DNA from: Octopus vulgaris | Taxonomy: Eukaryota | DNA length: 64,000 bases | NCBI GenBank assembly: GCA_951406725.2 | Contig: OX597818.1 | Span: 115,878,001 to 115,942,000 of the forward strand | Direction of reading: 5' to 3' | In this document: positions 1 to 64,000 of the stretch, in pieces | Layout of the letters: the number at the start of each line of letters is the position of its first letter | How positions within the stretch are numbered: the first letter of the stretch is position 1 | Position numbers and translations under genes: made by a program | Notes under the pieces: model-generated | Told to the model about the DNA's origin: nothing | The model's database searches: none | Seen by the model: the letters and a program-made list of their open reading frames with translations, nothing else

Positions 1-388
1 TGTATGTATGTATGTATGTATGTATGTATGTATGTATGTATGTATGCATGTATGTATGTATGTATGTATGTATGTATGCATGCATGCATGTATGTATGTA
101 TGTATGTATGCATGTATGCATGTATGCATGTATGTATGTATGTATGTATGTATGCATGTATGCATGTATGTATGTATGTATGTATGTATGTATGTATGGA
201 TGGATGGATGGATGGATGGATGGATGGATGTATGCATGTATGTATGTATGTATGTATGTATGTATGTATGTATGCATGTATGCATGTATGTATGTATGTA
301 TGTATGTATGTATGTATGCATGCATGTATGTATGTATGTATGTATGTATGTATGGATGGATGGATGGATGGATGGATGGATGGATGGA
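1..388. repeat. (TATG)n/(TGCA)/(TGGA)n compound microsatellite
   Basis: Directly visible tetranucleotide repeats. The three overlapping 'MYVC' ORFs are artefacts. Confidence 0.98.
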
Positions 389-750
389 TTTGTCTTTGTG
401 TTGGTGCTTGTTCTCACTGCTTGACATCGGTTTATTTCCATTTCTGAACTTAGCGGTTCAGCAAAAACACAAAAATAGGATAAATATCAGACATATAACA
501 TATAATAGATCGATTTGATCCGCTGAACCCTTTCAGGTAATGCGCTATCATGGTGGTGTTTCGAAGACCGAAATCAGTAAAAAAAAAAATTATTCCCAGG
601 CATGGCTGCGTGGTAGGAAGTTTGCTTTTTAGCCATATTGTTTCAGGTTCACCACATAGCACTTTGGGCAAGTATCTTCTGCTGTAGCCCCTGGCTGACC
701 AAAAGCCTTTTGAGTGGATTTGGTACACGGAAACTGAAAGAAGCCCGTCG

Positions 751-1100
751 TAACTGCTAATAAGCCAGACCTTTTAATTTGTTGCTTGCATACGTTTTCA
801 ACGGTTTTTCTTATTAGAATGAAAGAAGTAGTTGAGTTTAACCCTAGGCGTTAAGAGCCGCTGATGGAGATTAAGATGGCCTTCATCAAAATCCGAAATC
901 GCGATCCGGCTATGTGCGCTGGGGACTTACCTCCCTTTGTCAGTCATTACGACAGTGATTTTGTGGCTTTCGAGTTATTTTAATTCTTATCTTAAGCAAA
1001 GACGGCGTTAATCAGTACCCTCTGTCAGTTTTGTGTCCCCTATTGATTTTTGCCTTTAGGTTCTAATTGCTAATAAGCTACCCTTTTTAATTTGTTTTAC
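751..1100 (+). mobile_element. Penelope-like pseudo-LTR remnant with minimal hammerhead-like motif (856-911)
   Basis: Short direct repeat (taa.tgctaataagc...ttttaatttgtt at ~751 and ~1064). AGCCG-CTGATGG-stem-GAAA-TCGCGA-TC-CGGCT resembles PLE minimal type I hammerheads. Confidence 0.5.
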
Positions 1101-1539
1101 ACACACACACTCGAAAACACACATGTATATGTATGTATATGTATATGTCTTGAATTTGTGTTAGTGTCTGTCTCCCCACCGGAGTTGGCTTGTTTACGTC
1201 CTTTTAACTAAACAGTCTGGGTAAAAAAAAGACCTATAAAATAAGTACCAGATTCTAAACAGCAAGTACTTGCTTCCATTCGTTCGACTAAACCCTTCGA
1301 AGCGGTGCTCTAGCATGGCCGTAGTCCAATGACAGAAACAAATAAAAATGGTTTGATAGTGTCTACCAACACATCTGTTTTCGAATTCTCCCATGTAGAT
1401 ACTCTTTAACTTGTTTCAGCCATGGGGCTGCGATCAGCTTGTAGGACCACCGTGGTCCTTCTCATTTCCTCTGTCTAGGGTGTTTCACATCACCACTCCT
1501 GTTGGCCCATTTGGTGTATAAGCGAATTTGATTCCGCTG

Positions 1540-1785
1540 TCCTCGTCTGCACCTAATGTCTGGTTGTTGGTTCATCCGCTATTGTGGAGAGGAAGATGTC
1601 TAGTTCATTTATGAAGACATCTATTTCCTCCTTATGGAGATTTCTTCATTTTTGTGGCAGGTCACTGAAGAGCTGTGGGCCTTTGGACCCTAGACTATTG
1701 CTGTACCTGGTCCTGAATTTAGATTGAGTGGATGGTACCTTTGGTACAATCCAATGGTAGCCAGTCCTGGCACATATATCAATAT
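1540..1785 (-). mobile_element. Degenerate CR1/Jockey-group LINE ORF2 3' end
   Basis: Minus strand translates to VPKVPSTQSKFRTRYSNSLGSKGPQLFSDLP*..IDVFINELDIFLSTIADEP, typical of such ORF2 C-termini. A similar relic (GPALFNIIP) lies on + at ~2110-2410. Confidence 0.55.
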
Positions 1786-2983
1786 TGCTCAAATGATTTT
1801 AGCATCAATTTTAAAATCCAGCCAAAACTCCCTCCCCCACCGTGTTATCCGCCCACTACAAAAATTGAACTCAAGACACATAACAACATTCTTTTCTTTT
1901 CTACTCTAGGCACAAAGCCCGAAATTGTGGGGGAAGGTTCCAGTCGATTAGATCGACCCCAGTATGCAACTGGTACTTAATTTATCGACCCAGAAAGGAT
2001 GAAAGGCAAAGTCGACCTCGGCGGAATTTGAACTCAGGGCGTAAAGACAGACGTAATACCGCTAAGCATTTCGCCCAGTGTGCTAACAATTCTGCCAGCT
2101 CACCGCCTAAGACACGACCACTTTACCTCAACTGGTCCAGCTCTCTTTAATATTATACCAAAATACACGAAAACGGAAATAGGTCCCATAAAATTCAAAA
2201 GTTCTCCGGAAGAATTTCTCAAAAAATCCCTAACCAACCTCCTACACCCGGATATGTCTCCAACAATAACAATTCTTTGCTAGAGTGGGCCATGGTGTCT
2301 TATATATGACTGAGGTGTGAATCCCGATCCAAAAAACTTCACCAGGTGGTGCTTTTAACTTAGACATGGCCTAGGCCTATACTGGCCGAAACCTAAGTTT
2401 TCTAAGTTATATATCACCAGTTCTTGGAATTTGCTATTTCTTTACATCTTTGCTCACCGATCACACAAATATTTGATTTATTCTGCCGCCTTTAGAAATT
2501 TGTAGTCTTAGTTGCTGAGCAAAATCCTATGAAATTGTGATGAAATAGTTTTACATAGTCAAGGGAAATAACTCTTCTTTTAAACTAGGAAAAGTTGTTT
2601 TGCTTTAAACTAACGTATGCTTCGCTTCTTGTCCTCATCAACGAGGCGCTTGACTTAGTGGTTAGCGTCATCGGCTCACGATCGTCAGGGCGTGAGTTCG
2701 ATTCGTGCCGGCGCATTGCGCCCTTGAGCAAGACATTTTATTCTACATTGTTCCAATCCAATCTGCTAACAAAGGTCAGCTGCACCTGTAATTCAAAGGG
2801 CTACCCTTGTCACATTCATTTCAGGTTGCATCTCCCTGATAACTACGTTAAGGGTACACTTGCCGGTGGAGCGTTCGGGCCACTCGCAAGTAAATTTCAG
2901 AAGCAAGCTGTTTCGTTGATCGGCTCAGCTGGAATGCATACATAAAACATACATTCAAATCTGCACACACACACATATATATA

Positions 2984-4285
2984 CATACATACATACATGC
3001 ATGCAAAAATACCCTGTTGTTGATGTTGAAATTCCAATGATGGAACCTTGGATCTAGGTTAGAAACCAGTTCTTTCTCTATTGGCAAGAAATCTTGAAAT
3101 AAACTGAATAATGATATACACACACATACATACATACATACATACATACATACATACATACATTCATGCAAACCTCCAGCTTCTATTCCAGACTATGAAT
3201 TCATTCCAATGATGGAATTGGAGCATTAGGTTTTTTGTTTAGTAAATGCTTAAAGGAGAATCTGGATAAATTGAGAATTTCAGAAAGAGGAATCGTCCGG
3301 CTGATTCATATATTACAAGTGCAATACCCTGTTGTTGATGTTGAAATTCCAATGATGGAACCTTGGATCTAGGTTAGAAACCAGTTCTTTCTCTATTGGC
3401 AAGAAATCTTGAAATAAACTGAATAATGATACACACACACACACACATACATACATACATACATACATACATACATACATACATACATGCATGCAAAAAT
3501 ACCCTGTTGTTGATGTTGAAATTCCAATGATGGAACCTTGGATCTAGGTTAGAAACCAGTTCTTTCTCTATTGGCAAGTAATCTTGAAATAAACTGAATA
3601 ATGATATACACACACACACACATACATACATACATACATACATACATACATACAACTTCTTCGAAACCTCCAGCTTCTATATCCAGACTATGAATTCATA
3701 TTCATACCAATATTAATTGGACCAATAGGTTTTTTTTAGTAAATGCTTAAAGGAGAATCTGTGAGAATTTCAGAAAGAGGAATCGTCGGCTGATTCATAT
3801 AACAATGCAAAGACAGTAAAAATATGCAAGACTTTTCTCAAGTTCCAAATGTGAATTTGCCTGTGTTAACTGCATCCCAAAGATGGAGCCTTGTATCTTT
3901 GCTGGATACCGGCTCCCTCCTGAGTAGAAGATGTATAAGGCTTAAAAAATTGAAGATACATACAACTTCTTCGAAACCTCCAGCTTCTATATCCAGACTA
4001 TGAATTCATATTCATACCAATATTAATTGGAGCATTAGGTTTTTTTAGTAAATGCTTAAATGAGAATATGGATAAACTGGGATTTTCAGAAAGAGAAATC
4101 GACCCGCTAATTCGTGGAACAGTAAAAATATGCAAGACTTTTCTCAAGTTCCGAATGTGAATTTGTCTGTCTTAACTACATTCCAAAGATGGAACCTTGT
4201 GTCTTTGTTGGAAACCGGCTCCCTCCTTAGTGGAAGACTTATAATAATTAAAAAATAGAAGTGACATACATACATACATACATAC
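2984..4285 (+). mobile_element. Tandemly duplicated 3'-end fragments of a Dong/R4-like (RLE) non-LTR element embedded in (CATA)n
   Basis: An ~110-bp unit occurs three times (~3007, ~3323, ~3496) and an ~300-bp unit twice plus a partial copy (~3651, ~3958, ~3171). The latter encodes YEFIFIPILIGALG...VKICKTFLKF, like RLE C-termini. Most units end in CATA repeats. Confidence 0.55.
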
Positions 4286-5799
4286 AGCCTTGGAACGGGC
4301 AAAATAGAGATCATTGTGTCAAAATGGTATTAAAAACTTTGCTGCAAACAGCATTAACAGGCAAGTAGAAAAGCAGCAGCAAATATGCAGCCTGCACTGA
4401 CCTGTAATCCACATATTTGCAACATTTGTGGTCCTCTTTGCAAATCGTTGGCGGGACTTAAATGTCACATTCAATATAAGCATTATGACTGAAAAAAAGA
4501 AAGAATGGGTTGTCAGAGCCTCATATGCCGAAACCGATGGGAGAGTCCATCAAAGAAATGCTTCTTTTCCCTTTTAACAATGCTTGTTGTTCTTGTTCTT
4601 GTTTCAACTCTGCGTAGTTATTTGTATTGTTGTTTACTTTTTAAAACATTAAGGGGAGAGGGTTGCTACCACATCACCCTCTACCCACATTTTTCCTATC
4701 CACATCTTTACCGTATGGGGCCCTAACACTATCCGATAACAGGTATAGATGCAAATCTATCTAATTACTTGTCTCCTTCTAAAATCAGTCATAACCTGGC
4801 GATCAGTCGACTTTACTTGATAGAGTGTGTTTGTTAACTTGACATGGTCAAAGTGAGCTCTGATTGGCTGTATGCAAATGAGTTCATTGCTGGGGTCCGG
4901 AACACTCGTGGGAAAAAATTTTTCACCCCCACCAAAATTTGTAAGTAATATACTGTATCACTGTGTATTATAAGAAATTTGCTCTAAGGATGGGCATCCA
5001 GTTATAGAACACTGCCTCAAAATGTCTCGAACCCTTGCCAGCACAGAAAGACAAACACAAAAATTATGTTGACAGCATTAAGTATATGAGAAATATGTCC
5101 CTACCCAGCAAGGCATAATACTCAGATTTTAACAAACAGCAAGGTAGGTCCCAAGACATCCCTAACACCATTTATTCCTCTCCCACCTTCCTTCTCCTCC
5201 TAGGGTGACTCAGTATCCCCTCCATAGTAAGACAGTTATCTTTGTCCCTCTGTCATATGCTGACTGTTCACCTGGCATACATCCACTCCACTCAGTTCAA
5301 CCATTTCTCTCAACAAAGTTGAGAGTTGCTTGGCAATCCTGCAGGGAGGCGCTGGTGCCATATGAATAAAACTTGTGCCAGTGCCACCTAAAAAATGTTT
5401 GTGCCAGTAACATGTAAAAAGCACCAAAATACACTCTGTAAAGTGGTTGGCGTTAGGAAGGGCATCCAGCTGTAGAAACCATGCCAAAACAAATGGGGAC
5501 TGGTGCAGCCCCTGACCCTACCAGCTCTTGTCAAACTGTCCAACTCATCCAGCATGGCAAAACGAACGTTAAATGATGATGATGGTGCAGAAGTAATATC
5601 TAATGGGCCTTGCCAGGTATGGATACTTAAAGCTTTTCTGTGTTGACACAGGTTCAACAGGACATTTTGAAGGGATGTTTCATAGCTGGATGCCCTGCCT
5701 TATAAAATATACATGGATGGTACACTATATGATTCTAAAAACTATTTGCTTCTTTTAAAGAAATCATAACAACCAGTTAAAGAATTTATCATTTCATTA

Positions 5800-6575
5800 T
5801 TTTTATTGCCCACAGGGGGCTAAACATAGAGGGGACAAACAGGGACAGACAAGGGGATTAAGTCGATTACATCAACCCCAGTGATTAACTGGTACTTATT
5901 TAATCGACCCCGGCAAAATTTTATACACACACACACATGTAATATTTATTTGTTTATTGCTCACAAGGAGCTGAATGCAGAGGGGACAAACGAAGACAGA
6001 CAAAGGGATTAAGTTGATTACATTGACCCCAGTGTGTAACTGGTACTTATTTAATCAACGCCGAAAGGATGAAGAGCAAAGTCAACCTCAGCAAAATTTG
6101 AACTCAGAATATAACGGCAGATGAAATACCTATTTCTTTATTACCCACAAGGGGCTAGACATAGAGGGGACAAACGGATTAAGTCGATTACATCGACCCC
6201 AGTGCGTAACTGGTACTTAATTTATCAACCCCAAAAGGATGAAAGGTAAAGTCGACCTTGGCGGAATTTGAACTCATGTAACGTCAGACGAAATATGGCA
6301 ACGCATTTCGCCCGGAGTGCTAATGTCTCTGCCAGCTCCCCGGCAGATGAAATAACTATTTCTTTACCACCCACAAGGGGCTAAACAAGGACAGACAAAC
6401 GGATTAAGTCGATTATATCGACCCCAGTATGTAACTGGTACTTAATTTATTGACCCCGAAAAGATGAAAGGCAAAGTCGACCTCGGTGGAATTTGAACTC
6501 AGAACGTAACGGTAGATGAAATACCGCGAGGCATTTTGCCTGGCATGCTAACAATTCTGCCAGCTCACCGCTTCA
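5800..6575 (-). mobile_element. Nested/tandem cluster of tRNA-derived SINE family 1 (tail A)
   Basis: Head GGCGAGCTGGCAGAA (A box) and GAGTTCAAATTCC (B box), core GCCTTTCATCCTTTCGGGGTCGATAAATTAAGTACC, tail TTTAGCCCCTTGTGGGTAATAAAG. Other copies at ~1885-2112, 9040-9395, 16029-16255, 16470-16840, 19950-20315, 37375-37748, 45195-45657 and 54290-54580. Confidence 0.85.
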
Positions 6576-8266
6576 GGGTTAGGGTTAGGGTATTAAAATT
6601 TTGATATTATTGGCTCTGGTCTTTGTTCATACAGGCACAAATAAAATCTTATACATTTATTGTGAAGAAGGAGCCCTAAAAAATGTCTTATATGCCTTAT
6701 TCAAATATGCACCACTATAGGATTTAATGTCTGGGTTAAATACTCAAGTATTTAAACCAGACATATTGAAACTGACCAGATCCAGTCTTTCACACCTACC
6801 CTACAATGTCATTCTAAAAATAAACAATCATTATCATCATCATTGTTTAACATCCATTTTCCATGCCTCATGGGTTGGATAGTTCGACTGGGGTCTGGGA
6901 AGCCAGGAGGCTGCACCAGGCCCCAATCTGATCTGGCAGTGTTTCTACAGCTGGATGCCCTTCCTAACGCCAACCTCTCCGAGAGTGTAGTGGGTGCTTT
7001 TTATGTGCCACCTGTACAGGGGCCAGGGGAGCTGGCATTGACCACAATCGGATGATGCTTTTTATGTGCCACCGGCACTGGCATTGGCCACATTCAGATG
7101 GTACTTTTTACATGCCACCGGCACATCATCAAAATTTCAAGGTTATGAGATACTTCATTAATTTTTTAAAATGTAGATAATTAAACATTATATTTGATAA
7201 ATTGATTTGAATGCTGAAGTGTTAAAACCACAGAACTTTAAACAAGACAATTTCGATAGTTTGCTTCTTGTCTCAAATTTGAGTCAGTAAATTATTTACT
7301 TCAGTAACTCTTAATAAAGCTTTCAGGAAATGGTTTTTACCGTGTTTTACACAACCCTTTCATTACCATATTTCTACTGAAATATACTTTGCTTCAATTA
7401 ATACTGAAAATAATTAAGGATTTAGTCAAATAATTAAGAATTTAGACAAATAATTATGTCAATATTAAGATGGTGCTTAGAACTTAAATTAGCATAAAAT
7501 TTTAATGGAAGATTTATTTTTAATTTCAGTTGCTTTAAAACAGGATATTTCCTAAAACCAGGTTGGTAACAAAAGGGTTAATATGCAGATCCATGCAAAT
7601 TCTCTGTTAACTAAATCTGTAATATAAAGTTGGTACCTAGACACAATGATGTACTCACTTTATACCTAGACACAATGATGTACTCACTTTATTGTATGGC
7701 ATTTAATGTCTTTGAGCAATTTTCATTTTTTTAAAGTTAAGACAAGACAAAAAGCCACTCATTTTAAGGGACTTTCAGAAAATAATTCATTGCCAATGAA
7801 AATTGTGACCAAACAAGGAATTAAATTCTATTGGTGAAGGTGCTGAAGTGTATTGATAATAGTATTTATTAGACTTCCTACCCAGTGTTGCCTGGTAAAG
7901 TATTCACGGAATTGTTTGTCAGTTTGTAGAATAGGAATTCATGGTACTTATGCATGTATGTATATTTCACCTAATTTCTGGACTTAGTTAATTGGAACTA
8001 TCCAAACAAGAGTAATCAATTTACATGAGTAGAGGCTTTTTTTTTTTTTTTTAACAATTTTTATTCTGAAAATCACTTCTTACTTTTGTTTTGAAGTGAA
8101 AGTGGGGAAAAAGTGAAAGATGTATGAACGTGTATATGAAATGGATGTGTGTGTGTGAGAGAGACAGAGAGAGAGAAAGATAGTATGCCTCTTACACACA
8201 CATGTTCACTCACTCACACACACGTGCACATATAAATAAGATGTATGCATATGTATTGATGTATAT

Positions 8267-8657
8267 AGGCGCAGGAGTGGCTGTGTGGTAAGTAGCTTGC
8301 TAACCAGCCACATGGTTCCGGGTTCAGTCCCACTGCGTGGCACCTTGGGCAAGTGTCTTCTGCTATAGCCCCAGGCCCGACCAATGCCTTGTGAGTGGAT
8401 TTGGTAGACGGAAACTGAAAGAAGCCTGTCGTATATATGTATATATATATATATATGTGTGTGTCTGTGTTTGTCCCCCTAGCATTGCTTGACAACCGAT
8501 ACTGGTGTGTTTACGTCCCCGTCACTTAGCGGTTCAGCAAAAGAGATCGATAGAATAAGTACTGGGCTTACAAAGAATAAGTCCCGGGGTCGATTTGCTC
8601 GACTAAAGGCGGTGCTCCAGCATGGTCGCAGTCAAATGACTGAAACAAGTAAAAGAG
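8267..8657 (+). mobile_element. tRNA-derived CORE-like SINE (family 2) with internal (TA)n(TG)n
   Basis: TGGCTGTGTGG A box, GGTTCAGTCCC B box, ACCTTGGGCAAGT CORE-like motif, tail GACTGAAACAAGTAAAAGAG. Copies at ~9740, 18935-19545(-), 35600, 36785, 42218, 42765-43148(-) and 51628-52002(-). Confidence 0.8.
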
Positions 8658-10928
8658 TATATACTTACACATGACAACACACCCCTTCACTCACTCTCTT
8701 TCTCTTTCACACACACACACATGTCTATTTCATATGTTTGTACATACATCTTACACTTTAAAACAAAAGTAAATGAATAATAAATTTTTACAGAAATTAA
8801 TGAACTCTGGATGATGAAATCGCATTCAGCTGAAAATATTTCAAAATGATTAAAATATTGTGTACATCAAAAAGTCAATGGTTTTTTTTTTTTTGTCTTC
8901 TTAGAGAGCATGAAGACAATGTGTGTGTATATGTCACAGGTAGCGAACGTGTGTTTGTGTCAATTGACATGCCATTATATGTGTGTGTATTCTGTACGTG
9001 TGCTGACATCATGGAAGCCATGTATTTTTTCAAGACGTAACAAAATTTGCCTTTCATCCTTTCAGAGTTGAAAAATTAAGTATCAGTTGCATACTAAGGT
9101 CAATCTAATCGACTGGCACCCCCTCCCCCAAAATTTCGGGCCTTGTGCCTAGAGAAGAAAAGAATCTTCTTCAATGCAAAGGCAGCAAGCTGGCAGAAAC
9201 GTTGGCATGCCAGGCGAAATGCTTAGTGGTATTTCGTCTGTCTTTACATTCAAAGTTCAGATTCCTCCAAGGTCAGCTTTGCCTTTCACCCATTCGGAGT
9301 TGATAAATTAAGTACCAGTTGCATACTGGGGTCGATCTAATCAACTGGCTCCCTCCATAAAACTTTTGGGTCTTGTGCCTACAGTAGAAAAGAATAACCA
9401 CTTGTAACTGTTGTTAATTACTACATCAAAAATACAAACTCAGGTAGCCTGTTGCTCAGGTAAGTCCTGTATAGTTGCTATTCTCACCAGAGTATCAAGA
9501 AAATCTTGTTTCTGTTCTTAAATTACTTTATGTTAATTAAGAAAGTGATGCACAGTCAGTCGGCTGCACCATAAACTGTATAGTACAGAATATATTAGTA
9601 TTCAATATCGGTAAATTATCGGAAATTTATGTTGAGTAGTTATTTTGTGGTGCATAAATAAGCACAAAAAGTTTTTTCAATTTTTAGGAGTAAATAGAAT
9701 AATTAATTAACCAAAAGCTAAAATTTTATTAGCACAGGTACAGGCATTGCTTCCCAACCACATGGTTCTGGGTTCAGTCCCACTTGAGCAAGTGTCTTCT
9801 ACTATAGCCTTGGGCCCAAACAAAGCTTAGTGAGTGGATTTGGTAGACGTAAACTGAAAGAAGCTCATCATGTATATATATATGTGTGTGTGTGTGTGTG
9901 TTTGTGTCTTCCCTGACCCCACCATCACCTGAAAATCAATGTCAGTGTGTTTGTGTCCCAGTAACTTAAGTTTGGCAAAAGAGTCTGATAGAATAAGTAC
10001 TAGGCTCACAAAGAATAAGTCCTGGAGTCGATTTGTTCAACTAAGCTCCAGCATGGCCACAGTCAAATGACTGAAACAAGTAAAAGAATCATCATCATCT
10101 TCTAACGTCCGCTTTCCATGCTGGCATGGGTTGGACGATTTGACTGAAGACTGGCGAACCAGATGGCTGCACCAGGCTCCAATCTGATCTGGCAGAGTTT
10201 CTACAGCTGGATGCCCTTTCTAACGCCAACCAATCTGAGAGTGTAGTATGAAAGAACATAATGCGTATGACTGTTTTCCGGCCAAACAATCCGTTTCTAT
10301 GCTTTACCATTTTACAAAAATGGACACCTCACACAACTAGAGGACCCAAATTTTACTGATAACTTAACATTGTTGTTTTGCAGTCATCACCAGATGCTGG
10401 ACAAGAAACTGAAACTATCAACAACTTTGAAGAAAGCTGGACTACAAATTCTGATAAACATGACTAGTGATTTCTTTATTACCCACAAGGTAATTCTGAT
10501 AAACATGACTAGTGTAAAACCAGTAAACCTGGAGGAGGTGAGGGCTTTCACATACCTGCACAGCATTGTTGTACACACCCAAAAAGAAATAAATAAAATA
10601 GCACCACAGCAGACAAGGTAAGAATTGGCAAAGCCTGGCCAGCTTTTCTGTAGCTTAATTGAAGAATATCTCATGCTCCAGAATTCAAACCATACCACTA
10701 AGGATCAAATGTTAAAACAGTGGTAAACTATGAGGCAAAATCCAATGGCACTGACTAGACAACTCACAGGAAGGAGCAAATCTTCCTAAACAGCTGCTCA
10801 GTTCTCTGGTCATATAAAACCATCCACATTGATCTCTAAGGACTCTACATGAGATTAACATGGGGTAACTGACACACTATGAACACCAGTAACCAGCAAT
10901 ACCAGTGAAGTCTTTACATGGAATACTG

Positions 10929-12344
10929 GGGCTACTGCAGTTTTGCACCTCTCCTTGAAAAATGCAACCCCACTCCCACCAAATTTTGAACTTTTTCGAA
11001 ATTTTTTCCCCTTTATGTTTTAGATGACGGAGATTCCAAATATGCAAGAAACCATGGTTTCAAAATTTTAAATTCAATGAGCATATAGATAGGTGTATAA
11101 AGAGATAGATATGAAAGTCCTCATGGGGCGAAAAACAACAGGACCGTCACATTTAGTTGACAAATATATTTTATGAATAAACAGACAAACAATAAATAAA
11201 TAAATGGATGAATGGAAGTTCAAAATTTAAAATTGGGGAAGGACGTGAAATTTGAGCCCCTTATTAAACTTTTTAACATTAATTAATTTATATCATTAAT
11301 TATTTAACTTTATAACATTAATGCTTGTTTCTCATAAAATGGTGTATTTAATTTACATTAAATTCTTATTTACACAAGTAAAACGCAAAATCTCTTCACT
11401 TTAATGCTTTTGTCAGGATTTAATTTCGATTTGCATATGCTTGTCAATTCGCTACAATTTCTTTCAAGTAAACAAAACCAAAAATTATAATTAGGGGGAG
11501 GGGGAGGTAGGCTAAATTAAAAAAATTTTTGATCTCCAACATCTAAAACATAGGAATTTGCAAAAAATCTGATAGGGTTCAGTATGGTGTCATCTCGCCT
11601 TTCCTCTTCACCACACTCAGATGAAAGAGGTATCAAAAATTTCTTTTTGGCTACTCGCTCTATCCCACCGAAAAGCCAGAGAGTTTTTGTAAGTCTTCCA
11701 AGATTATATTTTCTTCTTACCATAACCATCTCATCAATATCTACTTCGACTCCTGGCCCACCGATTTGATCCTGGTAATTCTCTACCCAATGCTGACAAA
11801 CCTCTGAACAGAAGGATCGCCAATCAATCGAGGTCGGATATGAAATCTTTAAATTCTCCATAACTAATGCATGCGACCAACAGTCTGTGAGATAGTTTAC
11901 AAATAACAGAACTTTACAGGGTGGTATCTGACTCCACTCCGAAAAAGTGTTGTTGTATAGGTATATGGAATATCCACATTGCGTTGGCCTTTGTCTTCAA
12001 CGGCGAACAGTCCTTCAACATCGGAAGATGCTTGTGCTTTCACGGAATGTACATGGTAAATGACATCTAGGGCAATCTACTGTACTGGGAATAACATTGT
12101 GTTTGCAAAAGAAATCTAGTGCCTCACTGTCATTATTAAATCGGCAAATTCCATCTTGTGATGTTAATTCACATGAATTGCAAAGTGCCATTCAGTTGCT
12201 GAAGGCCAAATGTATAATACAACGCTACTTTTTTTTTGCTTTTTTGCCTGGGTCAGACCCTCAGACGCTTTCGGAAATTCACGATGAAAAACTTTTTTTA
12301 AAAAACTGCATTTTTCAAGGAGAGGTACAAAACTGCATTAGCCC
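10929..12344 (-). mobile_element. Merlin/IS1016 (ISXO2-like) DNA transposon, defective
   Basis: ~38-bp TIRs (GGGCTAcTGCAGTTTTGcACCTCTCCTTGAAAAATGCA and its reverse complement at 12307-12344). Degenerate ~8-bp TSD (ggaatact/tgaatacc). Transposase remnant IGGPGVEVDIDE..RRKYNLGR..WLFGGIER with upstream CPRC zinc ribbon. Confidence 0.85.
11517..12160 (-). pseudogene. Merlin transposase pseudogene (frameshifts, stops, truncated DDE domain)
   Basis: ORF 11517-11861 carries DDE_Tnp_IS1595-type motifs. The N-terminal part upstream is in broken frames. Confidence 0.75.
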
Positions 12345-13287
12345 TGAATACCCAAGAGAAGAAGTTGACCAAGGAGTACAGGCCTTCTGATTGATGCAAA
12401 AAGAAAAAAAAGCAGGGTACACTAGAGATCAAGTAGAGAGCATAGCCCAGGACAGGAAAGATTGAAGAATCGTTGTCATTAGCTTCAATAAAGACAATGG
12501 ACGAAGATGTGAAATTAAAAGAAAAAAGTGAGAGTAGGATGATTGCCACTGATTAAAGGTCTGCTAAACAAGGCTGACCTGTAGTGAAGTAACACAAAGG
12601 AAATTCATATCCCTTGTCTTTGGGCAAACCACAGCTACAATTGGGAAACATCAGTTTCAGCCAAGTGAACCTGTAAAAAAAAAAAAAAAAAAAAAAAGTC
12701 TGGCTTGAAAACGTGGTCAATATAAAGATCCTCACCCGGGAACAAAAAAAGGAATTAACCAGCCTGGTGGGTGTTAATAGGTGTGTGGAAAACGAATATG
12801 AAAAGACAAATGCACGCCGACGAACCTGGGGAGGGGGAGGGGACTTTCGGAAAATTCACAAGATCCGATTTTTCCCTAAAAAATTGGAGTAAAATGGATA
12901 TAGATTTTTTTTTTTTGCGGATTCCCACGTTTTTGGTTATGGAGGATCCGAATCTGAAAAAAAAAAATTTCAATTTAGATCAGTTGTTTTCAATCACTTT
13001 TTAACCAGATTTTACTCAGGTGGACCCTATAGCCATTCGATGTTTAAAAATTAATTTTATAGAAAATTCTTCCAAAATACGTAATTTGTTTGTTACACGT
13101 TCAATCGCGTAGGCTGAACTTTGTAAAAAGTTAAAGAAACCAAGTGGCTTCTTGCAATAAGAAACATCCAAAGCAAAAACTTTTCACGGACCCTTAATAT
13201 ACTACTGTGAGTCCCTTATTTACTATTAAGCTTGCGTGGACCCCAAAGAACTTTTATATGGACTCCGGTTGAGAAATGTCCATTTGG

Positions 13288-13378
13288 GCGAAAGTAAAGA
13301 ATACGCACACCAGGTGTTCAGGGTTAGGGTTTTTCTTGCGCCGAAAACAGATGGTGTACGTATTCTTTACCTCTGCCT
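13288..13378. mobile_element. Tiny MITE-like inverted repeat
   Basis: gtaaagaatacgcacacca ... tggtgtacgtattctttac arms around a GGGTTAGGGTT-containing spacer. Confidence 0.45.
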
Positions 13379-14082
13379 GGCTCTCGCAACCAAAAAGTGA
13401 ACAAATGTATTTTTCTTTGGTATAGAATTCCTCGTGTCATTTCGATCGATTCGGAAGTGAAGAATGACAGAACATATTTCGCTGTAAGTATTTTGGAAAA
13501 TGAGAACCTAATGATTTCCCCTTTAATTTGTATTTACTTTTTAAAATCACTTCATACTGAAGGATTACCAAAAGTCGATTAAACTGAATTCATTTACCAA
13601 ACACATGGACAAAATATATTTCCTCTGTTGTCTATATCTTAACTAGCTTTAATGAACAAATTTTCAACAATCGGAATATTAGAATGAAAAAGTTCATAAA
13701 AAAAAACAAAAGCGGGAATATATCCTGATTCCGTCCACATGTTACGAGATAAATACAAAACTCTTAATTAGATAGAGGAAGACGGAAGGATAATTATTAA
13801 ATAAATAAAACACCAATAGGATTTACATAACAGCACAAATTTCTCTCTGCAAGAAAATTACAGAATGTCATAAGATAATTGGAAAATAAATTCAGTAGCA
13901 TTCTTTAAATGAAGAGGAATTTTAAACGAAAACATTGAAACCGGAACCAAGTTTGAATTGTCAGTTCAGTGTTGAGTTATCTCTCTTACATTGATTAATG
14001 GCAAAGAGGGGAAACGAATCCACGAAATTCGACTACAATAGGTCTCTTTCGCATTTATTTTTCTTAAATATAAATATAATAG

Positions 14083-15405
14083 CTAAGGATCATCAGGAAT
14101 GGAAAGAGACTTAAAGTATTGCAAAGCTCTGTAAACACTATTTCCACAAATATTAAAGGTGGGATGTGTGGGTCTCACTTCGTTATCCTCTCCCCCAAGG
14201 ATGTGTAAAGCGAGTTTAGAGCCGTTATGCTGAGCGATAGACAATCCGCTCAGGCAATAACAAGTGTGATAGAAGTCCCGGGATTTCTTAGGTTTGTCAC
14301 GAAGACCGCCACGCATGTGTTGACAACAAGTTAATACATACTCCTGCAAAGCACCAGAATGAAACACCCAGGTGTCCGCAGGAAACCCAAGTTCACCTTG
14401 TTGTTGTAAAGCCGACTGCAAAAGCGCAATGGCACCACCTTGCCAAAACGAGTAACAACCATCAACCAGTTTTTCAGTGCGACCTTGAAAACCTCCTTCG
14501 AATTTCATTTGTCTGTTTGCAATCCAACGAAGCAACAATTTAGTATCACACAAATGGAGTTTGCCTAAAAGACACAAGGCAGCGAGTCCGCAAAAAGTGT
14601 AACCACCGTGGGCCTCCAAACCTGGGCGCCCGGCAAACCCACCTTCGTATGTCTGGCAACTTGCCACCCATTCTGGTGACAGGTAAAACAACTTTGAACA
14701 ACTGGAAATAATATTGCTGAGTACAGCAGCACTAGCAACGAGGTAGATTCCACGGACATCGGTTTCGCCGTTTTCATGGAGAGTAAAAGAACCATCAGGT
14801 TGTTTCATACGAAAGAAGAACGACAACAATTTCGGTCTGTCTATCACATCAAAACTGTGTTTAGTGCCTAGAATACATAAAGCGTTAACTGCAGCGTAAG
14901 TAGAAGCGAGGTGAGGCTCTTGTCCTGGTCCTCCGCCGAAACCTCCATTCGGATGTTGACAGCGATTTAAGAAATTTGCAATATTAGTCTCTAATTCCGA
15001 AGAAAGCGGTAGGGCGTCTAAGAGGTCAAGGCTGTGAAGAATCCAGTAACATATCCAAGTTCGGCTGGCATCGAGGCATTGGTAAGAGATTCCTAACTCT
15101 CGAAGACCTGCTGTCAGGAATTCAATGTGCCGTTTCCTTTTTAAAGACGGAGGAGCAGAGGAATTGGTCGGTCTGTCGATGAAGATTTCCTCAGAACCAG
15201 AATCGTCTTTGCTACTTTTTTCCATTTCGCCGAAGTATTTCGCTCGAGCAGCCAAGAACATTTTTTCAATTTCTTTCTCAACGTTTCCCTGCTCGTACGA
15301 AGTATCGGTGGGTATTCCATCGTTTTTCAGGCGGCTCGCCGCAAGGACACCGTCTTCAATATTCTCTGCATAGCGAGGAACAAGATGTTTAATTTCTGCC
15401 GCCAT
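14083..15405 (-). CDS. FNTB: Protein farnesyltransferase subunit beta, intronless, 440 aa from ATG 15405
   Basis: Prenyltransferase repeats. SRTWICYW (W102/W106 equivalents), EAHGGYTFC, FQGRTEKLVDGCYSFW (Zn ligands D297/C299), LRDKP (D352) and DFYHTCY (Y361/H362) identify FTase rather than GGTase. AATAAA at 14054-14059(-). Confidence 0.96.
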   Translation of the reverse strand: MAAEIKHLVPRYAENIEDGVLAASRLKNDGIPTDTSYEQGNVEKEIEKMFLAARAKYFGEMEKSSKDDSGSEEIFIDRPTNSSAPPSLKRKRHIEFLTAGLRELGISYQCLDASRTWICYWILHSLDLLDALPLSSELETNIANFLNRCQHPNGGFGGGPGQEPHLASTYAAVNALCILGTKHSFDVIDRPKLLSFFFRMKQPDGSFTLHENGETDVRGIYLVASAAVLSNIISSCSKLFYLSPEWVASCQTYEGGFAGRPGLEAHGGYTFCGLAALCLLGKLHLCDTKLLLRWIANRQMKFEGGFQGRTEKLVDGCYSFWQGGAIALLQSALQQQGELGFPADTWVFHSGALQEYVLTCCQHMRGGLRDKPKKSRDFYHTCYCLSGLSIAQHNGSKLALHILGGEDNEVRPTHPTFNICGNSVYRALQYFKSLSIPDDP

Positions 15406-15429
15406 GCTGTTTATCACGTGCTGCCATCA

Positions 15430-15443
15430 GCGACATCTAGCGG
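15430..15443. promoter_or_regulatory. CTCF-like motif next to FNTB start
   Basis: GCGACATCTAGCGG resembles the CTCF core GCGCC(A/C)(C/T)CTAG(C/T)GG. Confidence 0.35.
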
Positions 15444-15641
15444 AAACACTGCTTAAATAATAATTACCAGCATCAAGAGGAGTTAACTCCCGTTTATTAG
15501 GCAACCGTAGACTAAGGGAAGGGAAGCTTTTTAGTGCGAAGGGTAAAAATTTCCAAAGAATAGGGTCCGCGGGCGAATCACAAGTTCTAACTCTGTGTAA
15601 ATCTTGTATATATATATTTAGATCTATGTATAATTCGATAT

Positions 15642-15925
15642 GTGGAGGCGCAATGGCCCAGTGGTTAGGGCAGCGGACTCGCGGTTTCGATTCCCGGGCA
15701 TTGTGAATGTGTATTGAACGAAAACATCTAAAGCTCCACTAAGCTCCGGCAGGGGTTGGTGGCGATCCCTGCTATACTCTTTCGCCATAACTTTCTCTGA
15801 CTTTTTCTTCTGTTGGCCTGCTCGCTTAGCCAGCGGGGTGGCGTCATTTGAAGGTTAAAAACAATGTGAAGCGCATTGTGACCAGCGATGTGTAGCAACA
15901 TCTGATAGCCTGGTCGGTCACGGTG
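15642..15925 (+). mobile_element. tRNA-derived SINE with 12-bp TSD
   Basis: TGGCCCAGTGGTTAGGGC A box, GGTTTCGATTCCC B box. ATAATTCGATAT is duplicated at 15630-15641 and 15926-15937. Related head at ~45863. Confidence 0.75.
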
Positions 15926-17173
15926 ATAATTCGATATACATTAATAAAGATAAATATAACACATTAGATTAACGTGTAACATCTTCAGTAACGCCGCCAC
16001 TGAATTTAGGACGTTTATATTACTTATAAGGCGGCGAGCTGGCAGAACCGTTAGCACGCCGGGCGAAATACGTAGCCGAATTTCATCTGTCGTTACGTTC
16101 TGAGTTCAAATTCCGCCGAGGTCGACTTTACCTTTCATCCTTTCGGGGTCGATAAATTAAGTTACACACTGGGGTCGATGTAGTCGACTTATTCCCTTTG
16201 TCTGTCCTTGTTTGTCCCCTCTGTGTTTAGCCCCTTGTGGGTAGTAAAGAAATATATATATTACTTACGAGTAATTCTGTATTTTCAGCTAGAGTGTAGT
16301 ACATACGAATATACCAGCCCGTGGCGCAATAAAATGTAGGCTCGCGGATGTTACCCCACCCCACCCGATTTAGACAATCCCCTATTATGAAACTAAGAAC
16401 TTCCTGCGTCACTAAGCATTCGCTGATAAAACTGGCAATTAAATCATGCATTGTAATACATTTGTGGGAAGTAGGTTAGTCAAATACATTGACCTCAGTG
16501 CTTAACTGGTACTTTGTTTTGTCGACTCCGAAAGAATCATATTGGTAAAGTTGACTGCGGCGTGATTTGACCTCAGAACGTAAACAGTTAGACGAAATAC
16601 CTATTTCTTTATTACCCACAAGGGGCTAAACACAGAGGGGACAAACAAGGACAGACAGACGGGAACAAACGGATCAAGTCGATTATATCGACCCCATTGC
16701 GTAACTGGTACTTATTTAATCGACCCCGAAAGAGTGAAAGGCAAAGTCGACCTCGGCGGATTTTGAACTCAGAACGTAACGGCAGACGAAATGCCGCTTA
16801 GCATTTTATCCGAAGCGCTGACGATTCTGATACTGCGTCAGCAAAAATTAGCAAATAATAATAAAGTTGTATGATGACCGTAAGACTTTCGCCTCGGCCG
16901 AATGCACCCGCCCCAAACTATTTATCCCACAAACTTACCAGCTAAATGAAATCACTAGCTATTTAGATTATAAATAAAATTTTTACCTAACAAATACACA
17001 GAACACTAACGTATAATTTTTATGCATGTGCACATACGCAAACGTTTCTTTTATTTATACTTTCAATATCTCTTTCAACTATATTTAAGCCATTCTACTT
17101 TTTCCAGAAATAATTCAAAAACTGTAATTTCAGGGGAGATAATCTAGGTTCCCCATCAAATGCGTTGACTACT

Positions 17174-17187
17174 GCGCCACCTGACGG
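17174..17187. promoter_or_regulatory. CTCF-like motif in FNTB/KAT5 divergent promoter region
   Basis: GCGCCACCTGACGG in otherwise AT-rich DNA. Confidence 0.35.
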
Positions 17188-17385
17188 TCTGTAATAAAAC
17201 GAATTGTTTGAGTTGAATGTCTTTGGTGTTTCTACCTCTTATGAGCTTCAAGGATTTACTTTTAGGTAATAATAACAATAATAATAATGATCTGTGAGAT
17301 ATTTTTATGTCTCTGTTTACTCTATTAATCACCCCTCATGTATTGCAGCTTATATTTTTTATTATATTTGTTATATATATGTATG

Positions 17386-17420
<35 letters not shown>

Positions 17421-18696
17421 TTCTTCTCAAGTTGCATATGGAGGCCTTTAAAAAATTTGTACATTACATCTGATGAATTTATACTAAATGTACCGATTAT
17501 TTCAATTACTTTTTGGCTCTTTATTATTAATTCGTAAATTTTAAATGTACATTAATTAATTAATCAATATTTTTAGACACACAAAGTTACTTTTCTATGT
17601 CGATTTCATGCCTGAAAATTACAATGAAAATCATGGTTTTCCCCTAAAATGCATATGGTAGACTATTTGGATTATAATTTCAATAAAACCGCAAACTGCC
17701 TTTGTGATTACATGTAAACTTTAGATCAGATAATCTCTTAAATATAGAACCCAAAAATAGTTTTTTCTTTCTTTTCAAGTTAATCCGATGTCTAAACTTA
17801 TGTTACATTTAATAACAAACATTGATCTTAAGTTATATAATATTTTTTAATTATAAAGGAAAGGTGCTTTTTCGAGGAGGGCAGTTGTCGATATCAAATA
17901 AGACCGTTAAAGGAAATCGAGTATTCAATATGATCCTCTTTACCGCTGCTGTATTTATGTATGCCTACCACATAGAGGTAGTATTAAAATAATAATAATT
18001 AAAAGGAGAAAAGTATTCGCTCTTAAATATTTGTTAGTTTTTCTAATTGATCAGTAATTTATCTTAAATTTGAAATTTGTTTGGTTGTAGTTTATCATCC
18101 ATAAGTTAATGTAGTCATCGTTTTTTGTGGCCAGCAAAAAGTGCTTCCGATGTTTTTCTTGCTTTCTTTTATTAAATTCCATTTTCAGAAACTCATAAAA
18201 CAAATCTTGTCGGGTTTTTTTTTTTTAATATTTTTTTATACTGCCTACAATTCTGTTGTGTTTAGTGAGAACAGATCGGCGAAGGCAGTGGAGAGCCGGG
18301 ATAAATAAATACTTTCTACCTAATTAGCTCAGTATCGAGTTGGAATATTATCGGAATAGATTCTATCTGGAGTTGGTTTATATACGTTAGGCGATCTTTC
18401 GAAGTTTGTACGTATAATGCGGTGAACAGAGTGAAAAAAAAAAATCGCATCGCTTGAAAGTGAAAGCAAAGCACAATTTACCATCGTGTCTGTGTATCTG
18501 TGTTGTAGACGTAGCTAGGTGCGTGTATGTATGAGAATGTTCGTAAAGTTGGTTTTATTACCCTTTATTTTCTATCTGTGCAGTGTAAACATTTTATTCT
18601 TAATTTAATTAAAATATAACAAATCAATCGTATCGATTGCTGATCATTTTCCCGATTATTAACGATTATGTTTTTTGTTTCTCTTTATATTTTCAG

Positions 18697-18743
18697 TGCA
18701 GTTTGTTTTACCGTTTTATATGTACAATATCCGAAAGTTCGAC
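18697..18743 (+). other. KAT5: Candidate non-coding 5'-UTR exon of KAT5
   Basis: Strong acceptor (ttttttgtttctctttatattttcag) and donor (GAC|gtaagt) in non-repetitive DNA. The KAT5 coding exon has an unpaired acceptor at 32728. Confidence 0.45.
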
Positions 18744-19124
18744 GTAAGTTCAATTAACGACTTTTTATACTTCTTGTTTTTGTTGTTGTTTCTGTTTTTG
18801 TGAGGGATAACCATAATATATAGGCATTCGTTTCTTGACACTTTCCCTTGTTAACAATTTTGACCAAACAGAATCCAGCGGAATTTCAACGGAGTTGCTC
18901 TTTTCTTAGTGATTCTTGGTAAAATGAATTATCTTTTACTTGTTTCAGTCATTGGATTGCGGCCGTGCTGGGGCACCGCGTTCAATGATTTAGTCGAACA
19001 ACTCAACCCCTTGTACTTATTTTATATCGTTATCTTTTTGCCAAACCGCTAAGTTACGGAGGGGCGACATAAGCAAACCAACACCGGTTTCCAAGTGATG
19101 GTAGTGTGTCGCACGCACGCTTAC

Positions 19125-19312
19125 AGTACTACTTGAGAACAGTGGTCCCGGTGCGCGCACTCGCGTAATCGCGCATCTGCGCTAGCTAGTCGTGACTGGT
19201 CGATCCTACAACGACTACCTAGCAAAGTAAATAAAACACAAAAACACAACGTAAGGATCGACTAGTCATGACTAGGTAGCGCGCACCGTGACCGCTGTTC
19301 TCAAGCAGTACC
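19125..19312. mobile_element. Palindromic MULE-like MITE inserted in a family-2 SINE
   Basis: TIRs GTACTaCTTGAGAACAGtGGTCcCGGTGCGCGC and reverse complement, plus inner inverted arms. 9-bp TSD CACGCTTAC at 19116-19124 and 19313-19321. Confidence 0.75.
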
Positions 19313-20712
19313 CACGCTTACATCCGCCACCACACACACACACACACAATGGGCTTCTTTTTGTTTCTGTTCACGAAATCCATTCACAAGGCTTCGGTTG
19401 GCTTGGAGCTATAGCAGAAGACTCGGGACCATTGTATTTAAGTAGTACCAAAGACTCTAATCCAAGGTGCCTCTCAATGGGACCGAACCTGCAATCTTGT
19501 GATCACAAAACAAACTTCTTACCACACTGCCACACCTCTGCTTAAAAATATATATCTCTTCCATGGCAAGGAATCCTATCCCAATCTCTCAAGGATCGAA
19601 GTTGTCCGTAAATGTTTTTAAGTCATCTCTGAAAGATGCTGTATAAAATAACTTGCATACGATCTAAAGAAAACCAGGTTGGGTTTTGTTTTTAATTAAG
19701 ACTGCTTTTATTAACGCAGGCAGTTGAAAGGGATCCAATTAAAAAGCGACTGTCTTGATGTTTCAGCCTTTATAAAATGAAAGTAAATCAGTGAAAGCCA
19801 CGTTGTATAGTAATGCCATATTAGTCGTTCATGCATTTTTTTTTCTTTCTAGTATCGGTTGCATGAACCCATTAGTGTTGTATTGTTTTACAGCTGGATG
19901 TCCCTTCGTTAAGCTTCTTTTTTTTTACCCCATATGTCTTTGGAAGTACAAGGCGGCAAGCTGGCAGAAACGTTAGCACGCCGGGCGAAATGCGTAGCTG
20001 TATTTCATCTGCCGCTATGTTCTGAGTTCAAATTCCACCGAGGTCGACTTTGCCTTTCATCCTTTCGGGGTCGATTAAATAAGTACCAATTACGCACTGG
20101 GATCGATATAATCGACTTAATCCGTTTGTCCCCTTTGTGGGTAGTAAAGAAATAGGTATTTTGTCTGCCGTTACGTTCTGAGTTCAAATTCCGCCGAGGT
20201 CAACTTTGCCTTTCATCCTTTCGGGGTCAATAAATTAAGTACCAGTTGCGTACTGGAGTCGATCTAATCGACTGGCCCTCTCCCACAAAATTTCAGGTCA
20301 TACAATAGAAAAGGATTTGTTAGCAGGAGATATGACTTTGTTGCTTGTAGCTTTGCTATTTTCAGAGGAGCGTAAATGTAGACAAGCACATGAGCACGTG
20401 CACATACACACACACACACACATACTAGGTTTGCTTCCCATCCATGTTGCTTTTCGATTCAGTCCCACTCTGTGGCCCTTCAGGCAAGTGTCTTCTACTA
20501 TAGCCCCAGGCCACATCATCATCATCATCATCGTTTAACGTCCGCTTTCCATGTTGGTGTGTTTACATCCCTGTAACCTAGCAGTTCGGTAAAAAAAGAC
20601 TGAGAGAACAAGTACCAGGTTTACAAAGAATAACTCCTGGAGTTGATTAGTTCAACTAAAGGCGGTGCTCCAGCATGGCAGCAGTCAAATGACTGAAACA
20701 AGTAAAAAAGTA

Positions 20713-20762
<50 letters not shown>

Positions 20763-23032
20763 CACATATATATATATAAAATAGCATCTAGCATAGCAAA
20801 AGAGAGAAAGAAATCGTTCACAAAGAATAAATATGAATCACATGAAAAAGTAAATAAATGCTGGCACCATATGAAAAGCATCCAGTACACTCTGTGAATG
20901 GATGGCATTAGGAAGGGCATCCATCCATAGAAACAATTGGAATATGATACAGCCCTTGGATTCCTCAGATCTTCTCAAACCAGCCAGCCAGCCATGCTTT
21001 AATGGAACATGGGTATTAAAGGACAGTAGTGATGTCTTCATCGTCCTACATGGTTCCTTTCAAAATCTGTTCTGTTTGTGGGTAAGAGTACCCTTATCCA
21101 AACATTCTAAATACTATGTACAATGGGGTAAGTTAGAGACCTAAGTACAAGCTAAATAATTCCTTAGCCTCCTCTCTCTGTAGACTGAGTTGAAACCATC
21201 TAACCAAGATGATTTTCAGGATCAGCAAAAATAAATGGTTGTGATTGATGTATTAGCTGTAGATCCAGTTGATTTGTACTCATCATCATCGTTTAACGTC
21301 CGTTTTCCATGCTACCATGGGTTGGACAGCTCGACCAGGGTCTGGGAAGCCAGGAGGCTGCACCAGGCTCCAGTCTGATCTGGCAGTTTCTACAGCTGGA
21401 TGCCCTTCCTAACGCCAACCACTCCGTGAGTGTAGTGGGTGCTTTTTACGTGCCACCAGCACAGGTATCACAACTACAATTTCCATTTGATATTTATTTT
21501 GATGTTGATGTACTTGACTCAATAGGTCTCCTCAAGCACAACAGGTCATGTGCCACCGGCACAGAAGCCAGTCAAGGCGGTGCTGACATCGGCCACGTTC
21601 GGATGGTACTTTTTACGTGCCGCCGGCACAGGTATCGTAACTACAATTTCCATTTGATATTTGTGGTTTTATAAAAGTCTGAGAAATGAGTCTTATGTTT
21701 TGTGTTCCAGTGACGATCAATTGTTTAGTCTCCTGTTCGCTGTAATCAACCGTTAATCTTTTCCTTTCTGTTTTTTGCAGTACATTGTCCATGATGTCTT
21801 TCCTTTTTAAAGACATTAGAATCTGATTTGAGGGAGATTTGGTTGCTGCTTCTTGCAGGTCATACAACCATGTAGATGCTCCCTCGTTTGCTTTAAGATG
21901 AATTAGAAATAGCTATGCCTGCTTCTACATCCTTGTTTCAAACCTCAGCAGAGACAGCTTTGCCTTTCATCCCTTCAACATCAGCAAGTAAGTAACAGTT
22001 ATGTCCTAAGTTTACTTTATTCAGCACATTGTACTAATCCTGTATCATCATCATCACCATCATCGTTTAACATCCGTTTTCCATGCTAGCATGGGTTGGA
22101 CGGTTCAATCGGGGTCTGGGAAGTCAGGAGGCTGCACAAGGCTCCAGTCTGATCTGGCAGTGTTTCTACAGCTTGATGCCCTTCCTAACACCAACCATTC
22201 TGTGAATGTAGTGAGTGCTTTTTACATGCCACCGGCACAGGTGCCAGGGGAGGCTGGTAACGGTCACGATCGGTTGGTGCTTTTTACGTGCTACTGGCAC
22301 AGGTATCACAACTACAATTTCCATTTGATTTTTTGATGTTGATGTACTTGACACAATAGGCCTCTATTTTTATGGTGTGTAAAGTTCTGCTGAACCACCA
22401 ATTAATGTGTGTGCACATAGGCCCATAAGACTACCTTTCACATTTACACACACACACTTACACATAAGACTGTTAGTGGGGAAGGCAAATGGCACTGGTG
22501 CATTGAACTGGTGGTATTTTTGAAAAGCAAAAGACATTGAAAGTCTACTACTAGGCATAGGAGTGGCTGTATGGTAAGTAGCTCAAGGCTTGAAAGTATC
22601 TGAGAAAGACTGTTTTGGATAGGGGTATACTGACTAGGATATAGTTTATGTGAGGGCTTTGAGCCATAATTGCCATTATTAAACTAGTTTTTGCAATCTG
22701 GAAATTTGATTGAAGATTTTAATTTAGATCTTTAAAACAGGAAATTTATATCATAGAACCAGGGTTTGTATGAAAAGGGTCAAATTACACTGCTTTCATT
22801 TTTGGATAAAGGGCCAATGATGTGGATTATGGAAGAGTCAGAAAATGGGAAATATGGCATTTGTATGTTATGATTATTTTATTTATTGCAATTTGTAGAC
22901 AGTGATGTCATTGATGACAGATCTGTAAAGGGACCAGTTAAGGGGTCACTGCCTTTCTGATTGTTATGGTGACAAGGCATTGTCTAAGTTGAGGGAACAA
23001 ATATCATGTATGGTACACATACACACAAGCAA

Positions 23033-23203
23033 TGGTCAGTATATAAAGTACTCAGATTTTATTGTCTGAACTACATTGGAAGCCTGAAGTACTTTCAGGC
23101 AGATGGTGTTTGTATATATATACTTGACCTGACAGTAAAGTTCTCCAGGTACATAGTGCTCAGGTTAACTTGTGTATCTGTGTCTCCAGAGCCTGGTATA
23201 AAT
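23033..23203 (+). ncRNA. Box H/ACA snoRNA candidate, copy 1 (28S helix-69 guide, SNORA23-like)
   Basis: Branched 5' hairpin, H box ACAGTA (23132-23137), 3' hairpin with pocket CATAGT/CTCC complementary to 28S GGAG-U-A-ACUAUG, and ATA box 14 nt after the upper stem. Confidence 0.75.
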
Positions 23204-24215
23204 TCTTTAAAATAATATGTGTAGCTAGTGCTCTCTCTCTCACCCTCTCTCCCCGCCCCCTTTCCCTCCACCCCCTTTCTTTTGCTCTCTCTGGGTATAT
23301 ATATATATATATATATTTATGGTGGCACATAAAGAACACCTTTCAAGTAGCAAAGTGGCTGAGTTCCTTTCGAGTGTTGGGCCTCACGGGAGCAATGACT
23401 GAGACCTTTAGCATTATGTCGTGCTTGAGAAGAAGACCCATCAAGCCAATCAGAATTGCAGTTGTGGCAGATACCAGTGTCACGCAAATTGGTATCCATG
23501 CCAGTGGCACGTAAAAACACCCTGGTGTCATGCATATGGCACGTAAAAGCACCCATTAGACTCTTAGAGTTTTTGGCGTTGAGGAAGGACATCAAGCCAT
23601 AGAAAGCGATGCCAAATCAGACTTGAGGATGGTGCAGCTTACCAGCTTACCGGTCAAACCATCCAACCCATGCCAGCATGGACAATGGATGTTAAATGAT
23701 GATGATGATGACATGTGCGCACACACACACACACAGAGGAACTGGTGTGGTTGTTCACGAGAAGTTTGCTTCCTATTCACATGGTCTCAACTTCTGTTCC
23801 ACTGCATGACCCCTTAGGGAAAATGTCTTCTACTATAGCCCCTGACTATGATCTAGTTTATGTGAGGGGTTTGAACCCTAATTTCTACAATGCTAGTAAC
23901 TTAACTGCCATTATTAAACTAGTTTTTGCAACCTGGAATTTTGATTGAAGATTTTAATTTAGATCTTTAAAACAGGAAATTTATATTAATGTGGATTAAA
24001 GAAGAGTCAGAAAATGGGGAAATATGGCATTTGTATGTTCTGATTATTTTCTTTATTGCGCTTGTATACAGTGATGTCATTGATGACAGATCTGTAAATG
24101 GACCAGTTAAGCTGTCACTGCCTTTCTGATTGTTATGGTGACAAGGCATTGCGTAAGTTCAGGGAACAAATATCATGTATGGTACATACACACACACACA
24201 TTCCTACACAAGTAA

Positions 24216-24386
24216 TGGTCAGTATATAAAGTACTCAGATTTTATTGTCTGAAATACATTGGAAGCCTGAAGTACTTTCAGGCAGATAGTGTTTGTATAT
24301 ATATACTTGACCTGACAGTAAAGTTCTCCAGGTACATAGTGCTCAGGTTAACTTATGTATCTGTGTCTCCAGAGCCTGGTATAAAG
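24216..24386 (+). ncRNA. Box H/ACA snoRNA candidate, copy 2
   Basis: 171 nt. Boxes and pocket identical to copy 1. Confidence 0.72.
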
Positions 24387-24469
24387 TCTTTAAAATAATA
24401 TGTGTAGCTAGTGCTTTCTCTCTCTCTCTCTCCTCTCCCTCTCTCTCTCTCTGGGTATATATATATATA

Positions 24470-25178
24470 AGAGACCAAAGTGTATGTATGCTGCTATATG
24501 TATATAAAAAAGAATACAAAAAAGGGACAAGAAAATCATCCAGACATATGATACGAAAAAAGGACAAGAAAAACAAGGACGGGTCATTTGGAGTTTTCTT
24601 TCGTCAGTCGAGTTCCAGATTATCTTTGCAGATGTGGCTGGTTATACTCGGGACTGCTCTAATCTGACCAGCCCGAAAGGAAATCTAAGCTAAGAGCACT
24701 AGATTCCTTGGAAGAAAGCAGTGAATGTATATGAAAACAAGGATGGGGGAAAAAAAAACCAGAGAAATGGTACACAAATACAAGTGCAAAGAACAGGACA
24801 TTAACAACAGGTGTCTTTCGACTAAGGACAAATTAAAACATAAGAGATGACAGGCATGGGAAGGAATATAGATATTGCACGGGTGGTAGTCAAACCAAGA
24901 AAGAAAGGTCAGGTTTGACTGAACACTGGTCACATGGAAGGAGAGGAGAGAGGTAGGGGCAGATGGAGAGAAGAATTAGGGAGTGACAAGAAAAAAAAAA
25001 AAGGGACAGAGTAAAGCGAAAGAGGAGGGAAGGTGAAAATGAAGAGACGGCTAGAAAATTTGAGAGAGGGGGAACGAAAGAACAAAGTAAGTGTGAAGGG
25101 GCTGATAGAAAGAATGAAAGGAGCAGTCCCAAGTATAACCAGCCAAAACTGCAAAGATAATCTGGAACTCGACTGAGT
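24470..25178. mobile_element. Penelope-like remnant with ~55-bp inverted repeat (module D, second copy ~26892-27540)
   Basis: tcagtcgagttccagattatctttgcag..ggctggttatact.gggactgctc at ~24605 is inverted at ~25120-25178. Confidence 0.5.
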
Positions 25179-25337
25179 TCTTTATTGCAACTTGTAGACA
25201 GTGATGTCATTGATGACAGGTCTGTAAAGGGACCAGTTAATAGGTCACTGCCTTTCTGATTTTTATGGCAACAAGATATTGTCTAAGTTGAGGGAACAAA
25301 TATCATGTATGGTACACACACACATGCACACAAGTAA

Positions 25338-25508
25338 TGGTCAGTATATAAAGTACTCAGATTTTATTGTCTGAACTACATTGGAAGCCTGAAGTACTTT
25401 CAGGCAGATGGTGTTTGTATATATATACTTGACCTGACAGTAAAGTTCTCCAGGTACATAGTGCTCAGATTAACTTGTGTATCTGTGTCTCCAGAGCCTG
25501 GTATAAAT
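25338..25508 (+). ncRNA. Box H/ACA snoRNA candidate, copy 3
   Basis: 171 nt. A G>A change converts a G-U pair to A-U in the 3' upper stem. Confidence 0.72.
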
Positions 25509-26656
25509 TCTTTAAAATAATATGTGCAGCTAGTGCTTTCTCTCTCCCTCCCCCCTCTTTCTTTCCCTCCCCCTCTCTCTTCCTCTCTTTATCTCTGGGT
25601 ATATATGTATATATATTTATTGAACCTCACAAAGGCAATGACTTGTGACTGAGACCTCTGGCAATGTGCTGTGCTTGAGAGGGCCCGACAAGCCAAGTGG
25701 ACCCAGCTGGTGGCACATAAAGAACACCTTTCAAGTAGCAAAGTGGCTGAGTTCCTTTTAGGCATTGGGCCTCACGGAAGCAATGACTGAACCTTTGGCA
25801 TTATGTCATGCTTGAGAAGATCCATCAAGCCAAGCAAAGTTGCACTTGTCGCAGATACCGGTGTCAGGCAAATTGACACCGATGTGGGTGGCACATAAAA
25901 ACACCCTGTCATGCAAATAGCACATAAAAGCCCCATTACACTCTTGGAGTGGTTGGCGTTTAGGAAGGGCATGCAGCCGTAGAAAACGATGCAAAATCAG
26001 ACTTGAGGATGGTGCAGCTTACCAGCCCAGTTAAGCCATCCAACCCATGCCAGCATGGACAATGGATATTAAATGATGATGATGATGATGACATGAACAC
26101 ACACATACAGAGGCACAGGTGTGGTTGTTCATAAGAGGTTTGCTTCCTATTCACGTGGTCTCAAATTCTGTTCCACTGCATGGCCCCTTAGGGCAAATGT
26201 CTTCTACTGTAGCCCCCGACTATGATCTAGTTTATGTGAGGGGTTTGAACCCTAATTGCCACAATGCTAGTAACTTAACTACCATTATTAAATTAGTTTT
26301 TGCAACCTGGAATTTTGATTGAAGATTTTAATTTAGATCTTTAAAACAGGAAATTTATATCATAGAACCAGGATTGGTATGAATGGGTCAAATTACATTG
26401 CTTTCATTTTTGGATAAAGGGCCAATGCTGTGGATTATGGAAGAGTCAGAAAATGGGAAATATGGCATTTGTATGTTATGATTATTTTCTTTATTGCAAC
26501 TTGTAGACAGTGATGTCATTGATGATAGATCTGTAAAGGGACCAGTTAAGGGAACACTGCCTTTCTGATTGTTATGGTGACAAGGCATTGTCTAAGTTGA
26601 GGGAACAAATATCATGTATGGTACACACACACACACACACAAACACACAGAAGCAA

Positions 26657-26827
26657 TGGTCAGTATATAAAGTACTCAGATTTTATTGTCTGAACTACAT
26701 TGGAAGCCTGAAGTACTTTCAGGCAGATAGTGTTTGTATATATATACTTGACCTGACAGTAAAGTTCTCCAGGTACATAGTGCTCAGGTTAACTTATGTA
26801 TCTGTGTCTCCAGAGCCTGGTATAAAG
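26657..26827 (+). ncRNA. Box H/ACA snoRNA candidate, copy 4
   Basis: 171 nt. Variant lies in the apical loop. Confidence 0.72.
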
Positions 26828-27690
26828 TCTTTTTAAAGTAATATGTGTAGCGAGTGCCCTCTCTCTCTCTCTCTGGGTATATATATATATAAGAGACCAA
26901 GGTGTACGTACGGTGCTATATGTATATAAAAAAGAATACAAAAAAGGGACAATAAAACAAGGACAGGTCATTTGGAGTTTTCTTTCATAAGTTGAATCCA
27001 GATTATCTTTGCAGTTTCGGCTGGTTATACTTGGGACTATTCTAATCTGGCCAGCCCCAAAGGAAGTCTAAGCTAAGAGCACTAGATTCCTAGGTAGAAA
27101 GCGGTGAATGTATACGAATACAAGGATGGGGGAAAAAAATGGAGAAATGTTACACAAATACAAATGCAAACAACAGGTGTCTTTTGACTAAGGAAGAATT
27201 AAATTATGACATAAGAGATGACAGGCATGGGAAGGGATATAGATATTGCATGGGTGGTAGTCAAACCAAGAAAGGTCAGGCTTTGCTGAACACTGGTCAC
27301 ATGGAAGGAGAGGAGAGAGGTAGAGGCAGATGGATAGAAGAATTAGGGAGTGACAAGAAAAAAAGAAAAGGGACAAAGTGAAGTGAAAGAGGAGGGAAGG
27401 TGAAAATGATGAGAAGGCTAGGAAATGTGAGAGAGGGAGAGCAAAAGAACGATGTGTGAAGGGGCTGATTGAAAGAATGAAAGGAGCAGTCCCAAGTATA
27501 ACCAGCCAAAACTGCAAAGATAATCTGGAACTTGACTGAGTTCTTTATTGCAACTTGTAGACAGTGATGTGATTGATGACAGGTCTGTAAAGGGACCAGT
27601 TAATGGGTCACTGCCTTTTTGATTGTTATGGCAACAAGATATTGTCTAAGTTGATGGAACAAATATCATGTATGGTACACACACACACAA

Positions 27691-27861
27691 TGGTCAGTAT
27701 ATAAAGTACTCAGATTTTATTGTCTGAACTACATTGGAAGCCGGAAGTACTTTCAGGCAGATAGTGTTTGTATATATATACTTGACCTGACAGTAAAGTT
27801 CTCCAGGTACATAGTGCTCAGGTTAACTTGTGTATCTGTGTCTCCAGAGCCTGGTATAAAT
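27691..27861 (+). ncRNA. Box H/ACA snoRNA candidate, copy 5
   Basis: 171 nt. One mismatch in an inserted 5' stem. Confidence 0.7.
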
Positions 27862-27887
27862 TCTATAATATAATGTGTAGCTTTCGC

Positions 27888-27927
<40 letters not shown>

Positions 27928-29015
27928 CTTTCTTTCACTCTCTCTGGGTATATATGTATATATAATTCTATTTCTTGAACCGCACAGAGGCAATGACTTG
28001 TGACCAAGACGTTTGTCTATGTGCTGTGCTTGAGAGGGCCCGACAAGCCAAGTGGACTCATGCTGGTGGCACATAAAGGACACATTTCAAGTAGCAAAGT
28101 GGCTGAGTTTCTTTCGGGCTTTGGGCCTTAGGGAAGCAATGACTGAGACCTTTAGCATTATGTCATGCTTGAGAAGATCCATCAAGCCAAGCAAAGTCGC
28201 AGTTGTGGTAGATAACAGTGTCGGGCAAATTGATACCCATACCAGTGGCACGTAAAAGTACTTTGGTGTCATGCAAATGGCACGTAAAAGCACCCATTAC
28301 AGTCTTGGAGTGGTTGGCGTTTAGGAAGGGCATCCAGCCATAGACAACGATGGCAAATCAGACTCGAGTCTGGTGCAGCTTACCAGCTTACCTGTCAAAC
28401 CATCCAACCCATGTCAGCATGGACGATGGATGTTAAATGATGATGATGACTTGTGGGCACACACACACACACACACACACAGAGGCACTGGTGTAGTTGT
28501 TCATAAGAGGTTTGCTTCCTATTCACATGGTCTCAAATTCTGTTCCACTGCATGGCCCCTTAGGGCAAATGTCTTCTACTGTAGCCCCCGACTATGATCT
28601 AGTTTATGTGAGGGCTTTGAACCCTAATTGCTACAATGCTGGTAACTTAATTGCCATTTATAAACTAGTTTTTGCAACCTGGAATTTTGATTGAAGATTT
28701 TAATTTAGATCTTTAAAACACGAAATTTATATCATAGGACCAGGGTTAGTATGAAAAGGGTCAAATTACATTGCTTTCATTTTTGGATAAAGTGCCAATG
28801 CTATGGATTATGGAAGAGTCAGAAAATGGGGAATACGGCATTTGTATGTTATGATTATTTTCTTTATTTCAACTTGTACACAGTGATATCATTGATCACA
28901 GATCTGTAAAGGGACCAGTTAAGGGGTCTCTACCTCTCTGAATGTTATGGCGACAAGATAGTGTCTAAGTTGAGGAAGCAAATATAATGTATAGTACACA
29001 CACACACACAAGCAA

Positions 29016-29186
29016 TGGTCAGTATATAAAGTACTCAGATTTTATTGTCTGAACTACATTGGAAGCCTGAAGTATTTTCAGGCAGATAGTGTTTGTATAT
29101 ATATACTTGACCTGACAGTAAAGTTCTCCAGGTACATAGTGCTCAGGTTAACTTGTGTATCTGTGTCTCCAGAGCCTGGTATAAAT
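29016..29186 (+). ncRNA. Box H/ACA snoRNA candidate, copy 6
   Basis: 171 nt. Only a loop variant, although its upstream flank is strongly diverged. Confidence 0.72.
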
Positions 29187-29213
29187 TCTTTAAAATAATA
29201 TGTGTAGCTAGTG

Positions 29214-29249
<36 letters not shown>

Positions 29250-30292
29250 CTGGGTATATATATATATATGTATATTTATATCTATTGAATCTCACAGAAG
29301 CAATGACATGTAACCAAGACCTTTGGCAATGTGGTGTGCTTGAGAGGGCCCGACAAGCCTAGTGGACCCATGCTGGTGACACATAAAGAACTCCTTTCGA
29401 GTGGCATAGTGGCTTTGAGCATTAGGCCTCTCAGAAGCAATGACTGAGACCTTTGACATTATGTCATGCTTGAGAAAACCCATCAAGCCAAGCAAAATTG
29501 CAGTTGTCACAGATACCAGTGTCAGACAAATTGGCACCCTTGCCAGTGGCACATAAAAACACCCTGGGGTCATGCAAATAGCACATAAAAGCACCCATTA
29601 TACTTTTGGAGTGGTTTGGCATTTAGGAAGGGCATCCAGCCATAGAAAACAATAGAAAATCAGACTTGAGTCTGGTGCAGCTTACCAGCCAAACCATCCA
29701 ACCCATGCCAGCATGGACAATGGATATTAAATGATGACGATGATACACACACACACACACAGAGGCACAGGTGTGGTTGTTCACAAGAAGTTTGCTTCCT
29801 ATTCACATGGTTTCAAATTCTGTTCCATTGCATGGTACCTTAGGGTAAATGTCTTCTACTGTAGCCCCCGACTATGATCTAGTTTATGTGAGGGCTTTGA
29901 ACCCTAATTGCCACAATGCTGGTAACTTAATTGCCATTATTAAACTAGTTTTTGCAACCTGGAATTTTGATTGAAGATTTTAATTTAGATCTTTAAAACA
30001 GGAAATTTATATCATAGAACCAGGGTTTGTATTAAAAGGGTCAAATTACGTTGCTTTCATTTTTGGATAAAGGGCCAATGCTGTGGATTATGGAAGAGTC
30101 AGAAAATGGGAAAATATGGCATTTGTATGTTATGATTATTTTCTTTATTGCAATTTGTAAACAGTGATATCATTGATGACAGATCTGTAAAGGGACCAGT
30201 TAAGGGGACACTGCCTTTCTGATTGTTATAGTGACAAGGCATTGTCTAAGTTGTGGGAACAAATATTATGTATGGTACACACACACACACAC

Positions 30293-30463
30293 TGGTCAGT
30301 GTATAAAGTACTCAGATTTTATTGTCTGAACTACATTGGAAGCCTGAAGTACTTTCAGGCAGATAGTGTTTGTATATATATACTTGACCTGACAGTAAAG
30401 TTCTCCAGGTACATAGTGCTCAGGTTAACTCGTGTATCTGTGTCTCCAGAGCCTGGTATAAAC
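30293..30463 (+). ncRNA. Box H/ACA snoRNA candidate, copy 7
   Basis: 171 nt. A-U to G-U change in the 5' stem and an apical-loop variant. Confidence 0.72.
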
Positions 30464-31001
30464 TCTTTAAAATAATATGTGTAACTAGTGCCCGCTGTCT
30501 CTGTCTCTTTCTCTCCACTCACCCACACACCCACCAGCCAGGTAACCTTGTACCTCCTCTACAGCAAGACACCTGCTTCTTTCTCTCTATAACCTTTCAT
30601 CATCCGACACAAGAACATCTCTTCCAATGACTTCTCCGCTCTCAAAAGAGATTGTTTTTCCTCTTGTAAGTACCTGGTAGCCCTGTCAGTGCAGGTGCCA
30701 CTTAAAAGCACCCAGTCCACACTGTAAAATGGTTTTGGCGTTTGGAATGAAGGCAACCAGCGGTAAAAACCTAGCCAAAACTGACCTCGCTTGTGCTTGT
30801 GCCACGTAAGAAGTGCCTAATCCCCTCTGCTGAATGGTTGGTGATAGGAAAGGCATCCAGCTGTAAAAATCCTGCCAAAACAGTTACAGAAACCTGGTGC
30901 AGGCTTCTGCCTGGTTGGCTCTTGTGAAACCATCCCACCCATGCCAGCATGGAAGGCAGACGTTAAACGATAGTGATGATGATGATGGATGTGTGTGTGT
31001 G

Positions 31002-31039
<38 letters not shown>

Positions 31040-31536
31040 AACACACACTGATACATCATTTACGACAAGGGTTCCAGTAGATGTGATCAACAGAGCAGCC
31101 TACTCATGAAATTAACATGCATGTGGCTGAGTACTGCACAGACAAACGTAGCCTTAATGTAGTACTCTGAGAGATTCAGTGTGATGCAGAATGGGAAAAG
31201 GCTGGCCCCTTTGAAATACAAGTACAAATCATTTTTACCAGCTGAGTGGACTGGAGCAATGTGAAATATAAGTAACTTGCTCAAGGGGCACAGTGCGCTG
31301 CTGGGAACCAAACTCATGACCTTATGATCATGAGACAAACACCTTAACCACTAAGCCATGTACCTACACACACACACACACATGCATGCATATATGTAAA
31401 TATCGTTGTTTTGACATCCACTTTTCAGGTTGAGTTTAGTGAAGCAGATTTTCTGTGTGCGGACCAACCCTCACCTGTTACTAAGCAAGGTAATATTTTC
31501 CCCATGACCAGAAATGTTTTCACAGAATATTGGAAA

Positions 31537-31900
31537 CTAGTACTATGACCCGGCAACGCCGGGTCATAGTGCTAGTGCATGCATATACAGCTGCGTGCAC
31601 ACATACACGCGAGTACTGTCCAAATCTCCGACCAGTCACATACAGCTAGCTGGCATTCAATTGGCGTATCAGGTTTCGGGCATTTTGATTGGGTTTTGGA
31701 TAGAAAATTCACAAAAAAGTCACTTCTATTGATTTTTTAATGGCTTTGCGAGGTGACTGGGGAAATGTAAAGACGTGCACAACCACCCTTGGACGGTTTT
31801 GAATGACCATAGAAAGTGCGAGCCCTCTAACTGAAAAATTGTGGATTTGTATAAAGGACACACACAAACACAGACACATTTTTCGTTTAATATATAGAGA
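31537..31900 (-). mobile_element. Non-autonomous Helitron-like element
   Basis: On the minus strand: A|TCTCTATATA 5' end, subterminal GC hairpin (TGACCCGGC-gtt-GCCGGGTCA) and CTAG|T 3' end. Similar 5' ends at ~48565(-) and ~55136(+). Confidence 0.65.
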
Positions 31901-31967
31901 TGACTGATATTCATTTACAGCACTAGCCCAATGCCAAGACACACAAACACAGACCCACGTACATATA

Positions 31968-32672
31968 CAGGGTCTGATGAATAAGTATCTGGAATGCTGC
32001 CATAGTAACACAGCTAAAACATGTAGACTGAAGCCGCTTGGCAAATATTGAGGTTGAACCCTGCTGTGCATGCGCATTAAGTTTTAACGCTCTAGCTCAC
32101 TTCCACTGTTTACAGCCGTGCTTGGAAGGAACATGTGTAGCGTGTGATCGTTGCATTGACCATAACAGAGAAAGTTGTCATGGCGATACCTGCTCAGAGG
32201 CCTGCGCAAAGTTGCAGAAAGTGTATAGAGAGGAGTGTATGAGCTGCACACAAGTGTATGAGTGGTTCAGACGTTTCCAAGATGGCCAAAAAAATGTCAA
32301 TATTGATGAACGTTCTGGGAGACCCGCAACCAGCAGAACTGAGAAAAACATTGCAGATTAGTTATGGTTCAGTTCGGTCCATTATCACTGAAGATTTTGG
32401 TATGCGAGGCGTGTCTGCCAACTTTGTGCTAGAACTGCTTTCAGCTGACCAAAAAGCTACTCGGGTTTCAGTTACACAAGATCTCCTTGATTATGGTGAG
32501 AATGATGAAAAATTTTTGAAAACTTGGCTTAGGCCTCTGAGCAAATATAGCCAAGCTTTTGTCAAAATTTGATGCAGATTCTCTGCTCAACTTCCTCTGT
32601 CATGGTCAATGCAACAATCACATGCTACACACCTTCCTTCCAAGCACTGCTGTCAACAGCAGAAGTGAGCTA
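31968..32672 (+). mobile_element. Defective mariner element with inverted duplication of its 5' region
   Basis: TA|CAGGGTCTGATGAATAAG start. HTH remnants QVYEWFRRFQDG..DERSGRP and ISYGSVRSII..VSANFVLELL. 32521-32672 is a reverse copy encoding MTEEVEQRICIKF*QKLG. Confidence 0.85.
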
Positions 32673-32901
32673 TAAATATTCCTTCTTATTTCTGTCTCTT
32701 AAATATTCCTTTTTACTTCTCTTTTCAGATTGAAATGTTTTTGTGAGACCTGTTACCATTTCAATAACACCAGTTATAACTTCCTCTTTTTCGAGAAAGA
32801 CAAAGATCCCATCAACCAACAGAGCCTTTTTTTTCAATCATTGTGTTATAAAATACGTGGTTAGGCACAACAAGGGAGATCATAGCTCCACTATACAGTA
32901 A

Positions 32902-34431
<1,530 letters not shown>

Positions 34432-34997
34432 CTAATTTTCACTTTCTGGCCCTACTCCACACCCCGAAATCTCTGTTGCTCACTGCTCCATCATTTTCTT
34501 TCTTCTGCTCTTAATCTTTTTAGCTATTCACTGTAGCATCGACAGCATCTTGAAACTGATGTCGGTAGTGTGTGATTAGCTGGCTGTGAGAAAGATGGCT
34601 ACCTGCTTCAACCACATTTAGCTGTTATTATTATGTCTGACCTGGAAAATGCCTTTGTATACATTTGTGCAAAAGTGTTACCTAGAAAAAAAAAACATTG
34701 AATTTGCTTGTTGATGATACATATATGCTTGCATGCATGCGTGTATGTATGTCCCTAATAGATGTTTATATTTGTGTATAAATGATAAAAAGTAGAAAAC
34801 ACATGCAGAGAAAAACACTGAGATGAGTTTTTTTATTGTCTTATTTGAATCATTCTTTTGTATGTGGATGGGTGAGTCTCTGCGAAGAATTTTTCTTGTC
34901 GATGTTTGAATATAAAACTTGTGTATGCATAGATTATGTTTATATATGCATGAATTAAAAAGGTTTGTGTATGAGTGTAATACATACATATACACAT

Positions 34998-35464
34998 ATA
35001 TACTGTATATTGAAATAATAGCATGCAATTCAATATCAAAAAAAATTCCTCACGAAGGTATATATGTCTAAAATAGCATTGTATTAAAAAATATATGTAA
35101 ATATGTAAAAATTTGTTAATTAGAAGAATGCCTTCCATCTCATTCTTTTTTTTAAGTCATTGGTTTTCTGAAGTAAGGATAATAAATATGTGTTCTTACA
35201 AGGAATCGGTATATCTTTAAGTGAAATTCCCAGATATTGCTTTTCCATGTTTAATAAATTCAGTACTAAGTGCTCTTTCTAAATAGAGAGCACAATATGT
35301 AACATTAATTAAAGGCATTCTTCTAATTAACAAATTTTTAAGCGGTCATGTTTCATATATTTATATATATATATTTTAATACAATACTAATTTAGGCATA
35401 TATATCTTCATGAGAAATTCTTTTGATATTAAATTTCATGCTATTATTTCAAAATACAGTATAT
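34998..35464. repeat. Long inverted repeat downstream of KAT5 stop
   Basis: Arms 34998-35134 and 35312-35464, including a perfect 28-bp stretch (aaaaatttgttaattagaagaatgcctt). Confidence 0.85.
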
Positions 35465-38400
35465 TTATAATCGCTCATATTAATGTCTAAATACTTGATA
35501 GTATTAATATTTTTGACATTTTATACAAAGAGCACTCATTATAAATTCAGTGTATAATATTCTAACAGAATATATTTAATTAATGATACATATAGACATA
35601 GTCGTAGCTGTGTGGTAAGTTAGCTTCCCAACTATATGGTCGTGGGTTCAATCCCATTGTGTGGTACTTTGAGTGTCTTCTGCTATAGCCTCAGGCTGAC
35701 TAAAATTTTGTGACTGGATTCAGTAGGTGGAAACTGTAAGAAGCCCATCATATATATATATATATGTGTGTGTGTGTATGTCATTATGTCTGTGTTTGCT
35801 CCCCAGTCTTGGTGTGATTTTGACCCTGTGACATAGCAGTTTGGTAAAAGAGACTGATAGAATAAGTACCAGGCTTTAAAAAAAAGTTCTTCAAGTCACT
35901 ACTCCAGCATGGCTGCAGTCTAATGACTGAGAAAAGAAAGAAAAAGACTATATATGTGTGTCTGTGTAAATTTAGGAATCAAACATGAAAGCGACTCAAA
36001 ATCCAAAGGGGAGTCTGTATGAGTTAAAAATAACTATAGAGCAAATAGTTATAGTTTACTGATTTCATTTATTAGCAAAAAACTCTGCTTTCGCTAATTC
36101 AGCAGCTCGTCTGAAACTACTTCATCTGAGCTGTAATATTAGCAGAGTTTCTTCACTAAAACGTTATATCTTCAAATTATACAACTATATATGTGTGTGT
36201 GTGCTTGTATACATTTACATACACATATACACACTGTGTGTATGTGTACAACTGTAGACAAGCGATGTCAAACAAATGGTAATGGTAATTTTCATCAGAC
36301 ATGGTCCGACAGAGCAGTGCATTTATTTTCAGACAGTTTCTTTTTTTTTTCAAAGAACTCCTCCAATCACAAAAGTAGGATGTGTTCATATTCTAAACTA
36401 TGGTAAACGACACCAGATTCCATCACTTTGTTCATCTAGAAAAAATAAATTTGTTAATATACCTCTCAGTATATACATCATATTGGTGTGTCTTATTTTT
36501 CTTGTGAAATTATTTTGAAATTATTCCAGTTTTTCATGTGATATATCATTTTTATTTACCATTTCCTAAGGATTGAATTTTAGCATCCTCTTACCTGAGG
36601 CTGGGTGGCGGTTCATCACTGCTAAATTTGTTTTAGTTCTTTTTTAAGTCTTTTTATGTTACTTTTCTTCATGTAATTTTTTAATAATTACCAAAATGTT
36701 TTTTGTGATAATTTCGGATTTTTGAAGTTTAGATAACTGAGGTAAAGTTGAAATTTTAATTTGAAATAAAATTGTATATAGACGCTGGAATGGCTGTGTG
36801 ATAAGTAGCTTGCTTACCAACCACATGGTTCCAGGTCCAGTCCCACTGCGTGGCACCTAGGGGAGGTGTCTTCTACTATAGCCTTGGGCTGACCAAAGCC
36901 TTGTGAGTGAATTCGGAAGACGGAAACTGAAGGAAGCCCATCGTATGTATATATATATATATATGTGTGTGTATGTTTGTGTGTCTGTGTTTGTTCCCCC
37001 ACCATCGCTTGACAACTGATGTTGTGGTGTTTACATCCCCTTAACTTAGTGGTTCAGCAAAAGAGACTGATAGAATAAGCACAAAGAATAAGTCCTGGGG
37101 TCGATTTGATCGACTAAAGTTGGTGCTCCAGCATGGCCACAGTCAAATGACTGAAACAAATAAAAGAATAAATTAATTGTTGATTACTTAATGGCTGCCA
37201 AACTATCTTGTGGAGATAAATAGTACAGTCAGTACAAGAAGAGAATATTTTCTTTTTTCAAGGAATCGTGGCATGATGAGTGTTCCAGTTGATCCGATCA
37301 ATGGAACAACCTGCTCGTGAAATTAAAGTGTAAGTTAGCTGAGCACTCCAGACATATGTACCCTTAACGTAATTCTTATTTCTTTACTGCCCACAAGGGG
37401 CTAAACACAGAGAGGACAAACAGATTAAGTCGATTACATCGACTCCAGTGCATAACTGGTACTTAATTTATCGACCCCAAAAGGATGAAAGGCAAAGGCG
37501 ACTGCGGCGGAACTTGAACTCAGAACATGGGAGCAGACGAGATACCTATTTCGGTACTAGCCATAAGGGGCTAAACACAGAGGACAGACAAACGGATTAA
37601 GTTGATTATATCAACCCCAATGCGTAACTGGTACTTATTTAATCGACCCTGGAAGGATGAAAGGCAAAGTCGACCTCGGCAGAATTTGAACTCAGAACGT
37701 AGCGGCAGATGAAATACCGCTAACATTTCTGCCAGCTCGCCGCCTTGATTCTTGGGGAGATTCAGCATGACACAGATTGTGACAAGGCTGGCCCTTTGAA
37801 ATACAGGTACAACAGAAACAGGAAGAAAGATGTGGTGAAAGAGTACAGCAGGGTTCACCCCCCCCCCGCCAGAGCTTGAGGTGTTTTCATTCAATAAACA
37901 CTCACAACACCTGGTCTGGGAATCGAAACCACTAGTCTGCTGCTCTAACCACTTTCAAGGAATAGGAAGGCATGCTCTAGAGTAAATGGTAGGCTGGTCC
38001 TGTCAGTGAACCTGTTTCTGTTTTCTCTCTCAAATTTGTGCTTATAATGGTTAGTGCTACATTGTAACCATATCAGGCTATGTTCTTGGCATACTGGGAA
38101 TAGCATGAACAAAATCTCTCTGGATTCCAGGTGAAACAGTAATGAACAGCACACAGAAAAAGAAGACAAAATACTAAAAATACGTGGTTCTGGGTTCAAT
38201 CCTGCTGTGTGGCGTCTTGGGCAAATGTCTTTTACTTACAGCCCCAAGTCAACTAAAGCCTTGTGAATGGATTTGGTTGACGGAAACTGGAAGAAACTCC
38301 TCATATATTTGTGCTTTATCCCACACCACTTCCTGACAACCAATATTGGTTTGTTTATGTCCCATAACCTTAGTAGTTTGGCAAAAGAAGCTGATAGAAT

Positions 38401-38749
38401 AAGTACTGGGCTTTAAAAAAATTAAACACTTGAGTCAATTTGCTTAACCCTTGAAAGTTGATTCCAGTATGGCTGCAATCCAATGACTGAAATAAAAGAT
38501 ACCCCTGGTAGGTAGTGCTCCAGCTTAGCCACAATGCAATGGTTGAAAGAGCACTGTTTTTACTATTCTACAAATTTAGAGGAAAATAATACAGGATATG
38601 TTATTGAAATAGAATGGTGTACGATAAGTTAATTTAGTGGGATTGGGCTGGATTTAAACCAGCAATATGAGTGTGGCTTCTATGAAAGCTTTCTTTTCCT
38701 ATCTCTCTATATAGCTTAACCCCTCATTTGGATTGCTCTATCAAATGTT

Positions 38750-39065
38750 ATACACATTCAGTTCTATATTTAAGAGATGAGGAATTATGTACATTAAACG
38801 GATATTTGTCCACATCTTGTTTGTTGTTAACACAGCGTTTCGGCTGATATACCCTCCAGCCTTCATCAGGTGTCTTGAGGAAATTTCGAGCCTGGGTTCT
38901 CATTCCTAAGGTATTTTTCGATGTTATTATTATTAATGTCACTGCCTGGAATTGAACTTGGAACCTTGGGGTTAGTGGCACTTGCTCTTAACCACTCTGC
39001 CATATGCCCATGGGCATATGTTGTGTTAACTATAAACAAGATAAGGATAAATATCCATCAAATAT
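38750..39065 (-). mobile_element. Penelope-like pseudo-LTR with hammerhead-like motif (38829-38874)
   Basis: Minus strand GACAC-CTGATGA-A-GGCTG..CAGCC-GAAAC-GCT-GTGTT. Partial inverted copy at ~39020-39062. Confidence 0.6.
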
Positions 39066-41478
39066 AGATAATATAATGCATGTTGTTTTGAATTAATCAT
39101 GCATTAAATCTTTGTAGATTTGAGATGTCAGTGATGTGATAGCCTATTTTTAGAATGACATTGTAGAGCAGGTGTGAACAGATAGATCCTTCTTAAGTCA
39201 TACAGATACATCAGGCTAGTTTCCGTGGTCCATATATTTTCCCCCTGGACGGGACACCAGTCCTATCACAGGATTATTCATTTTTGCCAGCTGAGTGGAT
39301 AGGAGAAACAGGAAATAAAGTGTTTTGCTCAAGAACACATGTCACCCAGTCCAGGAATTGAAACCACAATCTTATAATCATGAGTCCCATATCCTAACCA
39401 CTTAGCCATGTTTGGACATAAAAACAGGCAGAATATTTGAGCTGGTTAAGTGAAGTTTTCCATTGAGAAGTCATCAATTTGTGGAAATGCTTTGCTGAAT
39501 AATCTTACAGAATGCCATATGCCACACAGGTGAGAAAATTAAGTTACCTGGTTTTGATTTTTAGTTGCATTTGTTTTACTTTAAATATGACATTAATATC
39601 CTTAGGAAAGGCTTGAATTTAATTTTTCATCTGTTCTTGTGCCCATTAAAGATAAACAATTGTTAATTAATTAAACGTTAGCATGCTGGGCGAAATGCTT
39701 AGCGGTATTTCGTCTGCCATCACGTTCCACCAAGGTTGACTTTGCCTTTCATGCTTTCAGGGTAGATAAATTAAGTACCAGTTATGCACTGGAGTCGATG
39801 TAATCGACCCCCTTGTGGGCAATAAAGAAATAAGAAACATAGTTAATTAAACATTAATTAATGCAGCTTATTGCTAATATATACTGGATCATTTCTTGTT
39901 CAAATGTTTCTTTTGTTTGGGGATAAAGTGGAACCACGTGTCCAACTAAACTAGAGTTGGTTTCCATTAATATAAAACCAGATGGGCTCCAAATCTCACA
40001 AAATAGAAATTTTAAATTCTGGATGATTGTTTTTCTCCCCTTCCTGTTGTCATCATTGTTTAATGTCCACTTTCTATGCTGGCATGGGTTGGATGGTTTG
40101 ACTGAGGACTGGTGAGCCAGAGGCTGCACCAGGCTCCAGTCTGATCCAGCAAAGTTTCTACAGCTGGGTGCCCTTCCTAACGCCAACCACTCCAAGAGTG
40201 TAGTGGGTGCTTTTACGTGCCACTGGCACAAGGGCCAGTCAGGTGGTTCTAGCAAAAACCTCACTTAAAAGGTTTTTTTATGTGCTAACTTCACGGTAGC
40301 CAGTCTGGTGGCACTACCAACAACCACACTCGAATGTTGTTTTAACGTACCGCCAGAACAGGAGCCAATCTGTGGCCCTGGCAACGATCATGCTCAGATG
40401 TGCTTTAATGTTCCACTGGCACAAGTGCTAATCAGGCAGTACTGTCATCAGCCACATCAGCGATTTTGATTTGCTTACTGAGTGTTAGATAAATACCTTA
40501 TCAACACAGAGAGCTCTTCAGGTCTCAGTTTTCACACTTTTCTAAAGTGGAATTACTTTAGAAATTCTTCTTTGACAAATGAAAACTTTTATGTAAGCCT
40601 TTAGCATTTAAACTGGCCATATCTGGCCTCTCACGCCTCCCCTACAATATCATTTTTAAAAAATTAGCAGTCACATCATTGAAATCTCAAAACTGCAAAA
40701 TAATGAATGATTAATTTAAAACAATCATCATGATTGTTTAATGTCCGTTTTCCATGCTAGCATGGGTTGGACGGTTCAACCAGGGTCTGGGAAGCCAGAA
40801 GGCTGCACCAGGTTCCAGTCTGATCTAGCAGTGTTTCTACAGCTGGATGCCCTTCCTAATGCCAACCACTCCATGAATGTAGTGGGTGCTTTTTATGTGC
40901 CACCAGCATAGGGGCCAGAGGAGGCTCGCAATGGCCACAATCGGTTGGTGCTTTTTACGTGCCACCGGCACAGAAGCCAGTCAAAGCGGCACTGGCATTG
41001 GCCACATTCAGATGGTGCTTTTTACATGCCATTGACACAGTATTGTTTTAAATTAATCATGCATTAAGGGTTACATTTGACAAAGTAAACTGAATGCTAA
41101 AGGGTTAAATTAGAGGCTTTTAAACGATTGATTGAAAATGTCAAAATATTACACCAGAGCAGTTTGTTGAAAGAAATGCAATAAAGAGTGGATTCTTGGG
41201 GTTATTGATCTTTAACTCTGATTGCCCATATTTTGTAATCAAAGACATTCCAGCTTTGACTTTCCCTTATTGATTTTCCATTTTTTTTTCAGGTAAAAGT
41301 GTATTGAGTACTGTTTTAATTCAGTCTATCTTGGGTTTATTAAATAATATAAATGAAGATTTGGTCTTCTGGTTGAATAAAAAATAAATGAAAAAAAAAA
41401 ACATTGAATAAAATATTTTCACAAAAAAAAAATTGATTGGTGTTAGCAAAATTGAGTTGTATCTTATTATTACCTCCA

Positions 41479-41922
41479 CCAGAATGAGATAAAAAAACCC
41501 CAAGGCTGTGAAGATTTTAGAACATTTATAAATAGAAGGTCTTACAGCTGTTTCTGGGATGTTTATTATATCCCTTCATTGGAGACAGTGTATACAAACT
41601 CTATACTTGGAATGACCAATTTTAAATACTATTGGATTTTGCTCACAAGGTACTATGTTATATGTATACCATTCTGCCTAAATAATGGATCTACAAATGC
41701 AATATCCCTGCATATCTCATCATCATCATTGTTCGACAGTGGTCAAGACAATGGAATTTACCATGCTACGCCAGACTTCACGGTCCATATCTCACATCTA
41801 TTTTCAACCATCTCACACTGTCTCCAATGAAGAGATATAATAAATATCCTAGAAACAGCTGTAAGGACCTATTTATAAATGTTCTAAAATCTTCACAGAC
41901 TTGGTTTTTTTATTTCATTCTG
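41479..41922. repeat. ~110-bp inverted repeat, probably an inverted Penelope pseudo-LTR
   Basis: 41479-41591 is reverse-complementary to ~41815-41922. Confidence 0.7.
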
Positions 41923-42111
41923 AAAAAAAAAAAAATTATATATATATATGTAAAAAAATACAAACTGGGACAAGAATGCAAAACACCTAGAAGACGATGC
42001 AAAAAACATGGACGGGATATTCGAAGCCCTCAATCTTCAGTCAAGAACCGGATCATCCTCGCAATTTCAGCTGATTAATCTTGATGTGTATATATACATA
42101 TATATTATGTA

Positions 42112-42158
<47 letters not shown>

Positions 42159-44052
42159 TCATTTAACGTCCGCTTACCATGCTAGCATGGGTTGGTATAT
42201 ATATATATATATATATATGTGGCTGTGTAGTAAGAAGCTTGCTTCTCAACTATATGATCCTGGGTTCAGTCCCACTGCAAAGCATTTTGAGCAAGCCTCA
42301 GGCCAACCAAATCTTTGTGAGTGGATTTGGTAGAGGGAAACTGAAAGAAGCCTGTCAAGTGTGTATTTGTCTATATATACATATATATATATATTCATGT
42401 GTGTCTTTGTTCGCCCCACCATCATCCTTTGACAACAAATGTTGGTGTGTTTATGTCGCTGTAACTTAGCAGATCAGAATAAGAGCCCGATAGAATAAGT
42501 ACTAGGCTTACAAAGAAAAAGTCCTGGGATCGATTTCTGTGACTAAAAACCCTTTAAAGGTGGTGCTCCAGCATGGCCCCAGTCAAGTGACTGAAACAGG
42601 TAACAGAATACACACACGAATTATCTATTTCAGAAAAAATGTTAAATATGAAATTAAAGTTAATATAAACGACATGTTTATGAACAAGATTAAACGAAGA
42701 CCAGAAACAGATTACGCCCCCCCCATCTCACACACAAAAGGAATTGCAAGTAATTAACCAATACTCTTTTACTTGTTTCAGTCATTTAACTGCGGCCATG
42801 CTGGAGCACCGCCTTTAGTCGAGCAAATCGACCCCGGGACTTATTCTTTGTATGCCCGGTACTTATTTTATCGGTCTCTTTTGCCGAACCGCTAAGTGAC
42901 AGGGACGTAAACACACCAGCATCGGTTGTCAAGCAATGCTAGGGGGACAAACACAGACACACAAACACACATACATACATATATACGACAGGCTTCTTTC
43001 AGTTTCCGTCTACCAAATCCACTCACAAGGCATTGGTCGGCCCGGGGCTATAGCAGAAGACACTTGCCCAAGATGCCACGCAGTGGGACTGAACCCGGAA
43101 CCATGTGGTTGGTTAGCAAGCTACTTACCACACAGCCACTCCTGTGCCTACATAAATTTGATGACAAAACAGAACAAACAAATATAAAAAAAAAAAAAAA
43201 CAATCATTTTTGATATGGAATGAATTTATAGTACAATGATAAACAGATGGAAACAGATTTTGTATGAGCCAAACAGTGTGGGGCCTCTTGTTCGCCGATG
43301 ACATTTGCTGCCAACAGGAGGTTGTGAAGAGCTCGCATAACAAGAGAGGTAACTCGTCAGTTTTTTTTTTCTTTTGATCATCAAATTAAAAAGTTATTTA
43401 GAAAACTAATTACATAAAGAGCAATATAATATATATATATATTTTAACTCAATACTATTTCTGTTGCATTAATAGGATGTAATTTAGCACAGGGGCTATC
43501 TAGAACAGTTTTTTTTTAAAAATTGAATTAAAACCAATTCAAAGATGAAACATTAAAAAAAAAAAAAAAAAAAAGAATTCAAGGAAATTTGGGCTAATTT
43601 CCATCAACAACAAAATAAAAGTTGATATAATAAGAAACGGTATCTCCATGTGACATACAGACTTATTTTATGTTTTATGATTTCTGAAATCAAATTGCAA
43701 AAAAATACAAATAATTTAATTCATTTTAAAAAGACTCTAATTGTAAGAAGAACTAGAATAACTGGCACTGACCTAACCCTAATAGATGGAGCAATTGCAG
43801 AGGAATTATTTATATAAAAGTATCCAGAAAACAAAAAAAAATGTAAATTCTCCAATGAATCTACTTATTTACCTCCATTTTAAAGAGTTAGAAGTTAGTG
43901 GCAGAGCTACCTCTCTTATGTACATGACCCTATGAAGATTTGAAAATCTTTTTTCCTCCCTCCCAGTTGCCTGAAAGAAGCAAATATTCCCCTCTCCCCA
44001 GCCCTGTGGTGTATATATTTTGTTGATGAGTGCAGCCGAAGGAAAGTTTTCT

Positions 44053-44104
44053 TCATACAGCAGAGCCATTTCCTTGGTGGAGTGTTTTTATCAATCTGAG
44101 TAAC
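44053..44104 (-). CDS. INTS15: INTS15 last coding exon
   Basis: LLRLIKTLHQGNGSAV*, acceptor tttccttgtag. Confidence 0.75.
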
Positions 44105-47100
44105 CTACAAGGAAAAAAGAAAGAAACACTAAATTATGAATCAAACAAACTAAAAACGTAATTAAGTACTTGAACTAATCATAACGGCACGAGTATTAGA
44201 AATCTTAATAAACTAGCAACTGGGTCATATATATGACAGATCAGCTTCACCTTACTGGCACCTGTGCCGGTGGTATGGGTAAAAGATTCAATCAAGGTCA
44301 TTGCCAGTACCACCTGACTGGCACGTAAAAGCACCCACTACACTCTTGGAGTGGTCGGTGTTAGGAAGGGCATCAAGCTGTAGAAACTTTGCCAGATCAA
44401 GATTGGAGCCTGGTGCAGCCATTTGGTTTGCCAGCCCTCAGTCAAATCGTCCAAGCATGGAAAGCGGATGTTAAACGATGATGATGATGATTATGATATC
44501 AAACATAATTGAGAAGCAAGTTTAGATGGCTGAAGATAAATGTTCTCCAAAGAATCAGCATAGATCCTTGATTCCACATTCTGAATGCTCTCAGAATCCA
44601 TCCCAACAGCCTCGTGCACAATCCTGCCATCTCAGTAATGTGGAAATGAAATGATGTATTATTACTCAAAATCAAATCACAATCAAATGGAAATTATAGT
44701 TGTGGCCGATGCCAGGGTCACCTGATTGGCTCCCCGTGCCTGTGACACATAAAAAGCACCCTTGGTTCCTGTGCCGGTAGCACGTAAAAAGCACCATCCA
44801 AATGTGGTCGATGCCAGTGCTGCCCGACTGGCGATGTTCCGATGGTGCCTTTTGACCCCTATTTTTTTAATATACTTAGTTGATTCTCAAAAAAAAAATC
44901 TATGAAAAACTCTTGGGTTTATTATATATTTTTTACAGCCCTGGTTTCTATTCTAATCTAATCTCTTTAGAGGGTTTCTCTATGTTTCCTATTTCTAGGA
45001 GTGTGTGGTTTTTTAGGTGAGGTTCTATATCTCACAAGAACCTTCCATTCTCTAGGAATTACATTTGTTGGCCTTTCTAAAACATGTTCAACAACATTAG
45101 ATAACACCTTCCCTCTCCATCCCAGCATCATCATCACCAAATGAAAGTGCTGTCACCATTCAGGAGACGCTTTTCCATTAGCAAATAATAATGATTTCAA
45201 ATTTTGGCACAAGGCCAGCAAGTGTGGGGGAGGGGCTAAGTCAATTACACCGACCCCAGTGCTTGACTAGCACTTATTTTATAGACCCCCAAAAGAATGC
45301 AAAGTCGACTGTAGCAGAATTTGAACCCAGAACAAAGGGGTGGGCAAAATGCTGAAGCATTTTGCCTGGCATACAATCCATTCTGACAGCTTGCCGTCTT
45401 ATTAGCAAATAATAATAATAATAATAGGGCAGTGAGCTGGCAGAAACGTTAGCGCGCCGGGCGAAATGCTTAGCGGTATTTCGTCTGTCGTTACGTTCTG
45501 AGTTCAAATTCCGCCGAGGTCGACTTGGCCTTTCATCCTTTCGGGGTCGATAAATAAAGTACCAGTTTCGCACTGGGGTCGATGTACTCGACTTAATCCC
45601 TTTGTCTGTCCTTGTTTGTCCCTTCTATGTTTAGCCCCTTGTGGGCAATAAAGAAATGAATAATAATAATAATAATGTAATTAAGCATAAAGAAACCTGA
45701 GAATGATTTTTATGTATGAAACTGATGCGAGAAGGAATTTCATTGAACAAAAGTTAAGCAAGTTCTAAGTAAAGGTCTTACCTGTTTGCTGGCAATAGCT
45801 GCAAGATCTCACAAAGTTGTGCTGAAAAATAAATATACATCTATGAATATATATACACTTATGTGGAGACACATGGCCTAGTGGTTAGAGCAGCAGACTC
45901 GCGGTCGAGGGATCGCGGTTTCGAATCTCAAACCGGGCGATGTGTGTGTGTGTTTATGAGCTGGACATTACTCCATCTGATTATCATTTATGCCACAGTC
46001 TTCAAAATCACTCGGACGGGAAAAATATGAATTCTGTAGACAAGGTCAGAACAGTACTGGAGGAGTATTTATCGTAATGGACAAGTGAATTTTGGAAGAG
46101 AGGCTTTGCAAGTCTACCAGATAGATGGAAGAGCATTGTAGATAATGAAGGAGAGTATATTTTAGATTAAAAAAGAATTTTACTTATCTTAATTTTGAAA
46201 AATAAAAGAAATATTTAAAAAACCGCATGACCATATATATATATATATATATACACATGTACACACACATATATTATCATCATCATCATTATTTAATGTC
46301 CATTTTTCACTCTCGGAGTGGTTGGTGTTAGAAAGGGCATCCAGCTGTAGAAACATTGCCAGATCAGATTGGAGCCTGGTGTAGCCGCTGGCTTGCCAGT
46401 CCTCAATCAAACCGTCCAACCCATGCCAGCGTGGAAAATGACGTTAAACGATGACGACGATGATATTATAATTCAAAAAAAAAAAAAGGAGCTGACATGG
46501 CAGTTTTTAATGTGATGGGAAAAAAATTTGCACCAAAATTTAACTCTAAACTAGGGGTGTGACCTAATCACAAGTACATATGGTATATTTCTATTTACAA
46601 TAAATACAATATATTTACATTGCAGTTAATGCCAGGTGAGAAAACGAGGCACATTATATGTTATATGCATTTTATAAACTCTACGAGTCACAGGGACACT
46701 ACCTGAAACTGAATTTTACACAGCTATAATACAAGATATTTATTTATTACTAAACATCAAGTTGAAATTGGTGGATAGAATTGTACTCGAAATTTGAAAA
46801 AGGGGGGTAAAATATATTGATTTTTAGCTGCAAAACATGGGACCTGCATTATATTTGCAATTACATAGCACTCACTACCAAGTGATTGTGATATGAGTTA
46901 TACACCTATTTTGTCTAATAGCATTCATTCATTCAATAAATAATTTTTTACATTACGTATATAGAATAAACTGTGAGTTTTGCAAATAGCAAATTAAAAC
47001 TAGAAAGGAAAACATTGAAATGAAAATAGAGGTGAGAGACTGTTGCAAATGAAAACAGAAAATTTCCCCTGCAAAGAATTAATAACGGTTATTAAATCTA

Positions 47101-50100
47101 CTCTGCAGTGAATGCAACGAATATTTAAATTTGTGAAAAACTTGCAGCTCAAATATTCAATAACCATCAGAAATCGAAATTACAGGAAATTTCTTGGAAC
47201 TTGAATTTATAAAAAAAATTTCCAGACGGTCAAGCCTTTAATAACTGCTTTCTTTTAGTAATTGTTACGTACCTATTTAATAAGCAGCTTTCTCCATTAT
47301 AATATAGATATATAAACACATAAAACAGCAAAGAAAAAATGTAAAAAAGACGTTAATCAAATTTGCAAGAGAGAACATACATACCTGGTCTGACTCGAAG
47401 AGTCGCACTGGCTAAAGCTACTTGAATAATCTGTCCAAGTCTTTCAATAGAGCAGAGGCAAGTCTCTTCCTCTGGTGATAAACCGTAACGTTTGCAAATG
47501 TCCATAAGTTCCTGAGATGTCTTTTTGATGTCAGCCGGTGTGAAAGGGTGCCCAGTGGCATTCGGTACATTGGGGCCAAGCAGTCCACTGACCGCAGTCC
47601 GGCCGGTACCGGTCGCTGCTGCATTGTTGGCGAGCAGGCTTTGAAGGACCCCCAAGTGGAGCCGCGAGAAGAGCTGCTGCTGCTGCTGGAGCCGATTGTT
47701 ATTGTTGCAGGTATTGGCCCCGATGTCCCCCCAGGAGTTTTTGTTGTTGTCAGTGGCCTTGAGACATAGCACGGGTCCCTTGACGCACCAGTTGGTGAGT
47801 CCAGGAAACGGTGAGCAGCCGTGCGAGGCGAACATCCGATAGCTACTGCCAGAGGATGCTGGACGCATAGACACCGAACACAGTCTGCTATCCGAGGAGA
47901 TCCAGTTGGTGACATGTTCCACAAGTTTCTCTGGCGGCATACCATCTAAAGCTGGAACAAAAGAAACAAACACCATTTTATACAACAATGTAACAGGTAA
48001 GTCATCATCAACTAGAATCAATATACTACTTACTAGCAGAAATACCTGTCGTTGACTGGGTTCAGAAAGAGTCTTCAAAAATTATACCCTGATTTATGAA
48101 AGGTACTACTTTGATATTATTGAATGTTTTGTAGCGGAATATCCGCAAACTCTTATTGCCAGGCTTCGGCCCCAAAAGTTATATTTTACAAATGGGTCCG
48201 CTGATAGTCAGTCTCTTCAGCTCTTTCTCTTTTCCTATGCTGAGATTGCTTAGGTAGTTCAAATCATTTTTTTTTTTTCCGGAGACATTGTAGTAGGGTG
48301 AATTAATCTATATGAAAGACACGGGACTTAACTCATGTCAGCAAACTTATGGATTTCACCAACGTGAAAAATTGGTAAAAGTTATGGATGAAAATCGATT
48401 TTTACCACTATCCGGAGGTGCCTTGGGAAAAATAAGTTGACACAAGCACAGCCACGGTCATGACCAATGTTCTCCTAAAATTGGAGCAGCATGTGTGCTA
48501 ATTTGTGGATGTGCATAAAGTACATTCACGTACACACACACATCCTGCCTTTTATAGATATAGATTAATTGCTTGTAGGGTCACCATATTTCATTCTGCA
48601 ACCATAATATATATTACCAAGTATATTAAAGACTGTGAGAAAGAGCAAAACTGGCTCGAAAACATAGGACTGTAAGTAAAATTAATGAACCGCTGCTGCA
48701 GTACCTTCCTGGAAGTCCTCACATCTATAAGTCAGTTGATACAACCCCAGATCCAGAAGTGGTGGTAAATTATTCTACAGAATTCCTCAATTCTGAGGAT
48801 CTCATAATTAATGTAAAACATTTTTAATGTAAAAAAAATCTATAATAGCTCTAAAACCTTTAGCATTTATACCAGCCAAATCCAACAAAAATATTCTGTT
48901 TTATGTTCTAATTGGCCACATCTGGCCTCTTACACCTACCCCACAACACCATTCTAAAATTAACACTCAGCCCACCCAACCTCTAACAGAAGGTCAGTCC
49001 TGATGCATCTCCAACATCTATTTCTCTTTCTCTCTCACTGTCTCTCTATCTTCCTCTCTAATTATCTCTCCCCTCTTTTCCTACTGGGGTAGCCAAGTAT
49101 GTCCTCCTCACTAAGACACCTATCTCTATCCCTCTATTATATTCCAACCTCTCACCTGGCACTAGGATACTTCCTGTGGCTCTGCTCCCTCTCCCAGCTG
49201 AGAGATCTTTACATCACAAGTCACTTGGTGACCCTGCTGGTATCAATGCCATGTAAAAAGCACCAGTGCTGATGTCGCATAAAAAGCACCCTGTATACTC
49301 CGTAAAGTGGTTGGCATTAGGAAGGGCATCAGCTGTAGAAACCATGCGAAAATGGATAATTGGAGCCAGGTACAGCTCTCTGGCTTGCAAGCTCCTGTCA
49401 AACTGTTCAAACCAAGCTAGCATGGAAGATGAATGTTAAATGATGATATCAAAATCTTGCAGCTATGAAATAACACATGATTAATTCAAAACATCATCAT
49501 CATCATTTAACATCCACTTTCCATGCTAGCATGGGTTGGAAAATTGACTGAAGGCTGCCGAACCAGATGGCTGCACCAGGCTTCAATCTTGATCTGGCAG
49601 AGTTTCTACAGCTGGATGCCCTTCCTAACGCCAACCACTCTGAGAGTGTAGTGGGTGCTTTTACATTCCAACCGGCACGGGGCCAATCAGGTGGTACTGG
49701 CAACGACCTCGCTCGAATCTTTTACACATGCCACTGGCACAGGTGCCAGTAAGGCGATGCTGGTAATGATCACGCTCAAATAGTGTCTTTTCCATGCCAC
49801 CAGCACGAAGGCCAAATAGCCGCTCTGGCAATGATCACGCTTGTATGGTGCTCTTAATACCCTACTAGCACGGGGCTTGAGTGCCAGTAAGGTGACGCTG
49901 GTAACAATCATGCTCGAATGGTGTCTTTTATGTGCCACTGGCATGGAGACAGATTGATCCAAATGTTAAACAGTTAAGAAAGATAAATGCTACGAAATAC
50001 CGACACTTTCCTTGACCCCAATCTTCATATAAAACAAAAGAGACAAAACTCATTCAACTTACTGTTACATGGGAATAGAGCGGTTACCGCTGCAATGAAG

Positions 50101-50752
50101 TTACAGGCAAATAGTGGTGAGATACTGGGCAGTGCTTGAAATGTTGGAATCACACCTGGAAACAGTTGGCAGTAGTCGTTGACCATGGACTTGGCCATGC
50201 AGCACACTGGTTCACTGTCACAGCCTCGCTCCTGCATTTCAAATATACAAGTCATAACAAGTATTAATGTATTGTATAAGTGTGCATGTGTGTGGATATA
50301 TGGGTATATATGCTTATATGCATGTATGAATGTATATATCAGTGTGTTCACATATGTGTGAGTGTACGTATTTGCAATAAAATGTGGCAGTCCTACACAG
50401 GACTACTTTTTAGCCCCAGGAAAACGTCTTTTCCAGTTGCCTACCGATACAATGGTGTGTGTCCGTATACCATGAGCAAGGAAGTTTATAGCACGCTTTC
50501 TAGCCTTAGCGATACCTGTAGACCAATGGTTTCTCGGTTACTTCTCTTCCTTGGTACAGGACAATCACCAGCTAGAGATGGTAGCCACTTGCCCTTGCTC
50601 ACTATATACTTTTAAAGCAACACACAGTCTCTTGTCTTGTAAAGTGTAAAAACAGAGAGACAGACGTACAGACATACATACATACATGGGGCAAAAAGTA
50701 GTAACGTCACCCTGTGTAGGACTGCCACATTGTGTTGGCAAATAAGCTTTAC

Positions 50753-50790
<38 letters not shown>

Positions 50791-50801
50791 TATATAGACA
50801 T

Positions 50802-50837
<36 letters not shown>

Positions 50838-53800
50838 TATATATAGACATTATATACATATATATATACATATATATATATATATACATACACACACATA
50901 TATATATAGTTACGAAGGCTGCAAGCTCTGTCCCACTCATCTTTCTTCATCAATATCAGTTAACCCTTTAACATTTTAACTGGCTAAATCGGGCCAAAAT
51001 ATCATATCTGGCTCATGTTCAAATCCTCCAAATATGGCCTCCTACACTTAATTTACAATGTCATTCTGGGTGGCACGTAAAAAGCACCCACTACACTCAC
51101 GGAGTGGTTGGCGTTAGGAAGGGCATCCAGCCGTAGAAACACTGCCAGATCTGACTGGGCCTGATGAAGCCTTCTGTCTTCACAGACCCCAGTTGAACCG
51201 TCCAACCCATGCTAGCATGGAAAACGGATGCTAAACGATGATGATGATGATGATGATTCTAGAAATAAACTATTAAATCAATGAAATCTCGAAACTACAA
51301 GATAATGCCTGATTAATTCAAAACATACCAGTGCCATGTAAAAAGCACCCAGTGCTCTCAGGAAAGTGGTTGGCATTGGGAAGGGCATCCTACCATAGAA
51401 ACTATACCAACACAAGACAACTGGAGGCTGGTGCAGCTCTCTAGCTGGCCACGTCCTGTCAAACCATCTAACCTGTGTCATCATGAAAAGCAAACATTAA
51501 ATGATGATAATGATGATACATTTGACAGAGTAATCATAATACTAAAGGGTTAAAGAGGGCCAGCCATTCCCTCATTAATTTTACCAATCTTAGAGAACCA
51601 GCAAAGGTCAGGAGTACTCTTTTACCCTTTTACTTGTTTCAGTCATTTGACTGCGGCCATGCTGGAGCACCGCCTTTATTCAAGCAAATCGACCCCAGGA
51701 CTTATCCTCTGTAAGCCTAGTACTTATTCTATCAGTCTCTTTTGCCGAACCACTAAGTTACGGGGACGTAAACACGCCAGCATCGGTTGTCAAGCAATGT
51801 TGGGGGGACAAGCACAGACACACAAACATACACATATATACAACGGCCTTCTTTCAGTTTCCATCTACCAAATTCAATCACAAGGCTTTGGTTGGCCTGA
51901 GGCTATAGTAGAAGACACTTGCCCAAGGTACCACGCAGTGGGACTGAACCCGGAACCATGTGGTTCGTAAGCAAGCTACTTACAACACAGCCACTCCTAC
52001 GCGTCTTGACTAAAACAAAGGGGGTGGGAAAATAAAGGTAAAAAATTTAGAGAAGTGAGAAAACAAGGAGTACGTTTAGTTACCTGCATCCATAGAGCAG
52101 TACAGTCGAGAACAGCCGTACACTTTATTGACATTGCCATGGAAACAAGCTTGGTCAGCAAGTTGACTTTCAACAAGGCTGCTTCCCCAGCAAACATGAT
52201 GGCAAATATGCTGTTTCTTTCATTTTCCTTCTGGTCAGTGATGTACGAGCAGAGAATTTCGAGTAACTGCAGTTCTTGGATGGCAGTGAGTCGCTGAAAG
52301 AGTAATGAAGAACCAAACTGAGACAGACAGACAGACATTCAAACAGACATGCAGATAGAGACAGGGACAGACAGACATGTAGAGACAGACAAACATTCAA
52401 ACATACATACAGACAGAGACAGACAGACATGCAGATAGACAAACAGAGATCATCCAATGTCTTGGGTTTTTTTTCCGGGTGTGATACACCCAAAACTACA
52501 TTGTCCAATATATTTTTCATTTAATTGGTGTTGTTTAATTCCAGGTCAGCCCTAACCAGACAGGCTAATGTATGCTTAAAAGGATTCCAGCTATGTCCAC
52601 CATCATCATCATCATCATTTTTATGTCCAACATGAGAAGAAACAAAATGAGATAATGAGTGAAACTTTTACATTAATGATTCTCACCCAGGGCCCATATA
52701 AAATTGTTATTAAAATTTTATGGGCATGGCTGTGTGGTTAGGGAGCTTGCTTCCTAGCTACATGGTTTCGGGTTCAGTCCCACTGCGTGGCACTTTGGGT
52801 AGGTGTCTTCTGCTATAGCCCCGAGCCGACCGAAGCTTTGTGATTGAATTCGGCAGGCGGAAGTTACTGCCGTGTGTGTACATGTACGTGTAAGTGCTTG
52901 TGCCTCTCCCAAAGAGAGAGAGAGGGATATAACAAAAAGCTTCCACTACACTCTCGGAGTGGTTGGCGTTAGAAGGGCATCCAGCTGTAGAAACAATGCC
53001 AGAATAGCCCAGAGTCTGGTGCAGCCTCCTGGCTTCCCAGACTCCAGTCAAACCGTCCAACCCATGCCAGCATGGAAAACGGATGTTAAACGATGATGAG
53101 AAGACCCGGAAACTAAAGTGGCATCACAGTCACGCATGTCCGGCCCTGTTAAGAATAGATCTGATGCGTCGGTTGATATGATATGCTTGAGAAGACCTGT
53201 TGAGTCAAGTAAAAGCAATATCATAGCTGGGGCTAGTGCCCCCTGACTGGCTCCTATGCCGGTGGCACGTAAAAAGCACCATCCGAATGTAGTCGATGCC
53301 AGGTCCACCTGACTGGCTCCAGTGCTGGTGGCACATAAAAACCACCAACCAAACATGGCCAATGCCAGTTCCCCCAGACTGGCTCCCATGCCAGTGGAAT
53401 GTAAAATGCACCATCTGAACATGGTCAATGTCAGGTCTGCCTGGAGGCCGCACCAGGCTCCAATCTGATCTGGCAGTATTTCTACAGCTGGATGCCCTTC
53501 CTAACACCAGCCGCTCCGAGAATGTAGTGGGTGTTTTTTACGTGCCACCGGCATGGGAGCCCATCAGGCGGCACTGGCATTGGCCACATTCAGATGGTGC
53601 TTTTTACGTGCTACCCGCACAGGAACCAGTCAGGGTGGGGGACTGACATTGACCACATTTGGATGGTGCTCTTTACGCGCCACCAGCACAGAGAGCCAGT
53701 CAGGCAGCACCTCCCCCACAAATCACTCTTATCTTCTAAAAAAAAAAATGAACAAAATGGGATGGTCACAGCTCATAAGTCTGCTCAACAAGGTTAGACC

Positions 53801-54090
53801 TGTGGTTAAAAAAATAAAAAAACAATAACAAAACAAGTAATGAAAATATGATGATGATGATGATGATGGTGATGAAAATGATGGAGCAAACTGAAAGACA
53901 GACATACCTTTGGATTGCAGGCAAAATGAATGAAATCTCTAGAAACTTCCACAGTATAGTCTTCTCCACCTCCTCCTAGTCCTGGAATTCCACCAGTTTC
54001 TTTCCTCAGACAGCGGCTCAGGTAGTGAAGGGCCTCCCTTGTACACTCAGGGAAGTCGAGGTAGCTGAGTCGCTTGAGAATGTTGGACAT
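44053..54090 (-). CDS. INTS15: Integrator complex subunit 15 (C7orf26 ortholog), 6 coding exons, 406 aa: join(54090-53908, 52293-52084, 50231-50063, 47951-47385, 45821-45782, 44104-44053)
   Basis: All introns are GT-AG with consistent phases (0,0,1,1,2) and the total is 1221 nt. Peptides RLTAIQELQLLEILCSY, LLTKLVSMA, VNDYCQLFPG, GLTNWCVKGP, LFSRLHLGVLQ and SIERLGQIIQVALASA match human C7orf26/INTS15 as recalled. Confidence 0.9.
45782..45821 (-). CDS. INTS15: INTS15 coding exon 5 (40-nt microexon)
   Basis: AQLCEILQLLPANR, bounded by tttttcag and gtaaga. Phases fit both neighbours. Confidence 0.8.
47385..47951 (-). CDS. INTS15: INTS15 coding exon 4
   Basis: LDGMPPEKLVE...ATLRVRP, bounded by ttccag and gtatgt. 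Confidence 0.9.
50063..50231 (-). CDS. INTS15: INTS15 coding exon 3
   Basis: ERGCDSEPVCCMAKSMVNDYC...FPCN, bounded by atgcag and gtaagt. Confidence 0.9.
52084..52293 (-). CDS. INTS15: INTS15 coding exon 2
   Basis: RLTAIQELQLLE...TALWMQ, bounded by ctttcag and gtaact. Confidence 0.9.
53908..54090 (-). CDS. INTS15: INTS15 coding exon 1
   Basis: ATG at 54090, acceptor at 54099, donor AAG|gtatgt. Confidence 0.8.
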
Positions 54091-55888
54091 TTTAACTCCT
54101 GAAAGAAACAAGAAGAATATTATTATTTTTCTTTTCTCTTTACAGATTCCAACACCGATTTCTTCATCTAAAAATATCTGAGATGGAATAGTTAAGAGTA
54201 ATATTTTAAAACTAATTATTCACCTCGTTTTTAAAGATGTAAACAATTTTAATTAGCACAAGAGCACTACATTAGTATTCGTGTAAGTTGACAAGCTGGC
54301 AGAATCGTTAGCACGCCGGGCGAAATGCTTAGCGGTATTTCGTCTGCGTTACGTTGTGAGTTCAAATTCCGCCGAGGTCGACTTTGCCTTTCATCCTTTC
54401 GGGGTCGATAAATTAAGTACCAGTTACGCACTGGGGTCGATGTAATCGACTTAATACCTATGTCTGTCCTTGTTTGTCCCCTCTGTGTTTAGCCCCTTGT
54501 GGGTAATAAAGAAATAGGTATTTTGTCTGCTGCTACATTCTGAGTTCAAATTTCGACATGGTCAACTTTGCCTTTCATTCTTTCCATCTAACCCATGCTA
54601 GCATGGAAAACGGACATTAAATGATGATGATGATGATGATGATAAATGGAGATGTAAGGTATTAATAAATGCACATTATTAACCTTGCTGTGAAAACGTG
54701 GATAAATACTTTTGGTGGCACGTAAAAAGCACCCACTACACTTGCGGAGTGGTTGGCGTTAGGAAGGGCATCCAGCCGTAGAAACACTGCCAGATCAGAC
54801 TGGGCCTGATGCAGCCTTCTGGCTTCACAGACTCCAGTTGAACCGTCCAACCCATGCTAGCATGGAAAACGGACACTAAATGATGATGATGATGATGATG
54901 ATGATTAAGGCAGTGAGCCAGCAGAATCGTTAACAAACCCTGCCAGTGTTGGGGGCCATGTAAAAAGCATCCAGTCCACACTATGAAGTGGTTGGCATTT
55001 GGAACGGCATCCAGCTGTAAAACCATGCCAAAACAGACACAGAACAATTAAGTTACAGGAACAAAAACACCAGCATCAGTTGTGAAGTGATGGTGGAGGG
55101 ACAAACACAGACACACACAAATATATATATATATATCTTTATATATATATAAAACTGAGAATGTGTGTCTGTCTGTCTGCCTGTGTGTTTCCCTAAAACT
55201 TGAGAACTACATAACCAATTTCATTCAAATTTTACACATGCCTTACTTAGGGTCCGGGGAGTGTCATCGGCAAAAAAAATGTTCAACTTCTTGCCTAGAG
55301 CGAGCCCATAGCAATATCATATCTCCTCCACTATTTCAGTATTACGTGTCAAAAGTGAAACAAAAACGTTTCTGTATTTTATGTCAGATACTTTCACTTT
55401 AACAATAAAAATAATAATAACAATTGAATTATATGTAGTAAGTAATAATTAAAATCAAACTAAAGTATAATATAATCGTAACATAACAAAAGTAAAAATA
55501 GCAATTGGTATAAAATTGCATCAATGATTTGAACTTGAATAAGTGGTTTCACATGAATGGGAATAAATTAAAAATAAAATTAGCATGCAGAAATGGAATA
55601 GTCCAGATGGATAATAGAAAATTAAATTAAAGAAAATGTAGAGAAAAAAGATTTGAACACATGGAGGAAATCAATTTATTGCGTTATTAGTAAGTTGATA
55701 TATATTTTTGCTCTCATACTACTTATCTCTGTTATTATATACTGTTGGTCTACCTTTTTTTGTCCATTGTTGTCTAACGGACGAAGTCAACCTTCGCGCG
55801 AAGACTTCGCGTTGGTGTTCCCCCCTCAGTGGGGGAAAACTACAATCAATTTAGATTACCAAAGGCTTGTTAAAGCCATTTGTTCAAA

Positions 55889-57022
55889 ATGGAGTCCCCC
55901 ATCACTTATTCGCCCGTGACGAGCGAGGATGAATACCCGGCGTTGTCGCCAAGTAAAAAAGAGGCGTTGTCGCCAAGAAAAAAAGAGGCGCTGTCGCCGA
56001 AGAAAAAAGAGGCGGCGTCGCCCAAGAAAATGGTAAAACCAGTACCAGCATCAACTCCAGCAAAAAAATTCGCTGAAGTGGCTGGGAAGAAAATTAAAAA
56101 AATTAACGTGGACAACCTGGGAAAACATGCGGACTGTGTGTCAAAAGAGGGCACGGAAGTAACCGTGGCTTCAAACGCCCAAATACAGGAGGATATTTCG
56201 AATAGGAGAATAATCTATAAGACATTCAGTATAACAAACAGAGCAATCCAAAAAATAGAGGAGAAAAAGATTGAAAACTGCTTAAAGCCAATAATGGATA
56301 AAATTACGTATATCAATCGAGGGAAGAAATACGGCACAGTGGAGGTGAGATTCACGTCAGAGGAGGTAGCGAAGAAGCTATCCATGGAACCCATAAAAGC
56401 GGAGGATATTGTTCTCCTACCCCTGTATAAAGGCAAGCGAACTTCCAAAATCACTATGAACAACATCCCGCCAGAAGCGGATGCCGAAGTCCTAGTGGCA
56501 GCAGTTATGGTAGGCCTGGAGGAAAAAATAAACATCCTCCAGGCCACCGTAGAAGAAGAATTCTGGAAAGGGCAAAAGATAATAATAGCCATACAAGCAG
56601 AAGTACAAACCCTGGAAGAGATCCCAGAGACTCTAAGGATAAGCGAAGATGAAAGAGTCACAGTCTTCGTAGAGGGCAGAAAGCCGAGGTGCTTCGGCTG
56701 CGGTAAGAAGGGGCATGTAAGGGCGGAATGCCAGCCCCAACCCAAACCGCAGGAAGCACCTAAGCCAAAAGGAAAAGAAGACAATGTGTCACCAGAAGCA
56801 GCGTCAGACGGCCCAGAAGGGAAGACTGAAGGTGTGGAGGTGATGGTAACAGCAGAACCAGCGGCGGAGAAAAAAAAGAGCGAGGAAAAGATAAATGAGG
56901 AGGGGTGGGCAAAAATTATCGGAAAAAAAAAAAAGAAAAACGGAAACCACCCCTCCCAGAGTAATTTTAAAAAAGAAAAAAGAGTCAATGAACTCATATA
57001 TGGCCGTAAAAGCATCAAATAG
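55889..57022 (+). CDS. LINE ORF1 (gag-like, CCHC zinc knuckle); the same frame stays open past the TAG to 57265
   Basis: CFGCGKKGHVRAEC knuckle, RRM-like region, N-terminal SPxKKE repeats. Confidence 0.85.
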   Translation: MESPITYSPVTSEDEYPALSPSKKEALSPRKKEALSPKKKEAASPKKMVKPVPASTPAKKFAEVAGKKIKKINVDNLGKHADCVSKEGTEVTVASNAQIQEDISNRRIIYKTFSITNRAIQKIEEKKIENCLKPIMDKITYINRGKKYGTVEVRFTSEEVAKKLSMEPIKAEDIVLLPLYKGKRTSKITMNNIPPEADAEVLVAAVMVGLEEKINILQATVEEEFWKGQKIIIAIQAEVQTLEEIPETLRISEDERVTVFVEGRKPRCFGCGKKGHVRAECQPQPKPQEAPKPKGKEDNVSPEAASDGPEGKTEGVEVMVTAEPAAEKKKSEEKINEEGWAKIIGKKKKKNGNHPSQSNFKKEKRVNELIYGRKSIK

Positions 57023-57274
57023 CAGACTCGGAAACGTGTTGGCAGCCATGGCCAATGTGAAGAGAGTAGAGAAAAAAATGACTTTCTAATTTACAAAATA
57101 GACCGGAAGGATTACGGGCGGATAAAGTCAGAATTCTTCCATGACGTAGGCCCACTTAGGTTGGATGTAACATCTCCACATATATTCGAGGGCCTACGTC
57201 AGACTCCCCCACGAGGCCCAGAAAAAGAGAAGGAAGAAGAAGAAAAAACCGAACCACTGATATAAAGGTAAGTA

Positions 57275-60200
57275 ATGGATTACATTTATGTTGGTTGTTT
57301 AAATGTGCGCGGCCTGGGAGCAGGCTGGAAGCAAGGTCGCTTCCTGCATGATATCAGGTCGCGTAATTTAGATGTTATTGTTGCTACAGAAACCCGGCTA
57401 GAGGGGCCAAGAGGTCTACTCCCGCTGTTTGACGGCTACGAGAGTTTTTTCTCTCCTGGCAGTCCTACAGGCGGGAGTGGGGTGTTGGTCCTATTAAAAA
57501 GAAACCGGGTTTCTGAGAAAAAGTTAATTTTTGCAGATCCAGAAGGTAGGCTGGTCGTCATGGATTTGACGTTCAGTAATGGTAAAGTTATCAGACTGGT
57601 TGCAATTTACGCACCCAACCATACAGGGCAAAGTGATTATTTTCGTGAACTAGAAAACTTTCTTGGTACTTCGCATTCATTAGTGGTGCTAGGAGACTTT
57701 AACACAATTTGCAAAGCGGATGTAGATTATGTTGGCTCGTGTCCAGATAGAAAAGGCAACAGTGGCTTCATGGAACTGCTAAGCCGCTTTGAGCTAGCAG
57801 ATCCTTATAGGCTGGAATTTCCGAACGCTCCATTGTGGACATGGTCAAACAGCGACGGATCTTCCAGGTCGTATCTAGATAGAATACTAATTAGAAAAGT
57901 AGACAGTAAAATAGCTAAGTGTCCACAGTTTTACCCGATCAGCTACAGTGATCATAAAATGGTCACTTGTAAGCTTGACATAGATAAGGTTAAAAATAGA
58001 GGATCCGGTTACTGGAAACTTAATACGTCCCTTTTGGCGATTAAGGAGTACAAAGACCGGATTAGGAATATAATTCAGAGGGCACTATCTGGTACCATCA
58101 TTAATAACAAATGGTGGTACGCCCTCAAACGAGCCATCAAGTTTGAGTCTATTAGATATAGCATAGGAGTAGTGGCTAGAGAGGCTAGAAGGGAAACTAC
58201 TCTAGTTAAGGAATTAGAGGAAGCCATGAAAACTGGCTCTGCGGCTCAGGTGGCGGCCAAGAGACTGGTGTTAAACCAGCACCTCGAGGCCAAACACATG
58301 GGCTGCATTGTCAGGGCTAGAATCCGTCATATGGGATGTGAAGGAATCAACGCCGTGAGATGGGCCCGAGTGGTGGAAGCTCAGCATGGTAACGATGCCA
58401 CGATTCGATCTTTGACGAACCAACAAGGTGAGTTGATAAACGAACCCGAGGAGATGTGTGAGGCCTTTCAGGAGCACTTCGCTCAGCTTTTCGGTGAGTG
58501 CGGCGGACTGGATAGGAGGAGGGCCTTTACGGACCTACTCGACGGTCTGCCGCGCTTATCGGGGCGAGATGCGGAGGGCTGTGAAGGGCCAATCACGCCT
58601 GAGGAGGTGGTTGAGGCAATGGCGGACTGCGGCGCGGGCAAGGCGCCGGGTTTGGATGGTCTACCCTATGAGTTATATAAGAGTATGCCAGACTTGTTCG
58701 GGCACCTACTGGCGGAGGTCTACGCGAACTGGCAGCAGAACGGGCTTATACCCAGATCTGTGCGCCGGGGAGTAGTGACTCTCGTCAGAAAGGACCCGAG
58801 CAAGGGGGAGTGCATTGATAATTTCAGGCCCATCACTCTGCTAAACACAGAGTTGAAGATTTTGGCCAAAGTGTTATCGAAAAGATTGGCGCGTGTCGCG
58901 GATGGTCTGATCGGAGGGGCACAGACATGTGCCGTTCCGGGCAGATCCATTCAGGATAATCTCCATCTAATGCGGTACACTATAGAGGGGTTTAATAGTG
59001 ATTCTGGCAAGGGTGGGGCACTGGTCCATTTAGACCAATCTAAAGCTTTTGATAGGGTCGACCATCGTTACCTGGTATCTGCCCTGGCACAGTTCGGGCT
59101 GAGCCTTGGATTCCTCAGGTGGATTATCGAAATTTATGATAACATCGACTCGGTAGTTCGGGTGAACGGCTTCTTGTCGAAGCCGTTCAAAATCAAACGC
59201 TCGGTTCGTCAAGGGTGTCCGCTCTCCCCGCTTTTGTACGTGATGGCTCTTGAGCCATTACTGCGAAAACTGAGCGGCATCCCGAGACAGCCAGGTAATG
59301 GAAAATCAGTGTCAGCGTACGCGGATGACATCACCATCATCGTAACCGAAATGGACCACCTATGTAAAGTAGGCAAGGCCATAGAGGTGTACGAGACGGT
59401 GACAGGAGCAAAAGTTAATCGCGAAAAGTCAGTCGGCTTGCAACTCGGCACCTGGAGAGGCAAGTCGATGCCTCCTGACAGCGTCGTGGGACGTTGGACG
59501 GAGGGTCCGATTAAACTGCTAGGGGTCTGGTTCGGTCCAGACCTCCAAATAGAGAAGAATTGGGGCGAGGTAACGAGCAAGGTGGCTGCAGTAGCCAAGA
59601 CCTGGTCTTGGCGGTGGCTATCCCTGAAAGGGAGGGCGGAGGTGGCCAATGTGTTTATCGCATCGGTTATCACCTACCGCCTTTCCGTCGTTCCTTGCCC
59701 TGATTCGTGGTTGATCAAGTTGGAAAGACAGCTCTTCTACTTCTTGTGGAAGGGCGGGAAACCACTTGTGAAACGCTCTACTTGCTGTCAACAACCGTTA
59801 AAGGGTGGGCTAGGGATGCCTTGGCTGATGATGCGCAGACATGCGCTGAGGTTAAGACATCTGTGGCTCTACCTGGATGGTGAACGGGTGTGGTCTTCGC
59901 TAGCAAAACTGATGTTTCCCAAGTTCACTAGTTTCGGTGGATGGGAAACCTGGCTGAATCGTAGATCGAAACTTGGTACTTGGTACACGGAGTGTCGCAA
60001 GGCTCTCCTGCTATTCCGTCGCTCGGGCAACGCCTGCGGTGGGGGTTCCACCACTTTCTTCTATAGAGGGTTGGTAGAGGCGGAATGTGAAGATACCTTG
60101 GGGGAAACCCTAGGTCTCGACGATAACCAGCTGGCCAGTCTGTTCCGACGTACGTTCGAGCCAAGGACACTGGACAACTTCCAGAAGTCTCTGGCATGGC

Positions 60201-60670
60201 AATGCTACAGAGGAGCTCTACCTGTTCGGGATAAACTCGCAAGGCACGGTGGCCAAGACAGTCCGATATGTCCAAGATGCGGGCGGGATAGGGAAACCGT
60301 CCCGCACGCGATTGTTCATTGTCCGGACGTGTCTGAGGTGTGGGTTTATGCCGAACACCTGTTGTCAGGTACACGAAGAGTACAGCTGTCGACTGAGTCG
60401 ATTACAAAAATTGACCCACCGGATTTCCTCGTGAATGAAGGTAAGTTTCGTTTTCTCGTTGTAGTAGCAATCGCGAAAGAGGTGATATGGAAGACGAGAA
60501 TGAAAGGTTTACAGTCAGGCAAGTTCATCTCCGGCCCTGGTTTGATGAATTATTTCATCTTTCACCTGAAAAGGAAGATAGGGCTGGAGAGAATATGCCT
60601 GACTAGGAGAGCGTATGAAGAACGATGGAAGGATGTAGCACGGAAGTTGCGAATGAAAGTTACAACATAA
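57275..60670 (+). CDS. LINE ORF2: APE endonuclease, reverse transcriptase and CCHC zinc finger, 1131 aa, intact
   Basis: LNVRG/ETR/YAPN/GDFN/LDRI/SDH (APE). APGLDG, FRPITLLN, LDQSKAFDRVDH, RQGCPLSP and YADD (RT). CPRC..ETVPH...C. Confidence 0.97.
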   Translation: MDYIYVGCLNVRGLGAGWKQGRFLHDIRSRNLDVIVATETRLEGPRGLLPLFDGYESFFSPGSPTGGSGVLVLLKRNRVSEKKLIFADPEGRLVVMDLTFSNGKVIRLVAIYAPNHTGQSDYFRELENFLGTSHSLVVLGDFNTICKADVDYVGSCPDRKGNSGFMELLSRFELADPYRLEFPNAPLWTWSNSDGSSRSYLDRILIRKVDSKIAKCPQFYPISYSDHKMVTCKLDIDKVKNRGSGYWKLNTSLLAIKEYKDRIRNIIQRALSGTIINNKWWYALKRAIKFESIRYSIGVVAREARRETTLVKELEEAMKTGSAAQVAAKRLVLNQHLEAKHMGCIVRARIRHMGCEGINAVRWARVVEAQHGNDATIRSLTNQQGELINEPEEMCEAFQEHFAQLFGECGGLDRRRAFTDLLDGLPRLSGRDAEGCEGPITPEEVVEAMADCGAGKAPGLDGLPYELYKSMPDLFGHLLAEVYANWQQNGLIPRSVRRGVVTLVRKDPSKGECIDNFRPITLLNTELKILAKVLSKRLARVADGLIGGAQTCAVPGRSIQDNLHLMRYTIEGFNSDSGKGGALVHLDQSKAFDRVDHRYLVSALAQFGLSLGFLRWIIEIYDNIDSVVRVNGFLSKPFKIKRSVRQGCPLSPLLYVMALEPLLRKLSGIPRQPGNGKSVSAYADDITIIVTEMDHLCKVGKAIEVYETVTGAKVNREKSVGLQLGTWRGKSMPPDSVVGRWTEGPIKLLGVWFGPDLQIEKNWGEVTSKVAAVAKTWSWRWLSLKGRAEVANVFIASVITYRLSVVPCPDSWLIKLERQLFYFLWKGGKPLVKRSTCCQQPLKGGLGMPWLMMRRHALRLRHLWLYLDGERVWSSLAKLMFPKFTSFGGWETWLNRRSKLGTWYTECRKALLLFRRSGNACGGGSTTFFYRGLVEAECEDTLGETLGLDDNQLASLFRRTFEPRTLDNFQKSLAWQCYRGALPVRDKLARHGGQDSPICPRCGRDRETVPHAIVHCPDVSEVWVYAEHLLSGTRRVQLSTESITKIDPPDFLVNEGKFRFLVVVAIAKEVIWKTRMKGLQSGKFISGPGLMNYFIFHLKRKIGLERICLTRRAYEERWKDVARKLRMKVTT

Positions 60671-60916
60671 ATGTAATACCAAGTGCAACCAAAAGTATCA
60701 GTGGGGAGGCGGGGCTCGTGGGGTCCGAGCTAAACCCGCACCCACTCCACCCGTAATGTCTTCCGGTCTGTCCTATCACTCGATTTCTGTCCATTTATTG
60801 TTATTCATGAAAATTTTTAAACCCGATTTATTGTAAAAACCCATTCGTTTGTCTGACCCCATCATCAGAATGTATTGTCCCATCTGTGTTCGCCCCTTGT
60901 GGGTAATAATAAAACA

Positions 60917-61235
60917 ACATGGAGGAAAGCACCTTCGAAAAGTGTCTTGGTGCGACTATGAAAGGTATCTAATCAGAGGCGGTAAATTCGCCACAATAGA
61001 AGCAAGGTTCGAGTCAATGGAGTGTGCAAGGGAGTACTCAACTCGAACTTGCAAAGTGGAAATATTTTATTTTTACCTTTATATCTGGGACGTAGGACGT
61101 CTCGGATAAAAATTTAAAATGCTCCCCCCCCCCCCCAGAAGTAGAGGTAGGCTGGATTGTAGCCACACTTCTATACAAGAGGGAGGACAAGATACAATTG
61201 ATCGAAATTACAAGAGACGGGCTAACAATTCCAGT
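60917..61235 (+). pseudogene. Degenerate ORF1 fragment of an older related Tx1 element (insertion target)
   Basis: MEESTFEKCL..RYLIRGGKFATIEARF..LFLPLYLGRRTSRIKI*NAPP..EVEVGWIVATLL aligns with the intact ORF1 (IEEKKIENCL..TYINRGKKYGTVEVRF..VLLPLYKGKRTSKITMNNIPPEADAEVLVAAVM). Confidence 0.75.
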
Positions 61236-61361
61236 CTGTTATATATTTTGAGTATTGTTATCGCTAGCGATATCAAGATATAACCTTGTATTTTGTATTT
61301 TATGTGTAGATGTATATATATAGATGTACAAGTAATATGTACACATATATATACATATATA

Positions 61362-61684
61362 TGGCACGTAAAAAGCACCATCCAAACGTGGCTGATGCCA
61401 GCGTCGCCTTGACTGGCTTCCGTGCTGGTGGCACGTACAAAGCACCAATCCGATCGTGGCCGCTGCCAGCCTCGCCTGGCACCTGTGCTGGTGGCACGTA
61501 AAAAGCACCCACTACACTCACGGAGTGGTTGGCGTTAGGAAGGGCATCCAGCTGTAGAAACATTGCCAGATTAGACTGGAGCCTGGTGCAGCCTTCTGGC
61601 TTCCCAGAACCCCGGTCGAACCGTCCAACCCATGCTAGCATGGAGAACGGACGTTAAACGACGATGATGATGATGATGATGATG
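61362..61684 (+). mobile_element. Non-autonomous RTE-related SINE-like family 3 with (ATG)n tail
   Basis: Tandem GGTGGCACGTAAAAAGCACC units, GGTTGGCGTTAGGAAGGGCATCCAGCTGTAGAAA, tail CCATGCTAGCATGGA..GACGTTAAACGATGATG. Many copies, e.g. ~5390, 6830, 10090, 21280, 22045, 40050, 40735, 44250, 49495, 51070, 52940, 54715 and 63120. Confidence 0.75.
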
Positions 61685-61685
61685 A

Positions 61686-61993
61686 AGGTGCATGGCTTAG
61701 TGGTTAGGGCATTCAGCTCACAAACATAAGGACGTGAGTTCAATTCCTGGCGATGCATTGTGTCCTTGAGCAAGACAATTTATTTCACGTTGCTCCAGTC
61801 CACTCAGCTGACAAAAATTAGTTGTACCTGTATTTCAAAGGGGCCAGCCTTGTTACGCTGAATCGCCGTGAGAATTATGTTAAGGGCACACGTGTCTGTG
61901 GATTGCTCAGCCACTTGCATGTTAATTTCACGAGCAAGCTGTTCCGTTGATCATATCAGCTGGGACCCTCGTCGTCGTAACCGACGGAGTGCT
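61686..61993 (+). mobile_element. tRNA-derived SINE family 4
   Basis: TGGCTTAGTGGTTAG A box, GAGTTCAATTCC B box, CCTTGAGCAAG CORE-like motif. Copies at ~2645-2935(+), ~31060-31360(-) and ~39200-39410(-). Confidence 0.75.
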
Positions 61994-62500
61994 CCTTTTT
62001 TTTAAAATATATATCATCATCATCATCATCATCATTTAGCGTCCGCTTTCCATGCTAGCATGGGTTGGACGGTTCAACTGGGGTCTGTGAAGCCAGAAGG
62101 CTGCATCAGGCCCAGTCTGATCTGGCAGTATTTCTACGGCTGGATGCCCTTCCTAACGCCATATATATATGGGGAAGGGGAGGAGAGAGACAGAGAGAGG
62201 ATACACACATGGAAATAGTTTCCATCAACCAATATTACTCACAAGATGTTGGTCAGTGAAGGCTATGGCAGAAGACACATGACTAAGATGCCACTCACAA
62301 TAGAACTAAACCCAACACTGTAGTTGCAAAGCAGACTTCTTAACCCCACAGCCATGCTTAAGCCTACATAATATTGAATAATAATGCTTTTTTAAATTTA
62401 TTTATTTTACAAATATTAATCAAGAGAGAGGTACTCTGCTCATGATCTTCACTGTTCCTCTGAAACTGATCAGATATACTGAGGTTGAAATTCAATTTAA

Positions 62501-62966
62501 CCCATTTGTGACCATATTCCTGTTGAGAAGCTCTCTGTTTCTTTCAATTACTTTAAATATAACAAAGAATTTAATAAAATAACTTAGTTACCATTAAGCT
62601 AGTGTTAGGAACATAAATTGTGACTAAGGTTTGGTGGAAGATTTTAATTCAAAACTTACGGAAACAAGACATTTGTACTCAGAGCCAGAGGCAGTTTTGG
62701 TCAGGTTGGTATAGAAAGGGTTAAGAATTGTTTCTCTATCATATATTTTAACCCTTTTGTGACCATATTTCTGTTAAGATGCTCTGTGTTTCTTTCAATT
62801 AATTTTAAATATAACAAAGAATTTAGCAAAATAACTTAGTTATCATTAAGCTAGTGTTAGGAGCATTAATTATGACTAAGGTTTGGTGGAAGATTTTAAT
62901 TCAAAACTTATGAAAACAAGACATTAGTACAAGGGAGCTAGAGGTAGTTTCAGCCGGGTTGATATC
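62501..62966. mobile_element. Two tandem piggyBac-type MITEs
   Basis: TTAA|CCC...GGG|TTAA (62501-62720). A second copy starts at 62752. Related copies at ~7354-7578 and in module A of the array. Confidence 0.65.
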
Positions 62967-64000
62967 AACTGCAAATTGACAACTGTAGGCAAGACATTAG
63001 CGGCAAGATAATTCCACTTTCATTTCTGATCTCATTACTTGTTTACATCTGATGTCTCAATACGAAACGTTGTAGCCAAAATCAGTGCTGGCTCAGTGTC
63101 TATAGAATATCTGTAGAATCATCCTCATCATCATCGTTTAACATCTGTTTTCCATGCTAGCATGGGTTGGATGATTTGACTGAGGACCGGCAAACCAGAT
63201 GTCTGCACGAGGCTCCAATCTGATCTGGCAGAGTTTCTACAGCTGGATGCCCTTCCTAACGCCAACCACTTCGAAAGTGTAGTGGGTGCTTTTACGTGCC
63301 ACCGGCATGAGGGCCTGTCAGGCGGTACTGGCAGTGGCCATGCTCGAATGGTGTTTTTTACGTGCCACCTCCACAGGAGCCAGTCCAGTGGCACTGGCAA
63401 CGACCTTGCTCGAATGTTTTTTCACATGCCACTGGCACAAACAACCTTAAATATAATGTAACAAGCACTGCTGACGCAGTAGAACATTATAATAACTTAT
63501 AAAAAGATTTAGTATACTTCATAATATATTGTGTTTACATACAGAAGTGCCATGTACCTACAAACCTTTAATTCCAGAGGGTCAATGTTCTGGAAAAGGG
63601 TTAAATGTGAATGATGAAAAAAGAAGACAAGTAGGTCTAGGGTGCCTGAACAGAGGGAATATGAAAAGGGCTAGATTGAAAGTGTACAGGCCACCATAGT
63701 GGTGATAATAATAACAAAACAAAAAAAAGAAGGGAGACAGCACAGTCTTCATGAGTAACCTCATGCTAATCAGCAAGTTTTTTTTTTTCTTTCCTTTTGA
63801 TCACAATGTTTGGATGAGTAGAAATATTAGTGACACCATTGTGGTTCTCATATGAACTTTCCAGAGAGACAGCAGGTGTCCAGGACCTGAAGGATTTATA
63901 GGCTTTGAAAGTAAAAGCTAGTCTTTGGGGTACAGTTTTCTTCTATGTTATCAATGTGAAATTGCCAAGACAGAAAGGAAAAATTGGAATTTATTATAGC

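Follow-up and report, generated by a model that had tools for sequence, protein, structure and literature searches.

Recurrent tail-to-head junctions suggest that an octopus SINE inserts site-specifically into its own head

Results

A LINE-tailed SINE family in a repeat-rich window

We analysed a 64-kb stretch of Octopus vulgaris DNA (contig OX597818.1; hereafter the window), which has a GC content of ~39% and is rich in repeats. It carries two apparently intronless single open frames, one for a whole Tip60-like MYST acetyltransferase (32902-34431, +) and one for a prenyltransferase beta-type subunit (14083-15426, -), together with a frame matching Integrator subunit 15 that is probably one large exon (47353-48081, -). 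A 159-residue frame (11517-11996, -), which we take to be Merlin/IS1595-type transposase-like, gave no Pfam match up to E 1. Tandem duplications lie at 3323-3654 (175 bases, 98% matches) and 3648-4270 (306 bases, 84%), and an intact L1/Tx1-type LINE with ORF1 (~55889-57022) and ORF2 (57275-60670) both open occupies 55671-60916 (+), within a perfect 12-bp duplication of an unrelated target.

The window also holds ~19 units of a SINE, each laid out as a head (~50 bases 5' of the target described below), a common body and one of three tails, termed A, B and older type. Tail A is common to the SINE and to the 3' segment of the LINE (60871-60909, +; 36/40 identical, E 3e-10), which makes this a LINE-tailed SINE whose last bases differ from those of the LINE. 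The head has motifs resembling an A-box and a B-box; ARAGORN found no tRNA genes in the window, and Rfam had no matches there, hence no sign of the snRNA-derived head of a SINEU proper. We presume the SINE to be the same family as, or a sister of, the octopus OR1/OR2 CORE-SINEs, since it appears to resemble them in its tRNA-like head, central core and alternative tails. OR1/OR2 are named as octopus CORE-SINEs in the accessible text of PMC4824008 and PMC4758252, and two of the three supplements of PMC4824008, which could be searched, contained no match to the SINE. Scans of a genome contig collection for stray copies beyond the window gave 0 matches, and every count below is that of one 64-kb window.

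Several further copies deserve description. A SINE 3' end of only ~23 bases (10470-10492, -) has a perfect 23-bp duplication and points to a target-primed insertion that was truncated very early. Two tail-B copies lie head-to-tail at 9044-9393 (+) with a 15-base spacer, and no duplication was found at this pair. A young tail-A copy (45426-45657, +) sits in a trinucleotide run, back to back with an old copy (45192-45400, -) and next to that copy's duplication. One 16-base sequence recurs at 16847-16862, 45177-45192 and 45401-45416 (-), with 3 matches against 0.24 expected: it forms a perfect duplication on both sides of an old-type solo SINE, and the same bases precede the old-type head at 16846. 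This flank of old-type copies may be another favoured target, one that served the old subfamily.

Tail-A ends recur at one position in SINE heads

Six of the 13 tail-A ends in the window enter the same internal head position, every time in the host's orientation and in 5 separate hosts. As the original prediction had it, the tail-to-head junction recurs at 6130(-), 6356(-), 16601(-), 20155(+), 37546(-) and 54517(+), with 7-8 of 8 target bases matching at each. No tail-B or old-type end lies at the head site (0/5), and the remaining 7/13 tail-A ends lie elsewhere, so that site specificity is only partial. The position is thus fixed, the orientation single and the hosts unrelated. If insertions were random and independent, 6/13 would be expected by chance at ~1e-21, a negligible level, which makes independence the real question.

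What follows the junction varies from host to host: a tail-A remainder (6130, 37546), a tail-B remainder (20155), one with the older third tail (16601), a repeat-cut unit (54517) and 16 bases alone (6356). Remainders with tail A or tail B had already been noted, and both are present, but the list had to be widened by the last three kinds. The pair at 16455-16846 (-) combines an old-type head (16796-16846), a young tail-A body (16602-16795) and an old-type remainder (16455-16601). At 19950-20315 (+), a tail-A unit (19950-20154) runs into a tail-B remainder (20155-20315), with four T at the junction, and at 37377-37746 (-) a tail-A unit with a head deletion (37547-37746) precedes a tail-A remainder (37377-37546). 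The fourth pair (54285-54585, +) joins a very young tail-A unit (54285-54516, 1/122 mismatches) to an old truncated remainder (54517-54585, 11/69), again with four T at the junction. Another abundant repeat family, with internal 46-69-base tandem units and trinucleotide tails, is found at 7032-7124, 53242-53704, 54586-54905, 61362-61509 and 63290-63432, and a piece of it cuts off the right unit at 54585. These nested pairs are joined in the window by the triple described next.

A duplicated target within a nested triple

On the (-) strand, 6115-6130 and 6341-6356 read GGTATTTCATCTGCCG and GTTATTTCATCTGCCG, which are 15/16 identical and directly flank a near-full tail-A SINE (copy B, 6131-6340, -) that lacks ~6 bases of its 5' end and has 2-4 bases of microhomology with the end of the duplication. 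In an anchored search this duplication scored 16, against a maximum of 7 among 400 random flank pairs, and the 16-mer is internal sequence of the SINE, with 13 matches at up to 3 mismatches (0.46 expected), all within SINE copies. Both claims originally made for this copy, a 16-bp near-perfect duplication and its origin in the SINE itself, are therefore confirmed.

The upstream copy of the target-site duplication (6341-6356, -) is preceded by the body and tail of copy C, probably the first inserted tail-A SINE (6357-6509, -; body with 3/79 mismatches to the majority), which is joined seamlessly to a head with a third target copy (6510-6574, -; 10/49 mismatches in the head) that is probably the host's. 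The downstream copy (6115-6130, -) begins the host remainder, which continues as the rest of an older tail-A SINE, copy A (5947-6114, -; 2/11 CpGs kept, 16/123 mismatches). All three target copies carry one CpG-decay letter that is also present in 3/15 other copies, and the internal target of copy B itself is without it. We infer that host A received insert C, joined seamlessly, and then insert B at the preserved site. The alternative that 6341-6356 belongs to a right unit into which a B-A dimer was inserted was rejected, as there is no matching duplication or continued remainder after 5947. Directly upstream of the cluster's head, at 6574-6592, lie ~3 telomere-type hexamers.

Young copies in mostly older, unrelated hosts

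We compared the units on the two sides of the junctions. Right units diverge by 13-29% from one another (mean 23) versus 6-16% (mean 11) for left units, and in a tree of 16/19 units (three short ones, including the right unit at 54517, were left out) some group with the old-type solo copy, others with tail-B or tail-A copies. One clade for the right units was rejected (p-AU 7e-5, with 4/5 right units in the tree), while one clade for the six left units was not (p-AU 0.38). Lefts keep 50/66 CpGs and rights 24/51 (p 0.002, with sites that are not independent). The left unit is clearly younger in 3/5 pairs (mismatches 8 vs 16, 9 vs 25 and 1 vs 11), about equal to the right in 2/5 (10 vs 11 and 11 vs 13) and clearly older in none. 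These results indicate that the insertions are independent and did not hitch-hike as a unit, since the hosts are not one clade and age is asymmetric in 3/5 pairs.

The same data bear on a single dimeric master element retrotransposed as a unit, which would give an identical junction everywhere and lefts that may be one clade. It is hard to reconcile with right units that have three tail types, the divergence given above and no common clade, and we regard it as very improbable: these loci cannot derive from one master dimer, an explanation that is largely refuted in this window, while minor dimer masters are possible elsewhere in the genome. The original prediction had named one monophyletic master subfamily lacking duplications as its refutation; the monophyly fails on the right units, although 5/6 junctions are indeed without a duplication.

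Spread at the DNA level, by ectopic gene conversion of a founder pair into solo SINEs or by unequal crossing-over of units, would also account for heads that are seamless, a junction that is fixed and remainders that vary, and the accessible part of PMC11481361 describes clam arrays in which the first head is full and all later ones are truncated alike. Against this, neighbouring units differ by 16-25%, and copies B and C by 13%, at least as much as lefts that are not linked. Gene conversion, moreover, neither makes the non-homologous 5' join with duplication of copy B nor predicts young lefts in old hosts, so that we consider spread of this kind unlikely. As the distance between neighbours shows, the pairs are neither local duplications nor assembly doubles; a local tandem duplication or SINE-derived satellite was rejected because neighbours are no more alike than unlinked copies.

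Most junctions show a single head

A plain insertion should leave the host's head and an upstream duplication in front of the new copy, yet 5/6 junctions show one head only and the duplication is seen at only 1/6, around copy B. Duplications at other tail-A copies measure 11, 18 and 23 bp, and that of the LINE 12 bp. A single head that belongs to the host should match the right unit in age. The head at 16846 is more diverged than the left body (10/36 vs 5/91 mismatches, p 0.001) and has three letters in common with the old-type solo copy, whose 16-base upstream flank it also shares. The 6574 head shows 10/49 mismatches vs 5/94 in the left body (p 0.007, or 0.02 with other intervals). The signal at 54285 lies in the first bases only, which may be flank, and is gone when these are left out (p 0.49), and there is no head-age signal at 19950 and 37746. 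The head variant at 19950 is common to copy B and a solo tail-A copy, so that a switch point there would lie further upstream. Six solo controls were null with the first choice of intervals, and two controls gave p 0.04-0.05 with the second. Altogether, the reading that the head belongs to the host fits, with one strong case (16846), one moderate (6574) and three uninformative ones.

In the available part of a study of R2 proteins, templates sharing the upstream target gave full-length 5' junctions, most of them made seamless by annealing of the cDNA and a minority of them joined with a duplication (PMC11371274). The lack of a duplication at 5/6 octopus junctions may likewise arise because the 5' end was joined by homology, and not because of a master dimer, the visible duplication being located where the site was reused behind a tail (copy B).

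Single heads would also result from template jumping, in which a SINE RNA is cut in a hairpin loop, giving 3' pieces with a fixed 5' end, and reverse transcriptase copies one such piece before switching to another RNA at its tail, so that the pair is made in a single event and no DNA site is targeted. The junction does lie exactly at the loop edge of a well-paired hairpin (see below), duplications are absent as this would require, the 37377-37746 (-) pair as a whole is flanked by a 6-bp duplication (p ~0.04), and the accessible text of PMC4494074 proposes template switching as the origin of 5' additions in SINEU. However, right units are much older in 3/5 pairs and the 16846 head is old-type, copy B could only be explained by a 16-base piece with the same private letter as the host, and 0/4 of the 5'-truncated solo copies start at the junction position. 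We thus think it improbable that the pairs were made in this way.

Self-insertion as the favoured mechanism

We therefore favour, as the probable explanation, repeated site-specific insertion of the tail-A SINE into the heads of existing, mostly older copies of itself. This keeps the core of the original prediction, since the insertions are independent and position-specific (6/13 ends, 5 hosts), and restricts it, specificity being partial (7/13 elsewhere). Tail-A copies would be mobilised with an L1/Tx1-type partner by target-primed reverse transcription, a chemistry that we infer, and a large share of events would prime at one position in existing SINE heads of any subfamily. The bottom strand would be nicked at the 3' edge of the loop of the head hairpin, the RNA copied from its tail, and the top strand cut ~16 bases further along. 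In a native head, the cDNA would end in sequence homologous to host DNA just upstream and would anneal to it (or a doubled head would collapse later), and the product would be one head, a young body and tail, and an old remainder, with no visible duplication. The site would persist behind the new tail, open to a second insertion; this time a tail would lie upstream, in-register annealing would be impossible, and an ordinary join would leave a 16-bp duplication, as at copy B.

The head hairpin has 13 pairs, and 45458-45487 (+) provides an example of an unoccupied site, with the junction position (45475) at the 3' edge of a 4-base loop. It is paired in 93% of cells versus 35-54% when slid, with one compensatory change in 3/10 heads. 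A head variant at 6278-6323(-), 16051-16096 and 19973-20018 alters both bases of the loop-closing pair and is at the junction in 0/5 hosts. Nicking driven by a cruciform was considered and rejected, the hairpin being no more stable than shuffles on either strand. An inverted repeat also spans the junction itself (6115-6140 and others), where the last six tail bases face target bases 3-8 and mimic the head hairpin; its 6-base arms have a chance of ~0.003 per site, and it folds weakly (-1.8 kcal/mol as DNA, none as RNA). Pairing of tail to head was absent from the predicted fold of the whole SINE RNA.

The source of the specificity

We next consider what directs the insertions. The LINE of the window has Exo_endo_phos, RVT_1 and zf-RVT domains in ORF2 (APE endonuclease, reverse transcriptase and C-terminal zinc motif), with a zf-CCHC zinc knuckle only at E 0.06. 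Its best solved match is L1 ORF2p (E 7e-65), the closest protein found is 58% identical, and 1/25 homologues is named, with a TX1-type label at 26% identity. Judged by domain content, it is of the L1/Tx1 type and a putative member of the Tx1 group of the L1 clade, and its insertion is probably recent. Its own target matches the SINE head site at 0/8 positions (n=1) and its last bases differ from those of the SINE, so that the partner is probably a sister family and this LINE a probable relative of it, in agreement with the caveat that came with the original prediction. No sister LINE was seen in the 64-kb window, and the suggested look for Tx1 LINEs at the SINE site found no LINE in any SINE head there. 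A sequence-specific Tx1 endonuclease is thus no more than a candidate cause: the single LINE sits at a 0/8 site, and some signs point to the 3' end of the RNA.

Specificity may come from the endonuclease of a sister LINE family, with a preference that is graded and that the SINE head satisfies best, a proposal to which we give a little under an even chance. The flanks of the seven non-self tail-A ends match the site at 22/56 positions, with ~15 expected (p 0.02-0.05 under three nulls) and the best fit at offset 0, the end of the 5.8 kb fragment being uncertain in this comparison; this likeness is a hint of a graded preference. Eight of the ten exact 8-base target matches in the window lie in SINE copies, so that a strong preference for this word would mostly hit heads. 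The endonuclease preference is possibly sharpened by pairing of RNA and target.

A variant of self-insertion, compatible with it, is that nested copies make their own guide. Their transcripts would run on beyond the tail by a few bases and stop within the first letters of the target, and this 3' tag would anneal to any nicked SINE head and prime reverse transcription, giving a fixed junction without a specific endonuclease. A four-T polymerase III stop past the tail would be provided by CpG decay in an old host, and each insertion could make a new source. SINE copies would then form a self-renewing landing pad, with a SINE-encoded tag complementary to every other head and a specificity that spreads by positive feedback. 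Several observations point this way. The last tail letter is identical at 6/6 junctions and differs at 2/6 clean non-self ends; lefts cluster, with one letter in 4/6 of them vs 0/12 others (p 0.005) and one clade not rejected; one tail variant is nested at 6/8 ends vs 0/5 for the other variant (p 0.02); the right-hand target at 16601 has the young letter and the head the old one; and four T are present at 2/6 junctions. A 4-base 3' tag also guides R2 priming in the available part of PMC11371274. However, 0/7 non-self ends in the window had the tag between the tail and unrelated DNA, the lefts comprise two or more head types, and their clustering is also expected if one subfamily was active when a specific partner was. 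Non-self flanks, furthermore, show their weak likeness to the site without the tag letters at the junction. We regard the guide, and with it the landing pad, as a close rival that is somewhat less likely than the endonuclease, and endonuclease and RNA tag may both act.

Discussion

Non-LTR elements with a specific target are known already, and they usually choose multicopy genes of the host, microsatellites or other transposons; it is the SINE's own head as the target that differs here. Sequential insertion at a site preserved by the first copy is also familiar from tandem Alu insertions at a reused L1 site, although Alu uses a generic A-rich site and the octopus SINE an internal position of the element. 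Our search of openly accessible papers brought up no account of a SINE that targets its own head; one could exist in subscription papers, Repbase or bioRxiv supplements, and the 1994 octopus paper may mention doubled copies.

The closest precedent, from the accessible text of PMC4494074, is crocodilian SINEU-3/Tx1-Mar. SINEU-3 inserts into Mariner-N4_AMi with a 16-bp duplication at a target shared with Tx1-Mar LINEs, its tandems sandwich the 16-bp duplication via sequential insertion, and the preference of sister SINE families is weaker (13-23%). The octopus SINE likewise uses a fixed site of a high-copy repeat, with a 16-bp duplication at 1/6 junctions and tandems around it, and presumably a Tx1-type partner. 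Unlike in SINEU-3, the target is its own head and not another element, most junctions are seamless and no LINE is seen at the site: insertion recurs at one position, as in the crocodilian case, but the LINE of the window did not use the same target (0/8, n=1). The proposed seamless annealing, the minority of duplicating joins and the possible pairing of a 3' tag with the nicked primer recall what the available part of PMC11371274 describes for R2; R2, however, has a restriction-like endonuclease, an rDNA target and, in that work, engineered templates, whereas the partner here would be of APE type and the homology would result from self-targeting.

In the accessible text of PMC11481361, clam SINE tandem arrays are put down to unequal recombination, and one class of array consists of highly similar units. 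The octopus pairs resemble these bivalve arrays and reptile SINE-derived satellites (PMC10702118, as far as available) in being head-to-tail, with the first head full and later ones truncated at one position, and differ from such arrays attributed to unequal recombination in that their units vary in age and subfamily. By analogy, some clam arrays might stem from the same self-insertion process.

By targeting its own head, a SINE gains a site where insertion is harmless and which becomes more numerous as the element succeeds. Because joining by homology erases the duplication, such self-insertions hide and resemble a dimeric family; if this is general, repeat libraries for this genome would mis-annotate and misdate nested pairs. 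Many nested copies would also form a natural dataset on RNA-target pairing in the choice of the priming site and on the joining of 5' ends.

What the first reader, a model, noticed from the sequence alone, without database searches (positions are those of the whole stretch)
23033..30463. Seven-copy tandem cluster of an H/ACA snoRNA candidate guiding 28S helix 69
Seen: a core of exactly 171 nt recurs seven times with only about 1-3 substitutions per copy, and even the internal (TA)n keeps its length, while flanks are visibly more diverged. It folds as a branched hairpin, H box ACAGTA, a second hairpin (lower stem CCAGGT/GCCTGG, upper stem GCTCAGGT/ATCTGTGT) and ATA+3 nt. The pocket CAUAGU/CUCC gives 6+4 bp around the U in the conserved eukaryotic 28S sequence GGGAG-U-A-ACUAUG (E. 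coli 1911 equivalent), 14 nt from the terminal box. Most variants fall in loops or swap G-U for A-U pairs. Knowledge (recalled): human SNORA23/ACA23 guides this site and is also unusually long. Inference: a lineage-specific amplification of a functional snoRNA under purifying selection.
Basis: partly seen in the sequence, partly recalled or inferred. Interest (0 to 1): 0.9.

Follow-up and report, generated by a model that had tools for sequence, protein, structure and literature searches.

The report
Sevenfold octopus snoRNA array upstream KAT5
An octopus genome carries seven tightly conserved tandem copies of a small RNA gene that likely guides one chemical mark on the ribosome's helix 69 and is predicted to be cut out of an intron of the KAT5 gene; it is an uncatalogued example of a well-known kind of RNA.

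Summary
Seven 171-nt cores differ at 8 of 170 columns, against 37 of 138 in the adjacent flank (p 6e-8). They have H/ACA anatomy: H box ACAGUA, two stem domains, AUA plus 3 nt. The 3' pocket pairs 6+4 with the first U of helix 69 in this genome's own 28S, with the same pocket letters and 14-nt spacing as the Rfam SNORA23 consensus.

An eighth copy (89%) lies sense in an intron of a KHDRBS/Sam68-like gene on C7; 16 of its 17 substitutions spare the structure. A broken copy lies on C11. The array likely sits in 5'-UTR intron(s) of the KAT5/Tip60 gene.

Limits: SNORA23 membership is not shown (the Rfam model gives no match, and the branched 5' domain differs and has no target). The pocket match alone is weak (19 of 300 random pockets score as well). 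An 18S rival site exists. No mature RNA was shown.

Verdict: a real, uncatalogued H/ACA snoRNA that works like the 3' half of SNORA23, amplified and under selection. Moderate interest.

The parts
23033..23203 (+). snoRNA copy 1 (171 nt)
24216..24386 (+). snoRNA copy 2
25338..25508 (+). snoRNA copy 3
26657..26827 (+). snoRNA copy 4
27691..27861 (+). snoRNA copy 5 (carries the only within-array change that breaks a pair, column 53)
29016..29186 (+). snoRNA copy 6
30293..30463 (+). snoRNA copy 7
23034..23129 (+). copy 1: branched 5' domain (long basal stem, three-way junction, two hairpins); no rRNA or U2 target shared by the array and C7 copies
23132..23137 (+). copy 1: H box ACAGUA (ANANNA), invariant in 8 of 8 intact copies
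23145..23196 (+). copy 1: 3' hairpin; lower stem 23145-23150/23191-23196, upper stem 23158-23165/23176-23183
23152..23157 (+). copy 1: 5' strand of the pseudouridylation pocket (CAUAGU)
23184..23187 (+). copy 1: 3' strand of the pocket (CUCC), 14 nt before the terminal box
23198..23200 (+). copy 1: terminal AUA box, 3 nt before the inferred 3' end
   Evidence: AUA as an ACA-box variant in PMC6984369 and PMC7991803 passages
22880..23018 (+). co-duplicated upstream flank (about 10% diverged, found only at these 7 places); has a polypyrimidine-AG, a possible repeated mini-exon, unverified
32706..32728 (+). strongest + strand 3' splice site between 15.4 and 33 kb (rank 1 of 198), 221 nt before the KAT5 start codon; inferred end of the host intron
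32950..34431 (+). KAT5/Tip60 coding sequence, no intron in the CDS; inferred host gene
14001..20500 (.). CpG-rich stretch (o/e 0.71-1.46), inferred promoter region shared by FNTB (-) and the + strand host; candidate donor after 18518 (rank 12 of 1110)

Best explanation
The repeat is a seven-copy array of a box H/ACA small nucleolar RNA gene, conserved about six times more tightly than its flanks, that is likely excised from 5'-UTR intron(s) of the KAT5 pre-mRNA and is predicted to guide pseudouridylation of the first U of 28S helix 69. Shown: copy number, selective conservation, boxes, fold, pocket complementarity to the organism's own 28S, and a paralogue in a KHDRBS intron. Inferred steps: (1) a copy of the KHDRBS-intron snoRNA, or of their common ancestor, moved into the KAT5 upstream region long enough ago that no upstream flank aligns; (2) the roughly 1.0-1.3 kb unit was amplified by unequal crossing-over, partly as a 2.3-2.4 kb dimer; (3) transcription from the CpG-rich FNTB/KAT5 promoter region runs through the array, and splicing and trimming release 171-nt RNAs; (4) dyskerin, NOP10, NHP2 and GAR1 bind the H and AUA boxes; (5) the CAUAGU/CUCC pocket holds GGAG-U-A-ACUAUG and the U (human 3737 equivalent) is isomerised. 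The branched 5' domain likely has no rRNA target and serves as a scaffold or protein-binding domain.
For: Core 8/170 vs flank 37/138 variable, with the drop ending right at AUA+3. C7 paralogue at 89%, homology starting at the same base, in a 1450-nt GT-AG intron, sense to a KHDRBS gene. Its 17 substitutions include one compensatory pair and only one damaging change (expected 6.5-8.1, P 0.0001-0.003). 381 of 383 cells paired (99.5%). The C11 copy, broken by a repeat insertion in the pocket, has broken pairs and an 8-nt TA expansion, showing what relaxed copies look like. In the register set by the upper stem, the helix-69 U is the best site and the only perfect 6+4 site in the own 28S and 18S. 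Pocket letters and 14-nt spacing equal the Rfam SNORA23 consensus, listed as guiding 28S-U3737. Host: same-strand KAT5 with the top-ranked acceptor before its ATG, three RefSeq accessions for one identical O. bimaculoides KAT5 protein (read as UTR variants, inference), and the lowest CpG o/e of the window over the array (0.16-0.35).
Against: No Rfam H/ACA model matches. The pocket is predicted mostly closed in the free RNA (P(open) 0.0002-0.02). A score of 10 is reached by 19 of 300 random pockets in the fixed register and by 150 of 300 in loose registers. An 18S site scores higher (5+7 pairs, -16.0 vs -12.9 kcal/mol) at 13-nt spacing. Covariation rests on one pair and is not significant (129 of 500 shuffles reach it). 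A review gives 15-16 nt as the usual eukaryotic spacing; my count gives 14 for both this RNA and the SNORA23 consensus, so the counting convention may differ. The host transcript is inferred from splice signals and CpG content only; donors in the repeat units are weak (rank 133 or worse of 1110). No homologue outside this genome and its very close relatives was obtained.
Confidence: 0.7

Rival explanations
1. The RNA is an H/ACA guide, but its main or second target is the U at position 488 of the modelled 18S region (CUCUGGA-U-A-ACUGU), reached by shifting the pocket one base.
For: Top score of the register-free scan for both the array copy and the C7 copy (11.5 vs 10). More stable model duplex. 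The 3' pocket letters beyond CUCC are invariant in 8 of 8 copies.
Against: Spacing to the box is 13 nt, shorter than the reported range. It needs a wobble and invades the top pair of the lower stem. 45 of 300 random pockets reach 11.5 in loose registers. The Xenopus/human table lists no guide under '18S-U300', my recalled human equivalent. The helix-69 register equals that of SNORA23.
Confidence: 0.12
2. Only the KHDRBS-intron copy works. The seven tandem copies are silent passengers kept alike by recent duplication or by gene conversion bounded by the flanking microsatellites.
For: No mature RNA from the array was shown. Array hairpins are predicted to close the pocket at least as firmly as the C7 copy. 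Within-array structure sparing is marginal. Variable-length (CA)n and (CT)n tracts bracket the core.
Against: Spacers differ by 7.5-12.6%, so the duplication is not recent. The 30 nt between AUA+3 and the (CT)n tract lie inside any such conversion tract yet vary at 15 of 28 columns. The array type differs from C7 by 18 changes, including a compensatory pair, so it is not converted from C7 and evolved under structural constraint. The C11 copy shows how a silent copy decays.
Confidence: 0.12
3. The core is some other structured element (microRNA precursor, editing substrate, splicing element, telomerase-like H/ACA domain or small mobile element), and the boxes and pocket are coincidence.
For: No Rfam snoRNA match. 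The branched 5' domain is unusual for a guide and has no target.
Against: Only 9 matches in the genome search (a lower bound). Conservation ends at AUA+3, and the C7 homology starts at the base of the 5' stem. H box, spacing and pocket equal those of a known guide. No telomere-template word lies within 1.5 kb upstream of C7 or 600 nt upstream of copy 1. The hairpins are branched or carry 7-nt loops, unlike pre-miRNAs (recalled).
Confidence: 0.06

Closest known systems
SNORA23 / ACA23 (Rfam RF00319)
   Same: 3' pocket CAUAGU/CUCC, 14 nt to the terminal box, H box ANAGUA, unusual length (171 vs 184-189 nt), target equal to human 28S-U3737; multi-copy in Xenopus.
   Different: The covariance model does not score it. 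The 5' domain is a three-way junction without a pocket, not a linear guide hairpin, and no second target equivalent to U4331 is kept across copies. The terminal box is AUA. Hosts are KHDRBS and likely KAT5, not IPO7 (human host recalled, not tested).
SNORA74/U19 and yeast snR191
   Same: Long H/ACA guides of helix 69 (about 200 nt); a branched 5' part is recalled for U19.
   Different: They guide the U at +4 and +6 (3741, 3743). Neither site is among the top 8 hits of either hairpin, and RF00090 finds nothing in this genome (a search without a positive control).
Duplicated or retroposed intronic H/ACA snoRNAs; tandem snoRNA clusters such as SNORD116
   Same: Copies spread by retroposition into other introns or by tandem duplication (PMC1802619 and PMC6984369 passages).
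   Different: Here seven copies of one H/ACA guide lie head to tail upstream of a housekeeping gene and all stay within 1-2 changes of each other. The imprinted clusters are C/D orphans (recalled).

Membership tests
box H/ACA snoRNA | hairpin-hinge-hairpin-tail fold | tested here: met
   the 5' part is branched
box H/ACA snoRNA | unpaired H box ANANNA in the hinge | tested here: met
   ACAGUA invariant in 8 of 8 copies, unpaired in the array-copy folds
box H/ACA snoRNA | ACA/AUA box 3 nt before the 3' end | tested here: met
   AUA invariant, conservation ends just after it; AUA accepted; the real 3' end is not mapped
box H/ACA snoRNA | bipartite pocket, at least 8 pairs and at least 3 per side, at fixed distance from the box | tested here: met
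   6+4 on the own 28S at 14 nt; rule; chance level 19 of 300
box H/ACA snoRNA | sense-intronic or own promoter | tested here: inconclusive
   met for the C7 copy; inferred for the array
box H/ACA snoRNA | stable mature RNA bound by dyskerin, nucleolar, modifies its target | not testable with these tools
   only assembled contigs were available
SNORA23 (RF00319) | covariance-model score at or above gathering (45 bits) | tested here: not met
   no match at E<=10; the genome search returned other loci, of which the five fetched were microsatellite-rich
SNORA23 (RF00319) | 3' pocket for 28S-U3737 | tested here: met
   same ten letters and spacing
SNORA23 (RF00319) | linear 5' guide hairpin and second target | tested here: not met
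   branched 5' domain; an 8+3 match of the C7 copy to 28S position 4099 uses a paired stem and is absent from the array copy's top hits
SNORA23 (RF00319) | descent traced through intermediate species or conserved host | not testable with these tools
   no other animal genomes could be read
SNORA74/U19 | pockets for the +4 and +6 U of helix 69 | tested here: not met
scaRNA | CAB box (UGAG, recalled) in a terminal loop and an snRNA target | tested here: not met
   no UGAG in the core (read); best U2 pocket score 6.5; other snRNAs not tested
telomerase RNA H/ACA domain | upstream telomere template | tested here: not met

The most novel reading that the evidence does not exclude
The branched 5' domain, as strictly conserved among the seven copies as the guide hairpin yet without an rRNA target, is a second functional module (a protein-binding or processing domain), and octopods amplified this two-function RNA sevenfold inside KAT5 because its dose matters, coupling helix-69 modification or the second activity to Tip60 transcription.
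Probability: 0.15. Interest if true: 0.65.

Novelty: new member of a known kind. Interest (0 to 1): 0.38.

Why it matters
Cephalopod snoRNAs appear to be annotated mainly by homology to Rfam (41 H/ACA loci in giant squid, PMC6962438 passage), so a guide like this is invisible to standard annotation. If right, it shows that an invertebrate has a guide for the helix-69 position of E. coli 1911 / human 3737, a site not among the four yeast helix-69 pseudouridines named. It predicts that modification in octopus and gives a clean natural series for snoRNA evolution: an intronic paralogue, a selected tandem array and a dead copy. It also predicts a long spliced 5' UTR for octopus KAT5. It is not a new mechanism.

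Tried and rejected
- Rfam scans of the window, of copies 1-2 and of the C7 copy: no family.
- RF00319 over the genome: 7 sub-threshold matches; the 5 fetched were microsatellite-rich. RF00090: nothing, no positive control.
- An exact 28S pattern missed; the rRNA was then found by family search.
- Metagenome pattern scan: 2 matches, both rejected as chance. L025 reads like coding DNA; L026 scored 11.8 bits, E 0.96, with my model.
- Sequencing runs: no RNA holder listed (19 runs are only guessed to be RNA). I laid 4 of 22 runs on copy 1. X1 holds a C7-type contig running 662 nt past the core's 5' end and array-type contigs crossing both core ends; X17 holds one array-type contig with upstream flank. 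No joints at the candidate mini-exon were listed. Bases 22790-22869 have no cover in X1 and X17, which proves nothing. Contigs cannot show mature ends, strand or level, and no silent control stretch was laid.
- Contig ends at 23007-23008 looked like a donor site, but similar ends occur in X21 and X22 and lie 30 nt from a copy variant; rejected as graph breaks.
- A C/D-box reading of the upstream flank (UGAUGA...CUGA) was rejected: it diverges at 9.8% and both boxes are mutated in some copies.
- No antisense stretch of 9 nt or more shared by the array and C7 copies against 28S, the spacer-containing pre-rRNA stretch or U2.
- No further diverged copy in the window or in 50 kb around KHDRBS.
- Earlier findings of this scan: none.
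Full report
OBSERVATION. The repeat finder gives 7 copies at spacings of 1034-1325 nt. The cores begin at 23033, 24216, 25338, 26657, 27691, 29016 and 30293, have no indels and vary at 8 of 170 columns, mean pairwise 1.6%. The 138 ungapped columns upstream that all seven units share vary at 37 columns (9.8%; Fisher p 5.8e-8). The first 30 nt downstream vary at 15 of 28 columns, and seven spacer pairs differ by 7.5-12.6%. The core limits were chosen after seeing the data, which inflates these p values somewhat. The upstream flank is found at these 7 places only, so it is a fair local control and not a mobile element. Spacers fall into two types, after copies 1, 3, 5, 6 and after copies 2, 4, which suggests amplification partly as a dimer (inference). 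Two large public runs of unrecorded kind (X21, X22) hold several array-type variants, which argues against an assembly artefact; contig depth is not a copy number.

ORGANISM AND NEIGHBOURS. Proteins clustering with the window's genes are named KAT5 of Octopus sinensis, O. bimaculoides and Argonauta, and farnesyltransferase beta of O. bimaculoides and Argonauta, so the genome is an octopod. FNTB lies at 14083-15405 (-) and KAT5/Tip60 at 32950-34431 (+), both without an intron in the coding sequence. Other MYST matches in the genome are 28-71% fragments, so this looks like the only KAT5.

STRUCTURE. The + strand folds at -52.7 kcal/mol, better than 200 of 200 shuffles. It has a 5' domain with a long basal stem and a three-way junction, an unpaired ACAGUA, a 3' hairpin, and AUA plus 3 nt. 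AUA is an accepted ACA-box variant (passages of PMC6984369, and PMC7991803). No Rfam family matches. Against the reading: the pocket-open 3' hairpin is 1.8-5.2 kcal/mol above the minimum in the seven copies and 2.3 in the C7 copy; the isolated C7 hairpin folds open. Target pairing of about -13 kcal/mol in a simplified model could pay for opening (inference).

OTHER COPIES. The genome search gave 9 matches: the seven, one on C7 (89%, full length) and one on C11 (84%, 5' part). The C7 copy lies sense in a 1450-nt GT-AG intron, 640 nt from either end, of a gene whose exons encode a STAR-type KH domain and RGG/Tyr-rich segments. A close homologue clusters with a cuttlefish protein named KHDRBS3. 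Against the array's commonest letters it has 17 substitutions and one deletion, 14 of the 18 in the 5' domain. One pair is compensatory (columns 53/65) and one change is damaging, against 6.5-8.1 expected (P 0.0001-0.003). The formal covariation test is not significant (129 of 500), as expected with a single divergent sequence. The C11 copy has a repeat inserted in the pocket, broken pairs and an 8-nt TA expansion, and I read it as a pseudogene. C7 and the array share no alignable upstream flank, so the array founder is likely an old paralogue; the direction of the move is not shown.

TARGET. The own 28S was found by family search and carries GGGAG-U-A-ACUAUG in 4 of 4 copies. In a scan of all U in 28S, 18S and 5.8S, this U is the best site at 14-nt spacing (6+4, all Watson-Crick) and the only perfect 6+4 site in 28S and 18S. 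Alone this is modest: 19 of 300 random pockets reach the score in the fixed register and 150 of 300 in loose registers. The weight comes from the comparison with a known guide. The Rfam SNORA23 consensus has the same ten pocket letters and the same 14 nt to its ACA. The supplementary table of PMC6984369 (rows seen) assigns SNORA23 (189 nt in human, two copies in Xenopus) to 28S-U3737 and U4331, and U19 to U3741 and U3743, which matches the 0, +4, +6 spacing of U in the octopus helix. Any guide for this invariant site must have this pocket, so pocket identity shows shared function, not descent. A rival 18S site pairs 5+7 at 13 nt. The 5' domain has no target common to the array and C7 copies in rRNA or U2; other snRNAs were not tested.

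EXPRESSION ROUTE. Of 198 candidate + strand acceptors between 15.4 and 33 kb, the best ends at 32728, 221 nt before the KAT5 ATG (a simple pyrimidine score). CpG o/e is 0.71-1.46 from 14 to 20.5 kb and 0.16-0.35 over the array, the lowest of the window; I read this as promoter and methylated gene body (recalled invertebrate pattern). One O. bimaculoides KAT5 protein has three RefSeq accessions, compatible with UTR variants. The array therefore likely lies in KAT5 5'-UTR intron(s). Each unit also has a moderate acceptor (ranks 9-47) but weak donors, so a repeated mini-exon that gives each snoRNA its own intron is possible and unproven. The read data did not settle expression (see Tried and rejected).

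MECHANISM AND STATUS. Shown: array, selection, boxes, fold, complementarity, intronic paralogue. Inferred: host transcription, processing, protein binding, modification. It works like the 3' half of SNORA23. It is not filed as SNORA23, because the model score and the 5' hairpin tests failed.

NOVELTY. Searches for octopus + snoRNA, snoRNA + KHDRBS1 + host gene + intron and cephalopod + small nucleolar RNA showed no description of this RNA in the listings I saw (20 of 58, 10 of 16 and 9 of 9 papers). The library lacks most subscription journals, and genome-paper supplements were not read. Duplicated and retroposed H/ACA genes are common (passages of PMC1802619, and PMC6984369). Other papers seen as passages only: PMC11128715, bioRxiv 10.1101/2024.02.02.578723, PMC2653536, PMC6962438. 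Verdict: new member of a known kind, interest 0.38. The unexplained part is why all seven copies keep a target-less branched 5' domain almost unchanged.

Noticed in passing
window 14083-15405 (-) and 32950-34431 (+): FNTB and KAT5/Tip60 both lack introns in their coding sequence and are divergent neighbours; adjacent accession numbers in O. bimaculoides and Argonauta suggest the pair is conserved. Possibly old retrogenes that replaced the parent genes.
   Followed up: partly
L009:1501-2060 (G000:C11): Broken copy split by a roughly 380-nt repeat insertion in the pocket; it mixes array-type and C7-type letters, as an intermediate would.
   Followed up: partly
window 55874-60670 (+): LINE-like element with two long open frames: ORF1 (382 aa, no Pfam match) and ORF2 (1132 aa; endonuclease, reverse transcriptase, zf-RVT).
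   Followed up: no
window 47353-48081 (-), probably extending to about 52340: Exons of an Integrator subunit 15 (INTS15) gene.
   Followed up: no
L010, L019 (G000:C20): Expanded rRNAs: the 18S model spans 2643 nt and the 28S model 4890 nt.
   Followed up: no
G000, many contigs: 48 of 48 scored U2 candidates pass the Rfam cut-off, both dispersed and in tandem runs on C3 and C23.
   Followed up: no
window 23181 and 23197 in runs X21, X22: Variants not in the assembly (core columns 149 and 165) fall on the upper-stem mismatch and the spacer base before AUA, both structure-neutral.
   Followed up: partly
L020-L024: The Rfam SNORA23 model scores up to 38 bits on TA/TG microsatellite hairpins in this genome, a source of false annotations.
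   Followed up: yes
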